DNA from: a virus
Lineage: Duplodnaviria; Caudoviricetes
DNA length: 63,787 nucleotides
Strand: one strand, 5' to 3'
Virus record (IMG/VR): IMGVR_UViG_3300025151_000033
Span: 1 to 63,787 of that record
In this document: positions 1-63,787 of the stretch, one piece after another
Layout of the letters: every line of letters begins with the position of its first letter
Position numbering within the stretch: the first letter of the stretch is position 1
Made by a program: the position numbers and the translations under genes
Notes under the pieces: model-generated
What the model was told of the DNA's origin: nothing
The model's database searches: none
Seen by the model: only the letters and a program-made list of their open reading frames with translations

Positions 1-893
1 CGACCTGTAATTCCTTCACTTGGTTTTCTATCTAATCCTCTTGTAATTAGATATTGTTCCATAAGGTCAAATGCTCTAATATCAGCAGGATTTAGAACCA
101 AAGGTGCAGTATCAACTTCAACAACATATTGTAAATCAGAATTAGAAGCCTTCCATGTTCTTTCTAATCTTTCAATCTTCTTTTCAAAATCATCATCCAT
201 TTTATCTTTAATCTTATCAGCATATTTAATAAACGCTTCAATATCTTTTTCTAATGCTGGATAAGACTTTGCAACTCTTTCCCAATAAGCATAAATTTTA
301 TTTCTTCCTTCTAATGTAGCAAAGTCAGGCTTATCAATAATCTTACGAATCTTAACGCTTCTTCTCTTCAAAGCCCCTCTTTGTTTTCTTGAGGCTCTTT
401 TACCTGCCTCTTTCTTAACTTTTTGTAATAGAGCCGCTAAATTATCACTTTCATTTTTAGTGAGTTCAACTGCATCTTTATACATCTTAACTGTTCTTTT
501 CATATCATCAGCAAAGTTCTTATTTTGGAACGCTTGCTTATCAAAAAGAATAGATGCTTGATTAAATTTGGAGGTTCTTAATCTATCAAGTGTAATCTCT
601 TTGAAGTTATATTTGACATTTTCTCTAAGAAGAGTTAATAAATCCTCTCTTGCTTGAACTTGCTTAACATCTTCGGGCTTACTTAGAATCTTAGCATCAT
701 CTTCTAATTTATCCAAATAATCATCAAGTTCATCATCTGTCATTTGTTGTCCAGATTTGAAGGGATTTTTGCTTTTAGGTAATGCTTGTAGTTCATCACC
801 AATAATACCCATTACTCTTCTAATTTCATTTTTTCTTCCAGACGCTACTGCTTCTGCATATCTTTTTACATCAACTTCTCTTAATTTAACCAT
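1..893 (-). CDS. hypothetical protein (partial, runs off window start)
   Basis: ATG at 893 (MVKLREVDVKRYAEAVASG...), just downstream of the 817-aa ORF; reads as an open K/E-rich frame toward the window edge. Confidence 0.7.
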   Translation of the reverse strand, partial: MVKLREVDVKRYAEAVASGRKNEIRRVMGIIGDELQALPKSKNPFKSGQQMTDDELDDYLDKLEDDAKILSKPEDVKQVQAREDLLTLLRENVKYNFKEITLDRLRTSKFNQASILFDKQAFQNKNFADDMKRTVKMYKDAVELTKNESDNLAALLQKVKKEAGKRASRKQRGALKRRSVKIRKIIDKPDFATLEGRNKIYAYWERVAKSYPALEKDIEAFIKYADKIKDKMDDDFEKKIERLERTWKASNSDLQYVVEVDTAPLVLNPADIRAFDLMEQYLITRGLDRKPSEGITG

Positions 894-897
894 TCTA

Positions 898-3351
898 TCA
901 AACCTCCGATATTAGTCCTAATTCTTCTAATCTGTCATATACTTTAAAGTATAATTTAATTCTCTTTTGTCCACCCTTTTCTCTAATGGTTCTATTGAAT
1001 AACTTTTCATACTTTGGTTGGTTGTTTACCATGTCTTCTAATTTATTCTCAACCACTTGCATTAAACCTTGTTTAATACTTGAAAGTGCTGCAATTATTT
1101 TGTTTGCGAATAATTTGATTTCTCTAATGAAAGGAACTCCATCTGAAGTTAAAATATAATCTTCTCTATCTTCTTTAGGAACTTTACTTATCGCTGAATC
1201 AATACTTGACCAAACTCTATTAAATCTGCCCTTTTCTCCTAAATCTCCGTCAGCATTAGCAATTACATGGATTAATTCTAAGAAGTCCATTTGTTTTGAA
1301 CTATGTTTGACTTTACCATCAAATAACTCCGCTATTGATTTGTCAGATTCAAACCTCTCATATATAATTGCCGCTAAACCTTTCTGTAAAGAAGTGAGTT
1401 GATTGAATGCTTCAGTAGTTTCAGTCTTACCAAAAGAAGGAGTTTGATAACCTCTTGCATCATATAAGAAATTAATTGCATCTTCTTGAACATTTATTGA
1501 TTTAAATTTAGGATTTTCTCTCTTAAACTTTCTATATTCTCTTGATGCTCTATTTCCTTCACGAAGAACTTTAACAAATTCTTTTGCAATTTTATTGGAT
1601 TTATCATTTACAAATTCAACAATTGTAAAGTTAGAGTTTCCTACTTCAATTTCTTTCTTGACTTTCTTAACTTGAGAATTATCTTTAATGTGTTCTAATT
1701 CTTCTTCATCAAGACCCGACCAACGAGAGATTTTTCTGTAATTATCTTCTTGTTCTGATAATGAAACTAAAAATGCCATCATAGGTTCAGATAAATTATT
1801 TACTGCATCAGTAATTGAAGAGTTAATGTCGCTCTTATATTGATTGAAAAGACCTGTCCATTCTTCGCTTCCACCACTAATTAGACTTCCAATTTCTTGT
1901 TGAATCTTCTTTGGAGTTTCATCTCCTGTTAATCCCATAGGATTCTCTAATAGAGTTTGATATGCAGGACTACCTTCTAATTTATCTTTAATCTTATTTG
2001 CTCTTGCAATTACTTGTTGTGAAGTTTCTTCTTCTCTTTGTTGAGATTGGGCTTTTCCTTCAACTTGAGTAATTACAGTTCCTTTACCTCTCTTCCTTGC
2101 AATTAAATTACCTTTATCTTTAGATAGTAAGAATACATTTGAAATATCTCTAACGAAATCAGTCATAAGTTTATCATCTGAAATAAACATTCTATTCTTC
2201 AAATTCTGTCGGAACTCTTCAAATAATTTATCTCCCTTTAGACCTTCTAATTCATTATCCAACAATACATCTAAGTATCTATTTAATCTTGGGCGATTAC
2301 CACTTGTTCTCTTAACAAATATTTCACCCAATAAAGAACCTGTATATCCATGAATATTTCCAGGCAATAATTCATTAATGTTTTTACTAATGTATTGAGA
2401 ATTTAAGAATTGATAAATATAGGTTCTAACTTGAGGAACTCCGATTTGATTTACTCGGTATTCTTTTTCATTGTCAATAGTTAATCTTTGAATATCCGAT
2501 GAAGAAACATTACCTAAATGTTGAGCCAATGCTGAACGAATGAGAGTCTGTTCATATCCAATTGAAGTTTTTTCTATTTGTAATTCTTCAAACTTTTCTG
2601 ATAAAGATTGTAGTAATTGTTGAAGTTCTTGATTAACATTATCTGAAACTAATCTATTTTTTACTCTTATAGTATTATCATCGGACTTAATATCCCAACC
2701 TGCGTAAACTGATTTAACTGCGCTCAGAATATTTTTTGCGTTTCCACCTTTAACTTTCATTTCAATTTCAACATCGGTTGAAATAAGAATATCTTTTCCT
2801 TTAAGTGCTATCAATAATTTTTTCTTTAATTCAGGGTTGATTGGATTTGCTTTTGTATATCCTTTTTCATCTTCAATGAAACTATTAAGCGATTGTATGC
2901 TTTCTTTGAATAGACTTCCTGTATCTCCATTATCAATTAATTCTTCAAGCAATTTTTGGTTTTCTTCCCATGTTCTTGCTCTCCAAACCATTCTCTTATT
3001 TGTTCTTGGATTTTTTGCTCTTTCACTTTGAAGTCTGCTTGTTTCTTTATTAACTAAATCTAAAACTGTATCTTTTAACATTTTAAGATTCTTAGTCAAA
3101 TCTTCAATTTCATATCCGCCCTCATCCCACAAATACTGATAATAGTCCTCAACATATTCTTCTTCATCATTAATACTTCCAAAGAAATCTAATGCTGCAT
3201 TTTTATTGACAAACTTTTCAGACGACTTAATTAAGTTAATAATGTTTTTAACTTGTTGTTCATTGACAATAATTGTTCCGTAAAAATCTCTTGAACTTGC
3301 TCTCGCTGGAAACTTAAATTCCTTTTGCGCTTTTAGAACAAGTTGCCACAT
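898..3351 (-). CDS. large hypothetical protein, possibly virion-internal
   Basis: 817-aa ORF starting MWQLVLKA (shared WxxxLK motif). Confidence 0.75.
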   Translation of the reverse strand: MWQLVLKAQKEFKFPARASSRDFYGTIIVNEQQVKNIINLIKSSEKFVNKNAALDFFGSINDEEEYVEDYYQYLWDEGGYEIEDLTKNLKMLKDTVLDLVNKETSRLQSERAKNPRTNKRMVWRARTWEENQKLLEELIDNGDTGSLFKESIQSLNSFIEDEKGYTKANPINPELKKKLLIALKGKDILISTDVEIEMKVKGGNAKNILSAVKSVYAGWDIKSDDNTIRVKNRLVSDNVNQELQQLLQSLSEKFEELQIEKTSIGYEQTLIRSALAQHLGNVSSSDIQRLTIDNEKEYRVNQIGVPQVRTYIYQFLNSQYISKNINELLPGNIHGYTGSLLGEIFVKRTSGNRPRLNRYLDVLLDNELEGLKGDKLFEEFRQNLKNRMFISDDKLMTDFVRDISNVFLLSKDKGNLIARKRGKGTVITQVEGKAQSQQREEETSQQVIARANKIKDKLEGSPAYQTLLENPMGLTGDETPKKIQQEIGSLISGGSEEWTGLFNQYKSDINSSITDAVNNLSEPMMAFLVSLSEQEDNYRKISRWSGLDEEELEHIKDNSQVKKVKKEIEVGNSNFTIVEFVNDKSNKIAKEFVKVLREGNRASREYRKFKRENPKFKSINVQEDAINFLYDARGYQTPSFGKTETTEAFNQLTSLQKGLAAIIYERFESDKSIAELFDGKVKHSSKQMDFLELIHVIANADGDLGEKGRFNRVWSSIDSAISKVPKEDREDYILTSDGVPFIREIKLFANKIIAALSSIKQGLMQVVENKLEDMVNNQPKYEKLFNRTIREKGGQKRIKLYFKVYDRLEELGLISEV

Positions 3352-3355
3352 AAGA

Positions 3356-3619
3356 TTACCTTCTTCTTAATATATCTCTAATATCGTTTGGTAATTCATT
3401 ATCTAATCCATAAAATCTAATATCTCTCTTAAATCTATCTCTAATATCTTTAGGTCTATCATAAGGATTTCTTGGTCTATCTCTAATATCTTTACCTTTT
3501 TCAGAATAATAAATACATTGTGCTTTATTATTGAGCATTACTTTTTCTAATTGACATTTCTTGTTTTTGTTGTATTTACATTTTGTTGCTTCGCAAACTT
3601 CAACTTTACATTCAGCCAT
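3356..3619 (-). CDS. Cys-rich DUF1540-like small protein
   Basis: CEATKCKYNKNKKC...C pattern; C-terminal (K/R/N)DIR repeats. Confidence 0.55.
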   Translation of the reverse strand: MAECKVEVCEATKCKYNKNKKCQLEKVMLNNKAQCIYYSEKGKDIRDRPRNPYDRPKDIRDRFKRDIRFYGLDNELPNDIRDILRRR

Positions 3620-3621
3620 AA

Positions 3622-4248
3622 TTAATCCTCCGCAGTAAAAGCACTTCTTTTCTTACTTTCGTGATAACCTGTTCCTTTACAATGATTACAACCTTTACCA
3701 TTACATTTAGGACATTTTACCTTTCCTTTCTTCTCATCATCTCTTAACATAGAAAAATCTTCGGAATCAATCCTTCCATTATTATTTCTATCTAATTTCT
3801 TTTGATTACCAACTAAAGACTTCATTTCCTTTTCTTTACAGTCTGCACAACCGCAACCGCCTTTATCCAAATCTTCTTTATTACTTCCACAATGGGCTTT
3901 TAGAGTTTCTTCCCACTTTGTCATGGAATCATCTTCTTTATATGAATCCAAATAATCTTCAACTAATGCCATCATTGTAGCAAATTCTTTTCCTCTTAAT
4001 CTTGGAGGATTATCCATTTCTCTTAGTAGTAATTCAAGTGTATGTCTGAATCCATCTGTAGTCCTACTATTAATAGAATTTTCAGGGAACTCTTCCATTC
4101 TTCTTAATACGCCTCTTAAAGCAGTAATATTTTGACCTATCCTTTTATTTCGGGCAAATACATCTGCTTCTCTTAAATCGTCTGAAGCAAATTCTTCTGC
4201 AACTGCTCTTTCATAGTTGCTTATTTTAATAATATCTTCCCAATTCAT
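3622..4248 (-). CDS. hypothetical protein with EF-hand-like loop and DnaJ-type Zn finger
   Basis: LDRNNNGRIDSEDF (DxNxxGxIDxxDF); CPKCNGKGCNHCKGTG. Confidence 0.6.
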   Translation of the reverse strand: MNWEDIIKISNYERAVAEEFASDDLREADVFARNKRIGQNITALRGVLRRMEEFPENSINSRTTDGFRHTLELLLREMDNPPRLRGKEFATMMALVEDYLDSYKEDDSMTKWEETLKAHCGSNKEDLDKGGCGCADCKEKEMKSLVGNQKKLDRNNNGRIDSEDFSMLRDDEKKGKVKCPKCNGKGCNHCKGTGYHESKKRSAFTAED

Positions 4249-4249
4249 T

Positions 4250-4582
4250 TTAATCTCTCCTAAATGGATTAAAAGGCTCTTTTTCTTCTTCCTCTTCAGG
4301 TTTATCTAAAAATTGACCGCCTGTGTATTTTGCTTCTCTTTTGGCTTTTTCTTCTCTTAGCCTTTTTTCTTCATTGAGTCTAATAGTTTCTTTTCTTTTT
4401 TCATTTGCCTGTTGTTGTCTTTTAGGAGAAAGAGGTCTGTTTGGCTTATCGGAATATATATTTCCACGATTCTTTTTTCTTTTTAAAGCAGGTCTTTTTG
4501 TTGCAATTGCACCATATTCTTTGAAATCAAATGAATCGCTTCTTCCAGCATATCCTCTTTTGAGTATATCTTCCCAATTCAT
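4250..4582 (-). CDS. hypothetical basic protein
   Basis: 110 aa, starts MNWEDILKR, tightly packed operon. Confidence 0.65.
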   Translation of the reverse strand: MNWEDILKRGYAGRSDSFDFKEYGAIATKRPALKRKKNRGNIYSDKPNRPLSPKRQQQANEKRKETIRLNEEKRLREEKAKREAKYTGGQFLDKPEEEEEKEPFNPFRRD

Positions 4583-5235
4583 TGTAATTTCTCCTCCATC
4601 TTCTTTCTAACATCTAACCAAACATCAGGATGGTTTTGAGCCAATACTTCTTGAACAATCTGCATTTGTGCTACAATAATAGTATCTTGTCTTTTATGCA
4701 CCAACTTGCCCTTAAACTCCATAAGATACTTCAAAGACTCTCTAATCTCTTTTGCAAGTTTAGTTAGGCTATCAATATACTTTGCACTAATATCATCGTT
4801 AGCAAACAATTCATCAATCTTAGTTTCTAATCTTCCGATATTATGGGAAAGAACATCTATTTCATTAACTTCTTTCTTTGCTAACTGAATTGCTGCGGAT
4901 TTCTGAACAATAGGTTGTAAATGGTGTTTCATGTGTCTATACACTTGGTCTTGAGTCATTTCTAAAGAAACTGCAATTGCACTTGGAGTTAATTCTCCTT
5001 CACTTAATGCTCTTTCAAAATCGGCTCTCATTGGATTAGTGCAAAAATTACATTGAGGATTTGATTTATTTACATAATCTCCCATGTGATTTCTCATGTG
5101 TTTAGCAGTAGTTCCACTTTGCCAATTATTTTCTCTATCAACGGCATCTGCATGAATTTGATTTGTTTCAAGCATAGCCTCAATATTCTCCCTATCAGGA
5201 GATTGACACAATTTACACCTTCTGCGAGTTACCAT
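4579..5235 (-). CDS. tandem CxxC-HTH-HxxxH protein, putative terminase small subunit
   Basis: Two modules (CKLC...KHMRNH; CNFC...RHMKHH) followed by a coiled coil. Confidence 0.45.
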   Translation of the reverse strand: MVTRRRCKLCQSPDRENIEAMLETNQIHADAVDRENNWQSGTTAKHMRNHMGDYVNKSNPQCNFCTNPMRADFERALSEGELTPSAIAVSLEMTQDQVYRHMKHHLQPIVQKSAAIQLAKKEVNEIDVLSHNIGRLETKIDELFANDDISAKYIDSLTKLAKEIRESLKYLMEFKGKLVHKRQDTIIVAQMQIVQEVLAQNHPDVWLDVRKKMEEKLQ

Positions 5236-5237
5236 AT

Positions 5238-5660
5238 TTAATCCCTCTTCATGTTTCTTTTATTCTTTGGCGGTTCATAGCCTCTTTCTCTATAAAACGC
5301 TTCATCATATTTAAAATCAGAATCTTCGGGTTCTTGTCCTTGAAAGAATCCTACTCCATGAGCATATTCAAAATCTATTTTTCTTCCTAATCTCCAATAT
5401 TCCTTTTGTTCATCTGAATCTGTTTTTGCTCTATGCCATTGATAATAAGGGTGGTCATGTATGTAAGTTTTAGGTTCTTCGGGTTCTTGTCCCAATTCTC
5501 TTTCTATTCTTGCTCTTAAATCTCTAAGAAGTTGTTTTCTTTTTGGTTGAAGAGGATGATTTTCTTTTCTTTTTGGTCGCATTATTCTATCTTCCGCCAT
5601 ATGTGCTTGAACCATTCTCCAAGCATCATCTTGACTTATTTTAAGAATATCTTGCCACAT
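5238..5660 (-). CDS. hypothetical protein
   Basis: Likely start MWQDILKIS at 5660, just after the stop of the upstream ORF. Confidence 0.65.
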   Translation of the reverse strand: MWQDILKISQDDAWRMVQAHMAEDRIMRPKRKENHPLQPKRKQLLRDLRARIERELGQEPEEPKTYIHDHPYYQWHRAKTDSDEQKEYWRLGRKIDFEYAHGVGFFQGQEPEDSDFKYDEAFYRERGYEPPKNKRNMKRD

Positions 5661-5661
5661 T

Positions 5662-5946
5662 TCATTCATCTCTTGGATTTTTACTTTTATCTTCAACATC
5701 AAATCTTACATTACTACTTCTTGCCATTTCTTCCAAAATACCTTTCATAGATGCTTGTCTTAATTTAGGGTTTCTTAATCCTCTCTTTAAATAATATTGA
5801 ACCATGTTTCTTGTAATGTTGTCTAATACTGAATACTTAACATATTTTTGTCTATTTGCAGGTAATTCATCAGCCATTATTTTTCTGCCCAAAATTCTCC
5901 ATTCTTCATCTGTTGGAGTTCTCTTTAATACTAATTCCCATGCCAT
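5662..5946 (-). CDS. hypothetical protein
   Basis: 94 aa, starts MAWELVLKR. Confidence 0.65.
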   Translation of the reverse strand: MAWELVLKRTPTDEEWRILGRKIMADELPANRQKYVKYSVLDNITRNMVQYYLKRGLRNPKLRQASMKGILEEMARSSNVRFDVEDKSKNPRDE

Positions 5947-7112
5947 AATGTTTCAACCCAACTTTTTTGCACATCTTCAGTATTCTTATTTTTATCTCTT
6001 GGATGATTAATAGGTTGTCCATTAACTCTCGGTCTAAAATCAAGATTTTTACTGTGAATATAGAATCCACCTGCTGAACGCTTACGACCCAATTGACTAC
6101 CAAATACTTCTTTAATCAATCTTTCAAATACTTGACCTGAAATTTGAACTTGGAAACCTTCAATTTCACCTTCTAAGTCTTGAATACCAGCAGCACTTCT
6201 AACATAGTTTTCTTCTTGTTTAGAAGTAATTGGGAATTGGATTGCTTCAAACAATTTAGCCATTTTACCCAACAATAATTCACCTGTATTAGAATCGTTA
6301 GATTGAGGATTCTTTAGAATCTTAGCAACTTCTGTTTTAACGGCAGGAATTTCAGCCAATTCTCCAGGTTTTCTCAATTGTCTAATAATAACGAAATTAT
6401 CTGCACCATCTAATTCTTCAACTGCAAGAGTAATTACATCAAGTAATCCTTCTGAAACAACTCCACCATCACCGAATAATGCTTGGTAAAGTGGAGGTCT
6501 TGCACTAAAATCTCTATTTGCTGAATAATAAGATGAAGGAACTTTAATTGCAGTTTGACCTTCTTTTCTTGCAGCCAATTTATTGTATAATGGAGTTCTA
6601 TAATGTCCGAAAGTATTTGGCTTCTTAGGGTATTTAGCCCTACCACCAACAATATCTTCAGGAGTAGTAAATGGAATGTTAGCAGGATTTAAGTCCACAT
6701 TTTCTTTCATTCTTTCTAACTTACGCTTAAAGATTCTTAGTTTCTTAACATCAGCCACTTCTGCAATTTTCTCTCCTTTTGCAATCTTTTCTAAACTCAA
6801 AACAATTTCAGTAGCACCACTTTTGTTTGCATTAGGAGAATTAGGTCGTCTAACCTTTCCATAATCCAAAGAATCATTTACATGGTGTAAAGCGAATTGA
6901 AATAGATTTGGTTGTGTTGCACCAGAAGTTCCCATTTTAGGTGTTCCAGACTTTGCACTTTCACATTGTCTTTTCCATTTTTTATATGCAGGAACAAACT
7001 TACCCTCATAAGTTTGAATTACCTGTTGTCCTTTATATGCAGTTGAAGTTCTTTTAGCAACCTTAGTTTTCTTTTTAGGTGCTTTTAGAATATTTGTCCA
7101 TTTAATTGTCAT
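5931..7112 (-). CDS. hypothetical basic protein
   Basis: ~393 aa; likely start MTIKWTNILKA after a GGAGTGA-type SD. Confidence 0.7.
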   Translation of the reverse strand: MTIKWTNILKAPKKKTKVAKRTSTAYKGQQVIQTYEGKFVPAYKKWKRQCESAKSGTPKMGTSGATQPNLFQFALHHVNDSLDYGKVRRPNSPNANKSGATEIVLSLEKIAKGEKIAEVADVKKLRIFKRKLERMKENVDLNPANIPFTTPEDIVGGRAKYPKKPNTFGHYRTPLYNKLAARKEGQTAIKVPSSYYSANRDFSARPPLYQALFGDGGVVSEGLLDVITLAVEELDGADNFVIIRQLRKPGELAEIPAVKTEVAKILKNPQSNDSNTGELLLGKMAKLFEAIQFPITSKQEENYVRSAAGIQDLEGEIEGFQVQISGQVFERLIKEVFGSQLGRKRSAGGFYIHSKNLDFRPRVNGQPINHPRDKNKNTEDVQKSWVETLWHGN

Positions 7113-8136
7113 TTTCTTCACTCCTTTTCTTCTTGTTCCTATTACTATAACTAATATTATATAGAGAATTTACTGCCGAGTTTCCTGTGCTAAATGCACC
7201 TTCGGCTTTTTGCTCTTGATAACTTGTTCCCATTTCATCATCGTCAAGGGTAATTACTCTCTCTCCCAATAGATTTCCCAATCCTTCGGAGGGTTTTAAC
7301 TTATTGGCTTCGTTTTTGTTTAGGACTAATTCTTCCCCATCACTACTAACATAAAGACCAACTGTTTTATTTTGACTTTTAAGTTTGAAAACTTTACCTC
7401 CTTTTATTCTTGAACCTTTTATGTATGGACTATGAATAATTGGAGGGAATGCTTTAATTAAATTAAACCAAGACTTTAACATAATATTTCTTTCTGCTGC
7501 TTTTTCTTCAACATTCTTAATATTCTGCTCAATAGTTTTAAGACGCTTAGTATCATTCTCAAGAGTTGCTTTTGCTTTCAAATCTCTCAATGTGTTTAAT
7601 CTATCCTGTAATTGTTTAGTTTCTTTTTCTTTGGGTGATTGCCAATCTTCAAAGTATCTATTACCTAATCCAGAAACTCTTCTTAATACTGCTTCCATTT
7701 CAGATTCTTCTTTAGGATTATATCCTAATTTCTTAAATCCTCCGCCAAACCACTTTGGAGGGTTTTTACGATTCATAGGTGAGGCATAACTACCATAAGC
7801 AGTAGCATATAAATTAGATTCTTTTTGTGCAGTAAGAACTTTTCTAACTCTCTTTGTAATATAATCTTCTAATCTTTGACTAAATTCTTTTCCTTCAGAT
7901 TTTAGCCTCTTTTTTGCTTCTCTAATAGAAGATTTAATTTGTTTTTCAATTTCTTTCTCATAAGCAGCATTTACTTCTTTAGTAACTTGTGGAGAAATCT
8001 TATCTAACTCATTAAACTTAAATAATCCTCCACGACCAGAACCTTTAATTGTTGGTCTATTTGGACTTGGGAAATTTGTATTTGGAAATGGCGACTTTAA
8101 TATGTCTTTCCAATTATTTTCGTCATTTTCTGTCAT
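7102..8136 (-). CDS. hypothetical basic protein
   Basis: ~344 aa; MTENDENNWKDILKS after GGTG SD; internal MLKSWFNLIKA. Confidence 0.7.
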   Translation of the reverse strand: MTENDENNWKDILKSPFPNTNFPSPNRPTIKGSGRGGLFKFNELDKISPQVTKEVNAAYEKEIEKQIKSSIREAKKRLKSEGKEFSQRLEDYITKRVRKVLTAQKESNLYATAYGSYASPMNRKNPPKWFGGGFKKLGYNPKEESEMEAVLRRVSGLGNRYFEDWQSPKEKETKQLQDRLNTLRDLKAKATLENDTKRLKTIEQNIKNVEEKAAERNIMLKSWFNLIKAFPPIIHSPYIKGSRIKGGKVFKLKSQNKTVGLYVSSDGEELVLNKNEANKLKPSEGLGNLLGERVITLDDDEMGTSYQEQKAEGAFSTGNSAVNSLYNISYSNRNKKKRSEENDN

Positions 8137-8138
8137 AT

Positions 8139-8321
8139 TTACACCATTTTTCTTTGCCAATGAAGATATTTTGCCATTTTACTGTTAATTTCGTAAGAAG
8201 AATAAGGAAAACCTTGTGCAATTAATAAATAAAGTAATTCTTGTTCATGTTTTCGCCAAAATATAGGGTGTTTTTTACCAAATTCCGCTAATTCTGACCA
8301 AAATTGAATATATAAGTCCAT
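8139..8321 (-). CDS. small hypothetical protein
   Basis: 60 aa, GAGG SD upstream. Confidence 0.5.
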   Translation of the reverse strand: MDLYIQFWSELAEFGKKHPIFWRKHEQELLYLLIAQGFPYSSYEINSKMAKYLHWQRKMV

Positions 8322-8437
8322 ATTTTACCTCTCTTTTTGTCTATTTGAAGAAAATTCTCTTTATTTTTGAGTTCAAACTCATCAATCTTCTTTGATTCAC
8401 TATCAAACCATGTATCAAGAAGTGTGCATCGTGTCAT
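8288..8437 (-). CDS. small hypothetical protein
   Basis: Hand-translated 49 aa MTRCTLLDTWFDSESKK..., GGTGA SD upstream. Confidence 0.4.
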   Translation of the reverse strand: MTRCTLLDTWFDSESKKIDEFELKNKENFLQIDKKRGKIWTYIFNFGQN

Positions 8438-8724
8438 TTTGTTCACCATTGGGGGTATAATTTTTTAATCCTACTTTTTTTCAAAAAATGGGCGCAAATT
8501 TTTTCGGCACTTGCAAAATTTTTTATATTTTATTTAATCTATTTCCAGAATAAAATTACTAAATAGTTATTTTGTTTTTTATATTATGTAATATTTATTT
8601 AAATGTTTTATTATTGCAGTTGAATTGATTTGTTTCATTTATATCTGCATTAATTAACCAAGTGTATGTATAATTTCTGTCTAATTTGACCATATTTGAG
8701 TGATTTAGATATATAATTTGAGTA

Positions 8725-8883
8725 TTATTGTTCATGTGAATTATCTCCTGAAAAATCAGTTAATTTAGTTTGGTTCAACATTTCTATTTGTTTGTAAAGT
8801 TCTGTCAAATTTGACTCTATTTGTTGCTTTAATTCTTCTTTGATATTATTTATCTTAGATAGAATTTCGGCATTATTAGCCAT
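8725..8883 (-). CDS. small coiled-coil protein
   Basis: Hand-translated 52 aa MANNAEILSKINNIKEELKQQ..., GAGGGG SD upstream. Confidence 0.45.
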   Translation of the reverse strand: MANNAEILSKINNIKEELKQQIESNLTELYKQIEMLNQTKLTDFSGDNSHEQ

Positions 8884-9101
8884 TTACTAACCCCTCAAAT
8901 CCTATGATACAGGAACAGGTTATATAGTTAATTGACAAATGCCAATATTTACTACCCACCAAATTAAAATACAGCAAATAAAGGAAAATAAAAAAATTTA
9001 ATGCAAAGCCATATGGTTGTATAACTGTCTAAATTCAAATATTAGCATATGGATAGGCACTTTGAATGTTTATCCTTGCATTAGGGTGAATTACCTAATT
9101 A

Positions 9102-9307
9102 ATGGATTGAATCAACAACTGACCCAAGACCAAACGCTCTTCGGTGTATTAACGAGATATTGCTTCACAATAGCGCAATTGTGGAGATGCAACTTTAGAA
9201 ACGGTAATTCATACGCAATCGTCCCTGTGCGGAAATGTGAGATTCGGGGTAATCAATTGTAAGTCCTCAAAATCCACCCATTTTGCCTGAAATATGGCAC
9301 TTGGGTT
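9102..9307 (+). ncRNA. candidate structured ncRNA cassette
   Basis: ATG 38 nt after the palindrome is followed at once by a stop; GACCCAAG(9121)/CTTGGGTT(9300) closing stem and hairpin 9160-9192. Confidence 0.3.
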
Positions 9308-9383
9308 CTTATACCTCAAAAGTTACGACCATATGGTAGTGCTTTGTTGATACCGCAGAAATTACTCTTGAAAACCAATTGAC

Positions 9384-9689
9384 ATGGAAACCAATGTGCT
9401 TAACCAATTGTTGATGAATAAAGGTGTGTATGATAATATCGCTGGCTTTTGGTTTGAATCCGTTGCTATGCGTGAAATTTGCATGAATGAATCTAATTCT
9501 CTCAAAGAGTTTATTTCTCACCCTTTGAAAGAAGAATGCGCTCGCAATTGGGCAATTGCTACTCGTTGCTTTGAATCTGTTGAAACTTTGATTATGCAGA
9601 CTATGGCGACTGAAGTTGAAGAAATGCTCAATGCTAATCCTATGTTGGGTATTTTGGCTATGATGGAAATGGCTTTCAATAATGAGTAA
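9384..9689 (+). CDS. hypothetical protein (cassette gene)
   Basis: 101 aa; ATG 38 nt after palindrome 9317-9346. Confidence 0.7.
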   Translation: METNVLNQLLMNKGVYDNIAGFWFESVAMREICMNESNSLKEFISHPLKEECARNWAIATRCFESVETLIMQTMATEVEEMLNANPMLGILAMMEMAFNNE

Positions 9690-9815
9690 AGTCATACCGA
9701 TGACGATGTTTAGTGCATCTGAGGTATTAAACCAAAAGTATCATACCATATGGGTTTAACTTTGAGGAATAAAACCCCAAAGGGAAAAACCGAAGTTTTT
9801 TGTGGTATTTTAGGC

Positions 9816-10295
9816 TTAATACCAACCTCCAGATTGAGCAACATACTTGCCCGAATGCTGGAAATCATCACAATCATTACACCAAATAGACCAATAATGC
9901 CAAGTAGCCCAATCTGCGGAACAACCGTCAGTTTCAGCATCTCCATCACCGTCAATATTGGTTGAACCACAATGAGGACATTTTTCAACAGAAAAACCCT
10001 TTTCTTTCATTTCAGCAACTTTACGCTCAACTTTCATATATTCTTGCATAGTGTTCATTTCCCAGCGAGAAATCATATTTGGAACTTCTTCAACAATAAT
10101 CTTGCCAACAACAATCAAAAGAGCAAATTCTTCCATTGAATAGTATTCAGACTTCCAATTTGCATATTCACCACGACCTAAATAAGCATCATCTGGGTGC
10201 TTATTAGGATTAGTGTAAATACCAATCATACCATCTCCAATCATCAATTTATCATATGTATAAGTCCTAACTTCCGTATTAACTGCTTCTGCCAT
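9816..10295 (-). CDS. hypothetical Zn-ribbon protein (cassette gene)
   Basis: 159 aa, CPHCG...CNDC; ATG 39 nt from palindrome 10334. Confidence 0.75.
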   Translation of the reverse strand: MAEAVNTEVRTYTYDKLMIGDGMIGIYTNPNKHPDDAYLGRGEYANWKSEYYSMEEFALLIVVGKIIVEEVPNMISRWEMNTMQEYMKVERKVAEMKEKGFSVEKCPHCGSTNIDGDGDAETDGCSADWATWHYWSIWCNDCDDFQHSGKYVAQSGGWY

Positions 10296-10461
10296 GATAA
10301 TAAGGAATTTATGTTAGTTTCAAGGTAATGCCACAAAGTTATTACCATATGGTGTTACTTTGATTAACCATATGGGCGAGCAAATCTAATGATTTGAGGA
10401 AATGTGCACCTTTCCCTCCTTTCTCGCCCAATTAGTGCCTATATCAACCATTTGTTCACCT

Positions 10462-10671
10462 CTAATCCATATCTGGATTAAATTCATCAATTACCAATTC
10501 ATCTGCATCTTCCCGATAATCAATAGGAGTATCAAGATAATGCGTGTCATCTTCCTCAATGTTTTCCTTTCGGATTTCATCAAGCAATTTACGCTCATGG
10601 GAAGTAATACCCCACTTTTTACGCATTTTTGTCTTTTCCGCTTTAGTAAGTGGCTTATCTTGGTCGGTCAT
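10462..10671 (-). CDS. hypothetical protein (cassette gene)
   Basis: MTDQDKPLTK..., ATG 38 nt from palindrome 10709. Confidence 0.65.
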   Translation of the reverse strand: MTDQDKPLTKAEKTKMRKKWGITSHERKLLDEIRKENIEEDDTHYLDTPIDYREDADELVIDEFNPDMD

Positions 10672-10778
10672 GCTAATTAGGGAAATGACATAATACAAGG
10701 TGTTTACTCAAAGTTTCACACCATATGGTTATACTTTGATATAATCCCTGCCATTTAGGACTTACGGGATTTATTTGC

Positions 10779-11519
10779 TCAAGAGGAATTGCGAGCCTCA
10801 CGAACTTGAGCAATAATATCAGGGGTGCATTCCGAGCGAGATTCGGTAATTGCATCAAAGTGGCAATCAATTGAAGGATTTTCAACATCATAGCCAAATT
10901 TCTTCAACTTCAAACGACCTTCAACAACTGATTGGATTTTACCCATATCAGCAAGAACACTTTCAACCATCATCTTTTCAATGACTTCTTTTCTTTGGAC
11001 TTTCTCACTATTCCAAACAATAACGAATTTCAATTCAATAGTTCTGTATGATTTATCAATGGTGGTTTGCATAGTGATTACTTCATTATCAACATTGAAG
11101 ATTTGATGAACACCAGCACCATAGCCCATTTCACCTTCAAGACCATCAATTTCAAGATAGCAGAATTTGTTAGCAGGTTGCTTCCAAACCTTCTTTGTTT
11201 TCTCATTCTCATTTCTAATCATATTGACTTCAACATCTTCATTATTGAAATAACGATTCAAAGCATTGACAACCTTGTTAGCATCGGAAGTCCAATTAAA
11301 GGACTCAAAATGCTCTCCATCAATTTCAATATCATAAGTAGTCTTTGAAGTAGTCTCTTCTTTGAAACCATATTCGCAATCATCATTATCATAGTCCCAA
11401 CGACCAACCATTGAAACTCCCTTCTTATGCAATTCATGGGACAATTTACCCCAAGACACATCATTCAAGGCTTCACCATCATAACTTAATTCCATTGTTC
11501 TAACATATTTAATTGACAT
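10779..11519 (-). CDS. hypothetical protein (cassette gene)
   Basis: 246 aa, GGAG SD, lies between palindromes 10709 and 11570. Confidence 0.8.
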   Translation of the reverse strand: MSIKYVRTMELSYDGEALNDVSWGKLSHELHKKGVSMVGRWDYDNDDCEYGFKEETTSKTTYDIEIDGEHFESFNWTSDANKVVNALNRYFNNEDVEVNMIRNENEKTKKVWKQPANKFCYLEIDGLEGEMGYGAGVHQIFNVDNEVITMQTTIDKSYRTIELKFVIVWNSEKVQRKEVIEKMMVESVLADMGKIQSVVEGRLKLKKFGYDVENPSIDCHFDAITESRSECTPDIIAQVREARNSS

Positions 11520-11631
11520 TTTAACTCAACTCCATTGATTAGGTTTTTTCACATACCTTTAAGGTATTTCAAAGTTACTACCATATGGTCACAAACTTTG
11601 AGAATCGTGCCCCGAAGGACACCTTATCGGA

Positions 11632-11889
11632 TTAATACCGATAAGATTGGGAAACCGAGATTTCCTTCACTTTGTAGGGCAAATTCTGCATTTCCCGAAC
11701 CAATTCAGCAAAAGCACCCTTGTTATGACCACGCATAGCACCATTCATTTTATTTGCCTTGACAGCAAGATTGTGAAGAATATTGTCATTGTAAGACTTT
11801 GCACATTCTTCAGCAGTATGCTTGTATTGAAAATAAGCAACTGTCATTGTTCCAGAATCGTTTGTTTTAACTACTTGATAGACCTTCAT
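11632..11889 (-). CDS. hypothetical protein (cassette gene)
   Basis: 85 aa; ATG 37 nt from palindrome 11926. Confidence 0.7.
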   Translation of the reverse strand: MKVYQVVKTNDSGTMTVAYFQYKHTAEECAKSYNDNILHNLAVKANKMNGAMRGHNKGAFAELVREMQNLPYKVKEISVSQSYRY

Positions 11890-11965
11890 GGGAATTAGGT
11901 TTTTATGGGTTAGTTATGGTATTCACAAAGTTATTACCATATGGATGCTAACTTTGAGATAATCC

Positions 11966-12094
11966 TCAATTCCCTTTTCTGGGAATATCTTGGAAATGCC
12001 GCAATTTCATCCATTGACGCTTGCTCATGCCATATTTCTTGACATTCTTGATAAAATTCCTGTAATTCTCGGTTGTAGTCCAATCTTCTTTCAT
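11966..12094 (-). CDS. small basic protein
   Basis: 42 aa MKEDWTTTENYRNF..., ATGA-coupled to the upstream gene. Confidence 0.45.
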   Translation of the reverse strand: MKEDWTTTENYRNFIKNVKKYGMSKRQWMKLRHFQDIPRKGN

Positions 12095-12279
12095 TCTTCT
12101 TCATCTCCTAAACATTCTTCGCAAATATAGATACCATCGCCAAAATCAATCAAATCCCAATCATTGTCGCAATATTCGCAACAAGGACCATCTCCAGCAT
12201 ACATATCAATTAACTTATCAATACCATTCGGGTCGTTAGCACTAATACCAGACATTTGACACAATTCCCAATAACTCAT
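12091..12279 (-). CDS. small acidic Zn-finger protein (cassette gene)
   Basis: MSYWELCQ...CEYC...CEEC; ATG 36 nt from palindrome 12315. Confidence 0.65.
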   Translation of the reverse strand: MSYWELCQMSGISANDPNGIDKLIDMYAGDGPCCEYCDNDWDLIDFGDGIYICEECLGDEEE

Positions 12280-12405
12280 GGGAATATGAAATATTAAGAT
12301 GTTCAAGGTTTCCTCAAAGTATCAAACCATATGGTGTCATACTTTGTCATTACTCCCCAACACCCCTAAATTGGGGGTTGAAGAGGGAATAACGCCCAAT
12401 TAGCA

Positions 12406-12960
12406 TCATTCCTCTTCTTGAGCCTCCATTTGCTCAACAATGTGCCAATTCACGATTGGCGCACCGTTTTCGTCCATGCTTCCGTCCCACTTATGACCTT
12501 CACGGTTTTTGGTGTGATTTCGGTAGTAGCGAGTATAACGGGTTTTAACCGCTTTACCCTGCAACTTAGCGTATTCTTCAGCAGACTCATAAAGACCGCC
12601 TCCGCTTTTTCCATGCTTTTCAATCAATGACGACATATTACCTGTGTTGTAAAGTGTAGTGTAGTTTTCAACCGCTTGAGCCTCAAGGTTCAAGATTAGT
12701 TGATTAATGTCATCTGGAAGGTCGGTTTCACGACCTCTTGTGATAGGTGAATTAGGCAACATACCGAATAGTGTAGTAATTGAAGTCCAATACCTTTTAC
12801 GGTTTGCACTATCACTATCACCTGTTGCTATGTTCCATTCAATAACTTGACTCATTTCTCCAATATCGTTAGTTTCAAGGAAAGTCATTACCTTTGACTT
12901 ACGCTTGTTCCACGATTCATCGTCCATACTATAATCTCCTGCCATACTTTTCATCTCCAT
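12406..12960 (-). CDS. hypothetical protein, paralog of 15499-15981
   Basis: Shared motifs P.SP..RG, KHGK.GGG, EYA, WDGS.D. Confidence 0.8.
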   Translation of the reverse strand: MEMKSMAGDYSMDDESWNKRKSKVMTFLETNDIGEMSQVIEWNIATGDSDSANRKRYWTSITTLFGMLPNSPITRGRETDLPDDINQLILNLEAQAVENYTTLYNTGNMSSLIEKHGKSGGGLYESAEEYAKLQGKAVKTRYTRYYRNHTKNREGHKWDGSMDENGAPIVNWHIVEQMEAQEEE

Positions 12961-13101
12961 ATTTGTTTGCTATTTTGGTTGTTATTCCCTCTCAACCATT
13001 AATTAGGTTTCACTTGGGGTTAAATAAGGTAATTACAAAGTATGACCATATGGTAAGATACTTTGTTACGCACCTCAATAATACTTATAAAAGTAATTAA
13101 C

Positions 13102-13209
13102 ATGAAATTGAAGCCTCAATATCGTTGTAAGGAATGTAATAAGGTAATCAACAAGTGGCGTGAAATCTGTTATACTTGTGAATGTGAAGGTAAAGGTGAA
13201 GAAGAATGA
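13102..13209 (+). CDS. tiny Zn-finger protein
   Basis: MKLKPQYRCKECNKVINKWREICYTCECEGKGEEE; ATG 37 nt after palindrome 13036-13065. Confidence 0.55.
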   Translation: MKLKPQYRCKECNKVINKWREICYTCECEGKGEEE

Positions 13210-13361
13210 GTAAAGTAGTTGGTTGGATTATTTTTCTTGAAGAAGAAGATGAAAATGGTGATATTAACTTAGTTGATTGGAATATTAGCAATTGGCTCGC
13301 AAATGAAATAGATGTGGAATATGCTGAATTGTTAGAAAATATGGAAGGTGAAGAAGAATGA
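13206..13361 (+). CDS. small acidic protein
   Basis: 51 aa MSKVVGWIIFLEEEDENG..., ATGA coupling at both ends. Confidence 0.55.
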   Translation: MSKVVGWIIFLEEEDENGDINLVDWNISNWLANEIDVEYAELLENMEGEEE

Positions 13362-13558
13362 GTAAATTTCAAAAAAGGCATTATGAAGCAATTGCAGAAG
13401 TATTCGGGACTTTTAACGAGAAAGACCTTTATCATCTTGATGATATTATAGGTGCGTTTGAAGCATTGTTTATCAATGATAATCCTCGTTTTGATGTTCA
13501 AAGGTTTTGGGATAGAGTTAAGCACTACATAGACAATTATTCCCCCAATTGGGATTAA
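13358..13558 (+). CDS. hypothetical protein
   Basis: 66 aa; KRHYEAIAE...DNPRFDVQRF, a pattern seen in small phage proteins. Confidence 0.7.
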   Translation: MSKFQKRHYEAIAEVFGTFNEKDLYHLDDIIGAFEALFINDNPRFDVQRFWDRVKHYIDNYSPNWD

Positions 13559-13730
13559 ATTACTGTGGAGAGCGTTTTTGATTGTTTTCGCTCAGGCAAG
13601 AGAGCCACGCATAGGGTGAATGTGCAAATAGCCGAAATAAAAAACAATCCCCGCCTTTGGGTCAATTCAAAGTATTACCATATGGTTTTACTTTGTCAAA
13701 CCTTATTCAATACTTAATTTAACCTAACTA

Positions 13731-14003
13731 ATGTTCGGCTTTAGCGGGCTGGACAGGAGTTGGCTGAATAATATCTTAGCATCGGTATAAAGCAATACAT
13801 TCAAGGTGGTTCTTGCACCTCTTGAGTTATGGTCGGTGTGAAAAGCATTCGGCACTAATTCTAAGTGAAAAGTTCGTAATGGGAGGTTTCCCCCTATCAT
13901 GCCCGATAGTTAGACAATGTATGTAATGTTGGTTTTCAAAGAACTATAGGTGCTGAAAAGCCCCGACATTTGCAGGTAAATAGTAATCTTGCACTCCACC
14001 CTT
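13731..14003 (+). ncRNA. candidate structured ncRNA cassette
   Basis: Starts 36 nt after palindrome 13668-13695; only a 19-codon ORF; stems 13734/13768, 13801-13825, 13925-13970 and 13971-13993. Confidence 0.45.
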
Positions 14004-14026
14004 TATTATTCTCATAGGTGATTTTT

Positions 14027-14335
14027 ATGCGTTTTTCACAAAAGAAAGGACAAATGAACTGTAATTACTTGAACAAGGCAAGGTCAAATCTTGCTCGCAA
14101 AAACAAGCAAATGAATAACATTCGCAAGCAAAAGTTCAATGAGTCTAAATACCGTGATTATTCTTCAAAGCGAGCATTTGTTAGCCAATGGAAGTGCTAC
14201 TTCCCAAAGACTACACTTGACCGTAAATGGAATCAAATGAAGAAGAATGCAGGAAAGAAGGTCTTTACCCCTTCTCCGCTTCAAGACACAATTGAGAAGT
14301 TGGAACTCGGTTGGGGTAATTCGCTATTTAGTTAA
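14027..14335 (+). CDS. hypothetical basic protein
   Basis: ~102 aa, GGTGA SD upstream. Confidence 0.65.
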   Translation: MRFSQKKGQMNCNYLNKARSNLARKNKQMNNIRKQKFNESKYRDYSSKRAFVSQWKCYFPKTTLDRKWNQMKKNAGKKVFTPSPLQDTIEKLELGWGNSLFS

Positions 14336-14426
14336 AATAGCCCTCTTCGGAGGTAATGTCAAAGTATTACCATATGGTAATATAACTTTGTGGCTTACCT
14401 TGTTTATGTATATATCACTAATTACC

Positions 14427-14591
14427 ATGTATGACACAGAATCAATGTATAATGAACTTCTTGATGATATTTACGGTGAAATAGAGATTTGTGGCACTAA
14501 ATGGTGGGCTTCTGTTGCATTGAAGCGAATTGACCCTATTGCATACCGTTGTGGTCTTTCTGACTATGAATCTTCGCTTGAAGAAGAATAA
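14427..14591 (+). CDS. small acidic protein (cassette gene)
   Basis: MYDTESMYNELLDDIYG...IDPIAYRCG; ATG 37 nt after palindrome 14360-14390. Confidence 0.7.
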   Translation: MYDTESMYNELLDDIYGEIEICGTKWWASVALKRIDPIAYRCGLSDYESSLEEE

Positions 14592-14798
14592 ATTCCTCTT
14601 TGCCTCCATTTGAGCGTCCTAACCCCTTTTGTGGTGATTGTGGGCGGAATGCTACTTCTGGGTGCAGGTAATCAAAAAAACTTCCTCCGTTTTTTCCTCT
14701 TTTGAGGTTTTTTCTTCTCAAAGTGACAACCATATGGTAATACTTTGTAATTAGCCCAAGTATAGGTCAAAGTTATCCTATTGTTGGAGGAATTGACT

Positions 14799-14984
14799 AT
14801 GAACGAACCACAAAGCACCAATGAGCCTGTTATTGTTGTTGAACCTAAATACACTATTGAAGTAGGGCATGACCGTTATCAAAACCTTATCATCAAAAAA
14901 CTGCGAGTTAGTGGAGATGATTTGGAATCGGTTATTACACAACTACAACAGGCATTGAATGACTTTCGGATGCTGGAAATCTGA
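14799..14984 (+). CDS. hypothetical protein (cassette gene)
   Basis: 61 aa, GGAGG SD, downstream of palindrome 14719-14747. Confidence 0.65.
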   Translation: MNEPQSTNEPVIVVEPKYTIEVGHDRYQNLIIKKLRVSGDDLESVITQLQQALNDFRMLEI

Positions 14985-15498
14985 CCCAACATAAACAGGC
15001 TAATTATGATTGGTGGGATTTCTTAGTTGAAGATTTACCCGACCCGTTGAAAGACAAAGACAAAAAGAAATAATTCACTTTTACACGACAACCTGCCCCT
15101 TGAAGTAAAAACCTCACTAAATGGTGCTTGAACGCTTAATATCCATTGACGCTCTCTAAGGCATAGGTTAGTAAAAAACAAAATTGGCGTTTGAAACGCT
15201 GATGGCGATAATTGGTTTTATCCATGCCGTGTAGTCTTATTTCTGTCTTTTTACGGCATTGGTAAGGTAATGACAAAGTATTACCATATGGTTGTAATGA
15301 AATATAAAAGAATGTGTGAAAGTTATGAAATTGTCGTCTTTCAGCAGGGTTATTTCTGTTAAATATGACAATGATGCGATGTATCAATTGTATCATTTGT
15401 ATCAAACCATATGGTAATGCTTTCGCTTATTACCCTTTATATACACTCGTTGTGTGCTATTATTGCTCACAAGAGCGCAAAAAAAGGAGAGAGAAAAA

Positions 15499-15981
15499 AT
15501 GGAAGAAGTAAATTGGAATAGCCATGTGCTTGAACTTGAAGAATTTATGGCAACTGACGCAGTTAGCGAACAATTGTCCCAAGTCCTTCAATTTCAAATT
15601 AATCTTGGAAATGAAAATGAAGAACAAAGAGAAAGAGTTTGGGACTCAATTAAGTCCTTAATTCGTGGAATGCCTGGAAGTCCTGTGCGAAGAGGAATTA
15701 AACCTTCTTTGCCAGCCGCAGTTCGTGTAGTTGTTGATTCAGTCGTTAATACCGTTGAATCGGCATCAACCGACTTTTTCAACGCAGACCCAACAATTCA
15801 GGCAGTTATCCTGAAGCACGGAAAAGCAGGTGGAGGCGCATTTGCCTCTTCAAGCGAATATGCAACATATCTCGGAAAGAAAGCAAGAACCGCTATGACC
15901 CGTCTTTACAAAGATGGTGCATGGGACGGAAGTCTTGACGGACTTTTGGGAACTGTTGAGCATTCCGATGAAGAAGAGTGA
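15499..15981 (+). CDS. hypothetical protein, paralog of 12406-12960
   Basis: MEEVNWNS..., GGAG SD, TTTATATA box at ~15436. Confidence 0.8.
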   Translation: MEEVNWNSHVLELEEFMATDAVSEQLSQVLQFQINLGNENEEQRERVWDSIKSLIRGMPGSPVRRGIKPSLPAAVRVVVDSVVNTVESASTDFFNADPTIQAVILKHGKAGGGAFASSSEYATYLGKKARTAMTRLYKDGAWDGSLDGLLGTVEHSDEEE

Positions 15982-16022
15982 ATTAACTCTTAATTCATCA
16001 AGAAGGCTTGAAAACAAATGAT

Positions 16023-16057
16023 TGGTGGTGGGGAGTATCTTTGACTCCCCATCACCA
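16023..16057 (+). terminator. GC-rich hairpin, putative terminator
   Basis: TGGTGGTGGGGAGT...ACTCCCCATCACCA downstream of 15981. Confidence 0.55.
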
Positions 16058-16578
16058 TGATGTTTTCATGGTAATTAGCAAAGTATTACCATATGATTGT
16101 GAATTGTCTAAACTGACACTTCGCATTCGGCTACGCTGACCCCCTTCATATACCCTGCCATGCCTGTATCATTGAGAAGGCTTGTTGAGTTTTCAGCCAA
16201 CAATACCTTTAACCGATGATTTACCTAAACTGATAGTCAATACTTTCTATCTTTGTATAGTAAAAATTGTATATCATTTTCAAGGTATCTATTAAGGTCA
16301 TTCAATCATTAAGATTATTGTTCAGTATAGCGTTTAGATAAATAATTACTATCAATAGTATTATAACTAAACCTACTGAAAATTAATGGTGTGGGGTCTG
16401 AATCGGTATATAAAGAAAGGAATGTCTCATGTATCTCATCACAGATACAAACAAAATGAGCAGATTCTTGGATAGTTTTTATTCATTATGTTATTATTAT
16501 CAATTGTATTAGTAGTAGCATAGTAGTAAAGGGCATATCCTCCCGAATCCGACTAAGCGGGAAAAGATATGTCTAAGG

Positions 16579-16696
16579 GGGTTGATACAACCGATACAAA
16601 TGATACATTCTTAGAATCGTATCATTATGTATCAAAACTTGGTCGGAATCGGAACATAATGATAATATCGGGGAAGATACAACCGTGATACAACCT
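16579..16696. repeat. GATAC(A) iteron-like repeats, candidate replication origin
   Basis: GATAC at 16584, 16593, 16602 (9-nt period), 16676 and 16687; inverted GTATC at 16619 and 16629; mirror triplet at 15381, 15390, 15399. Confidence 0.55.
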
Positions 16697-16745
16697 GAAT
16701 TTATCATTATGTTTCACAGATTCAAAAAAGAGAGTAGTGAGATAA

Positions 16746-17468
16746 ATGACTGTTAAAGACAATAAAAGATTAAAAGAACTTCAAGTATGGTATATTTGTG
16801 CAGAAACATTAGGTTTACTTGATGGGAATAGAGTTAGGAAAAAGAAATTGCTTGACTTATATTCTAAATCAAGAGGTTGCACACTACAAACTGCAATTAA
16901 TCATTTCAATAAGAAAGGGATGAGGAAATACTTTTCACAAGCAAAAGATAGAAGTGCTAAAGGTCAATTAATTAAGGCTTTGAAAACTAAAAACGGATAC
17001 ACTATTGAAATAGATTCAAGAGTATCTAAAGACATTAAAGGTGTAATGAAAAATACCATTGTTCCTACTGTTAAAGCAAGTATGGAAACAGAAGGTCGTC
17101 AAGACTATTGGAAACAAATTAAAAACATGAGTGTTAAAACAAATAGAAAACACTACAAGAAAATATACAAAAAGGTGGACAAATACATGGACACAATTAA
17201 AGATAATAATAATGAATCACAATCAAAGATTGCTAAGAAATGTGCTGAAATTACAGACTTCTTACTAAGTAAGAATGACCAATATGGAGATTCAGCACTA
17301 ACTCCAATTAGAATCTTTAGTAAATCAGATACTAAAGAACAATTGAGAGTTAGAATAGATGATAAATTAAATCGTCTATTACAAGGTAATGAAAACATAG
17401 AAAAGGATGAAGATGTAATTAAAGACCTAATTGGTTATTTAATTCTTCTTCTTGTATCTATGGATTAA
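16746..17468 (+). CDS. protein with C-terminal DUF1599/Nmad1-like domain
   Basis: KNDQYGDS...RIDDKLNRL...DLIGYLILL. Confidence 0.55.
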   Translation: MTVKDNKRLKELQVWYICAETLGLLDGNRVRKKKLLDLYSKSRGCTLQTAINHFNKKGMRKYFSQAKDRSAKGQLIKALKTKNGYTIEIDSRVSKDIKGVMKNTIVPTVKASMETEGRQDYWKQIKNMSVKTNRKHYKKIYKKVDKYMDTIKDNNNESQSKIAKKCAEITDFLLSKNDQYGDSALTPIRIFSKSDTKEQLRVRIDDKLNRLLQGNENIEKDEDVIKDLIGYLILLLVSMD

Positions 17469-17770
17469 TATTCCCTCCCATCGGGAATTAGCAGGTTGCA
17501 CGATTAAAAAAGAACGGATGCCCCATCAGTTAAATCTGATTAACGCTTCTCAAGCAAGTATAGCGGGCAGATTGAATCATATTAGTTCTTTATAGGAATT
17601 GTTGGGTGTGAAAGGGTTTCGGGCTGATTTCCCCATAAGCACCCTTTACCGCTTTTCCGTGTCTGTTCCTCGCAAGGCAGATAATTAAAGAAAAGTGCAG
17701 ACTTAGGTTTAGAGTAAGTTAAGGCTCTTTATCGTTAATAAGTTGTTCTCCTGTGAAATTATTAATTCAC

Positions 17771-17854
17771 GCTAAGGTGGCTGAGTTTGGTTAAAAGCGC
17801 AGGGCTTAAATTCCTGTCCATAATGGTTCGTAGGTTCAAATCCTACCCTTAGCA
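17771..17854 (+). tRNA. tRNA-Leu(TAA)
   Basis: Acceptor GCTAAGG/CCTTAGC, anticodon arm CAGGG-CTTAAAT-TCCTG, long variable arm, GGTTCAAATCC T-arm. Confidence 0.92.
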
Positions 17855-17861
17855 CTTCAAT

Positions 17862-17933
17862 GGGCAATTGGTGTAATGGATAGCATTCTGACCTTCTAAG
17901 TCGGAGATAGGGGTTCGATTCCTCTATTGCCCG
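17862..17933 (+). tRNA. tRNA-Arg(TCT)
   Basis: Acceptor GGGCAAT/ATTGCCC, anticodon arm CTGAC-CTTCTAA-GTCGG, GGTTCGATTCC T-arm. Confidence 0.93.
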
Positions 17934-17957
17934 TTTATATTCATAAGAGGTTAAATA

Positions 17958-18125
17958 ATGAAAATGAGAGATGTAGTAAAAGAAACAAGAATATGGAAAG
18001 AAGATTACTTGAATACAGATGTTGTTGTTGCAGAAAAGCGAAAACAATATTGTATTAAACAAACAAATAGTGGTCGTAAAGATTCTTTTAAGATATGGCA
18101 AGAAGCAAGGAGGAAATATAAATGA
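17958..18125 (+). CDS. small hypothetical protein
   Basis: 55 aa, GAGG SD, ATGA overlap with the next gene. Confidence 0.5.
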   Translation: MKMRDVVKETRIWKEDYLNTDVVVAEKRKQYCIKQTNSGRKDSFKIWQEARRKYK

Positions 18126-18688
18126 ATATATTTGTTTTAAGCGACTGTCCGAAAGTTAGTGCTGAAATGATGTGTGATAAGCACATAGTCAAGATGGCAA
18201 CTGAAAGTATGCAAATGATTTCAACTATAATGGATTTATACGGTATTAGTTCACCAATGAAACCTGTAATGTTGAATCACCCTTGCACTATTTGGGCAAG
18301 AATGAGTAGTTCTAACTTTAATTGGTTAATTGACCATACTCATGCTATATGCAAAGAATACTCTTATCGTTATGATGGTAAGGTTCATAAGGTTGAACAG
18401 TATCTCAATGATTACCGAGAATCAATTGATGAAACAAGTCAATTAATAAAATTAGACAAAGGAGTTGAATTAACTGAATTTGCACAGGCTATGCCTGATA
18501 AATACAAAGTTAAAGATGATGCAGTAAAAGCATATAGAAATTATTATCTTGGTGATAAATGGGAGTTTGCTCAATGGAAGAAGGGAGAACCTAATTGGTA
18601 TCCTAAAAATCACTTTATGATAAAGAAACAAGAAGTCATTGATGAATTTAATAAAAGATTCAATGCAAAAGTAAAAGGAGATTATTAA
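18122..18688 (+). CDS. pyrimidine-dimer DNA glycosylase / endonuclease V-like protein
   Basis: MNIFVL...DKHIVKM..E..Q, HPCTIW, EY.YRY.GKVH, AYRNYY motifs. Confidence 0.75.
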   Translation: MNIFVLSDCPKVSAEMMCDKHIVKMATESMQMISTIMDLYGISSPMKPVMLNHPCTIWARMSSSNFNWLIDHTHAICKEYSYRYDGKVHKVEQYLNDYRESIDETSQLIKLDKGVELTEFAQAMPDKYKVKDDAVKAYRNYYLGDKWEFAQWKKGEPNWYPKNHFMIKKQEVIDEFNKRFNAKVKGDY

Positions 18689-18689
18689 A

Positions 18690-18959
18690 ATGGAAAATAA
18701 AATTGATTTAAGTAAAGGAAAGCCTCACTCAATAGAGGCAAGTTATAGTCATTATTTGTATTTCCCACTTGATGATTTAGATATTGATTGGAATGAAGTC
18801 AAGAATATCTGGGTTAAGTGGGGAATTGCTTATATTGAAATGAATGATGGTGAAACTCATAATATTGAAGGACACGAAACAGAAATGGATTATAAGTGGG
18901 CAATAGAAACAAAAATGTTTAATAAAGAATACGATGTAATTTGGGAGGAAATAGAATGA
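18690..18959 (+). CDS. hypothetical protein
   Basis: 89 aa, in operon. Confidence 0.65.
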   Translation: MENKIDLSKGKPHSIEASYSHYLYFPLDDLDIDWNEVKNIWVKWGIAYIEMNDGETHNIEGHETEMDYKWAIETKMFNKEYDVIWEEIE

Positions 18960-19210
18960 AGATGTTAGAAGAGAAAATTGTAAAGAAACCGAGAAAGGAT
19001 TGGGTATGTGAAAGTTGTGGTAAAACGCTTCCAAAGGGAGAACCACTACTTCAAGAAAAGTATGTGCATGAAGGTAAAATGCTGACTTATCGTTATTGTA
19101 TGAATAAGTCATGTAATCCACCTAATGATGTGCGTTATCGCCTAATTATTGGAACTGCTACTGTTGTAGTATTGTTTACTCTTTGGGGTGTTTTGACTTA
19201 TGCAATATGA
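18956..19210 (+). CDS. Zn-finger protein with C-terminal TM helix
   Basis: CESC...YRYC..C; hydrophobic C-terminus. Confidence 0.6.
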   Translation: MKMLEEKIVKKPRKDWVCESCGKTLPKGEPLLQEKYVHEGKMLTYRYCMNKSCNPPNDVRYRLIIGTATVVVLFTLWGVLTYAI

Positions 19211-19451
19211 GATTAGTGAAAATAAGATTGTTGAATTTAGATTGATTGACGATGATGAATTGCCTCCAATTGTAATTACTGTTGGAGAAAATGATGAACC
19301 TAAAGTCATTATAAATAACAAGTTTAAGATTTGGTTGAGCCTTAATCGTAAGATTATTGGCGGAGTTGCCGAAGCATTATACGGTAAAATAGATGAAATT
19401 CTTAATGCTCATCTTAGTGAGCAAAGAATGTATGAGCGAATGGAAGATTAA
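19200..19451 (+). CDS. hypothetical protein
   Basis: 83 aa, in operon. Confidence 0.65.
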   Translation: MQYEISENKIVEFRLIDDDELPPIVITVGENDEPKVIINNKFKIWLSLNRKIIGGVAEALYGKIDEILNAHLSEQRMYERMED

Positions 19452-19453
19452 TT

Positions 19454-19801
19454 ATGTTGAGTTGGTTTAAGGATTTATTTAAGTTCTTTTTCATTCACAT
19501 AATTATCTTTCCGAGAGCATTCAAAGAATACCGAAGAATTAATTGGGTTAGTAAACAAATTAAGGAAAAAGGAAAGGTTGAAATGTTCCTTTCCGAATGG
19601 GAATCTTTGATTGAAGAAGAAGAAAAGAAAATGGAATTAATTGCTTTCATTATATGGAGTCATTCTTTGTGTATTGATAGTGATGGAAAAGAAGATGTAA
19701 GAAAAGAAGAATCATGGAGAGTTATAGTTGATTATTTTAATCAATATAACTTGAAAACATGGTTTAAAGATGAAGAATTAGTAAGGTGGTTAGATGTTTG
19801 A
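19454..19801 (+). CDS. hypothetical protein
   Basis: 115 aa, in operon. Confidence 0.6.
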   Translation: MLSWFKDLFKFFFIHIIIFPRAFKEYRRINWVSKQIKEKGKVEMFLSEWESLIEEEEKKMELIAFIIWSHSLCIDSDGKEDVRKEESWRVIVDYFNQYNLKTWFKDEELVRWLDV

Positions 19802-20957
19802 ATATGAAGAATACTTGACAAAGAGAAAATTAGGAAATGGTCGTTGGGATAAAGTGCTAAAAAAGAATTTAGTTGAATTATCTGTGGCTGATAATTATGA
19901 AGATGCTAAATATGAATGGATTGTTACAGGAAATGTTTGGTATATTCCTACAAATGATGATGCTACTTTGGTATTACCAGAAATTCATCATACTCACCCT
20001 CATAAGTGCTTATGTGGACATAAAATTGTTTGGCACTTTGAGATTGAGAATACTGAAAACGGACTAAAAGAAATTGTAGGTTCAGAACATATTGAATCTT
20101 ACATGATTATTCGTGAATTGGAGAAGCAAGGTATCAAAGCCGAGTTTATTACCGAGAAGATGATTGAAGATTGGATTAATGAAAAGGTTAAATCTTTGAA
20201 GGCTCAATGGTGGTGGGATTTACACGGTGAACAATTTGAAAAGATGTTTGATGCAGTAAAAGAATACGACTTGAGAGTTAATGTTCGTAATAAAGGCTAT
20301 GAATATGATAGTGAAATTAGGCGAAGAGTTCCCAAAAATGTAATTAAAAAGACAGCAACGGGTTCTTTTGGAGAACCTAACTATAAAATGGCTTCAATTG
20401 TTTGGCGTTGGAATCACCCTGATAATGCAAAGGCTCAAATTAATACGAGAGGTTATCCAAATGAAAGACTTTGGAACGATATTCAGTATTTCTTTGTATT
20501 GTTAGAGTCGCATAAAGTTAAGATTCGTGAAGCCGATGCAAAAAGAGCAGAATTAATTGCCGAAATTGCTGAACAAGATAGAGTCCGAGCAGAAAAATTG
20601 GCTGAAAGACAAGCCAAAATTGAAGTTGCTCAAGAAATAACCGATGATGTTTCTTCAAATGACTTTGCATCTATGTGTGATTACTATAATATTGTTCAAT
20701 TTGATGAGACAATGGGAAGTAATGATTGGGAAAATAGTTTCCTAAGAGATATGAAGGATAGAATGAACAAAGGAAAAGACTTGACAACTAAACAATTGAA
20801 TGTTTTGAGGCGTATTTTGACGGGTGGCGAAAGAATGGCTACTCAAAAGCAAATTAGATATGCAGTATTCTTAGGATATGACGGACAAACGGATAATTTA
20901 AGTGCAAGTGAAGCAAGTAAGATTATTGACCGTCTAATTAGAGAAAGAGATGATTAA
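19794..20957 (+). CDS. hypothetical protein with putative metal-binding motif
   Basis: 387 aa; CLCGH...GSEH; C-terminal ATQKQ...ASKIIDRL. Confidence 0.75.
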   Translation: MFEYEEYLTKRKLGNGRWDKVLKKNLVELSVADNYEDAKYEWIVTGNVWYIPTNDDATLVLPEIHHTHPHKCLCGHKIVWHFEIENTENGLKEIVGSEHIESYMIIRELEKQGIKAEFITEKMIEDWINEKVKSLKAQWWWDLHGEQFEKMFDAVKEYDLRVNVRNKGYEYDSEIRRRVPKNVIKKTATGSFGEPNYKMASIVWRWNHPDNAKAQINTRGYPNERLWNDIQYFFVLLESHKVKIREADAKRAELIAEIAEQDRVRAEKLAERQAKIEVAQEITDDVSSNDFASMCDYYNIVQFDETMGSNDWENSFLRDMKDRMNKGKDLTTKQLNVLRRILTGGERMATQKQIRYAVFLGYDGQTDNLSASEASKIIDRLIRERDD

Positions 20958-21053
20958 GATGTTAGGAGATATAGTTAAAATTATTCTGATATTAATTGGC
21001 TTTTCTGTAATTGGTCCATTAGTTTTATTCTTTTCAGATTGGGAGGAATAATA

Positions 21054-21311
21054 ATGGATGAAGAATTAGATAGAGAATTAACTGAACTTTTTGGTGCATT
21101 ATCACCAGAAGAATGTAAAGTAGTTGATAAGTTATTGAAGGCTTATCATCAAAAGAATAATGAGATTTTAGTGCTTGGTTCAAAGATAACGGATTTAGCA
21201 AATAAAATCACAGAAATTGATAGTCTTATCAGCCATTATGAAAAAACAATTAATGTTCTTACAGGACGGCTGATTGACCTTGCGGGTAGTTTATATACTG
21301 TCGGCAAATAG
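21054..21311 (+). CDS. coiled-coil hypothetical protein
   Basis: MDEELDREL..., GGAGG SD. Confidence 0.6.
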   Translation: MDEELDRELTELFGALSPEECKVVDKLLKAYHQKNNEILVLGSKITDLANKITEIDSLISHYEKTINVLTGRLIDLAGSLYTVGK

Positions 21312-21374
21312 GATTTATGTTGAGGCAACCTATTCAAAAATGCCCCGATGAGAAAATTGAGAGGATTGAGAAAA

Positions 21375-21578
21375 ATGAAATTGAGAATTATGAATGAAAC
21401 AGGACATACTGAACTTATTGTTAGCGCAAGTGAGGTTATTGACCAAATTAATGAACACCCTACACATTGGGTATTTATTGACGGTGCATTAACATCAAGA
21501 GAAAACATTACTGCCGTTAATTGGGATAATGTTGAAAGTGTTGATTTGAGTCCTGCCATCGTAGGCGGGAATGTTTGA
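21375..21578 (+). CDS. ubiquitin-like (ThiS/MoaD/SAMP-type beta-grasp) protein with GG plus a 2-residue extension
   Basis: 67 aa; VFIDG core; ends VDLSPAIVGG-NV, matching the ThiS/MoaD/SAMP 'P(A/P)V.GG' tail. Confidence 0.7.
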   Translation: MKLRIMNETGHTELIVSASEVIDQINEHPTHWVFIDGALTSRENITAVNWDNVESVDLSPAIVGGNV

Positions 21579-21590
21579 ATATAGCCTTAA

Positions 21591-21650
21591 TAAAACCCAT
21601 AGGGGGATAGTAGGTATTTATACTTATTATCCTCCTATAACGGGGGTTTT
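21591..21650 (+). terminator. long hairpin, putative terminator
   Basis: AAAACCC-ATAGGGGGATAG...TTATCCTCCTAT-AACGGGGGTTTT. Confidence 0.5.
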
Positions 21651-21653
21651 AAT

Positions 21654-22043
21654 ATGAAGGCAGATTTAAACAACTTCTTGAACCCTGAAGCGTTTAAGAC
21701 GATAATGACTACGCAACTTGATTGGTTTTTAGGCGAGTTTAAAGTAATTAATGGTTTAGCAATAGTTAAGCCTGACTTTTATGATAATAACTTTGTTTTA
21801 GCCACATCAAAAAAAGCGGTTATTGTTTGTAAAGGCGTTTCACAGTTTAAGATAAACGGAACGGAATATAATTCTGTTCAACAGGCAATAGATACTTTAG
21901 GTTCTTCTTGCCTCCAATCATTTGAAGATTGGGAATGGACTCAAGAAAAAGAATGGGTCATTATGAAAAGTGATAATGGAGAATGGGTGAAAACCTGTTG
22001 TGTATTATCAGATTTTCCGTTTAGAAAACAAGTGAAGTGTTAA
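21654..22043 (+). CDS. hypothetical protein
   Basis: 129-aa ORF. Confidence 0.65.
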   Translation: MKADLNNFLNPEAFKTIMTTQLDWFLGEFKVINGLAIVKPDFYDNNFVLATSKKAVIVCKGVSQFKINGTEYNSVQQAIDTLGSSCLQSFEDWEWTQEKEWVIMKSDNGEWVKTCCVLSDFPFRKQVKC

Positions 22044-22045
22044 AA

Positions 22046-23902
22046 ATGAATGTAGCGAGTGAAATTTTAAGTGATATTACAGTATTTACTAAGTATGCGA
22101 GATACTTACCTGAATTGATGAGAAGAGAAACATGGGAAGAGATTTGTGAGCGTAATAAACAAATGCACATTAAATCATATCCTATGCTTAAAGATGAAAT
22201 CAATGAGGTTTATGAAAACTATGTGAAAACAAAGAAGGTATTGCCTTCTATGCGTTCCATGCAATTTGCAGGGAAGCCAATTGAAATTGCACCTAATAGA
22301 GTTTATAATTGTGCATTTATGCCTGTAAACTCTTTAGACAGTTTTAGTGAGGCTATGTTCCTATTATTGGGTGGGACGGGTGTAGGTTATTCAGTTCAAT
22401 ATCATCATATTGATGAATTACCTAATATTAGAAAGCCAAGTGATAGGACAAGACGACATTTAATTGCAGATTCAATTGAAGGTTGGGCTGATTCAGTTAA
22501 GGTTCTTTTAGAATCTTATACAGGAATTAGAAGTTCAACTCCTGTATTTGATTATTCAGATATTAGAGAGAAAGGAGAAATATTAGTTACTTCTGGTGGA
22601 AAAGCACCTGGACCAAATCCATTAAGAGAATGTTTAGTTAAAATTGAAACTATTTTGTCTGAAAAAGATAATGATAGTAAATTATCAACAATTGAAGCAC
22701 ATGATATTATGTGTCATATTGCTGATGCAGTTTTAGCAGGTGGAATTAGAAGGGCTGCTTTAATTTGTTTATTTTCAGCAGATGATAATGAAATGATTGC
22801 TTGTAAATCAGGTAATTGGTGGGAAAATAACCCACAAAGAGGAAGGGCTAATAATTCAGCAGTATTATTGAGAAGCAGAATTACTAAATCTTTCTTTAGA
22901 GATTTATGGAAAAGAATTGAATTAAGTGGTAGTGGAGAACCTGGAATTTATCTTTCACATGATAAAGATTGGGGAACAAATCCATGTTGTGAAATTGCAT
23001 TAAGACCATATCAATTCTGTAATTTGACAGAAATTAATGCAAGTAATGTTCTAAACCAAAATGATTTGGAAAATAGAGCAATTGCCGCAAGTTTTATTGG
23101 AACTTTGCAAGCAGGATATACTGACTTTCATTATTTGAGAGAAGTTTGGCAAAAGACAACTGAAAAAGATGCTTTACTTGGAGTTTCAATGACAGGTATT
23201 GCTTCTAATGCAGTTGAAAATTTAGATATTGAAAGTGCTTCAATTAAGGCTAAATTAGAGAATGAAAGAGTAGCGAAAATTATAGGCATAAATTCTGCCG
23301 CAAGAGTTACCTGTATTAAACCTGCTGGAACAACATCTTTAGTTTTAGGCACTTCAAGCGGTATTCACGCTTGGCATGATTATTACTATATTAGGAGAAT
23401 GAGATTAGGTAAGAATGAAGCAATTTATAATTATCTATCTCTTAATCACCCTGAATTGGTTGAAGATGAGTATTTCAACCCAACTACTCAAGCAGTAGTT
23501 CAAATACCTCAAATTGCACCTAAGAATGCAATAATCAGAACAGAATCTTGTTTTGATTTGTTGGAAAGAATTAAGAGATATTCTATCCGTTGGGTGTCAA
23601 GAGGACATAATACAGGAATGAATAGTCATAATGTTTCAGCAACCGTTTCAATTAAAGAAGATGAATGGGATGCAGTTGGTGAATGGATGTGGATGAATAG
23701 ACATTATTATAATGGTTTATCTGTTTTACCTTATGATGGTGGAACATATATTCAAGCACCTTTTGAAACTATTACAAGAGAAAAGTATATTGAGTTATTA
23801 GATAGCCTCAAATCTGTGGATTTAACTAATATTGTTGAAACACAAGATAATACTGACCTTACAGGTGAATTAGCCTGTGCAGGGGGTCAATGTGAAATTT
23901 GA
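22046..23902 (+). CDS. nrdJ: class II (B12-dependent) ribonucleotide reductase
   Basis: VYNC, GGIRRAALI, GEPG, TNPCCEI, KPAGT, C-terminal CAGGQC; no beta subunit nearby. Confidence 0.9.
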   Translation: MNVASEILSDITVFTKYARYLPELMRRETWEEICERNKQMHIKSYPMLKDEINEVYENYVKTKKVLPSMRSMQFAGKPIEIAPNRVYNCAFMPVNSLDSFSEAMFLLLGGTGVGYSVQYHHIDELPNIRKPSDRTRRHLIADSIEGWADSVKVLLESYTGIRSSTPVFDYSDIREKGEILVTSGGKAPGPNPLRECLVKIETILSEKDNDSKLSTIEAHDIMCHIADAVLAGGIRRAALICLFSADDNEMIACKSGNWWENNPQRGRANNSAVLLRSRITKSFFRDLWKRIELSGSGEPGIYLSHDKDWGTNPCCEIALRPYQFCNLTEINASNVLNQNDLENRAIAASFIGTLQAGYTDFHYLREVWQKTTEKDALLGVSMTGIASNAVENLDIESASIKAKLENERVAKIIGINSAARVTCIKPAGTTSLVLGTSSGIHAWHDYYYIRRMRLGKNEAIYNYLSLNHPELVEDEYFNPTTQAVVQIPQIAPKNAIIRTESCFDLLERIKRYSIRWVSRGHNTGMNSHNVSATVSIKEDEWDAVGEWMWMNRHYYNGLSVLPYDGGTYIQAPFETITREKYIELLDSLKSVDLTNIVETQDNTDLTGELACAGGQCEI

Positions 23903-23911
23903 GGGGGTATT

Positions 23912-24199
23912 ATGTTATTTAAGGACTTCCGAGAATGTAGGTTGGTAGTTCTTGAATGGGAAACATATTTTGATGATAAGGCTTGGAATAATATTTACAA
24001 AGCAATATTAAACGCAGATATGTCTAACATACCCGATAAAAATAAAATATGGTCTGTTTCTAATGCAATTATTGATGGTTTATGGAATAATTCAGAAGCC
24101 GAAGAAATTGGATATAGAGAATGGATAAGTAAACAACGACAACAAACATTAGATATGTTTGAATATTATAAAAACAATCCAGAAGAGGAATTAAAATGA
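23912..24199 (+). CDS. hypothetical protein
   Basis: 95 aa, in operon. Confidence 0.6.
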   Translation: MLFKDFRECRLVVLEWETYFDDKAWNNIYKAILNADMSNIPDKNKIWSVSNAIIDGLWNNSEAEEIGYREWISKQRQQTLDMFEYYKNNPEEELK

Positions 24200-24543
24200 A
24201 TGAATTAGAGAAGAAAGGAGATGCTTTACCAGATTGGATTGCTTTACATTTTAGTAGCACAGATATTGTTAATGCTATCAAAAGGAAAACTGACCCTAAT
24301 TGGGGAGGAAAAGGTAGTGGAGAAAGTGTTAAAGCACCTACAATTGGTAAACAAAAGTATAGTTGGCATGAATTAAAGAAAACGCCAAGAGGAATATTAG
24401 CAGTTTTAGCATGGGAATATGGAGTTAGAAAGTCTGACTTTAGAGATGCTACAACTAATGAATTAGTTTTTGAAGATGGTAAAAGTATTATCAAGAGAGA
24501 ATCAAAACTACTTCAAATCTTCACCGTTAGTGAAGAAGAATAA
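24196..24543 (+). CDS. hypothetical protein
   Basis: 115 aa, ATGA-coupled. Confidence 0.65.
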   Translation: MNELEKKGDALPDWIALHFSSTDIVNAIKRKTDPNWGGKGSGESVKAPTIGKQKYSWHELKKTPRGILAVLAWEYGVRKSDFRDATTNELVFEDGKSIIKRESKLLQIFTVSEEE

Positions 24544-24779
24544 AGTTTATAGGCTTGTTAGGCAGGTCTATATTGTTAAGTAAGACGATAAGGAGGTTAT
24601 TTTATGACGGAATATGACCCTGAATATGAGGAAAGTAAATTTAGTTATAATAGAAAAATAGCAACAAGATGCCGTATTTGCGGTGGTCAATTATTAACTA
24701 TTGAAGAAATGGAAATGGAAATGCACGAACAATGCCGTAAAGATTTTGACGGTGGCGTAGTAATAATGGGGTGAATTAT

Positions 24780-25985
24780 ATGATTAGAGATTTAATTATT
24801 CAAGGTGCATCAGATGATACATCAAGATTTTATAGAACATCTATTGAAATCTGTAATATGAATGATGTAAGAAGAGAAGTTAGAATTAACCCTGCTATGT
24901 TTAGAAGTGGACATGAACCCACTATTGATGCTATTGATAACTTTATTCAAACTTTGTTAGGTTTAAACCGAAGAAGGAGAAGAGGTTATTCAATACCAAA
25001 AGAGTTTCAACACATTATTAAAATTGGTGAAAGTGGTTTTGTAATAATGTTTCATAAAAAAGGCATTAGATATTTTTTGAATGGACTTAGTTCTTCAAAA
25101 GATATTTTGATGAGAGCATTATCAAGAACTATCTATAAATCATGTTTTACAAATGAAGGTGCTGAATTAGATAAGTATTTGTATAAGAATATTCAAATGC
25201 CTGAAAATGTATCTTATGCTTTAGAGAATCGTGCGCCTTTTCATTGGTATAGAGAAGGAAAGAAAATTGAATGCAGGTTTAGAGTATCAATGATTGATGA
25301 TGATGAATGCGCTATGGAAATTTCAGATGGAATTTGGTGTCCTATCAAAGTCAAGGATTTGAATATTTACATGGAGTATTATTGGAAAGGAAACAAAAGA
25401 GGTTCATGGAAACATTTATCACCTACAAGACTTTGGAAAAAATTGTTGGGAGATTACCCAACTGATTCTCAAGAAAAGTTGATGCTTGCTTTCTTAGAAC
25501 AAAACAGAACCCAATCTATTGTTGAAGCAAGAGCAAGAGAGTTAATGAAAGAATTATCCGAATTACATAGTGAAAAGATTAAAATTATCAAACATACCAA
25601 AGAAGATAATACTCAAAATACTTATATGTTTGTAAGAGGACAAATAGGAGATTGGGTTATTACTGATGATAGATACAAAACTGAAATTCAAATGGTTTCA
25701 ACTTATCTATTCAATAAGGGAGAAGATAAAGACAGTCTATTTAGAACCAAGTTTGGTGATGGATATATTAGTAATGCTATTTGTATTGATAATATGACAA
25801 GACATTCTTCTATTGGCGACCAATTCTGTGCAAGAGCATTAGCATTAATGAACGATACAATTACTATTCAATTAGTTAATACTATCAAAAGATACATTAC
25901 ACAAGGACATACAGAAGGTCAAGAAGATAATAGACTTGACTTTACTAAACTTGAAGAATATGTAAAGGAATTTGAGAAAAGGTGA
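24780..25985 (+). CDS. hypothetical protein with C-terminal ICID...GDQ..A.ALAL.ND motif
   Basis: ~401 aa, GGGGTGA SD. Confidence 0.75.
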   Translation: MIRDLIIQGASDDTSRFYRTSIEICNMNDVRREVRINPAMFRSGHEPTIDAIDNFIQTLLGLNRRRRRGYSIPKEFQHIIKIGESGFVIMFHKKGIRYFLNGLSSSKDILMRALSRTIYKSCFTNEGAELDKYLYKNIQMPENVSYALENRAPFHWYREGKKIECRFRVSMIDDDECAMEISDGIWCPIKVKDLNIYMEYYWKGNKRGSWKHLSPTRLWKKLLGDYPTDSQEKLMLAFLEQNRTQSIVEARARELMKELSELHSEKIKIIKHTKEDNTQNTYMFVRGQIGDWVITDDRYKTEIQMVSTYLFNKGEDKDSLFRTKFGDGYISNAICIDNMTRHSSIGDQFCARALALMNDTITIQLVNTIKRYITQGHTEGQEDNRLDFTKLEEYVKEFEKR

Positions 25986-25989
25986 TTAG

Positions 25990-26886
25990 ATGGATAACTG
26001 TTTAGACTGTGGAAATAATGACTATAACTATGACGAAAGATTAGGCGAGTTTGCTTGTAATTTATGTGGATTAGTTGCAGTATCAGATATTGTTGAAGAA
26101 ACTTCAACAGGTTTTACAAAGAACGGTGAAGTAATTAGAAGTGCCGATAAAGGACACTTAGGTTCTTTTATTGGAAAAGAAAGAGGAAAAGGATTTGCTA
26201 AATTGAGAAACACACATACTCGTAGTGTTAATTCTCAAGAAAGAGCATTAAAGATAGGTATTACTCATTGTAATATGGCTTTATCAGAATTAACTGATGG
26301 TCATTTTACAGATGAATTGAAAGAAACAGTTGCGTCTTATTACCGAAGAGTTATTTCCGCACATTTATTGCGTGGAGATTCTTATGAAGTAAGAGCATCA
26401 GCAATTGTATATTATGCCATGAAAGAGTTTGGATTTTCTATTACTCTTAATGAATGTGCAGTTAAAACAAGTGTAATGGTTAAACCATTGTTTAAGGCAG
26501 TTAGAAAGATTGCGACATTTATGAGAAAGCCTCATTTGCTTTCAACAAGAAATGCTCAAACTGATATGGAAAAGTATGCAAAGAGAATTAGTGAAGAAAG
26601 AGAGTTTATTAAAGACTGTTCAACAATTGGTGCTTATTTAGAGCGTCTATATGATAGTATGAATAAACCAATCACTACAACATTCTTTGCAGTAGTTTTG
26701 TATATAACTGCTGAATTGAGGAAAGAAAGAATAACGCAAAACACAATAGCGAAGTCTATGGATATAACTACTGTTACCATTAGAAGCAATTTAAATCAAA
26801 TTCTTAAAGAGTTAGGAATGCCGAATAGACATTTATTGGCTATGCTAACTGTTGAAGATTTTGTAAGTGGCGTTAGATATGATTAA
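25990..26886 (+). CDS. tfb: transcription initiation factor IIB (TFB) homolog
   Basis: N-terminal CLDC...GEFACNLCGLV Zn ribbon, cyclin repeats (LLRG...ASAIVYYA), C-terminal HTH ITQNTIAKSMDITTVTIR. Confidence 0.85.
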   Translation: MDNCLDCGNNDYNYDERLGEFACNLCGLVAVSDIVEETSTGFTKNGEVIRSADKGHLGSFIGKERGKGFAKLRNTHTRSVNSQERALKIGITHCNMALSELTDGHFTDELKETVASYYRRVISAHLLRGDSYEVRASAIVYYAMKEFGFSITLNECAVKTSVMVKPLFKAVRKIATFMRKPHLLSTRNAQTDMEKYAKRISEEREFIKDCSTIGAYLERLYDSMNKPITTTFFAVVLYITAELRKERITQNTIAKSMDITTVTIRSNLNQILKELGMPNRHLLAMLTVEDFVSGVRYD

Positions 26887-26903
26887 GAAAAGGAGGAAAA
26901 TAA

Positions 26904-27458
26904 ATGAAAAAGATATTAGTAATAGGTGCAGGTGGAATTGGGAGTTATTTAATTCCGATTCTATCAAGAGCAGGAATTTATAAAATACAAGTAAATGATG
27001 ATGATATAGTGGAAAGTAAAAATTTACTCTATCAAAACTTTAAAGAAGAAGATATTGGAGAAAACAAAGCATTAATTATGGAGAATCAATATACTAATGT
27101 TGATTCAAGACCATATAAAGTTTTAACTGAAAAACAATTGAAGGGTTTTGATTTAGTTATCTGTTGTGCAGATAATTTAGATGTAAGACGACTATTATAT
27201 CGTAGTGAAACAGAATGGTTAGATTTGCGTTCTCAAGGAAGAAACGCAGTATTAATTTCTTCGGAGATTGATAAACAAAAAATGGATACTGTTTTAGTTG
27301 GACCAGAAGGTAGTTTTTCTTGTCAAGGAGATTCATGGACAGGAAAGGCTAAAGATGTTCATTATACTCATATTGCAGTTGCAGGAATGGGCGCACAATG
27401 GACACAAAGAAAAATGAATCAAGAAGAAGTGAAAGACTTCATAATTATAAATATTTAA
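26904..27458 (+). CDS. ThiF/MoeB/E1-like adenylating enzyme
   Basis: VIGAGGIGS, DDDIVESKNL.YQ, NKA, DLVICCADNLDVR. Confidence 0.88.
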   Translation: MKKILVIGAGGIGSYLIPILSRAGIYKIQVNDDDIVESKNLLYQNFKEEDIGENKALIMENQYTNVDSRPYKVLTEKQLKGFDLVICCADNLDVRRLLYRSETEWLDLRSQGRNAVLISSEIDKQKMDTVLVGPEGSFSCQGDSWTGKAKDVHYTHIAVAGMGAQWTQRKMNQEEVKDFIIINI

Positions 27459-27472
27459 AGAGAGTGAATAAA

Positions 27473-28153
27473 ATGGCATGGAATGAGAAAGAAGAAGGAC
27501 TATTGTTGGTTTTGTATGATGAGGGATTAACTCACACAGAAATGGCTGATGTATTGAATAGCACATTTGGAACATACAAGACTCATAAATCTATTGAAAG
27601 GAAGTTATCACGACTAAGAGATAAATACAATCTTCCTACAAAGAAAGAAGTAAAGGAATCAAAGACGGTTTCTTCCCCTCCTGTTGAAGAGAAAATGGAG
27701 GTTAAAACTGAAATCCGTCAAATTGAAAAGGAGAAGGTTGATATACCCCCGACTCAAAAAACCAATGTAAAATCAAAGAAGGTGAAGAAAGTGCAAAATA
27801 CCACAAAGAGGCGTTCAAGAAAGAATTGGACTGTTGCTGAAGATATGATTCTAATTGCTCATTATGGGCGAACAACTGATGAAGATTTGTCTAATGAACT
27901 TGGAAGGACTCTTAGCAGTATGCAGTATCGTTATCGTAAGATTACTGCGGATAAGGCTTATGTTGGCAATTTAGTTATTGCAGGTCTTGAGAACTCCAAT
28001 TTGAATCTAAAGTATAGAGATGGAGAAGTTGTTGCAGTTAAGAAGCCTTCAAGGTTTAAACTTTGGAGATTGAAGCGTATGGAGAAAAAGGCGTTAAAGG
28101 CTCAAGTAAAGGCTACAAAACTTCAAAACAAAGTCAAGGGGATGAAAGAATGA
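27473..28153 (+). CDS. DNA-binding protein with two Myb/GcrA-like HTH repeats
   Basis: WNEKEE...KSIERKLSRL and WTVAEDMIL...ELGRTLSSMQYR. Confidence 0.6.
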   Translation: MAWNEKEEGLLLVLYDEGLTHTEMADVLNSTFGTYKTHKSIERKLSRLRDKYNLPTKKEVKESKTVSSPPVEEKMEVKTEIRQIEKEKVDIPPTQKTNVKSKKVKKVQNTTKRRSRKNWTVAEDMILIAHYGRTTDEDLSNELGRTLSSMQYRYRKITADKAYVGNLVIAGLENSNLNLKYRDGEVVAVKKPSRFKLWRLKRMEKKALKAQVKATKLQNKVKGMKE

Positions 28154-28647
28154 ATATTGATGATGCAAAGATAATTAATGCTTATTGGGCTGATGAGATT
28201 CAAAAAGCATGGGATAGTTATTTGGAAATAAATCCTCAACCTAATGGAGAAGAAGTTTTCCTTGATTTTGATGATTTCTTAGATATGATTTGGGAACAAA
28301 GTATTACTGCTTTTGATAAGCCAAGAGAGGTTCAAGTTGTAATTGATTGTAATAATCAACTATTCATTAGTTTTGGAACTCCAGGATTTGTTTCTTTTGA
28401 ACATCAAGAAGAAGAATTGCATGATAGAAAGCAACCAATGACATTACCTATTATTTGTTGGATTCATACTCACCCATTCGGTAGTGCTTATTTTAGCGGA
28501 ACTGATTGGAATACAATTAGAACATGGGAATTACACATGAATAGTGCAATTGTTCTTGGTAATAATGAAAGAATGCTTTGGACTAAAGAAAGAAAAGACC
28601 ATACTGTATTTTACAGAAATGGAACTATTGTGGAGGAAGAAGAATGA
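28150..28647 (+). CDS. JAB/MPN+ (JAMM) metalloprotease
   Basis: REVQ (catalytic E) and HTHPFGSAYFSGTD = HxH-x7-S-x2-D. Confidence 0.85.
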   Translation: MNIDDAKIINAYWADEIQKAWDSYLEINPQPNGEEVFLDFDDFLDMIWEQSITAFDKPREVQVVIDCNNQLFISFGTPGFVSFEHQEEELHDRKQPMTLPIICWIHTHPFGSAYFSGTDWNTIRTWELHMNSAIVLGNNERMLWTKERKDHTVFYRNGTIVEEEE

Positions 28648-28868
28648 GCGAATTAAAGAATTGGAAATTACTATTAGAAGAGATTTGTGATATTCTTGAA
28701 GGTGGAGATGTTAGATTAGATTACAAATCACCTTATTGTCAAGGAGTTATTGATACTATTTACGGCATTGTTTCCTTTCATTTGAAAGGAATTAGAGCAG
28801 GTGAAGAAATGAAAGAGATTTTGGATAAGATTCAAAATATACCTAAGTATGAAGGAGATGAAAAGTAA
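28644..28868 (+). CDS. hypothetical protein
   Basis: 74 aa, ATGA-coupled. Confidence 0.6.
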   Translation: MSELKNWKLLLEEICDILEGGDVRLDYKSPYCQGVIDTIYGIVSFHLKGIRAGEEMKEILDKIQNIPKYEGDEK

Positions 28869-29108
28869 TGTGCGGTGCAATTACAACTATATGTATGATT
28901 GCTAATTGTAATAACTATGTTCGTTATAGTGCAGTTTGCGATTCATGTCAATTCAATATTAATCACCCTACGGGGGTGTAAAGTTGAAATGCCCTTCATG
29001 TGGGGTTGATGCTTTTAGACTAACTAAATTAGTTAAAAGCCGAAATTATACTAAGACCGAGAAAGGTCTTTTTGAATGTTCAAGTTGTGGATATAAGGAA
29101 GTGATTGG

Positions 29109-29339
29109 ATGAAATATAAAGTATTAGATAGAAATAATTGGGTATTGATTGAGAAAGAACAAATAAAGAGTAAATCAGGTCTATGGAATGATTCTTATTA
29201 TGCAAGAGTTATTAGTAGTCCTAATGGTGAATTAGATGGTAAATTAATTGTTTACCATGAAGATAAGATTTTACCATATAAACAATGGTTTATTCTTGAG
29301 TATAGAAATATACTTATGTTAGTGGAGGAATCAGAATGA
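29109..29339 (+). CDS. groES: divergent GroES-like co-chaperonin
   Basis: WVLIEK...KSKSGL...FILEYRNILMLVE resembles GroES; directly upstream of GroEL. Confidence 0.55.
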   Translation: MKYKVLDRNNWVLIEKEQIKSKSGLWNDSYYARVISSPNGELDGKLIVYHEDKILPYKQWFILEYRNILMLVEESE

Positions 29340-30922
29340 ATGTATTATTTAATGAAGAAGCAAAGAATAAGATTTTAGAAGGAGTTAATTTGGTTGCAAA
29401 TGCAGTTAAACCAACATTAGGTCCACAAGCAAGAACAGTTATTTTGCAAACAAAGCCTTATCCTACTGTAATTAATGACGGAGTATCTATTGCTAAGTTT
29501 GTTTCAAGTAAAGACCCTTATGTTCAAATGGGAATTGAATTGGTGCAAAGTGTGGCTTCAACTGCTCAATTAAATGCAGGAGATGGAACTACTACTGCTT
29601 GTGTTTTAGCACAATCTATTATTGAAGAATTTAATAATGAAGATATTGTCAAAGAAAATGTTGCTACTTTCAAAAATACTTTGAATACTATTGTTGAAAG
29701 AATGTGTCAAATTTTAGATGAGATGGCAATTCCTGTTGATAATAATGAACAACTAAAGAATGTTGCTTCAATTGCCGCAAATAACGATGAAGAGTTAGGT
29801 GGACTAATTGCTCAAGTTATTGAGATTGCAGGTGAAGATTGCACTATTTCTGTTGAAGAATCTTCAACAACTGAAACTACAATTGATGTAGTTGAAGGAT
29901 TAGAAATAAATAGAGGTATGGTTAGCCATACTATGATTAATCAAGATAATGGAAGTTGTGTTTTAGACAATCCGTTCATTATGATGACAAATGAGGATAT
30001 TAACAACATTCAAGATTTACTTCCTTATTTGGAACAATGTGTTAATTCTAAGCGACCATTGTTAATTATGGCAAGAGATGTTAGAGGAACTGCTTTAGCA
30101 AATATTATTGTAAATATTCTAAGAAAGACTATTGATGCTTGTATTATTAAAGCACCGAGTTTCGGTGATAACATGGTTGAAGAAATGGAAGATATTGCTA
30201 CCATTGTTGGAGGTAAAGTTATTAATACAGATGCAGGAATGGATATTACAAAAGCAAACTTTGATTATTTGGGTAGTGCAAACAAAGTAGTAATTGATAA
30301 AGATAAGACTATTATTACTGTTGAGAAGTCTGACCAATTAGAGATTAATATTTCTGAAAGAGTCAATAAGATTCAAACTCGCTTAGAAGAAACTGATGAA
30401 AAGTATGAGATTATCCGACTGAAAAAGAGAATTGCCAAACTTAAAGGCGGTGTCGCCCGAATTATCGTGGGTGCTTCAACCGAGATTGAAATGCGGGAGA
30501 AGAAAGAACGCTTAGACGATGCTCTAAACGCCACACAAGCCTCTATTCAAGAAGGGATAGTAGTTGGAGGGGGTAAGGCAATTATTGAGGCGTGGGAGGC
30601 TCTTAGAGAAGAAATTGGGAGTCCGTATGCTCATATTATTTCCAATATTGTTAAAAAGCCATATTTACAGATAATGCGTAATGCAGGTTATGGTTCTGAT
30701 GCAATTAATTCTCATGCTATTAATCGTAATTTAGGATTAGGTTTCAATGCTCTTTCTTTAGAAGAAGATGTTGATTTAATGAAAGAAGGAATTATTGACC
30801 CTGTTAAAGTCACAAAGAGTAGTTTTAGAACAGCAGTATCTATTGCATTATTGGTATTAACTACGGAAGTTGCAGTTATTAGTGGTGAAGAAGATGTTTC
30901 AGCGAATCAAGGATTATATTAA
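29336..30922 (+). CDS. groEL: group I chaperonin GroEL
   Basis: TLGP, INDGVSIA, AGDGTTTA, KAPSFGD, EKKERLDDALNAT, GIIDPVKVT. Confidence 0.93.
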   Translation: MNVLFNEEAKNKILEGVNLVANAVKPTLGPQARTVILQTKPYPTVINDGVSIAKFVSSKDPYVQMGIELVQSVASTAQLNAGDGTTTACVLAQSIIEEFNNEDIVKENVATFKNTLNTIVERMCQILDEMAIPVDNNEQLKNVASIAANNDEELGGLIAQVIEIAGEDCTISVEESSTTETTIDVVEGLEINRGMVSHTMINQDNGSCVLDNPFIMMTNEDINNIQDLLPYLEQCVNSKRPLLIMARDVRGTALANIIVNILRKTIDACIIKAPSFGDNMVEEMEDIATIVGGKVINTDAGMDITKANFDYLGSANKVVIDKDKTIITVEKSDQLEINISERVNKIQTRLEETDEKYEIIRLKKRIAKLKGGVARIIVGASTEIEMREKKERLDDALNATQASIQEGIVVGGGKAIIEAWEALREEIGSPYAHIISNIVKKPYLQIMRNAGYGSDAINSHAINRNLGLGFNALSLEEDVDLMKEGIIDPVKVTKSSFRTAVSIALLVLTTEVAVISGEEDVSANQGLY

Positions 30923-31003
30923 GAGTCGTAAAGACAAAAAGACTCCAAAGAATATTGATGCAGATATAGAAGATGTTGTCAATGAATCTATGGAGGAAAT
31001 ACA

Positions 31004-31402
31004 ATGAAGAAGGCATTAACTGTAAATTTTCCAGCACCATTACCTGCTGAAATTAAATGCCCTATTTGTGAAGGAAACAAATGTAATGTTTGTAAGATGA
31101 CAGGAAAGATTAGCGTTAAAGTTGATGCTAAAGTTCCTATTCAAAGAACACACATTGTAAAATATGTGCATGATAATATGCACACTATTGCAAAGGAAAT
31201 AACAAGAGTATATGGTTTAACTCCAGAAATAGGAACAAGAGAAGTTGTTCAAAAGAATGGAGGAACATATGAGATTGTTCAAATTTCAAGTATTGGTGGT
31301 GCTTGTTGGGTAATTAATAGAGTTGATGAATTAGAAGCACCAAGATATTATTTTCATCATAGAGAAGTAACTAATTTTGTAAGAGGGGAGATGATTGAAT
31401 AA
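31004..31402 (+). CDS. Zn-finger hypothetical protein
   Basis: CPICEGNKCNVCKMTG. Confidence 0.65.
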   Translation: MKKALTVNFPAPLPAEIKCPICEGNKCNVCKMTGKISVKVDAKVPIQRTHIVKYVHDNMHTIAKEITRVYGLTPEIGTREVVQKNGGTYEIVQISSIGGACWVINRVDELEAPRYYFHHREVTNFVRGEMIE

Positions 31403-31644
31403 TGGTTAGTATGAGAGAGTGTAAAAAGATTATTAAAGAAAATACTGATAGAAGTTTAGAACCTAATGCGTATGTTAAATTTCAAGAATTATCAGATGAG
31501 TTGATTAGTCAATTTGCTAAATTGGTTATGAAAGTTAGAAACGAAGATACTCGGAGAGAGTCTAAGATTTCAACTATTCATGTTGAAAATGCTTGGGCTA
31601 AGTTTCAATACGCATTATTAAAAGGAGAGGAAGTAAATGAATAA
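31402..31644 (+). CDS. histone-fold-like protein
   Basis: KKIIKENTDRSLEPNA, long helix, then KISTIHVENA, matching the helix-loop layout of archaeal HMf histones. Confidence 0.5.
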   Translation: MVSMRECKKIIKENTDRSLEPNAYVKFQELSDELISQFAKLVMKVRNEDTRRESKISTIHVENAWAKFQYALLKGEEVNE

Positions 31645-32008
31645 ATGGATAGAGTTTAAAGAAGAAGAATTTGAAGAATGGGTTGATGAATTTTCAGCCC
31701 TTTTAGAAAAAGAAAACCCTGAATTAGCAAAGGGATTTAGAGCAAGTTATTTGCAAATTAAAGATACACCATCAGTCACACAATGGGCTTTCTGGTTGTA
31801 TAATGTTTTATTGTATGGAAATGATACTACATTAAATAGTATTGCTTGGCCCTTAAATATGGCTTTTTTGGATTTCATGGGAACAATCTTTGAATTTAGA
31901 GGAATGGAAGATGAAAAGCAAGAAACTGTAGTTATGGGAAGAAAAATTATGGAATTGGCAGTAAAAATGTATAATGTAGGTGAAAACAATGCAACAGAAG
32001 AGGAATGA
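31637..32008 (+). CDS. hypothetical protein
   Basis: 123 aa, in operon. Confidence 0.65.
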   Translation: MNKWIEFKEEEFEEWVDEFSALLEKENPELAKGFRASYLQIKDTPSVTQWAFWLYNVLLYGNDTTLNSIAWPLNMAFLDFMGTIFEFRGMEDEKQETVVMGRKIMELAVKMYNVGENNATEEE

Positions 32009-33569
32009 TGTTTGGGAGAGATTTAGTAAATTAAATGAACAATTAGAACACGCTATGGGTTCAACAATGAGAATTACTTTGATTAAGAGGGCTTGGGCTT
32101 CTTATTCAGATAAATCTAACTTTACTAAGATTTTGACTATGGATATGCCTCCAAATAATATTGCCGCTAAAAAGGCTATTAAATGGGTTGCAAAAGCCTA
32201 TGGAGTTTATGATACTGAAATTGAAACTTATGTTCAAATGTATGGTGATATTGGAGAAGCAGTTTATGAATTTGATGGAAGTAGTGAATCCACTTGTAAT
32301 TTAAGTCTAAGACAAATTGAAACTCTATTGAATTTAGATTGTTCTCGTATTGATGGTAATTCATTTAATTTATTTGAAGAGTCGTTTTTGAAAATGTCCT
32401 CTATTGAAAAGAAATGGTTTTTGAGATTTTGGACAAGAAAAAGTCGTAATGGATTTAAGACTTCAACAATGGCAAAAGCATTAACTCAAATTTATAATAA
32501 AACAAAGAAAGAAGTTGATAGAGATGTTCAGTTTAATAACCTTTATGAAATTGTTGAATTTTATCAAGCGGGAGAAACCCCCGAAAGTAAATTGATTGCT
32601 GGTAATTTTATTAAACCAATGTTGGCTAAAGCAATAGAAAAGCATAAATGGCCTAAAAACAATTATTGCGTTGAATATAAGTATGACGGCAATCGTTATC
32701 AAATTCACAAATCAGGAGATAAAGTAATTATTTTTAATAGAAGAGGTAAAGATACTACTGACCAATTTCCTGATGTAGTTGAAGATATACTCAAAGTTCC
32801 TATTAATGAATTTATTATTGATGGTGAAATTTATCCTATCAAAGAAGATGGTAGCCCTGAAAAGCACCAAAAGTTAGGAACAAGAGTTCATTCAAAGAAT
32901 AAGGCAGAAGCAGTAGCAAAATGTCCTGTAAGATTTGTAGTGTTTGATATACTACAAATGAATGGAAATAGTTATATTGATGAGCCTTTAAGAATCAGAT
33001 TAGAAAAATGGCATAATACTCTAAAGATTTGTCCATTCCCAACTCATCGTATTTGGAGTGATAATGAAAGTGAAATGGGAGTTATGGCATTTTATCATCA
33101 AGCCATTCAAGATGGGTTTGAAGGAATTATTATCAAACCTTTGAATGCTAAGTATCAATCTGGAAAGAGGTCAAAAGATTGGATTAAATATAAACCACCA
33201 CTAATTGAATTAGATGTTGTAATTGTTGGTGCAAGATATGGTGAAGGAAAGAAAGCAAATGTATTTGCTTCATTTGATATTGCAGTAAAGAAAGATACAG
33301 GTTTTTACAATATTGGTTCTTGTGGCGGTGGATTTTCCGATACAGATTTATTTAGATTGACTAACGATTTGAGAAAGATTATATCAAGTAATGAAGGTAA
33401 TACTTACAATGTATTACCAAGAGTTGTTTTAGAAGTAACAGGAGATATAGTTACTCAAAATGAAGAAGGGGATTATTCTCTAAGATTCCCAAGATGTAAA
33501 AGAATTAGAGATGATAAACCTGTATCTGACATAAATACATATGAAGAGATGGTGGAACAATATGCGTGA
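31989..33569 (+). CDS. lig: ATP-dependent DNA ligase
   Basis: EYKYDGNR, IIDGEI, VFDIL, EGIIIK, WIKYK, SLRFPR. Confidence 0.93.
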   Translation: MQQKRNDVWERFSKLNEQLEHAMGSTMRITLIKRAWASYSDKSNFTKILTMDMPPNNIAAKKAIKWVAKAYGVYDTEIETYVQMYGDIGEAVYEFDGSSESTCNLSLRQIETLLNLDCSRIDGNSFNLFEESFLKMSSIEKKWFLRFWTRKSRNGFKTSTMAKALTQIYNKTKKEVDRDVQFNNLYEIVEFYQAGETPESKLIAGNFIKPMLAKAIEKHKWPKNNYCVEYKYDGNRYQIHKSGDKVIIFNRRGKDTTDQFPDVVEDILKVPINEFIIDGEIYPIKEDGSPEKHQKLGTRVHSKNKAEAVAKCPVRFVVFDILQMNGNSYIDEPLRIRLEKWHNTLKICPFPTHRIWSDNESEMGVMAFYHQAIQDGFEGIIIKPLNAKYQSGKRSKDWIKYKPPLIELDVVIVGARYGEGKKANVFASFDIAVKKDTGFYNIGSCGGGFSDTDLFRLTNDLRKIISSNEGNTYNVLPRVVLEVTGDIVTQNEEGDYSLRFPRCKRIRDDKPVSDINTYEEMVEQYA

Positions 33570-33936
33570 TTATATACACACAGATGGATTAGGAAAGCAA
33601 TATTCAATTAAAGAAATGGATTACCGAAAATTACGAAAGCAAGTATTGAAAATTAAGGCTAAGTTTACAAGAAATGCAAAACAACTTAAAGCAGTATGTG
33701 ATGAAATTAACCGAAGGCATAGGAATGACCCTGAAAAGAAAACTTATTATCCTACGGTAATTATTGACCATACTATCGGTAAAGTCTTTGGTTTTGAAAC
33801 TGATGAAGAATGGAAGAGAATGGATGCTTTGTTTGAATTAGCATTGAATGTTTTGAATAATCCTGACTTTTCTGAAAAAGATAGACAAATTGCAATTAAA
33901 GTTTTAGAACAGGGGAGGGTTAGACTTGACGATTAA
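33562..33936 (+). CDS. hypothetical protein
   Basis: MRDYIHTDG..., in operon. Confidence 0.6.
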   Translation: MRDYIHTDGLGKQYSIKEMDYRKLRKQVLKIKAKFTRNAKQLKAVCDEINRRHRNDPEKKTYYPTVIIDHTIGKVFGFETDEEWKRMDALFELALNVLNNPDFSEKDRQIAIKVLEQGRVRLDD

Positions 33937-34375
33937 GGTAGGTGATTTCACAATTCTATATGATGAACCATATACTTGTGTTCGGATAGAAGATGAAATT
34001 GCTTACTTAAAGAAAGTTAGTGAGAACAAAGGTCGTCATTTACAAATGGCAGTTTCTTTAGTGCCTTATTTTGAAAATAACGAACTAATTGTTCCCGAAC
34101 CACCAAAGAAAGAAAGAAGTATAACGAAACTTAAAATTGACATATCTAAATTGATTAGAGAAGAAACAGGAATGCCTGTTAGTAGGGATTTAGTTAGATT
34201 TGCACATGAGCATATTTCAGATTTAATTATGCAATTGGCTTATTTAGCAGAAAGAAGTGCGCTTGAAAGAGGGCATAAAAAACTTCAACCTGCTCATTGG
34301 TATAGACTTGATTTACAATATGATGAAGGAGTTGGTTTTTATGATAAATCACACAACGAATACATGGAGGATTAA
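33926..34375 (+). CDS. protein with C-terminal histone fold
   Basis: ISKLIREETGMPVSRD...AERSALERGHKKLQPAH resembles HMf RVS.DA...A.HAGRKTIKAED. Confidence 0.55.
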   Translation: MTIKVGDFTILYDEPYTCVRIEDEIAYLKKVSENKGRHLQMAVSLVPYFENNELIVPEPPKKERSITKLKIDISKLIREETGMPVSRDLVRFAHEHISDLIMQLAYLAERSALERGHKKLQPAHWYRLDLQYDEGVGFYDKSHNEYMED

Positions 34376-34377
34376 CA

Positions 34378-34791
34378 ATGTTTCAATGGTTAATTAAAAA
34401 GACTATTGCATTTATGGGAAGAGTTTATGTTATCTTAGATTCATTTTTAGAACATGAAACTGAAACTATCTTAGCAATTAAAATTGATGAGGACTTTCAA
34501 ACAATGTCAAGAAAAGAATTGTGTAATCACATTGAAGATAAGTTCAAATTCCCAAGAGATACTTTTTGGAATTTAGAATCAACTCAAAAAATTAGAGTCT
34601 GTTCACAATTAGCAAGAAATATTATGACTGTTGCTGAAAAACAATTCTATGAAAACAAAAAGAAGGCTGAAAGTAAGCCGAGCAAGAATAAAATCCGCAA
34701 GTCGGGGAATAAAATCGGAACGAAGGCTAAGTTTCAAGAGAAAGAAAAATACACATTAAAGAATATTCCGTTTGGAGGGAAGAAAAAATGA
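34378..34791 (+). CDS. hypothetical protein
   Basis: 137 aa, GGAGG SD. Confidence 0.65.
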   Translation: MFQWLIKKTIAFMGRVYVILDSFLEHETETILAIKIDEDFQTMSRKELCNHIEDKFKFPRDTFWNLESTQKIRVCSQLARNIMTVAEKQFYENKKKAESKPSKNKIRKSGNKIGTKAKFQEKEKYTLKNIPFGGKKK

Positions 34792-35210
34792 GATTAATGA
34801 TTAACTTATGTCATAAAAGAGGTTGCACTAATATTGTGAAATCAGGTTTTAGGTTTTGTTATAAATCTGATTGTGGAAATAAAGATGAAGCAAGAATGCT
34901 TGATGAAACACATTCAGATATTAGAGATAATATAGGAAAGGAAGAAGAATGAGAGATTATACAGAATATACAAGAAAACAATTAATTGCTATGTTGGAAG
35001 AATCAAATGATATTATTGATGCAATATGTCATTTTTTAGGAACTAATGTAGTGTCTGATTTATACATGAATCATAGGAGTGAGGAAGAATGAAAACATTA
35101 TTTATTGGAATCATGGGAATGATTATATTGTATTGTATTGGAAGGGTGTTATACCCTGAAATACCACATAGACCAATTCAACAAGAGTTGATGAAGAAGG
35201 AGGAAGAATA

Positions 35211-35570
35211 ATGAAAGATTGGAATGAATTTTGGAGTAAATATAGAGTATTTAAGATTGAAAGAGAATGGTTGGAAAGTAATTATCCCGAAGTGCTTAAA
35301 GCATGGAAAGAACATAGACAACCAATTATTCTAAAGAAAATACACGATGAAGAACAAGACAAGCAAAGAGAAATAGATAGGCTCTTAGATAAGTTTAATC
35401 AAATTGAAGAATGGTTAGACAGTAAACCTAACGGTTTGGGAGAAGATATGGAAAAGGCAATCAGAATGTCAATTGAGTTAGGAAGAAACGATGATGATAA
35501 TATACATAATTATTGGACAGCAATTAGGACTCTTGCTCGTAATATAGACGGTTATCCTATTAGAAGGTGA
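35211..35570 (+). CDS. hypothetical protein
   Basis: 119 aa, GGAGG SD. Confidence 0.65.
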   Translation: MKDWNEFWSKYRVFKIEREWLESNYPEVLKAWKEHRQPIILKKIHDEEQDKQREIDRLLDKFNQIEEWLDSKPNGLGEDMEKAIRMSIELGRNDDDNIHNYWTAIRTLARNIDGYPIRR

Positions 35571-35681
35571 TTAAAGTGAAAGAAAAAGAAATAGTTAGAC
35601 AAACTATTGTTTATTCAGATGGTTCAATGATTATCCTTGTTAAAGAAGGAAATGTATTTAGAATTGAAAGGAGGAATAAGC

Positions 35682-35846
35682 ATGGGAAAGTGTAAGTTAT
35701 GTGGTAAATCATATACAGGTAAAGGACATAATGCTGAACCTTTATCAAATGGAAGGTGTTGTAATGTTTGTAATTATATTAGTGTAATTCCTGCAAGAGT
35801 TCAACAAATGTATGATTTAAGAAAATTCCAGGAGGAAAATGTATGA
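35682..35846 (+). CDS. small Zn-finger protein
   Basis: MGKCKLCGK...GHNAEPL..GRCCNVCN. Confidence 0.6.
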   Translation: MGKCKLCGKSYTGKGHNAEPLSNGRCCNVCNYISVIPARVQQMYDLRKFQEENV

Positions 35847-36025
35847 GGAATAAAACAAAGTATGTTAGTGTGAAAGTATCTTATGATACAGAAGAAACAT
35901 GGGAGGAAACATTACAAGAAGTTAAAGAGATACTTCTTATGATGAACAATGTTAAGCGTCATGCGATTATTTTGGATATTGAGCAAGGGGCGAATAAAAA
36001 TGTCAATGATGGACAAAACCAATGA
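35843..36025 (+). CDS. hypothetical protein
   Basis: 60 aa, ATGA-coupled. Confidence 0.55.
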   Translation: MRNKTKYVSVKVSYDTEETWEETLQEVKEILLMMNNVKRHAIILDIEQGANKNVNDGQNQ

Positions 36026-36145
36026 ATTACTTGAAGATTTGTTGGCTATGATTCGCAGAAGCAATCGGATTTTAGTTATGGTAAATTGTGTTAATATCGC
36101 CACAATTTGCGTCTTATTAGCGGTATTATTTATGAGATGATTATT

Positions 36146-36544
36146 ATGTTTAGTAAAGAGCAATTACAAGGTATTTTATTAACAATACCAAAACCAGAAG
36201 TGCATATATCCAAAGACAATAGATTGACTACGGGATATAAAGTTAGATTGAGATTGAATATTAGAGCGAATGAGGATTTCTTAAAAGCATTACAAAGAAC
36301 TTTGGGTCAATATCATGTATCTTCAAAGTATAAAGATATTGAACATAAGAGTCGTCCACTACCAATTCTTAGGATTAGTGGTATTGAAAATCTAATAGAA
36401 ATATTAAAACTAATACCTGATGAATTACCTGATGCTAAAGGACATTACGAATCTTTTACAAAGATTGTTGCTTTAGTTTCCGAAGGGGCGCATTTAACTC
36501 AAGAAGGCTTAGACGATATTTTAATGTTGAAGGGTTGTATATGA
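36146..36544 (+). CDS. degenerate single-domain LAGLIDADG-fold protein
   Basis: GYKVRLRLNI strands and C-terminal HLTQEGLDDIL; N-terminal helix LQGILLTIP lacks the catalytic acid. Confidence 0.5.
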   Translation: MFSKEQLQGILLTIPKPEVHISKDNRLTTGYKVRLRLNIRANEDFLKALQRTLGQYHVSSKYKDIEHKSRPLPILRISGIENLIEILKLIPDELPDAKGHYESFTKIVALVSEGAHLTQEGLDDILMLKGCI

Positions 36545-37398
36545 GTTTTGCAAGTATGACAAATCAAGTAAGACCAATCATATTTGTAGGAAAAACAGGA
36601 ACAGGTAAAACTTATTCAGCAAATAACGCATTACCAAATGCTATGAAGTTTTTTGCTAATGAGTTGCCTATGTTAGATATTAATTCTTTACCTATTGATA
36701 AAGGAATTATTATTGAAGAGATACATAGGAAACCTGATGTTGAACAAATCAAAGCATTGATTCTTAATTATAGTGGTGAGTTAGTTTTAACTTCTATAAA
36801 TGAAAAAGATATTCCTGCCGAGATTAAAAATATGTGTAAAATTAAAAGAGTTGGAAAGAAGAATTATTTGCGAGAATCTATTAAAGAACTTGCGCCTCGT
36901 TCTGAAAATCCATATCTTTTAGAAGATGCTATGTATGGAATGATAAGTAATTATTTGAGAGAAACAGATAGAGATAAAATTGCTTATCAATTAAAGGTGA
37001 ATAAACCTGCTGATACTCAAATATTAAGTTGGTTGGTTGAGAACATTCACCCAAATAAATTAATTTACATAGATGCAAAAGTAAGAAGAAAGTTATCTTC
37101 TGATTACTTCTATGAGATGCTCGCTTATACTCATAGTGGTAGTAATTTTAATAGAGTTAGTTTTCCTAAGAGGGGAACTTATTCTCCTATACCAAAAATA
37201 TGTAGGAGATTTAAACTCAAAGGACATGAAGGTTTTTTATTGAAACAATTAATTCAAGATGAAAACTTTGCTGAATTTGCTAAAACAAAATTAGATAATT
37301 CAGAATGTCGTATTCTAAAGTTAGGCGAAAAGAAAAGGAAAAAGAAAACTGATAAAGTTATTCCGAATAATAATAGAAATTTAATGGAGTGGATGTAA
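36541..37398 (+). CDS. clamp-loader large-subunit-like AAA+ protein
   Basis: GKTGTGKT, IIIEE; adjacent to the RFC small subunit. Confidence 0.6.
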   Translation: MSFASMTNQVRPIIFVGKTGTGKTYSANNALPNAMKFFANELPMLDINSLPIDKGIIIEEIHRKPDVEQIKALILNYSGELVLTSINEKDIPAEIKNMCKIKRVGKKNYLRESIKELAPRSENPYLLEDAMYGMISNYLRETDRDKIAYQLKVNKPADTQILSWLVENIHPNKLIYIDAKVRRKLSSDYFYEMLAYTHSGSNFNRVSFPKRGTYSPIPKICRRFKLKGHEGFLLKQLIQDENFAEFAKTKLDNSECRILKLGEKKRKKKTDKVIPNNNRNLMEWM

Positions 37399-37399
37399 A

Positions 37400-38311
37400 A
37401 TGTTATGGACAGAAAAATATAGACCAACAAGATTATCACAATTAGTAGGACAAGAATCATTTAAGATGGATGCAGAAAATTGGGTTTTACTCAAAGATAT
37501 GCCAAATGTCTTAATTCATGGTTCAGCAGGAACAGGAAAAACTGCGGCTGCTTATATCTTAGGTTATGAAATGTTGGGTAAAGACATGAAATCTAATTTT
37601 TATGAAATCAATGCAAGTGATGACAGGAAGTTAGAAGTTGTAAGAAATAGGATTAAAGAGATTGTAAGTCATTCAACTATTGGTGATGTTCCTTTCAAAA
37701 TCATCTTTTTAGATGAGATGGAGGGTATGACTAATGATGCTCAAAATGCGTTAAAGCGAATTATGGAACGATATGCAGACCATGTTCGTTTTATCTTCAC
37801 AAGCAACGATAGGTCTAAAATTGTTTACCCACTTCAAAGCCGATGTGCAAACTATTACTTCAATACATTAAGTAATGAAGCAATATTGAATGTTGTTGAA
37901 TTTGTGTTAAATGAAGAAAAACAAAAGATTCCACCAAGTAGTGAGTTGCAAGCCTTTATAGGGGCATACAATGGTGATATGCGTAGGGTGCTTACGGAAT
38001 TACAAGCGTCAATAAATTCTAATACCGCACTTAAAACTCAAATCAATAAAAGTCTTGATGAATACCAAAAAGTAATTGAGGACATTATTGACCAAAAACT
38101 TGATTCAGCATTGGAGAAAATGTTTGAATTAATTTATAGTGGTAATACACTTAAAAATATATGTGTAGGATTACATGATGTAATAACAAATGGAGAAATG
38201 GATAGCCGACAAAAATATAAATTGTTAGGTATTATTGGTGAAACAGAATGGAGAAGTCAAACTATGACTCCAAGAGTTTTAGCATCATGGATGATTGCAC
38301 AGACAAAATAA
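37400..38311 (+). CDS. rfcS: replication factor C small subunit
   Basis: WTEKYRP, GSAGTGKT, EINASDDR, LDEMEGMT.DAQNALKR.ME, LQSRC. Confidence 0.92.
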   Translation: MLWTEKYRPTRLSQLVGQESFKMDAENWVLLKDMPNVLIHGSAGTGKTAAAYILGYEMLGKDMKSNFYEINASDDRKLEVVRNRIKEIVSHSTIGDVPFKIIFLDEMEGMTNDAQNALKRIMERYADHVRFIFTSNDRSKIVYPLQSRCANYYFNTLSNEAILNVVEFVLNEEKQKIPPSSELQAFIGAYNGDMRRVLTELQASINSNTALKTQINKSLDEYQKVIEDIIDQKLDSALEKMFELIYSGNTLKNICVGLHDVITNGEMDSRQKYKLLGIIGETEWRSQTMTPRVLASWMIAQTK

Positions 38312-38345
38312 ACAAAAAAAAAGAAAAAAAAGGAAGTGAAAAAAA

Positions 38346-39584
38346 ATGGATGAAAAAGTAAAGAATAATTTGGAGAAGGCATCTGAAGTCCTTAATTGGA
38401 CTTTAGAGGACACAACTGCAAAGTTGAACGAAATTTGTTCAACAAATGGTATCAATCACGAAACTGAACCATTGTTGGCATTAGGTGTTTTTAACACATG
38501 GTTTGTTCAACAAAAGAAGAGGCAAGAAAATCCTCAAGCAGAAACAATGAGTAATAATAATTCAAATGGACCAAAAAGTGTATTTGGATTTTTTGCCACA
38601 ATGGACGAGCCAAGAAACTTTAGTGCTTATGCTATTGATAAAGCAGTTGCTCAATACCAAAGAGATGCAGAAACAACTTATACTGTCGGTATGGTTGCAA
38701 AGGCTGTAAATGCTGATAATGGTTATCAATTGTCGGCTTGTATTGATGGTGATGAAAAGATTAAGAATATTTCTAAATTGCCTCCAACGGCTCAAGAAGT
38801 TGAAGATGGAGTTTGGATTATTCCTCTTATTACCCAAAAAACTCTTTGGGACGGAAAACCTAATGGTAATTATGGTCGCCCAATTCCTGCCGATAATTGG
38901 TCAATGAATGGAAATTTCATTGGTTCAGTTAATGGTGGAGAAGTGCGTCATTATTCCTTTAGAGCAAGAGGACAAACTGCTCAAACATTTAAGCCTGAAA
39001 TGTTCAGATTTATGCACATGGTTGCTATGAATGATGATGAAAAGGGAATGTTATATGCAGTTGATAGAGATTTCCAAACAGTATTGAGTTTGGAATATAA
39101 TGATGACTTGAATGAAAACGATGAAAAGTATGTAAATACTTCTTCATTTGAAATTCAAGAATTAGTGACTGAACACATGGGTAAGTATTTGTGTCCTTTG
39201 ATTGGTTTAGACCGTTATCATGCAGAAGTGCAATCAAAGCAATATGCTGATAGATTGGTTTTGACTGATGGTAATGTAATGAATATCAATCCTAATTTGA
39301 CTAAGGCAGGTAGCCGAACAATCTTTATTTCTGATATTAATGCAGATTTTGATTATAGCGGTGAATTGTATTCTTCAACGGCTTGTTGGATTCCTCAATC
39401 AATTGAAATTGATTTTGGAGTAGGAAGCCATGTTATGTTGTTGGGAAGAACAAGTCAAAGAACTATGGACGATGGAAGTTTATCTCAAGTTTCTATCAAT
39501 GTAGTTGGATTGTATGTTATTAACCGAAGAGGCTCAACAATTGATTTCAATGACGCTCAAGAAGAAGATTTTGAGTGGTTTTGA
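38346..39584 (+). CDS. putative ssDNA-binding (RPA/OB-fold) protein
   Basis: Position in replication cluster, beta-rich C-terminal domain, acidic-aromatic tail EEDFEWF. Confidence 0.5.
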   Translation: MDEKVKNNLEKASEVLNWTLEDTTAKLNEICSTNGINHETEPLLALGVFNTWFVQQKKRQENPQAETMSNNNSNGPKSVFGFFATMDEPRNFSAYAIDKAVAQYQRDAETTYTVGMVAKAVNADNGYQLSACIDGDEKIKNISKLPPTAQEVEDGVWIIPLITQKTLWDGKPNGNYGRPIPADNWSMNGNFIGSVNGGEVRHYSFRARGQTAQTFKPEMFRFMHMVAMNDDEKGMLYAVDRDFQTVLSLEYNDDLNENDEKYVNTSSFEIQELVTEHMGKYLCPLIGLDRYHAEVQSKQYADRLVLTDGNVMNINPNLTKAGSRTIFISDINADFDYSGELYSSTACWIPQSIEIDFGVGSHVMLLGRTSQRTMDDGSLSQVSINVVGLYVINRRGSTIDFNDAQEEDFEWF

Positions 39585-39691
39585 TACTCAATAGGTTTAA
39601 CTACCAACCTACAACCTTATAATCGTATTAGGTTTGAATGACGGTCAATTAGGTGCGAAGCCTATCCTAAATTAAAAAAGGAGAAATTAAA

Positions 39692-40561
39692 ATGAGTTGG
39701 ACAACAGAAAAGAAAGAAGATAGTAATGTCAGCAAATATGCTCTATTAAAAGAGCAAATGCTAAATCAAATCAAAGACCGTATGGACAGGGATAGAACAT
39801 TTATCAACTGTGCAATTACAGGACTTGCTAAAGTCGGTAAAACGGGAATTGCTTTAGATTGTAGGACAGAAGAAGAAATTAAGAAAGGAATGAAGGTTCT
39901 TGTATTAGATTGGGATAATGGGGCTGAACCCACTTGGAGTTCTTGTCATAACCGTGATGAGAACATTATCATCTTTAATCCTATTCAAAGGAATGAAGAT
40001 GGAACATCAAACTTTAATGCTGGATTTGAAAATTCACACGCATTTATTAGATATTGCCGTGAATTGATTGAAGATGGTCAAGTAAAAGCAGTTATTCTTG
40101 ATGGACTTGATAAAGCGTATGAAGCATCGGCTATGGTGCTAAGACAACATTTAGTTAAGTCTGGAAAGAGAGATGGAACAGTTATCCATGATACAGATGC
40201 AATTAGAGTTAGCCCTCTTGATTGGGGTATTCGTAATCAAATCTATAACCGTCTATTAGATGACTTTATGGATTTGAAGTGTGATAGATATACTATTACA
40301 CATATGAAGCCTGTATATGGTGATATTGTTAATCCTGTGCCTATTGGTGAAGTTCCCGATTGGCATAAAACTACACCTGCAAGATTTGTGCAAATGATTC
40401 ACATTAACCAAAAGAAGGTTAGTGGTGTTCAAAAGTATATTGCTACTTGTAATGCAAGTAAAACCCGACCTGAATTAGTTGGTAAAGAATGGGTTGTTTT
40501 CTCCACTAATGGTGAAAATAAGTGGTTCGGTATTGATGAGATTCGGGAGGGTAATCTGTGA
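39692..40561 (+). CDS. RecA/Sak4-like (AAA_24) ATPase
   Basis: GLAKVGKT Walker A, VLDWD, VILDG Walker B. Confidence 0.65.
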   Translation: MSWTTEKKEDSNVSKYALLKEQMLNQIKDRMDRDRTFINCAITGLAKVGKTGIALDCRTEEEIKKGMKVLVLDWDNGAEPTWSSCHNRDENIIIFNPIQRNEDGTSNFNAGFENSHAFIRYCRELIEDGQVKAVILDGLDKAYEASAMVLRQHLVKSGKRDGTVIHDTDAIRVSPLDWGIRNQIYNRLLDDFMDLKCDRYTITHMKPVYGDIVNPVPIGEVPDWHKTTPARFVQMIHINQKKVSGVQKYIATCNASKTRPELVGKEWVVFSTNGENKWFGIDEIREGNL

Positions 40562-41328
40562 AGTTTCTTGTAAATGATGGTAAATACTTTACAAACGCAA
40601 TTCTTAACTGCACACTAAAAGGTAAATTCTTTACAAGTGGTGGAGTTAAAAATAAAAGTTTGGGAGATTATGTTTATCTTGAATTGAAAGAAAATGAGTT
40701 GTTAATTTACAATGCTGATGATACAATGGCTCTTGAGCAAACTATGTTTGTTGAAGGTTTAGAAGATGGAAATGCTACTGTTGAAGCAAGTAAATTACTT
40801 CAATACTTGAAAAAGTTTGGAGATAACTTCACAATTACAATGAATGATATAATTAGAATTACAGGCGGTGGTAAAACCGCTTCTATGGGTATTGTTGTAA
40901 ATCACCCATATTATGATATGATTACTGTATTCAAATCAAGAGTTAATGATTACAACTTTAGTCAAGAATTAAAGGACTATCCTGCTTGGTCGGATAGACT
41001 TTCATTTGAAACTAAGATAACTGTTAATTCTGATACTTTCATTGAAGCCGTTAGTGCTTGTGAAATTGTAGGAACAGGAATATATAAAATGGATTATGGA
41101 GAAGATTTCAGTATTTCATCAACAGATGATTTTGCTGGATTTAATTCTATTTGCGACACTTTAACAAATGAAGGAGAAGAAGCAACAGTTGAATTTACAA
41201 GTCCTATTCATAGATTCTTTGAGAAAAAATCTGTGATGAGTATTTTATTCAATGATGATTCACCAATTTTGTTTTTGGCAGGAGATAGAAAATTATTCAA
41301 AGCACCATTTATTACAATGTTAAGGTGA
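40558..41328 (+). CDS. DNA sliding clamp (PCNA-like)
   Basis: 256 aa, two-domain clamp-like pattern, C-terminal SPILF...LFKAP; next to RFC and PolB. Confidence 0.6.
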   Translation: MKFLVNDGKYFTNAILNCTLKGKFFTSGGVKNKSLGDYVYLELKENELLIYNADDTMALEQTMFVEGLEDGNATVEASKLLQYLKKFGDNFTITMNDIIRITGGGKTASMGIVVNHPYYDMITVFKSRVNDYNFSQELKDYPAWSDRLSFETKITVNSDTFIEAVSACEIVGTGIYKMDYGEDFSISSTDDFAGFNSICDTLTNEGEEATVEFTSPIHRFFEKKSVMSILFNDDSPILFLAGDRKLFKAPFITMLR

Positions 41329-41332
41329 TATT

Positions 41333-41653
41333 ATGCACATGGAAGATTATCAAAAATTAGCAATAACTACTGCTATTTATCCTAAAGAACAAGGTTTAGT
41401 TTATACTGCTTTAGGTCTTTGTGGAGAAGCGGGAGAAGTTGCTGAAAAGATTAAAAAGTATATTAGAGATGATGGAGATATAGAAGTTCTTAGAACTAAT
41501 GTATCTAAAGAATTAGGAGATGTGCTTTGGTATATTGCTAATTTGGCACATGAATTAAATTTAGATTTAGGAACAATTGCTTCAGATAACTACCTTAAAC
41601 TTAAATCAAGACAAGAAAGAAATGTTCTTAGTGGTAGCGGTGATAATAGATGA
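41333..41653 (+). CDS. MazG-like NTP pyrophosphohydrolase
   Basis: GLCGEAGEVAEKIKK...KELGDVLWY. Confidence 0.88.
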   Translation: MHMEDYQKLAITTAIYPKEQGLVYTALGLCGEAGEVAEKIKKYIRDDGDIEVLRTNVSKELGDVLWYIANLAHELNLDLGTIASDNYLKLKSRQERNVLSGSGDNR

Positions 41654-43344
41654 ATATTTGTTATACAGATAATGATAAAACTATTCACTTACGATGGAGA
41701 GATGAAAAGGGAAATAGAGTTGAAGAGGATGTATCTGACTTTAGACCTTATTTCTTTGTAAGAGCAATTGAACCTTCTAAAGATGGATATAATATAACTG
41801 AACATATTAATGGGCGTAAAGTCAAGTTATGGTATCCTTTTGATTATGAAGAAGGTAATTGGGTTAATTTGCAGGGTGCTTTGTTAAAGAAAGTTTATGT
41901 TCAAAAACCTGGAGATATGAAAGTTGCAAGAGAAGAATTTAATCAAACCTATGAAGCAGATGTAAAAATAATTGACCGATATGCAGTTGATAGATTAACT
42001 AATATTCCTGATTCTAAAATTAGAAAGTTGTATTGGGATATGGAATGGATTAATAATGATTCGGAACATGGAGATGCAATTACTGTAATTGTAGGATATG
42101 ATAATTATGATGAAACTTATTACCAATGGTCGTGGTTTCCCGATGAACATTACATAGAACAGAAGCAACACTATTCATTTCATCATCATATATTTGATAA
42201 TGAAAAGGATATGATTCAAGATTTTATTGAATTTATTCAAGAAAAAGACCACGATATGCTTATTGCATGGTTTGGTAATTTTGCAGATATTCCTAAGTTA
42301 ATTCATCGTTGTATTCATAATGGAATAGACCCAAGACAATTATCCCCATACAATGATGTATCGGGAGTTTATTGGAATGGTGGAGTTAAAACTTCTAAGA
42401 AGGTTGATAACTACGGAGATATTTACCAACCTATTAAGGGAAGAATAACTCTCAATTTAGATGTTGCATTTGAAAGACAATGGAATGATGCTCAAAGAGG
42501 AACATTACCAAGTTTATCTTTAGATTATGTAGCAGAAGTGGCATTGGGTAAAAATAAGTTAGTATCTGAAAAATTTCCTGACCCTGATGATTTTTATTCA
42601 AGAGGTTGGTTGGAAGATACTGAAACATATTTGAAGTATGCTTTAATAGATGTTGAATTGATGGTTGAATTAGATGAGATTAATTTTTGTAGTGATGCAA
42701 TTTTATCCTTACAAAGAATCCTTTTAGCCCCATTTGAGTCTTGCCTCCATGTATCTAAAATGGGAGGTATTTACTTTATGCGTAATGCTGATTGGAAAGC
42801 ACCAACAGGTAAAAAGGGTATTACAGAACAATATGACGGTGCTATGATTTATGACCCTATGAGTGAACAAACTCAAGGATTACATTTAGGAGTGGCGGCA
42901 TTTGATTTTGCAGGTCTATATCCTTCAATGATGATTTCAAGGAATATTAGTTGGGAAACTAAATCTGATACTCCTACTGAATTTGCAGTTAATATTGCAA
43001 CACCGAGAGATTTTAGTCCTACTAAAGCAAAAGTAATGAGATACTATAAAACGGATAAGTTAGGTCTATTACCAAGAGCAGTTCTTGAATTAAAAGATTT
43101 GAGAGATTTGTATAAGAAAAGAATGTATAAAGCAAGGGCTGATGGAAACAAAGAAGAATATAATAAGTGGTATGTAAATCAAATGGCAGTAAAGCGGTTA
43201 TCTGCGTCTTTTTATGGCGTAGTCGCTTATCAAGGATTTGGTTGGTGTGATATTGGTTTAGCATCATCAATTACTGCTTCTGCAAGAGAAGCAATTAGAT
43301 TAGCGGCATTTAGGGCAAAGGAGTTGAGTAATAATGAAGTTTGA
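41650..43344 (+). CDS. polB: family B DNA polymerase, N-terminal part (exonuclease plus motifs A and B)
   Basis: WDMEW exoI, FADIP exoII, YALID exoIII, DFAGLYPS, KRLSASFYG. Confidence 0.9.
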   Translation: MNICYTDNDKTIHLRWRDEKGNRVEEDVSDFRPYFFVRAIEPSKDGYNITEHINGRKVKLWYPFDYEEGNWVNLQGALLKKVYVQKPGDMKVAREEFNQTYEADVKIIDRYAVDRLTNIPDSKIRKLYWDMEWINNDSEHGDAITVIVGYDNYDETYYQWSWFPDEHYIEQKQHYSFHHHIFDNEKDMIQDFIEFIQEKDHDMLIAWFGNFADIPKLIHRCIHNGIDPRQLSPYNDVSGVYWNGGVKTSKKVDNYGDIYQPIKGRITLNLDVAFERQWNDAQRGTLPSLSLDYVAEVALGKNKLVSEKFPDPDDFYSRGWLEDTETYLKYALIDVELMVELDEINFCSDAILSLQRILLAPFESCLHVSKMGGIYFMRNADWKAPTGKKGITEQYDGAMIYDPMSEQTQGLHLGVAAFDFAGLYPSMMISRNISWETKSDTPTEFAVNIATPRDFSPTKAKVMRYYKTDKLGLLPRAVLELKDLRDLYKKRMYKARADGNKEEYNKWYVNQMAVKRLSASFYGVVAYQGFGWCDIGLASSITASAREAIRLAAFRAKELSNNEV

Positions 43345-43750
43345 AGGTATAACTTTAATTAACTTATGTCCTCATGCTATTGATATTAAAGATATTCTTC
43401 ATATACCCGAAAGGCATTGGGTAGCAAGATGTAAGAATCAATCATCTATTAAATATAAACCTACTATTCTTAACTTTCAACATAAAGGAGTTAGGTTTGG
43501 TTTATTAAATGATGTAGTTAGAATTTACAATACTAAGAAAAGTGAAGAAGGAGAAGAAAAAGAATGGAAACCTTTTCCTCCAGAATTACCTTTTACATTT
43601 TATATAGTATCACAAATAACTGCTGATAAACTTAAAGACAGAAATGACATTCTAATACCAGATAGTAAAACAAAAGATGGAGAATTAATTGTTCGTGGAT
43701 TTTTATGTAGTGAAGCGACTTATGTAAATATAGTGGAGTGTTTAGAATGA
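43334..43750 (+). CDS. hypothetical protein inserted between the PolB halves
   Basis: 138 aa, LINLCPHAI...YIVS...RNDILIP; overlaps both neighbours. Confidence 0.65.
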   Translation: MKFEGITLINLCPHAIDIKDILHIPERHWVARCKNQSSIKYKPTILNFQHKGVRFGLLNDVVRIYNTKKSEEGEEKEWKPFPPELPFTFYIVSQITADKLKDRNDILIPDSKTKDGELIVRGFLCSEATYVNIVECLE

Positions 43751-44637
43751 AAGTAGTTTATGGACACACGGATTCTATTTATGTTCAAGTTGAATCTATT
43801 GAAGAAGCAAAAAAGGTAGCCGAGAATATAAATGATTATGTTCAAGGTTTTTTTCCTAATTCTTTGAATTTACCTACGCATCCTGTTCAATTAGAATTTG
43901 AAAAGTATTTTTCAGCATTAGGAGTTGGTTGTGTTTCTTCAAGAAATGCAGGTTTAATTTCTTGGAAAGAAGGTGTGCATTTAGATAAGAAAGAATTTAC
44001 TATGACAGGTTTTGTTGCAAAAAGAGTTGCTGAAACTAAACTTGCAAAAGAAGTGCAAACTAAAGCATTGAAAATGTGGGTTGGAGAATCAACTCAAAAT
44101 GAAATTACTGAATATTCTAAGAGTCAATTCAATGAAGTAAAACAAGGAAGAAAGCCTATTGAATATTTAGTAAAGCGACAAAGACTTAAAAAGAATAGAC
44201 TTAAAGTTAAATGTGGAGATTGCAGAAAAAGATATGATGTTTTGAAAGCACCGAATAATTGTGAATGTGGAACAAGTAAAAGTTTCTTTACTACATTAGA
44301 AGGTAAAAATCCTACATTTGGTTCTGGTATTGCAGGTGTTATTTGGTTTAATACTACACAGGATAAAGTAATAGGTGATTCTTTCTATTACTTGAAAGTT
44401 GAACCTTCACATCATACTTGGACTCACCCATTAACAAATCAAATTAGAAAGGTTGAATGGATTTCAGCACCTAATCTTGAATTATTAAATGAATTAGTTA
44501 AAGATTTTAAGATTGACTATAAACATTATTCAAATGTTGTAGTTGATAAGGTAAAGCCTATATATGATGCTATGGGGTGGAACACCGAAGCAGTTTCATT
44601 AGATGAAAGGCAAAAGACATTAACGGAGTGGTTTTAG
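43747..44637 (+). CDS. polB: family B DNA polymerase, C-terminal part (motif C and thumb)
   Basis: MKVVYGHTDSIYV, LEFEK; CGDC...CEC insertion. Confidence 0.88.
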   Translation: MKVVYGHTDSIYVQVESIEEAKKVAENINDYVQGFFPNSLNLPTHPVQLEFEKYFSALGVGCVSSRNAGLISWKEGVHLDKKEFTMTGFVAKRVAETKLAKEVQTKALKMWVGESTQNEITEYSKSQFNEVKQGRKPIEYLVKRQRLKKNRLKVKCGDCRKRYDVLKAPNNCECGTSKSFFTTLEGKNPTFGSGIAGVIWFNTTQDKVIGDSFYYLKVEPSHHTWTHPLTNQIRKVEWISAPNLELLNELVKDFKIDYKHYSNVVVDKVKPIYDAMGWNTEAVSLDERQKTLTEWF

Positions 44638-44847
44638 ATGTTTACAAGAAAAACAGTTGATGAAAAGACAAAAAGTAAAGTAATACAATTAGAAGAAACA
44701 GTTAAAGCATTAGAAGCAAGACTGTTAGGAAGAATAGAAGAATTAGAAAAACAAATATTAGAATTATCTATCAAGCAAAGAAGAGATGATGGATTTTTCA
44801 AAATGATTATTGAAACAATTAAAGAATGGAGTGATAAAGATGAGTGA
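44638..44847 (+). CDS. small coiled-coil protein
   Basis: 69 aa. Confidence 0.55.
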   Translation: MFTRKTVDEKTKSKVIQLEETVKALEARLLGRIEELEKQILELSIKQRRDDGFFKMIIETIKEWSDKDE

Positions 44848-45727
44848 TATATTTACATATGATTGGAGTCCTGAAAATTATTCAGCAAGCGAAGAAGATT
44901 GGAAAGATTTTCCTATATTGAAGATGACTAAATCTTCTGTAATGTCTTATGATTGGTGTCCTAAAAAGTATTTTTATTCTTATCCTTTAAGATTACCTCA
45001 AGATAAGACAGATGCTATGACAAAAGGAATTGTTATTCACAATGCTTATGAAGATTTTTATAAGGCATTTGATGTTGAAAAGGCTATGGATTTATCTAAA
45101 GCCGAATTAACTACTTATGCTATGGGATTGTTTCCTATTGATGAATGGGGCGGAGAACAATATTGGACTTCTGCTAACTTTGAAGCAAAAAGATTTGATG
45201 AAATGAGAGAATCTGGAACTATTGATAATTTCTTACCTGTTGGTAATGAAGTTCAATTAGATGCTTTATACATGATTGCAAGAAATCAAAATCCTAAATT
45301 CCCATTAACAAGAGATTACTATGTTCATCTTCAAGGTATTATTGATAGACTGTTTGTTGAAGATGGAGGATTACTTCCTATGGAATTAAAAACAGGTGGT
45401 TGGAAAGATTACAAAACTACAGGTATGCGTAAAGAATCTGCCTTTTACAAATTATTAATTGAACACGCTGATGATGAACAATTAATTAGTCAAGGCATTG
45501 ACCCTGAAATGAAAGTAACTCAATGGGGTTGGTGGTATCCTGAATCAAATTATATTTATGCAGAAAAGGTTAAACAAACCTCAACTACATCTTTACTTAA
45601 ACTAATGGCTAAAGTTCTTTGGTCGTATGAACAGGCTAATTTCCCTGCTAAGTATTATTATAAGACTTGTTCTCATTGTTCCTATTTTGGAATATGTGAT
45701 GATGCACAAAATCAATCTTTCTGGTGA
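44840..45727 (+). CDS. Cas4-like PD-(D/E)XK nuclease
   Basis: WCPKKY, GIIDRL, ELKTG, CSHCSYFGIC. Confidence 0.8.
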   Translation: MSDIFTYDWSPENYSASEEDWKDFPILKMTKSSVMSYDWCPKKYFYSYPLRLPQDKTDAMTKGIVIHNAYEDFYKAFDVEKAMDLSKAELTTYAMGLFPIDEWGGEQYWTSANFEAKRFDEMRESGTIDNFLPVGNEVQLDALYMIARNQNPKFPLTRDYYVHLQGIIDRLFVEDGGLLPMELKTGGWKDYKTTGMRKESAFYKLLIEHADDEQLISQGIDPEMKVTQWGWWYPESNYIYAEKVKQTSTTSLLKLMAKVLWSYEQANFPAKYYYKTCSHCSYFGICDDAQNQSFW

Positions 45728-45732
45728 TTAAT

Positions 45733-46119
45733 ATGAATGAAAGAATAGATAATATTATTCAATCAAGGGATTGGACTTTTGATGCTATTTCTAATCTTAG
45801 AGAAACTATTGATTCTATTTATATGGAATTACAAGGTGAATTATCTGGTAGTGAAAAATTAGATATTGTTTGGGATATGGATGTTGAAATAACAGGTAAT
45901 TTTGGTGAAGGCTTTAATGATTTAGTCAAGATTAAATTATCAGCAATAATAGCAGAAAGAATTAGTATTTTATTGAAGCAAGCGAAAGTTGTATTTGAGA
46001 AACCTGATACAAAGGCGCAGTTGCCCGAAGTTCCAAAGGAAAAACCGAAAACAAAAGTTTCAGTAAATGATACAACCGCAAATACAAGAATTGGGGATGT
46101 TAAGGTTGAAAGAATATGA
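45733..46119 (+). CDS. hypothetical protein
   Basis: ~128 aa, GGTGA SD. Confidence 0.6.
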   Translation: MNERIDNIIQSRDWTFDAISNLRETIDSIYMELQGELSGSEKLDIVWDMDVEITGNFGEGFNDLVKIKLSAIIAERISILLKQAKVVFEKPDTKAQLPEVPKEKPKTKVSVNDTTANTRIGDVKVERI

Positions 46120-46123
46120 ATTA

Positions 46124-47143
46124 ATGTTTCCGAGAGTAGTATGGGCAGGTTCAACTAAAAATTCGGGATTTGGCACACCAAGAATGGTTGTGAATAATAA
46201 AACAGAATATGCTAATTTTATTAAAGCATATAATAACAAAATGAATGTTTATACTACTGTTTATGATTTCAAACAGTTTAGAGGAAGTAAACAAGTTGAT
46301 GCTTCTGTAATTGTAAATAGAGCATTTTTAGATTTTGATTCTCACGATGAACCTATTGAAAAGTCGTGGGAAGATGTTAAGTTAGTAGTAAAAAAACTTA
46401 TTGACTTAGATTATAGGTTTACTTATTTCTTTAGTGGTAATGGATTTCATGTTTTTGTATATGGAGTTGAAACAAAAGGAATGTCTAATATCCGACCTGT
46501 TCAGGCTTTTTGGAGAGAAGTTCAAAGTTGGACTAAAAATGGAACATTAGATGGAAGAGTAATTCAAACTTCAAGACTTAGAAGAATACCTAATACAGTA
46601 AATATGAATAGCAATAATCATTATTATTGTATTCCTTTATTGATTAGTGATATTGATAAAAGTATTGAAGAAATATTAGAGATGGCTATTACACCAAGAT
46701 TAATACCAAGAGAAGAAAATGGTAATAAATTGGTTAATTGGCCTGATATTAAACCAATTCAATTAGAAGAAGCAGTTATTGATATACCAGAAAGAAAAGG
46801 TTCATTACCTTTGATTCCTTGTTTATATTCTGCTATTATGGTTGAAAATCCTTCTCACGAAGCAAGAGTATATTTAGTTCAATGGTATAGAGATATGTTA
46901 TCATTGGGTAATAGAAATCTTAGTGAAGAAGATAAAAATAAAATTAGTGAAATGATATTTCAAGAAATTGAGAAAATTGCTAAAGAAGATGATGTGTGGA
47001 TTGATTGGGACGCAAATATTACAAGAAAGTCTATTAACTATATTGTTAATGGCGGTTATAATGCACCCCATTGTGATTCAGCATTAATTCCGAAAGGATA
47101 TTGTATTGGGCGTTGTTGGCGTTATCCAACAGGAGATGAATAA
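46124..47143 (+). CDS. archaeo-eukaryotic primase with PriL-like C-terminal domain
   Basis: DFDSHD, SGNGFHV, RLRRIPNT; PCL...HC...YCIGRC. Confidence 0.82.
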   Translation: MFPRVVWAGSTKNSGFGTPRMVVNNKTEYANFIKAYNNKMNVYTTVYDFKQFRGSKQVDASVIVNRAFLDFDSHDEPIEKSWEDVKLVVKKLIDLDYRFTYFFSGNGFHVFVYGVETKGMSNIRPVQAFWREVQSWTKNGTLDGRVIQTSRLRRIPNTVNMNSNNHYYCIPLLISDIDKSIEEILEMAITPRLIPREENGNKLVNWPDIKPIQLEEAVIDIPERKGSLPLIPCLYSAIMVENPSHEARVYLVQWYRDMLSLGNRNLSEEDKNKISEMIFQEIEKIAKEDDVWIDWDANITRKSINYIVNGGYNAPHCDSALIPKGYCIGRCWRYPTGDE

Positions 47144-47247
47144 AATGAAAATTATTATGCAAACAAAATTATATGAATTTGGCTTTTGGGCTACAGAAGA
47201 ACAAAGATACCATTTACAAACTAAATTAACCGATTGGGGTCTTAAAG

Positions 47248-47937
47248 ATGCTAACGATTGACTCAAGAGAAAAGTCAGTCTTAACAAAATTAGTTGAGAT
47301 GTATTGTCGTAATCTAAATATTACTACTGAAAAGAAGTGGTTGGAAGTTGGAGATTATGTTATAGGAAATGTATGTTTTGAAGCAAAAAGCGCACAGGAC
47401 TTTTTACAATCTTTATTAAATAAAAGATTATGGAATCAATTAGATAATATGGATAGAACCTATGAGATTAATATTGTATTAATTTATGGTAATATGGATG
47501 AAGCAATTAGAACAGTTAGTTCTAAATTTGGTAAAGATATGCCAATAGAAGCAAGGCTTACTTTATTGAATAATAAGTTTATGGGAGGAATAGGAAGGAT
47601 TGCATTAGATACTGATGCTAAACCTATATTTGTTCCTAATGAATCAATTGCGGCAAAGTTAATTGCTTCAATTGCTAAAATGCAACCTGTTGATAGACCC
47701 GCTATTGCACCTGCATTAGTTAAAAGAATATCAACAGATGACATGAGATTAGATACATTAACTACCATTAAAGGAGTTAGTGAAAAGAAAGCAAAGGATT
47801 TATTGAAAACCTTTGGGTCTATTATGGAAATAGGCGAATGTAAGTTAGAAGAATTAACTTACTTAGATGGAATAGGAGAAACTATTGCAGAAAGAATTTT
47901 AGATGTTTTACATAGTGAAGAAAAGGTGGTTGAATAA
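47248..47937 (+). CDS. ERCC4/XPF (Hef-like) nuclease with HhH motifs
   Basis: IDSRE, VGDY, EAKS..DF; IKGVSEKKA, LDGIGETIA. Confidence 0.85.
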   Translation: MLTIDSREKSVLTKLVEMYCRNLNITTEKKWLEVGDYVIGNVCFEAKSAQDFLQSLLNKRLWNQLDNMDRTYEINIVLIYGNMDEAIRTVSSKFGKDMPIEARLTLLNNKFMGGIGRIALDTDAKPIFVPNESIAAKLIASIAKMQPVDRPAIAPALVKRISTDDMRLDTLTTIKGVSEKKAKDLLKTFGSIMEIGECKLEELTYLDGIGETIAERILDVLHSEEKVVE

Positions 47938-47938
47938 T

Positions 47939-49408
47939 ATGGATAGAGATGAAACTTTTATTGATTTAGATGATGTTGAAGATATTGCAGAACAAATTGA
48001 AGCGTTAGGAGAAGTGCCGAGTAGCAACTTAGAAGAATATCCTTATTTGCTTAGAGAATGGATTAAGTCTGCAAGTGAAGTTTCAACAAAAAATGAAGTT
48101 CCTTGTGCTTTAGGATTCATTTCATTACTTAGCACTATTTGTAGTGATATTGTTGCAGTTAAATTTAAGAGAAATGTTGAAGATTGTAGGATTCATTTTT
48201 GTTGGATTCAAACTACAGGTTCAGGTAAATCAACATTATTTAATTTTCTCGGTCCTGTATTAAAAGGAGTTTATACCAGAATTAATGCAATTGAAGCAAA
48301 TAAAGAATATGACTTAGTTGATGTAAAGGATTTCACTACTCCTGCATTAATTGGAAGTGTTAAAGAAGATGGAAGAGATGATGACGGAAATACTCAATAT
48401 GCACCTATTGATGGTCTATTGAAAGGTTCAGGATTAGTTGCTTTTGATGAGTTTGAGAATGTTGGAGTATTTAAGGCTCATACACATAAAGAAGGTTTAG
48501 TTGGACATTTGAATACTATGATGAATACTCTTTGGGGTCAAAATTACAAAATTAAAAAGAAATTGACACAAGGACCAATTATTGAATGTGATGCTCGTAG
48601 GGCTATTTATGCTACAACTTATCCACCAAAGAATCTTCAAGATATTATTGCTGATACAGGTTTATTGCAAAGAATGGTTTTATTCGTTAGAGAAACTACT
48701 GATGATGAAAAAGACCAAATGATGATGAATCTAATTGATGCAATTGGAGAAGATGAAGATATTGAAACACCTATTGAGCGTTTTAGTGATGCTTTGTTTA
48801 AGACTTACACTACATTAAAAGAAAGACAACTTGAATTGATACAAGATAATCCTACTTGGTCTGAATTACAAGTAGCGATGAAAATTGTTGAGTTTAGTCC
48901 AGCAGTTAAAGATTTGATGAAGTATGAATATTATAACATGACCGAGTTCTTGAGGGGAGTTAGAGCCGAAGTAAAAGAAACAACCGATAAATTTACTGCT
49001 CGTCTTTTTGTAAATTTAACTAAGTTATCTGTGTTGATGTGTATTATGGAAGCACCTTCTATTCCTAAAGAAGATAGATTTACTGTTCAAGCAAGAAATG
49101 TTCGTCAAGCGGCTAAATTGATTAGACAATGTTATATAGCCCTCGTATCATGGCTTGATGTAGCCCTGCGAGAGCGTAGGCAATCAATTGTTGAATTAGC
49201 GGGAATTAATCATTGGAAAACTGCATTTGAAGAAACAAAGAAAGATGAAGATGGTTTTGTTCTTAAAACTAATTTAATAAATACTTTTATGAAAATTGCA
49301 AATGTCGCAAGACCAACTGCTTTTAGAAAATATAAGAAAATTGCTTCTATGTTTGAGGAAAAGAAAAAGGGTGTATCTCCGTATTTGAAATGGAAGGTGA
49401 ATGAATAA
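47939..49408 (+). CDS. MCM-like/AAA+ replicative helicase
   Basis: TGSGKS, FDEFE, GLLQRM arginine finger, C-terminal winged helix. Confidence 0.65.
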   Translation: MDRDETFIDLDDVEDIAEQIEALGEVPSSNLEEYPYLLREWIKSASEVSTKNEVPCALGFISLLSTICSDIVAVKFKRNVEDCRIHFCWIQTTGSGKSTLFNFLGPVLKGVYTRINAIEANKEYDLVDVKDFTTPALIGSVKEDGRDDDGNTQYAPIDGLLKGSGLVAFDEFENVGVFKAHTHKEGLVGHLNTMMNTLWGQNYKIKKKLTQGPIIECDARRAIYATTYPPKNLQDIIADTGLLQRMVLFVRETTDDEKDQMMMNLIDAIGEDEDIETPIERFSDALFKTYTTLKERQLELIQDNPTWSELQVAMKIVEFSPAVKDLMKYEYYNMTEFLRGVRAEVKETTDKFTARLFVNLTKLSVLMCIMEAPSIPKEDRFTVQARNVRQAAKLIRQCYIALVSWLDVALRERRQSIVELAGINHWKTAFEETKKDEDGFVLKTNLINTFMKIANVARPTAFRKYKKIASMFEEKKKGVSPYLKWKVNE

Positions 49409-49641
49409 TGAAATATGAAACTGAGTTTTTAGTGTTTGATGTAAGTAAAGGACCAAAAATAATTGTTGAGAATTTAAATTCTTATGGGCAAGATGGTTGG
49501 GAATTAAAGTCAATGATTAATGTTGCAGGTGAAAAACTTGTTGCATTTTTACAAAGACAAACTGATGTTGAAACACCTAAAGATAAACAGACTGAAAGAC
49601 TAAAGAATCTATGGTCTGGAAATGGTGAAAAGGATGAATAA
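49408..49641 (+). CDS. DUF4177-like protein
   Basis: LNSYGQDGWELKS. Confidence 0.6.
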   Translation: MKYETEFLVFDVSKGPKIIVENLNSYGQDGWELKSMINVAGEKLVAFLQRQTDVETPKDKQTERLKNLWSGNGEKDE

Positions 49642-50230
49642 TGTTTTGGCAATTGATATTGAAACTAAAAATCTTTCACATGAGATTGGCGGTTGGGGTA
49701 ATACCCATATGTTCTTAGTTTCAACAGTTTGCACACATGATGGTAATATATCAAAAGCATATGTTGAAGATAACATAATTGATTCAATTGAAAAAACACA
49801 GTATGAAGTATTTCCACTATCACAATTAAAATACGACTTAGACGACCATTTTGAAAAAGGAGGATTATTATTGGGTCATAATATTGGTGCATTTGATTTG
49901 CCTGTATTAAGAGATTCAATGGATATTTTTTGTATCACTAAATATATTAAAAATGAACAATATATAGATACAAGTAAATATTTAGTTAAAGAGTATGGTG
50001 AAAGATTTTCATTAGAAAACTTAGTGAATCATAACTTTGGTGAAACAAAACAATTAGAGAGTATTCAAGCACCTGCTTTATGGAAACAACAAGAATATCA
50101 AACAGTAGTTGATTATTGCGTTGATGATTGTAAATTAGTTTACAAATTGTGGAAAAGAGGAAAAGATAATCTTATTGATGCGTTTAGCATAGAAAAGGAA
50201 GAAGTAGTGAAAATGGAGGTGAATTGGTAA
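49634..50230 (+). CDS. DEDD/RNase H-like 3'-5' exonuclease
   Basis: DIETK, GHNIGAFDL, YCVDD. Confidence 0.8.
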   Translation: MNNVLAIDIETKNLSHEIGGWGNTHMFLVSTVCTHDGNISKAYVEDNIIDSIEKTQYEVFPLSQLKYDLDDHFEKGGLLLGHNIGAFDLPVLRDSMDIFCITKYIKNEQYIDTSKYLVKEYGERFSLENLVNHNFGETKQLESIQAPALWKQQEYQTVVDYCVDDCKLVYKLWKRGKDNLIDAFSIEKEEVVKMEVNW

Positions 50231-50388
50231 TGGCATTAAGCACGGCAGAAGTATTTGGTTGGGTTTTCTTTTTACTAATTATTACTATACTATTCTTTGC
50301 GGCTTTTGGCGGTTCAACCGTCACAGAAGAGTCTATTGAAGAATATATAGAACAACTAATGAAAGATGACAAAAACAACAATAGATAG
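50230..50388 (+). CDS. small membrane protein
   Basis: 52 aa MALSTAEVFGWVFFLLIITILFFAAFGG... Confidence 0.55.
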   Translation: MALSTAEVFGWVFFLLIITILFFAAFGGSTVTEESIEEYIEQLMKDDKNNNR

Positions 50389-50396
50389 GTGAAATT

Positions 50397-50558
50397 ATGG
50401 CTTTGCGAGAACAATGTCCTTTTTGTGGCATTCATACGATACCTAAGAGAATCTTAGGTTTTTATGTAGGTTCAAGCGATAGCCTTAAAATATGGGAATG
50501 TAGGGAATGTTCTTCTCTATGGTCTGAAAAATTGGGGGAAAGAGAGTTATTGGTTTAA
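50397..50558 (+). CDS. small Zn-ribbon protein
   Basis: 53 aa, CPFCG...WECREC, GGTGA SD. Confidence 0.55.
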   Translation: MALREQCPFCGIHTIPKRILGFYVGSSDSLKIWECRECSSLWSEKLGERELLV

Positions 50559-50604
50559 TCGCCAATAGCCCTTTTTCTCCCTTTTTTTATTTTTTATTTT
50601 TTTT
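50534..50604 (+). terminator. hairpin plus long T-tract terminator ending the replication block
   Basis: GGGGGAAAGAGAGTTATTGG...CCAATAGCCCTTTTTCTCCC followed by T-runs. Confidence 0.7.
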
Positions 50605-50846
50605 CAAAAAAAATTTTTTTCAGCCCCTTGCGGATTCGCTCAATCGGGCGGTTGGGGTGGCTCAAATCATGTCCGTATAGAGCCGTAGCGTAGCCTGTAT
50701 GCCCCGTTTTTGATTAGGTGCATATCGGGAGGGGGCGGGGTGGTGAATCGCTCACAATCGCCCCGTATCAAATCCTGTTCATAGGGTTAAAAAATTAATA
50801 TTTTTGGGTTCTTTATATACTGTCGGCAGGGGGATTTTGCTAACTT

Positions 50847-51815
50847 TCAGCCCATTTGAATTGGAATATAAATATTATTTCCGTTAAATTGATTTGCTAA
50901 AATATCATAAGTTGCTAAAGGTGCATTTGGGGAATTATCATGAATTGTTAATGTAGTAATTGAAATAAAACCTGTTTGTCCTGTTTGTCCGTGTATTGAT
51001 GTTCCATCATAAGCCCACGCATTTATATTTGGGGCTTGTGGTTGAGTATAACCTAAACCAATTGCAAATTGAGGATTACCTATATTTGAACCTTGACTAT
51101 AATCAGGCATATAATCAGGGAATTTTGGTGAATGTAAACCTGCCATTATTAAATTATTGTAAAAAGTTACAGTAGGATTTTGATTTACAGGAAAACATAC
51201 AACAGTAAAATATCTATTTGCCATAGCATTTTGAGATGATAATTGAGCCAATTCAGGAAACATACCACCAGAACCATTTTGAAATACAAAAAATGGTATA
51301 TCTAAAATATTAATTAATCCACTACTAAAAGAACCAATATCAACTTCCCAACCAATCTCTAAATACCACATATTAGCCCCTTTAATATTAATTGTTAAAC
51401 CACTAACATCAATATCAAGATAAAAATTGTAATATCCTACTAAAGTGTCAGTATAATTTCCTGAAAAAATTTGTGGATATACCTGAGAAGGGTCGCCAAT
51501 TCCTCCTAAATTATATACAGGATATAAAATATTATTAGGAGTTAATAATCTATTTGCAGGAGTATCTTCAGCATAATTAATATTTGTAGGTGTTGATACT
51601 GCGGGATAATTACTAAATGGTGGAACTGTTGAACCAAAAGGTGCAGGATTATTAGTATAAACTTCTAAATCAACTGCACTTGATTCTTGATGAATTTGAA
51701 TATTATTCAATTGTGCAAATAAACCAACAATTGCGCCAGGACCACCACCGCCACCACCGCCAACACCGCCTAAAGACTTCAAACTTGCAGTAGTGGCTAA
51801 AGATATATTTCCCAT
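50847..51815 (-). CDS. putative virion/tail-associated protein
   Basis: 322 aa, poly-Gly linker, N/P/G-rich; last gene of the tail operon. Confidence 0.6.
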   Translation of the reverse strand: MGNISLATTASLKSLGGVGGGGGGGPGAIVGLFAQLNNIQIHQESSAVDLEVYTNNPAPFGSTVPPFSNYPAVSTPTNINYAEDTPANRLLTPNNILYPVYNLGGIGDPSQVYPQIFSGNYTDTLVGYYNFYLDIDVSGLTINIKGANMWYLEIGWEVDIGSFSSGLINILDIPFFVFQNGSGGMFPELAQLSSQNAMANRYFTVVCFPVNQNPTVTFYNNLIMAGLHSPKFPDYMPDYSQGSNIGNPQFAIGLGYTQPQAPNINAWAYDGTSIHGQTGQTGFISITTLTIHDNSPNAPLATYDILANQFNGNNIYIPIQMG

Positions 51816-51819
51816 TTAA

Positions 51820-53997
51820 TCACCCAATTATTGACCAAATATTGTTACCGAGATAAGTAAATGTTTTAGCACTTCCAGCAATAGTATTTGTATTAGTAGC
51901 CGTTCCATCAGTTAATGATTGTGAGCCTTGACAAGATACAGTTAATGAAGAAGCAGGGCTTAACAATTGAAATAGATATTGTGTGCCTAATTGAGCATTT
52001 GATGGTAAAGTGAATGTTATTCCATTTTGCCCTACAAAATAGTGCATTCCTGAAAATACAGGACTTAAATATACAGTTGCAGGATAACCTGAAGTAATAT
52101 AAGTTGTATGTGCTAATCCTCCGCTATTGTCATTTAATAGAATCCAAGTTGGATTTGCAGAATGTCCTTGACTTCCCCAATCATTATAATTAGCCTCACT
52201 TTCTAATCCATAAGAAACAGGCATTACTGTAATAGTTTCCATAGGGCGAAGTATTATAGCACTTGTCATATTATCTGGAACAGTTGGTGAAGGTAAGTTT
52301 GCGACATTTAATAGACTTTTAAGTGATACAACTCTATTAGAAACATATGCAAAATTATTACCTCTATTTTCATTACCACCTTCAATAACTCCTTCAAGAA
52401 CACTTACACCGTCATATCCATGATGCTTACAAATAACTACTACATTGGTATGTCTATTTACATTTTTAATTGTATAAAGTAATCCCGCAGTTGCTTCCAT
52501 AGCAGGAGGTAATGCAGTAAATAATACTGAACCACCAAAAACATCGTTTGCAGGTGATAATATGCTAAAACCTTCCCATATTTCATCATTGTAAGTATTA
52601 ACTGTTGGACTTTGATGACCGCCCGTTCCAACAGGTGAATAAGCAGATAAATCGTGAGTATATGATTCACTACCAATTAAATGAACATGATGTGCTAAAT
52701 TTAATGGAGTTGCTAAAGCATCAGTCCACAAAATATGACCACATTGATTATTTGTTCCAAGTGTTGCGGCAAATCCTACTGATTTTTCAGTTGATTTACT
52801 TTTACTTATATGTATTCCATTATCTGCATTTAATTTAACTCCCATATTAACTGAAGTTCCTGCGCTAAATGTAATAGAAGAAGTGCCTAATGAGTCTTGA
52901 ATTGTATTATTTACTGATTTCAATATTCCGACAGAAACAAGACCTGCAACTGCACCAATTAAAACTGTTCCTGCATAATTAGCAAAATTAACTGTTCCTG
53001 AAACTGTGGCTTGATTTAGAATATCTGCACTAAGACCTGCACCACCAGACTTTTGTATATTACCACCGAATATAAAATTATTAGTTAATGTTGCATCTCC
53101 ACTTTCAGTTATTTCAAATACTGAACCATTAGCCCCATTTCTAAATTGATAAATAGATGTATGGGGAGTAGTGCTTTCATCATAATCAACTCTAAAGATT
53201 AAACTATCTGTTGAAGAAAGATATGTTGAATATAAATGAGCCGCAGTTAAATTACCTGTTATAGTGGTATTGCCACCTACTGCTAAATCATTTTCAATTG
53301 TAGCATTACCTTCTCCTGTAATTGAAAATTGAGTTTGTGGACTTCCTGCATTATCTGTAATCTTAAATATGTCAGTAGCAGAAGTTCCAGGTAATTTAAA
53401 TTCAAAATCACCCACACTTGTAAATAATGCTTTAGTTGCATTTGCAGTAATAGTTAATGCTTCATTATAAATGTTTGAATTAGAATATCCTAAACTTAAA
53501 GATTTTGAAAGAGTCTTTGAAGTTAAATATTGAATTTCTCTTGAGTTGATATTAGTTTGCCCTGTTTCAATTCTAATCATGGCAATTGGTATATCTCCAT
53601 CTTCAGGAGAAGCACCAACAGGCGTTGAAGAACCTAAAGCAGAAGTTCCTCGTATTTGTAGTGCATTAGAAGAATCTAAAACTAACATGACATAATAATC
53701 ACCATTTGAAGTAGCAGTTGCAGTTGCTTTAGTTACTGTTGTTTGTGTAAAAGTTGAAAATAAACCATTTCTGAAATATCCTCCATTAGATACAGTATAA
53801 ACAGTTTCAGTATCTCCGCCTGTTCCTACTGCTTGTGAAACATCAAACCCATAAGCGACATAAGAACCTTGAGTCATAATATTCAATGCTTTAATAATAC
53901 CTGAATGTATTGCATCTTGATTATCAATTAAATGGTCATTTACTCCAGGATTTAACTTTAATGATGAAATATAACCTTGATTACCCATATTACTCAA
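51820..53997 (-). CDS. putative tail fibre / adhesin
   Basis: 725 aa, G/T/S/N-rich; C-terminal TFTLPSNA..G..Y.F fibre-type motif. Confidence 0.6.
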   Translation of the reverse strand: MSNMGNQGYISSLKLNPGVNDHLIDNQDAIHSGIIKALNIMTQGSYVAYGFDVSQAVGTGGDTETVYTVSNGGYFRNGLFSTFTQTTVTKATATATSNGDYYVMLVLDSSNALQIRGTSALGSSTPVGASPEDGDIPIAMIRIETGQTNINSREIQYLTSKTLSKSLSLGYSNSNIYNEALTITANATKALFTSVGDFEFKLPGTSATDIFKITDNAGSPQTQFSITGEGNATIENDLAVGGNTTITGNLTAAHLYSTYLSSTDSLIFRVDYDESTTPHTSIYQFRNGANGSVFEITESGDATLTNNFIFGGNIQKSGGAGLSADILNQATVSGTVNFANYAGTVLIGAVAGLVSVGILKSVNNTIQDSLGTSSITFSAGTSVNMGVKLNADNGIHISKSKSTEKSVGFAATLGTNNQCGHILWTDALATPLNLAHHVHLIGSESYTHDLSAYSPVGTGGHQSPTVNTYNDEIWEGFSILSPANDVFGGSVLFTALPPAMEATAGLLYTIKNVNRHTNVVVICKHHGYDGVSVLEGVIEGGNENRGNNFAYVSNRVVSLKSLLNVANLPSPTVPDNMTSAIILRPMETITVMPVSYGLESEANYNDWGSQGHSANPTWILLNDNSGGLAHTTYITSGYPATVYLSPVFSGMHYFVGQNGITFTLPSNAQLGTQYLFQLLSPASSLTVSCQGSQSLTDGTATNTNTIAGSAKTFTYLGNNIWSIIG

Positions 53998-54382
53998 CCT
54001 CCATTACAAAAGTAAAAGTGACGCTATCATTTGATGCTATCGGACCAATACTATTAAAGTTTACCCTTGATAATAACTTGTCATTCATTTGTTCCCTATA
54101 TGCTGATAAAATATCTCCTGATGATGGAACTACACTTAAACCACTAAATAATCCTAATTCACTAATATTAGTTCCATTAATATCAGAACCACTAAATGTA
54201 ACTTCATAAATAACTTGGTTATTTAACACCGTTACACTTGAAGCAGTTTTTTTACCTGTAATGGCATTATCTAATTTTTTCTGTCTTGCACTTGTATCAT
54301 CTGAACCGTTGCCTAATTGTATTTCATCAAAAATTATGGCTATCATTCTTGCTAATGCTTTCTTTCCATCTTCAACTATCAT
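53990..54382 (-). CDS. putative tail/baseplate protein
   Basis: IQLGNG...ISELGLF...LLSRV.F pattern typical of tail-collar proteins. Confidence 0.55.
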   Translation of the reverse strand: MIVEDGKKALARMIAIIFDEIQLGNGSDDTSARQKKLDNAITGKKTASSVTVLNNQVIYEVTFSGSDINGTNISELGLFSGLSVVPSSGDILSAYREQMNDKLLSRVNFNSIGPIASNDSVTFTFVMEVE

Positions 54383-54387
54383 TTTTA

Positions 54388-57300
54388 TCACTCACTTAAA
54401 TCTATTGTTGTATCTGTTCCTTCTATTGTTTGATTACCAAATAAATTGGTAAAGGAAAATATTTGATTGAATCCTAATCCATTATTGCCTTGAACTATAG
54501 TATGTCTTATTCTAAGACTGATGGGGTTTATTTTGAAGTCAGCATAACTTCTATGTAAAGTTTCCGATGCTATATTTTGATTACTAAATAACTTTGTAGC
54601 GTTTTTCTTTTCAGTAATAGCCAATTCAGCAAATCTTTCAGCAATAGATTTTTCATAAGCAACTACTGATAATTCCATAGCGTCAGCAAATGTATTTTTA
54701 ATTTCAAATATCATATAATCGTCTTTAGGAATTTCTTGTTGAGGGAAGTTTAATGTAATAACATCTCCTGCATTCAAATGTTCTATTCCTGTTTTATGTA
54801 ACTTAATTTTAATTTTTTGCCTACCTTTACTATGTAAATCTAACAATTCTTCTGCTTTAACTTTAGCATCGGTTTTAGTTTTAATATTATCATTATAGTA
54901 ATTTAAAGTCTTAGTTCTTTTTCCTTCAACTTTCATTTCAGCAACTACTTTTATATTATCTCCATAAACAATAACTTTATTTGCAAACTTAAATAAACTT
55001 TTAGTGCTTTCACTTGCTTCAATAAAAACATCTTCATTTTTATAAGATATATTCGCTTTACTTGTAGGCATTTCTTCTTTAGGTGAGAAATTAATAACAT
55101 CTCCAACTACGCTACTTTCAATATCCTTGTATGTTGCTAAATAATTAATTCCTGCTAACAAATCATCTCCTGCAATATTACCTGAAACAAAGTAAGGATA
55201 GTTAGTTCTTTTAGAAATAACAGAATTTATTGAAGGTTTATTTATCATATGATATATATTAATCTTACATTTAGTAGTTGCATAACTTTGAATACTATGT
55301 ATTCTTCCTAATCTAATGTTGTTGTAAAATAGTGTATCTCCGTTTTTCAATATACTTTCAACTTCAGAATCACTATTATTTAATATGATATAAGAAGAAT
55401 ATGGATTTGAACTGTAAAAGTAAGATTCAACTAAGAAATTAGTTTTCTCTTTTGAAAGATTACCTGTTTCAAAACTGATTCCATTTTCTTCTAACAATTC
55501 TTCAATTGTTCTTTCCACTTCAGAACAAATCGTCATTTCAGCCGTAATACAACCATGAGTAGCCTGTTTCATTTTAGGAGATAATTCTGTAGTAATAGTA
55601 ATCATTTCTCCAATTGATACTGCACCATAGTAGTCATTCTTAACATCATTTTTGAAACTAATTCTTGGGAATGAAGTTTTTATTAAAGCCATTTCATTTA
55701 CTTCAGAATTTACTCCATCTGTAATATATAGACTTGTGTTTTGACCATTTAAGAAAATATTATTCAAATGAGATAAAGAGTTTAAATCTCTCATTATTAA
55801 ATAACCTTCTTCTTGATAAGCAATTGTTTGTTCAGAAGAAGCAATAACATACAATTCAAATATTCCTTCACAATCTCTTGCTAATGCACTATCAATTAAT
55901 CCTAAATTTCTTGGTGCAAAAGTAGTAAGAACTTCATCTTCACCCGTATATCTCAATACATTTCTATTATTCATAACATACAACGGACAATATTTTGTAT
56001 CTTTAGGAATAGTCTTAGGTTCAATTCTCATTAATCTAAATTTGACTCCTATATCATCTGCAAGAGTTCCCCATTGTTTATCTAAAGTTAAAGTATGAGT
56101 TCCATTTGAATGTATATGAGAAATAATTTTACCAATATAATTAGGAATTATTCCATCAGTTAATATATCTGAATGTAATGGGTTAGTATTACTTGGTAAA
56201 GTTCTTGACAAATTATAATCATATTCATGGACTCCCTTATTACTGACTAAAAATTTACCTTCTAAGTTAGGCGTGTAGTTAATCCATTGTAAAGAATTAT
56301 CGTCTGTTGTATCAATTACAATAGTATTTGAATTATCGCTACAAGTAATTCCATCATCAACTACATTAATTTGAGGTTTAAATATTAAATCTCCCGAAAC
56401 AGAAGTTCCTGTATCACCTAATCTTTGAACTCCCGTTTGACCTGTAATATAATACCAACCTTGTGATATAGCCCATAAATCAACGCTTCCATAATTTGAA
56501 GCCAATGATGCTGAAAAATTATCAAGTATTTCACTATATCTTGTATTTAAGGCTTCACCGAATCCTTGAATTAAACTAATTCTTGCAGATGATTTATGGT
56601 CGCCATCACCTGTTCCCCAAAAATTACCATGAAAACTACCATCGTCTTTTACCGTATTTGACATTCCCGAAACTGAATATGGTATATGTCTTTCAGATTC
56701 ACTAAATGGAGGTTTAATATTCATATATACTGCCGTTGTTCTTCTAAATACATTTTGATTTCCATGTGAAGGGAAACCTAAAACTGCACTTTCATCTCTA
56801 TAAGATAAGTGATGTAAAATTTTAGAAGGTTGATAATAAAAATCAGTAGCAGTAGTGCTTGTGACATTATGCCAATTTTCAAGTCTATTAACAGGAGTAG
56901 TTGTTGAATTATGAATAAGTGGTCCAATTAATGTTTTATTATCATTGACACAATTTTCTTCATAATAATCTTTATTAACTTTAGAATTAATATTTAAACT
57001 TCTTGTAAAGTTATATTTATAATTTCTTGATATACTATCATTTGCAATACCTTTATTTCTATTGCTACCATATATTTCAAATACATGAATTCTGTCTGCA
57101 TTATTGTCAATTGACTGAATTATTCTAATTGACTCACTTGAATAAACATTGACTTTAGCCGCAGATTTTAACCTAAGATGATTATTGCTTGCAGGTGGAT
57201 TAGTGCCAAAAGTAGCACCATTATGGAATGTTCCACTTTGAATAATTCCTACATAAGTTCCATCTGTTTTGTAAATAATATCTCCTTCTTCAAGTCCATG

Positions 57301-60300
57301 TCCTGTATGTATTGTATCACAAGAATTACTTAGAGTTTGACCACTATTAATAGATAATCCAGAAACATAAGAAGATGCTTTGTTAGACCAACATATATAA
57401 CCATAATTAAATCGTGTTCCTGTTCCTGGACTTTGAATTAAATTCTCTCCAAACTTAACTGTATTTAATGGATTAAATGGATTAAAATGCCAATCATAAG
57501 TATCTTCAACTAAACGAATTAATGAAAATCTATCTATGCTATTTGAATGTGTAGTATCAACTATTTTTAATGACTCATAATCTTTATCTAATTTTCTCTT
57601 TCTTTCAGATAATCCATCATAAAGTCCATGACTTGTTTTTGTTAGTGATTTATCTCTAACTCCATCATTTGTTAAAATTAAAGAATACTTAGATAAATCT
57701 CTTCCTCGTTTAAGTAAATTAAATACATTGTTGTAAGAATGAGGTTGGAGACTACCTGTTGAAAATAAATCATAAGAATAACAACTTGGGTCGTTTAATT
57801 CCCATCTTTCTTTCAATTGTTTAATAGGACTATCCATTTCAATACTACCATCAGCATTTCCTATTTCTCCATTGTAAGTTCTTGTGGATTCTAAATGAGG
57901 AATAGTTTTTGGATAAAAATAAGTATTTCCATTTGCAAATCCATCATCTAAATATTTACCTGTCATAGCATCGTTATTCTTTTCATATATTGGAGTATAT
58001 GTAGCAAAACCTGCACCACTTAAATAAACTCTTGCATATGCAGAAACTCCACTATTAGATTTATCTGAATAAGTATCAATTGATTCTTCATGAAAATTGA
58101 TATTTTGTCCATCAAAAGTTTCAATTTGTTTCCTATTTAATACTCCAGAATCTCCTTTTTCTAATCCTATATATCTGTATATTTCACTTCTATTGTTTGA
58201 ATCTAAATTAGTGTATGGAACTTGCCCTGTCTTTGAGTTTAATCTATGAATAATTCCTCCATCAAACATTCCTTGACTATTTATTAGATATAACCCAGAA
58301 GCATTAGGATAAATAGTATCACTTGTATTTGTTTCAATTCTTCCCATAACAAGTGGACTTACTGCCGCTAAAGTAATTGTAGTTTTATTATCATCAGTAT
58401 TTTGCATATTAACAATTGGTAATTTTTGTGTAGCATTACTTATTTGGATTGTTTCTAAATCCGCAGTTGTAAATCTCTCATTTCCTATTAACATAGCAAA
58501 TTCTGAATCTTCACCATCAATTATTCCTCTTGGAGAATTTATATGATAACCTTTTGCTTTGACATTATTATTTGCAGATGTTCCCATTAAATCCGTAAAT
58601 CTAATACCTGCACTATTTAATTTTTCTCCCGAATCAAAAACGATTCCTTTATTTGAAACTGATTCTAAATGAGTAGGTCTTTTTGAATTTTGAATATCAG
58701 TTTCAATAGATTTACCTGATAATAAATAGCAATTATCCAAAGGAACAACATATACTGTTCCTAATGGCGGGTCAGCAATTGGGCGTTGATTAAATCTTAA
58801 AGTTTGTTGATTAGCATTATAGTCCACACTTACATGGTTCGCTAATCCTAAGAAATTTTTATTTGAATCAAGAACTATTAAATTATTATCAAATGAATTT
58901 TTACCAATTGTAAAATCAATAACCATAGTATAATTTGAACCTGCTGAAGCGTTATTAACATAACTTGCTACTGTAAATGTCAATTCTTGACTATCAAATG
59001 AATTAGAAGGTATATAGGTAGTTTTTACATATGGTGAAATAGAAGAATGAACGAAATCTTCAGAAAAAGTTAATTTTTTATTTAATTCAATTCCTTGTAA
59101 TCTATTAAAATTATTTCTTCCGTTGATTCTTAATCTTCTAATACCATTATCAGTTTCATAGTTTTTATCTTCAACTACTCCATTGAATATAGTTTTTTCT
59201 AAAGTAATAGTTCTTCCATAATAATCTAATATATTTACAGGATTATAGTAGTATAAATTTGGAGTAATATTTTTTGGAACAACATAATTGTATGTTTTAT
59301 CTCCATATTCTAAATCAATTCTTAGTCCAGAATAATTATTATCTCTCAATAATAAGTTACTTTTTGCAATAGAAGTATCTTCTTTCAATACATATTGACC
59401 GTTAATTGTAGGTAAATTTAAAGTATAATCAAAAGTATTATCTATTGCAGTAATTCCTAAAATTTTATTTCCAACATAAGGATAAGATTTTAATGATTGA
59501 TTTTCATGTTTAACTTGAACAGAAGTTCCTAATGTAAATTTCATACTATCTTGGTGTCTATATGCGCTGATAGTAATATCTTGAGTTGAATTAGATGTCA
59601 ATGGACTTATAGTGTCAATTATATAATAATAATCTCCAACTAAAATAGTATCTCCACTTTGTAATATAATTGATAAATCATTAGAAATATTTGAAATGTT
59701 TAAAACAGTTGAATTATTCGCAACGCTATTTACTAAAACTCCTAAGTCAATAAATGAACCATCTCTTTTTTGTAATTCTTGTCTTAATCTAAGTTTTCCA
59801 TTATCTTTAATTTTAGTATGTTGTATTCCTTCTGCATCAATAACTTCTAAAGTTAATAGACTTGTCAATTCATTATTGGATTCTTTTAGTTCCATAGAAC
59901 TTGTATTAGAAAGTTTATTTACTTTTTCTGGAGATTTCTTATAATAAGCATAAGTATTATCTCCTGTAAAAAATCCATGTAGTGCAGTTAAAAACTCAGT
60001 ATTAAATATTAATCCTGTATGTAAAGGTTCACTTGCATTAAAAAAGGAACTACCTAATATATTTTTGTATAAATGAACTTGATGTTGATATGCGTTTCTA
60101 TCAACAATACTTCTTTGTTTATTTCTAAATGCACTTCTCCAATATCTTGAATCAAAATTGTAAATATAAGAACCATTAAATCCTCCTAAATTTGGATTTA
60201 AAGTTTCAATAGGGCTTGAAGTTTCATCGTTTATTTTATGATTATCTATTAAACTTCCGTGTAAAGATAGTTTACTACTATCTAAAACTAAGTTGTCGTG

Positions 60301-61797
60301 TTCTGATTTTGTTTTGAAAACTGTGTGATAATGGCTACTTCCAAGATAAATTACATTATTACCACTTAGCGTATTGTCCCAAGTTGTTGATACACTATGA
60401 ACAGTTAATGTTCCACCTGCACTATCTTCTGTTTTTTCTTGAATATTACCTACATATCTGTATTGGTATGTATCGGGATTAGGGTGATTGTCAATAGTTT
60501 CTCTCACAAATATACTTTGCCCTATAATTGGAGTATATGTCCATGTTCCATCAGTATTAATTACTGCACTATTCAAAGAAGCAGTTGAATTTGATGATTG
60601 AAAAGTTTTACCTGAAGCGGTATATTCTTTCCACCAACGACTTGAAGTTAATAAATATTTTGTATTGAAATCTAATTGATTTTCTTTTTTTAATCTTTCA
60701 TTATAAAAGTAAAATGTCGGGCGGCTTACTGTATTAAATACATCATACTTATCTGTAATAAAATTATCAATATTAGTATCACTATTTACAGAATTACCTC
60801 TCAAACCATAAGAAAGAGCAACTACTGAAGTATCGTCTTTTCTTGGACCTTTCCAAATTTCAAACTTTGTATCCTTTGAAATATCTGAACTATATCTTGG
60901 AGTAAATTCAAATGAATCTCCTTGAGTATCAAATGAAGTAATTTCTTTAATTTTAGCAAAGTGAGTTTGAATAGAAGTATGATTGTTTTCTGTATCAATA
61001 ACAATATCTGGATTAATGACAACGAAATAATCATAAGTATCAAAGTCAAGTGGTTTAAATATTTGTCCTGTATTTTCTCCAGAATCATAACATTTAATTC
61101 TATAATTAGAAGTATGTTCTTTGTTTAATAAATAACTTGTTTTATCTGTGTTTCTCGGATATACTCTATTAAGTAAATGAGAATCATTTCCCTTAACTAA
61201 AGTTTCATCATATTGAGTTTCATCTATTTCAGGTAAGTTAATTAAACTATTGTTTTCTAATGTCCAAGTAAAACTTTCAGTAGGATTAGTTGATGACCAA
61301 GAACTATTTGTTAATGTAATAGTATCTCCTTCTTTATATCCATCTCCACCGTTTACTACTATAACAAACATAACTAAACCAATACCAAAAACTCCTAATT
61401 CTAATCCTGTTCCATTACCATTTGTTGTAATATTATTAAATGCACTATGGTCGCCATTTACGGGATTAATTATAGTAGGACTATCAAACACATAACCGTA
61501 TTTAATTGGTCTGGAAGCACTTACTCCACAAACAGTATAGTCAGGGTCTTTTCTAATTTCAAAACAATTAACTGAAGTAGTTTCTCCTAATGATTGGTTT
61601 TCATTATGAATACCTGTAATCTTAATTGAAGGTTTTACTGAAGTATTTGAAAAGGCTAAATTATTTTGGAAAGCAAGATTGTGTTGTAAATATCTATTGG
61701 GTAGTGAATCTGTGCTTGACGAAGCATTAGGGTCATAAATATTTATTCCCCCATTTTGTCCTGAATTAAGGACATAAACTACCTTTTCATCACTCAT
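54388..61797 (-). CDS. giant tail-tip/hub-like structural protein
   Basis: 2469 aa, beta-rich; C-terminal NKVIVYGD...NAGDVITLNFP...IFEI hub-like motif. Confidence 0.65.
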   Translation of the reverse strand: MSDEKVVYVLNSGQNGGINIYDPNASSSTDSLPNRYLQHNLAFQNNLAFSNTSVKPSIKITGIHNENQSLGETTSVNCFEIRKDPDYTVCGVSASRPIKYGYVFDSPTIINPVNGDHSAFNNITTNGNGTGLELGVFGIGLVMFVIVVNGGDGYKEGDTITLTNSSWSSTNPTESFTWTLENNSLINLPEIDETQYDETLVKGNDSHLLNRVYPRNTDKTSYLLNKEHTSNYRIKCYDSGENTGQIFKPLDFDTYDYFVVINPDIVIDTENNHTSIQTHFAKIKEITSFDTQGDSFEFTPRYSSDISKDTKFEIWKGPRKDDTSVVALSYGLRGNSVNSDTNIDNFITDKYDVFNTVSRPTFYFYNERLKKENQLDFNTKYLLTSSRWWKEYTASGKTFQSSNSTASLNSAVINTDGTWTYTPIIGQSIFVRETIDNHPNPDTYQYRYVGNIQEKTEDSAGGTLTVHSVSTTWDNTLSGNNVIYLGSSHYHTVFKTKSEHDNLVLDSSKLSLHGSLIDNHKINDETSSPIETLNPNLGGFNGSYIYNFDSRYWRSAFRNKQRSIVDRNAYQHQVHLYKNILGSSFFNASEPLHTGLIFNTEFLTALHGFFTGDNTYAYYKKSPEKVNKLSNTSSMELKESNNELTSLLTLEVIDAEGIQHTKIKDNGKLRLRQELQKRDGSFIDLGVLVNSVANNSTVLNISNISNDLSIILQSGDTILVGDYYYIIDTISPLTSNSTQDITISAYRHQDSMKFTLGTSVQVKHENQSLKSYPYVGNKILGITAIDNTFDYTLNLPTINGQYVLKEDTSIAKSNLLLRDNNYSGLRIDLEYGDKTYNYVVPKNITPNLYYYNPVNILDYYGRTITLEKTIFNGVVEDKNYETDNGIRRLRINGRNNFNRLQGIELNKKLTFSEDFVHSSISPYVKTTYIPSNSFDSQELTFTVASYVNNASAGSNYTMVIDFTIGKNSFDNNLIVLDSNKNFLGLANHVSVDYNANQQTLRFNQRPIADPPLGTVYVVPLDNCYLLSGKSIETDIQNSKRPTHLESVSNKGIVFDSGEKLNSAGIRFTDLMGTSANNNVKAKGYHINSPRGIIDGEDSEFAMLIGNERFTTADLETIQISNATQKLPIVNMQNTDDNKTTITLAAVSPLVMGRIETNTSDTIYPNASGLYLINSQGMFDGGIIHRLNSKTGQVPYTNLDSNNRSEIYRYIGLEKGDSGVLNRKQIETFDGQNINFHEESIDTYSDKSNSGVSAYARVYLSGAGFATYTPIYEKNNDAMTGKYLDDGFANGNTYFYPKTIPHLESTRTYNGEIGNADGSIEMDSPIKQLKERWELNDPSCYSYDLFSTGSLQPHSYNNVFNLLKRGRDLSKYSLILTNDGVRDKSLTKTSHGLYDGLSERKRKLDKDYESLKIVDTTHSNSIDRFSLIRLVEDTYDWHFNPFNPLNTVKFGENLIQSPGTGTRFNYGYICWSNKASSYVSGLSINSGQTLSNSCDTIHTGHGLEEGDIIYKTDGTYVGIIQSGTFHNGATFGTNPPASNNHLRLKSAAKVNVYSSESIRIIQSIDNNADRIHVFEIYGSNRNKGIANDSISRNYKYNFTRSLNINSKVNKDYYEENCVNDNKTLIGPLIHNSTTTPVNRLENWHNVTSTTATDFYYQPSKILHHLSYRDESAVLGFPSHGNQNVFRRTTAVYMNIKPPFSESERHIPYSVSGMSNTVKDDGSFHGNFWGTGDGDHKSSARISLIQGFGEALNTRYSEILDNFSASLASNYGSVDLWAISQGWYYITGQTGVQRLGDTGTSVSGDLIFKPQINVVDDGITCSDNSNTIVIDTTDDNSLQWINYTPNLEGKFLVSNKGVHEYDYNLSRTLPSNTNPLHSDILTDGIIPNYIGKIISHIHSNGTHTLTLDKQWGTLADDIGVKFRLMRIEPKTIPKDTKYCPLYVMNNRNVLRYTGEDEVLTTFAPRNLGLIDSALARDCEGIFELYVIASSEQTIAYQEEGYLIMRDLNSLSHLNNIFLNGQNTSLYITDGVNSEVNEMALIKTSFPRISFKNDVKNDYYGAVSIGEMITITTELSPKMKQATHGCITAEMTICSEVERTIEELLEENGISFETGNLSKEKTNFLVESYFYSSNPYSSYIILNNSDSEVESILKNGDTLFYNNIRLGRIHSIQSYATTKCKINIYHMINKPSINSVISKRTNYPYFVSGNIAGDDLLAGINYLATYKDIESSVVGDVINFSPKEEMPTSKANISYKNEDVFIEASESTKSLFKFANKVIVYGDNIKVVAEMKVEGKRTKTLNYYNDNIKTKTDAKVKAEELLDLHSKGRQKIKIKLHKTGIEHLNAGDVITLNFPQQEIPKDDYMIFEIKNTFADAMELSVVAYEKSIAERFAELAITEKKNATKLFSNQNIASETLHRSYADFKINPISLRIRHTIVQGNNGLGFNQIFSFTNLFGNQTIEGTDTTIDLSE

Positions 61798-62944
61798 CTA
61801 ATCCCTCAAATTTGTAATACAGTAATGTGTTTGAATACGATGGTAATATTGTATCTAATGAAGTAAACTTATCTTTATATGTTTTAACAAATGCTAACTC
61901 ATGTAATTCTCCAATAAATTGTGTAGTTCTTCCTACTGTTGGATTTTGACCAATATAAATATTACTTGCTTCAAAAGCGAATTTAAAGTTATTATTTGTT
62001 GCAGCAGAATGCAGCGTTTCAGCAATTTTAATCCCATTTACAAATAAACTCATTGTTCCATTACGATGAAAACTTGCTGAAACATGGTAAGAGTTTAAAC
62101 TATATAAATTAATTTGTGGAGGTTTAATGTAAGCATAAGTTTCACTTGATAATGGACTTACATCTTGAATAGTTATTTCAGAATTTCCAGATGATTCAGT
62201 TATGTTTGTGATTGTTCCACACGAAACATTTTGACTATTAAATAATTCAGTTCCTATTTTAAGAGGATTTCTCATATCATATCCAACAACCATAAAAGTA
62301 TTCGCACTTGTATTTACGCTACTTATTGCAGTTTTAGTTCCATCATATTTTACAGGTTCTAATATTTTAACATTGTTTAAGTATATGTCATCAACTGTTC
62401 CTTGAACATATTGACTTGATTCAGTAAAAATTGCTTTAGTGCTTTCTAAGGTTTCAGTTATCATATTATTTCCATCTGAAGCAATTAGTTTCATACCTAA
62501 CTTATATGAAGAAGGTTCTCTATTATTTGCAGAATCGTTCTTTAAGTAAAATTCAAGGTTAGTGTTAGCAAATAGCATTAATTTCTTCCCTACACGGTCA
62601 GAAGTTGATGTATGTTGCTCGCTTTGGCTATATCTTCCGTAATCCCACGATGCAGGGTCATTCCACTTTTCACCCACAGTAGGAGGGCTATATGGCGACA
62701 TAACGCCATTCACGGAGGCATTGTAGCCATCATGCGTTCCAAACCCGTTAATGTCATACGGGGTGATAATAGCCTCAATTGTGAATCCTTTTGTGTGCGA
62801 CCACATACCGAGCCTATTCTCTAAAGATGTGTTAGGAGGGTTATAATCATCGTATGTTAGTTGAATATAGGCATCACTAAGAATAGGAAAGGTTAATGCC
62901 TTTTTTTCTCCAACATACGCACTTGGCATATTATTCACCAACAA
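61790..62944 (-). CDS. LamG/concanavalin-like domain virion protein
   Basis: FTIEAII...YHVSASF...LFVNG...IYIG...FIGELHEL. Confidence 0.7.
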   Translation of the reverse strand: MLVNNMPSAYVGEKKALTFPILSDAYIQLTYDDYNPPNTSLENRLGMWSHTKGFTIEAIITPYDINGFGTHDGYNASVNGVMSPYSPPTVGEKWNDPASWDYGRYSQSEQHTSTSDRVGKKLMLFANTNLEFYLKNDSANNREPSSYKLGMKLIASDGNNMITETLESTKAIFTESSQYVQGTVDDIYLNNVKILEPVKYDGTKTAISSVNTSANTFMVVGYDMRNPLKIGTELFNSQNVSCGTITNITESSGNSEITIQDVSPLSSETYAYIKPPQINLYSLNSYHVSASFHRNGTMSLFVNGIKIAETLHSAATNNNFKFAFEASNIYIGQNPTVGRTTQFIGELHELAFVKTYKDKFTSLDTILPSYSNTLLYYKFEGLDE

Positions 62945-63653
62945 CTAACGCTTCTGTAAATTCAAGTGTAAATCCGACTTCGGGGAATGATTCTCCTGCC
63001 ATTTCAGTTCCAAAAGAAGAAATAAAGCCTCTAACTCCTTTTTGTTCCTTATCATTACTAATTGGTTCAGGAAAGTTCTTACTCATTCCAATAGTCAAAG
63101 TATCTTCCATATCTTTATCTCTATTGTGAAAAGTGAAAGGAATCAAAGGTAATTGGTCAATTGGTAAATTTTCTGAATCGCCTCCTGTTGCTGTATAATA
63201 CTTAAAAGAAGAATCAATCCTTGAAGGAATAAGTATAATTAATTCGTTTAATGATTGGTCTGATTGAACGCCCGATGAATCAACATAAGAGTGAATTAAT
63301 TGTGCTAATTCAAAAGAGGTCATTCTATATGCGTTTCCTTGACCCGTATCCCAACTTTTCCAAATATATTGTTCATGGATTATTCCTGTTAATGATATAG
63401 ATTTACTTGCCATACCTAAATCTAAGGCTAATGTTGTTGATTCACCTGTAATAGTTCCAGAAAAAGGAATTGGAAATGAAGGAACAGTTTTAGCGGTGCT
63501 TATACTGATACTATTACATAACAAACCTATTCTGTTTGTTTTGAAATTGTTTGGAGTTGAACCTCTTGAAGCCAATTGAAGATAGACATTGAATGGCAAA
63601 TCTGATGAATTGTCATTAAAGTTTAAATCATTACTGTTATAATTAATAGTCAT
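62931..63653 (-). CDS. putative distal tail protein
   Basis: 240 aa, follows the tape-measure-like C-terminus. Confidence 0.45.
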   Translation of the reverse strand: MTINYNSNDLNFNDNSSDLPFNVYLQLASRGSTPNNFKTNRIGLLCNSISISTAKTVPSFPIPFSGTITGESTTLALDLGMASKSISLTGIIHEQYIWKSWDTGQGNAYRMTSFELAQLIHSYVDSSGVQSDQSLNELIILIPSRIDSSFKYYTATGGDSENLPIDQLPLIPFTFHNRDKDMEDTLTIGMSKNFPEPISNDKEQKGVRGFISSFGTEMAGESFPEVGFTLEFTEALVVGE

Positions 63654-63657
63654 TGTA

Positions 63658-63787
63658 TCACATCACATTACTTCTTCTGTTAATTTCCACATTAATTAGT
63701 TTTGCTACTTTGTTAGCAATATCTCTAATTTCTTTATCAGAAGCACCTACTCTTCCATTTACATGAACATGAATTGTATTTCCTCCA
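63658..63787 (-). CDS. C-terminus of putative tape measure protein (partial)
   Basis: GGNTIHVHVNGRVGASDKEIRDIANKVAKLINVEINRRSNVM-stop. Confidence 0.45.
   Translation of the reverse strand, partial: GGNTIHVHVNGRVGASDKEIRDIANKVAKLINVEINRRSNVM

Follow-up and report, generated by a model that had tools for sequence, protein, structure and literature searches.

The locus analysed here raises the question of whether the short palindromes that punctuate a run of small viral genes are the operators of a regulon or the joints of a recombinational cassette system. The window, that is, the whole 63,787-bp stretch of DNA under study, comes from a group-B-type magrovirus; magroviruses are tailed viruses, which the literature assigns to Marine Group II archaea. 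The initial annotation had described in this window an array of cassettes delimited by a palindrome and proposed either one dimeric-factor site per gene or an integron-, shufflon- or T4-like recombinational system. Our scan supports the existence of the array, since ACCATATGGT (at most one mismatch) has 16 matches in the record, all within 9008-16097 (7.1 kb), against 2.00±1.50 expected from dinucleotide shuffles, and 16 matches were reached in 0 of 100 shuffles. The exact core CCATATGG occurs 15 times across the record, all within 9009-15414, and the 16th copy, at 16089, is CCATATGA, which carries one mismatch. Outside the array CCATATG is found only at 5597 and 49705, both times without arms, in agreement with the claim that there are no sites elsewhere in the window.

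Arms on both sides (CAAAG or CAAAAG to the left, CTTTG to the right) were found at 11 window sites (Table 1) rather than at the 12 first counted, and the number of partial sites, five (cores 9009, 10368, 15284, 15407 and 16089), was as described. Sites are 320-860 bp apart, close to the 280-860 bp given before, with exceptions of 23 bp (10345/10368) and 123 bp (15284/15407). Every site lies between ORFs taken as genes, and the orientation blocks (plus at 9.4-9.7 kb, minus at 9.8-13.0 kb, plus at 13.1-16.0 kb) also follow the earlier description. The three hairpins named at that time all exist; the one at 12348-12396 is strong (-23.3 kcal/mol, z -4.4), and those at 10743-10771 and 14342-14353 are weak (z -1.3 and -1.4). 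The rigid pattern CAAAGT-N16-ACTTTG (up to two mismatches) was not enriched because spacer lengths vary: it gave 9 matches versus 6.15 expected, only one of which is a true site.

Table 1. Palindromic sites of the array, their cargo and associated genes in the window.
Feature	Position	Strand	Details
Partial boundary site, leftmost of array	9004..9018		core CCATATGG 9009-9016; left arm CAAAG touching core, no right arm
Two-armed site, left arm CAAAAG	9317..9346		core 9329; right half, then predicted promoter of gene 9384-9689 (+), CTTTG-ATG 42 nt
Two-armed site, convergent junction	9733..9764		core 9746; ends of 9384-9689 (+) and 9816-10295 (-) meet; promoter on neither side
Two-armed site and second bare core	10334..10375		cores 10345 and 10368 (23 bp on); left half is predicted promoter side of gene 9816-10295 (-), CTTTG-ATG 43 nt
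Two-armed site	10709..10738		core 10721; left half is predicted promoter side of 69-aa gene, ATG 10671 (-), CTTTG at -42; right half toward 3' hairpin of gene 10779-11519 (-)
Gene	10779..11519	-	246 aa; family found in relatives' arrays too
Two-armed site	11570..11600		core 11581; upstream of gene 10779-11519 (-)
Two-armed site	11926..11956		core 11937; left half is predicted promoter side of gene 11632-11889 (-), CTTTG-ATG 41 nt
Two-armed site	12315..12346		core 12327; left half is predicted promoter side of 62-aa gene ending at 12279 (-); right half toward strong 3' hairpin 12348-12396 of gene 12406-12960
'A184' family gene	12406..12960	-	all-alpha, acidic EEE tail
Two-armed site, divergent junction	13036..13065		core 13046; left half upstream of 12406-12960 (-, 'A184' family); right half upstream of operon 13102-13558 (+), CTTTG-ATG 41 nt
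Two-armed site	13668..13695		core 13678
manA RNA (RF01745), cassette cargo	13734..14002	+	upstream of ORF 14018-14335
Two-armed site	14360..14390		core 14370; left side adjoins CCUC-UUCG-GAGG hairpin at end of ORF 14018-14335; right half is predicted promoter side of gene 14427-14591 (+), CTTTG at -41
Two-armed site	14719..14747		core 14730; upstream of gene about 14799-14984 (+), which has a short leader with GGAGG
Partial site	15274..15293		core 15284; left arm only
Site with degenerate arms (right arm GCTTTC)	15397..15424		core 15407, then ACCC-TTTATATAC; upstream of gene 15499-15981 (+), whose leader has AGGAG
Partial site, rightmost	16079..16098		left arm and core CCATATGA
218-aa protein	4579..5235	-	two CxxC...HxxxH three-helix modules, long helical tail

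The motif was also found in related genomes. All five relatives checked carry one 2-7 kb array of the same palindrome, holding 17/17, 16/16, 16/17, 9/9 and 13/13 of their CCATATGG copies, and a gapped-pattern search of IMG/VR matched at least 119 stretches in 111 records, 73 of which are further records with at least four cores. Among 556 cores, 292 have both arms, 176 one and 88 none, where the background chance of CTTTG in such an interval is 0.044. The site consists of two abutting half-sites, CAAAG-N(4-10)-aCCATATGGt-N(4-10)-CTTTG, with a further GGGT/ACCC often present outside the palindrome. The spacer between core and CTTTG ranges from 4 to 10 nt, a variability that fits poorly with a simple rigid dimer and counts against the reading we prefer below. 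Junctions between half-sites comprise 35 TT (convergent), 64 PP and 169 PT, and both arms are present at 22 of the 35 TT junctions. These 35 convergent sites have no promoter to regulate, which is also a point against that reading.

The half-site continues either as a predicted archaeal leaderless-mRNA promoter or as a UUCG-type hairpin at a gene end. CTTTG lies 41-44 nt from the ATG in 105 of 458 half-sites and the core lies 47-53 nt from it in 134 of 581; in a smaller, earlier set, promoter-type spacing was seen in 18 of 130 cases, compared to 3.8% in controls. The ATG-anchored profile of the 105 half-sites has C at -30/-29 (55-58%), an A+T content of 83-88% at -25 to -22 and C or T at -1 in 94%. 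This pattern, with CTTTG at about -42 and ACC(C/T) plus an AT-rich TATA within -31 to -21 (TATA at -27 to -21), suggests a BRE/TATA/initiator promoter behind the inner arm CTTTG, and, as position -1 is a pyrimidine, transcription probably starts at the ATG. Twelve cases of CTTTG at -41 to -44 from an ATG occur in the window, eight of them adjoining array cores, and the predicted promoter type is restricted to the array there. On the gene-end side, the ACCC/GGGT block is the 3' half of a CCC-UUCG-GGG type hairpin, and hairpins were found at 87 of 309 gene-end half-sites versus 9 of 383 promoter half-sites. With regard to cargo, the manA RNA match begins 49 nt past core 13678, which is the ATG position of other cassettes, and the 'A184' family, represented by 12406-12960 and its paralogue 15499-15981 (+), is a hallmark cargo of the arrays.

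Cassettes were also compared between relatives. In L018 and L019 they match end to end at 74-98% identity, with 2 of 7 adjacencies kept and three cassettes inverted, and the window and L022 have common cassette genes in different order and orientation. Inverted or re-neighboured cassettes are found while both array flanks hold their orientation. In 184 junction comparisons, which are non-independent (36 contig pairs, 89 cassettes), the neighbour of a homologous cassette had no detectable similarity in 106, and in 96 of these 106 identity stopped 4-7 nt beyond the core midpoint. Of 425 homology-block ends, 12.2% fell no farther than 5 bp from a core centre, versus 1.9% expected, a 6-fold enrichment, and 70% lay more than 30 bp from any core. 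Sites of small-cassette arrays have only ~10-12 bp in common, yet their cassettes are scrambled in order and orientation. Among the 'replaced' cassettes, some are of nearly the same length and could be orthologues that diverged fast. Most related array pairs are collinear, and adjacency was kept in 14 of 23 cases overall. Two other runs gave contigs (estimated ~92-95% identical) that stay collinear with the window over 4-6 sites each and part from it at 12108, 13209 and 13401-13561, none of which are sites; the only joints that did fall at sites had sides just 21-27 nt long, a length flagged as unreliable. Judged from these alignments, some lineages have a shuffled order and orientation of cassettes, and the proposed shuffling survives the comparison, given that identical order and orientation without breakpoints at the sites is not what the relatives show.

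The region is best described as ~14 self-contained expression cassettes with small accessory genes, and the array may well be, in function, the archaeal-virus counterpart of the mobile regulatory cassettes of T4-type phages, that is, a set of palindrome-bounded exchangeable expression cassettes. Each cassette would comprise a half-site, a promoter, 1-3 small genes or an RNA, a terminator hairpin and another half-site. The strict clade-wide conservation of sequence, with no covariation in hairpins, suggests that a symmetric protein reads the palindrome; this protein would mark one temporal promoter class, probably that of early accessory genes. As a guess, the 218-aa protein at 4579..5235, strongly conserved and syntenic with the arrays, could be a candidate for this factor. 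The palindrome is the only sequence common to all cassettes, and from the observed pattern of exchange we infer a mechanism in which recombination between sites, in one genome or between co-infecting relatives, would excise, insert, replace or invert whole cassettes. A complete site would be rebuilt at every new joint because the core is symmetric, and each moved cassette would keep its own promoter and terminator. The crossover could be the work of a dedicated enzyme or of general or microhomology recombination.

Dedicated site-specific recombination or transposition is a rather unlikely explanation. In it, a viral enzyme of an unfamiliar family, or a host enzyme, for instance XerA, would cut and rejoin CCATATGG at its centre, between CCAT and ATGG, and would use the arms as additional binding sites; the cassettes would then be mobile units similar to those of integrons or shufflons or to MITEs, and the fixed promoter geometry would travel with the cassette end. 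The confinement of breakpoints to the 8-bp core argues for it, since a crossover held within 8-10 bp is short for ordinary homologous recombination, as do scrambling between cassettes of 74-98% identity that have only ~10-12 bp in common at their sites and the presence of sites at every junction type, including convergent ones. Furthermore, the canonical window site (13668-13695) has a layout of 11 + 6 + 11 bp, which we take to be dif-like, and insertion at the central TA of the symmetric core would rebuild two full sites. However, Pfam tyrosine (PF00589) and serine (PF00239) recombinases were found in 0 of 5 records, one of them 100% and another 96% complete, with positive searches in 14/14 and 12/14 control genomes; none was found in the window either, as had been stated. 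In the A184 family, which resides in the arrays, no Tyr, Ser, His or acidic residue is invariant, and the variable arm spacing is unlike the fixed recombinase-binding elements of known sites. The collinearity of the other-run contigs and of most related array pairs also speaks against this explanation.

Collinearity of close relatives and of most related array pairs fits a palindrome that is a pure operator, which would only bind a dimeric regulator of small-gene promoters and have no part in rearrangement, breakpoints at sites being a by-product of intergenic position and fast divergence. This explanation is improbable: the fixed promoter geometry and the restriction of the promoter type to the array agree with it, but the same cassette is found in opposite orientation or with other neighbours between unchanged array flanks, more than half of the junction comparisons lack neighbour similarity, and block ends are concentrated near the core centre instead of spread over intergenic DNA. 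In addition, the palindrome is not only a promoter operator but a cassette boundary, because sites also occur at convergent gene ends, where promoters are absent. A role in RNA or single-stranded DNA, as a hairpin acting as bidirectional terminator, processing site or attC-like folded recombination site, appears quite improbable. Single sites do fold into a hairpin that an internal loop interrupts (-8.5 to -10.8 kcal/mol, z -3.2 to -4.7) and sit between a terminator hairpin and the next promoter, but the spacers are not self-complementary (84/263 positions, 31.9%, vs 38.8% with shuffled partners) and match in length between left and right at just 50 of 292 sites, the sequence of the blocks is conserved throughout the clade without covariation, and each cassette already has its own hairpin. 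Iterated protein-binding sites of a replication origin or packaging signal at a strand-switch region are scarcely credible. The array does lie at the minimum of cumulative GC skew, where gene direction switches, and of 27 contigs with a length of 85 kb or more, 10 carry it no farther than 8 kb from one end; nevertheless, a change in gene direction accounts for the skew switch just as well, the array is internal in the other 17, and 10-17 sites that occupy 2-7 kb and are each linked to the start or end of a gene do not resemble compact origins or pac sites. All these data partly support the interpretation of the initial annotation, each of whose alternatives is partly right: a regulatory site per gene is consistent with the fixed 41-44 nt between CTTTG and ATG but not with sites at convergent gene ends, and recombinational cassettes are consistent with order, orientation and content that differ between relatives and switch at CCATATGG, but not as members of the integron or shufflon families.

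Integron cassettes use attC x attI and IntI, and are mostly promoterless and co-oriented, and the R64 shufflon uses sfx and Rci, its units being alternative ends of one gene. The array resembles these systems in having small unrelated gene units split by imperfect palindromic or repeated sites and in content, order or orientation that varies among relatives with breakpoints in the sites. It differs from both in that the crossover maps to the palindrome centre, from integrons in that no tyrosine recombinase was found and cassettes have their own promoters in both directions, and from the shufflon in that its units are not alternative ends of one gene. Membership in either family was rejected on the recombinase search (none in 5/5 records, two of them 96-100% complete), on these promoters and directions, and on the collinearity of two close relatives over several sites.

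Among viruses, halovirus HF2 has intergenic repeats carrying promoters whose activity has been measured; like the sites of the array, they are found only in intergenic DNA and nowhere else in the genome, have BRE and TATA at canonical distances, accompanied by further conserved blocks both at the start site and upstream, and are conserved in sequence and position among relatives. In HF2 the repeats (7 + 2, of 58 and 29 bp) are direct and non-palindromic and stand at the head of long transcripts, and cassette shuffling is not among the results in the available part of the report (PMC8707807). Halovirus HGTV-1, another archaeal tailed virus with many small ORFs each behind a TATA-like box and an inverted repeat, has its motif before most ORFs of one genome arm, and its authors proposed, by analogy with PeSL, that it regulates transcription and mediates shuffling; the motif was compared by description, and the summary in PMC3950731 mentions no comparative evidence of shuffling. 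The sequence differs, and CCATATGG has only 4 scattered copies and no cluster in the 143,855 bp of HGTV-1 (NC_021328).

The best fit appears to be the PeSL (promoter-early stem-loop) of T4-type phages, a comparison named only in passing in the initial annotation. The predicted promoter of the array is archaeal (BRE/TATA/initiator, leaderless) and that of PeSL sigma-70; what is conserved in PeSL is the stem-loop itself, and in the array a separate, sequence-specific palindrome, which stands between hairpin and promoter and has an invariant 8-bp core; and array cassettes occur in both orientations, with sites at divergent and convergent junctions too. According to the available parts of the PeSL reports, which describe mobile regulatory cassettes (PMC2839356, PMC4122927), both systems share a short conserved element that combines a terminator hairpin with a promoter between small non-essential genes of a plastic region, in both the ends of insertions, deletions and replacements between relatives fall in the motif, and in both the motif is the proposed exchange point between otherwise unrelated sequences.

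The palindrome array is real and clade-wide and, as far as the literature searched goes, undescribed for magroviruses. In the window, which is the entire record (an IMG/VR contig with a rated completeness of 67%), the decamer ACCATATGGT occurs 16 times with up to one mismatch, and all copies lie within 9008-16097. Dinucleotide-preserving shuffles gave an expectation of 2.00±1.50 copies, and 0 of 100 shuffles reached 16. Exact CCATATGG is present 15 times, every copy inside the array, and the 16th core copy reads CCATATGA. The array described in the initial annotation was thus borne out with small corrections. Its estimate of about five partial sites held, while 11 sites, and not 12, are two-armed (left arm CAAAG or CAAAAG, right arm CTTTG); the spacing, given there as 280-860 bp, was found to be 320-860 bp, save for two short gaps of 23 and 123 bp. 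The three hairpins that it named all exist, one of them strong and two weak. The rigid form of the motif, CAAAGT-N16-ACTTTG, was not enriched (9 matches versus 6.15 expected) because spacer lengths vary, and it was dropped in favour of core and gapped patterns.

The clustering is shared by related viruses. Five related records each have their CCATATGG copies in a single cluster (17 of 17, 16 of 16, 16 of 17, 9 of 9 and 13 of 13 copies). A search for related loci with the flank protein at 16746-17468 gave no confirmed relative, and the relatives were gathered by DNA patterns in place of this single protein. The gapped arm-core-arm pattern matched at least 119 stretches in 111 IMG/VR records, of which 73 have at least four cores inside a few kb and 23 have one core only; these single-core records may be chance matches. 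In cellular genomes the same pattern matched at least 120 stretches, and each of the 80 matches listed, from unrelated bacteria and one archaeon, consists of one site only, which is consistent with chance in 596 Gb and has no bearing on the host of the virus. The array lies near a contig end in 10 of 27 long contigs, a weak tendency. In the genome of HGTV-1, CCATATGG was not clustered, the test being for CCATATGG only. The palindrome is not described in the passages searched, which included the main texts of PMC5434244 and PMC11706807; the repeats mentioned in passages of PMC11706807 are terminal or assembly repeats. Likewise, the passages searched in the main texts of PMC5434244, PMC10160649 and PMC11706807 make no mention of a magrovirus promoter motif, and those main-text passages hold nothing on magrovirus transcription signals or mode of gene gain.

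Judging from its predicted genes, the window virus can be assigned to the group B magroviruses (see the table of features). The placement among the magroviruses, a guess in the initial annotation, is well founded because the gene set agrees with the published group B and near-universal genes. Passages of Philosof et al. (2017; PMC5434244) give group B magroviruses a split polymerase, ribonucleotide reductase, GroEL, tRNA-Leu and tRNA-Arg, all of which are present in the window, and passages of a later survey list PolB, ligase, ERCC4 nuclease and glycosylase as near-universal in magroviruses (PMC10160649). Magroviruses are described in the former as globally widespread in surface oceans, with both the viruses and their presumed hosts uncultured (PMC5434244). 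Among deposited phages, the top full-length PolB matches are haloarchaeal tailed viruses, at about 25% identity. The viral TFB homologue is kept in both near-complete relatives (41% and 32% identity) and could redirect the host RNA polymerase to one class of viral promoters. The ThiF/JAB pair beside it may be a ubiquitin-like modifier system in the virus. We also observed that one ORF of 2,469 aa spans 54388-61797 on the minus strand.

Features encoded in the window record, with coordinates and strand where assigned
Feature	Coordinates	Strand	Remarks
218-aa protein	4579-5235	-	two tandem CxxC...HxxxH three-helix modules and a long, very conserved helical tail
manA RNA (RF01745)	13734-14002	+	full-length match; 70 bits versus gathering threshold 55.2, E 9e-16
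TFIIB/TFB homologue	25990-26886	+	Zn-ribbon and cyclin repeat; Pfam PF00382 27.8 bits, over cut-off
ThiF-family (E1-like) ORF, then ORF with weak JAB-domain match	26904-28647	+	adjoins TFB gene
Family-B DNA polymerase, two ORFs	41650-43344 and 43738-44637		
Ribonucleotide reductase			
GroEL-type chaperonin			
ATP-dependent ligase			
RFC-like clamp loader			
ERCC4 nuclease			
Cas4-like nuclease			
Pyrimidine-dimer glycosylase			
tRNA-Leu and tRNA-Arg			

From the core outward, a half-site in the arrays reads T, a variable spacer, CTTTG, a few bases and ACC(C/T), and among 556 array cores both CTTTG arms were found at 292, one arm at 176 and none at 88, with a background chance of 0.044. Beyond the ACC(C/T) block lies either an AT-rich box followed by a start codon or a hairpin of the type ACCCCGAAGGGT, which reads CCC-UUCG-GGG in the sense of the incoming gene, the outer block being its 3' stem. 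Such hairpins were present at 87 of 309 gene-end half-sites versus 9 of 383 promoter half-sites. From these two types of half-site, a cassette is therefore composed of half-site, promoter, gene or genes, hairpin and half-site. A rough ORF-based call classed both sides of 268 out of 474 non-duplicate sites, giving 64 divergent, 169 tandem and 35 convergent junctions; both arms are kept at 22 of the 35 convergent sites, and site 9746 in the window is itself a convergent junction. The palindrome as a promoter element alone was ruled out by the existence of convergent sites, and because sites also stand at such junctions it must be regarded as the boundary between any two cassettes. Selection for a hairpin or cruciform was ruled out as well: left and right spacers have equal length in just 50 of the 292 two-armed sites, and in these equal-length sites 31.9% of the spacer positions are self-complementary versus 38.8% with shuffled partners, single sites being able to fold despite these statistics.

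The promoter side of the half-site was analyzed in 1,053 non-duplicate half-sites; in 581 of them, an ORF of 30 or more codons begins no further than 140 nt away. The distance from core to ATG was 47-53 nt in 134 of the 581, and that from CTTTG to ATG was sharper, 41-44 nt in 105 of 458. The ATG-anchored profile of these 105 half-sites showed C at -30 and -29 in 55-58% and an A+T content of 83-88% at -25 to -22. The positions from -6 to -4 are again AT-rich, -3 is a purine, and -1 is a pyrimidine (C or T) in 94%, +1 being the A of the ATG. In archaeal leaderless promoters, the centre of an AT-rich TATA box lies some 24-27 nt ahead of the start, with a BRE directly upstream of the box and a pyrimidine at -1 followed by a purine at +1. 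All of these features were found in the profile, which is a predicted archaeal BRE/TATA/initiator promoter whose transcript would start at the start codon. A comparable promoter layout has been measured in the halovirus HF2, according to passages of PMC8707807. In the window the genes starting at 9384, 10295, 10671, 11889, 13102 and 14427 fit the pattern, and of the 12 cases of CTTTG at -41 to -44 from an ATG only 2 are outside the array, both in the other 57 kb. Bacterial promoters, considered by eye (sigma-70 -35/-10 and Bacteroidetes -33/-7), were dropped on account of the archaeal gene set and the ATG-anchored profile. The core as the TATA box of a bidirectional promoter was also ruled out, because a separate TATA-like box is present at -27 to -21 and the core lies at about -50 to -57.

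The initial annotation had asked for a test of whether cassette content, order or orientation differs between relatives, and such differences were found. When the arrays of three related records (L018, L019 and L020) were cut at the core midpoints and all pieces compared, cassettes matched from first to last base with 74-98% identity. The order of L019 in L018 numbers is 1, 9, 10, 3, 4, new, -5, -7, 2, -8, 11, 12, 14 and onward, with adjacency retained in 2 of 7 testable cases and the orientation of both array flanks unchanged. Order or orientation also changed in four other pairs (C02/C10, C01/C64, C03/C54 and C15/C54). In the window and its nearest array-bearing relative, L022, the genes p175, p67, p246, A184 and p66 and a non-coding element are common, 3 of these 6 elements are inverted relative to the rest, and the order differs. 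In uncut arrays, 12.2% of 425 homology-block ends were within 5 bp of a core centre versus 1.9% expected, and 25.4% versus 7.4% within 20 bp. Furthermore, we made 184 junction comparisons, each beside a homologous but non-identical cassette pair; they were drawn from 36 contig pairs and are not independent. Homologous neighbours were seen in 65 and weakly similar ones in 13, in the remaining 106 neither blastn nor tblastx detected any similarity of the neighbour, and identity ended 4-7 nt past the core midpoint in 96 of these 106. Small single cassettes, for example of 98 and 72 bp, occur in one genome and are missing from its relative. Misassembly is unlikely as the cause of the scrambled arrays, since the scrambled joints share only about 10-12 bp; additionally, three arrays recur in a second record, 100% identical and in unchanged order.

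The window is matched collinearly by contigs from two further sequencing runs along 9283-11601, 12153-14845 and 13249-16530, each across several sites and at an identity of about 92-95% as estimated from mismatch counts of the pieces, indicating that the window lineage is not shuffling quickly. For the runs X3 and X24, this applies to the covered parts of the stretch. Site-proximal joints in Logan contigs (9035>10340, 9753>12315, 14380>15273 and others) have sides of 21-27 nt, against a caution mark of 30 nt, and were not counted. Most related array pairs are collinear, with adjacency retained in 14 of 23 cases over all non-identical pairs, and about 70% of the homology-block ends are more than 30 bp from any core. 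Variants from other runs have additional breaks at 12108, 13209 and 13401-13561, all of them gene boundaries that lack a site. Some 'replaced' cassettes, of near-equal length in both genomes, may be fast-diverged orthologues.

The reading we prefer, with about even confidence, is that of mobile expression cassettes resembling the promoter-early stem-loop (PeSL) units of T4-type phages, in which the palindrome, probably the target of a symmetric protein, would act upstream in one class of promoters and would also be the preferred crossover point. Its serious rival, which we regard as rather unlikely, is a dedicated enzyme acting at the symmetric 8-bp core. In that case cutting and rejoining of the self-expressing gene and RNA cassettes would take place at the CCAT|ATGG centre, any cassette could be inserted, removed or flipped with the site rebuilt at every joint, and the catalyst would be a new enzyme of the virus or one hijacked from the host. 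The sharp end of identity just past the core midpoint speaks for this mechanism and the collinear pairs speak against it. As the initial annotation had noted for the window, no recombinase was found: the tyrosine recombinase family PF00589 had no match in any of 5 records (the window and relatives that are 100%, 96%, 50% and 45% complete), with matches in 14 of 14 control genomes, and the serine recombinase family PF00239 had none in the same 5 records, with matches in 12 of 14 controls. The wider form of the rival, a clade-wide, enzyme-driven exchange of cassettes in abundant ocean archaeal viruses whose catalyst is no known tyrosine or serine recombinase, we consider unlikely.

A184 is the only gene family marking the arrays (59 of 74, with 1-3 copies) and is encoded in the window at 12406-12960 (minus strand) and 15499-15981 (plus strand). 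Its genes start within 120 nt of a core in 87 of 111 cases, usually with a longer leader than other cassette genes. The two window genes code for paralogues of 160-185 aa whose conserved blocks are P-x-RRG, KHGKSGGG and W-DG and whose EEE tail is acidic. The family has no conserved nucleophile and no match in Pfam, PHROGs or the ESM Atlas; its model is all-alpha (pLDDT 86.8), and fold searches gave a best E of 0.8 in PDB by Foldseek and only two unnamed relatives in BFVD. Given a flank of sufficient length, as in 16 of 74 blocks, the 218-aa protein is encoded at a distance of a few kb from the array, for the most part 3.5-6.3 kb. All eight of its Cys/His residues are invariant in 5 of 5 sequences, and its identity in four relatives is 79, 64, 63 and 48%, the TFB homologue being less conserved (41 and 32%). 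In Pfam it reached 23.8 bits with HTH_20, under the 27-bit cut-off, and PHROGs gave no match; searches of PDB found nothing meaningful by sequence and, by Foldseek with the model (pLDDT 65), a best E of 0.55 with several weak HTH regulators, none significant. A homodimer prediction scored 0.04 versus a mark of 0.42, which argues neither for nor against dimerisation. Hypothetically, the two modules of each chain would bind DNA and the tail would dimerise, an arrangement that would fit a half-site made of core and arm with a spacer of flexible length; alternatively, the protein could have a packaging or structural function.

Cassettes also carry RNA. The manA RNA is cassette cargo, located directly behind a cassette promoter and ahead of a basic 105-aa ORF (14018-14335), and its match begins 49 nt after core 13678, the position of the ATG in other cassettes. 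It was absent from the 10 related loci searched. manA RNAs are known in marine bacteria and cyanophages, so that their presence in an archaeal virus would be unusual. Very small cassettes, with 80-160 bp between cores, were observed in L018 (1541-6006), L019 (1643-5928), L020 (2379-6224) and the related record L008 (7602-7890). They are too short for genes and mostly without CTTTG arms, and each has the motif ACGCT(A/T)AGT-N-(A)ACGAAGTG on either strand. They had no Rfam match and may be small-RNA cassettes; the arrays holding them are the most heavily shuffled. A five-codon mini-ORF (M-V-E-R-E-stop) is found at 13019-13033 on the minus strand, left of core 13046 and 47 nt from it, preceded by a CCTAATTA motif. 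This is the usual leaderless-ATG position, where the A184-type gene has a long leader, and a comparable short ORF is found after core 11581.

Immediately to the left of the array, the stretch 8481-8616 is non-coding and is also present in L018-L022, with 70-81% DNA identity in distant relatives although the proteins of these have diverged far more. It holds the invariant 15-mer TCTATTTCCAGAATA and a GGGC...GCC element between A/T runs, and pieces of it also occur in contigs of other runs. The stretch had no Rfam match at the gathering threshold and may serve as an origin or a strong promoter, or encode a small RNA.

The comparisons are direct evidence for the movement of accessory genes in units that run from promoter to terminator, with one 8-bp palindrome as their joint. 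If the exchange is passive, it would extend the PeSL principle from T4-type phages to archaeal viruses; if it is enzyme-driven, archaeal viruses would have their first integron-like device for gene capture, and its mechanistic class would be new. The array also gives a concrete, testable promoter model for one class of genes. With the palindrome as a sequence tag, the accessory-gene region can be located in 73 or more further viral records, and the palindrome is also a defined DNA probe with which the protein reading it could be isolated.

Several known systems can be compared with the array. Integrons have an IntI-type tyrosine recombinase beside the array, and their cassettes are promoterless, co-oriented and expressed from a common promoter. 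In contrast, no PF00589 match exists in the window and four relatives, and the array cassettes have their own predicted BRE/TATA/initiator pattern and both orientations (PP 64, PT 169 and TT 35, for divergent, tandem and convergent junctions). The R64 shufflon uses the Rci-type tyrosine recombinase on invertible segments that give alternative ends of one gene, whereas here PF00589 likewise had no match and the cassettes are distinct genes that do not share starts or ends. The array also differs from serine invertase and resolvase systems, PF00239 having matches in 0 of 5 records. Membership of the integron or shufflon class, as considered in the initial annotation, fails on recombinase, cassette promoters and orientation. 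The PeSL-like alternative raised there fared better. In passages of PMC2839356 and PMC4122927, PeSLs are small terminator-plus-promoter composites in hyperplastic regions of T4-type phages, where indels and replacements occur and mini-circles can form. The array likewise has a composite of terminator hairpin and promoter between the small genes of a plastic region, and differences between relatives end in the motif (at the core in 96 of 106 junctions with a dissimilar neighbour). Among archaeal viruses, HF2 has promoter-bearing intergenic repeats, according to passages of PMC8707807, and HGTV-1 has a TATA-plus-inverted-repeat motif before most ORFs of one arm that has been likened to PeSLs, according to passages of PMC3950731; the comparative data on the present array far exceed those available for HGTV-1. 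Unlike the sigma-70-like early promoter of PeSLs, the promoter pattern of the array is archaeal. With this promoter pattern and an archaeal-type gene set, the array therefore works like a PeSL system and is not a strict member of it, and by analogy the PeSL system is its closest functional match.
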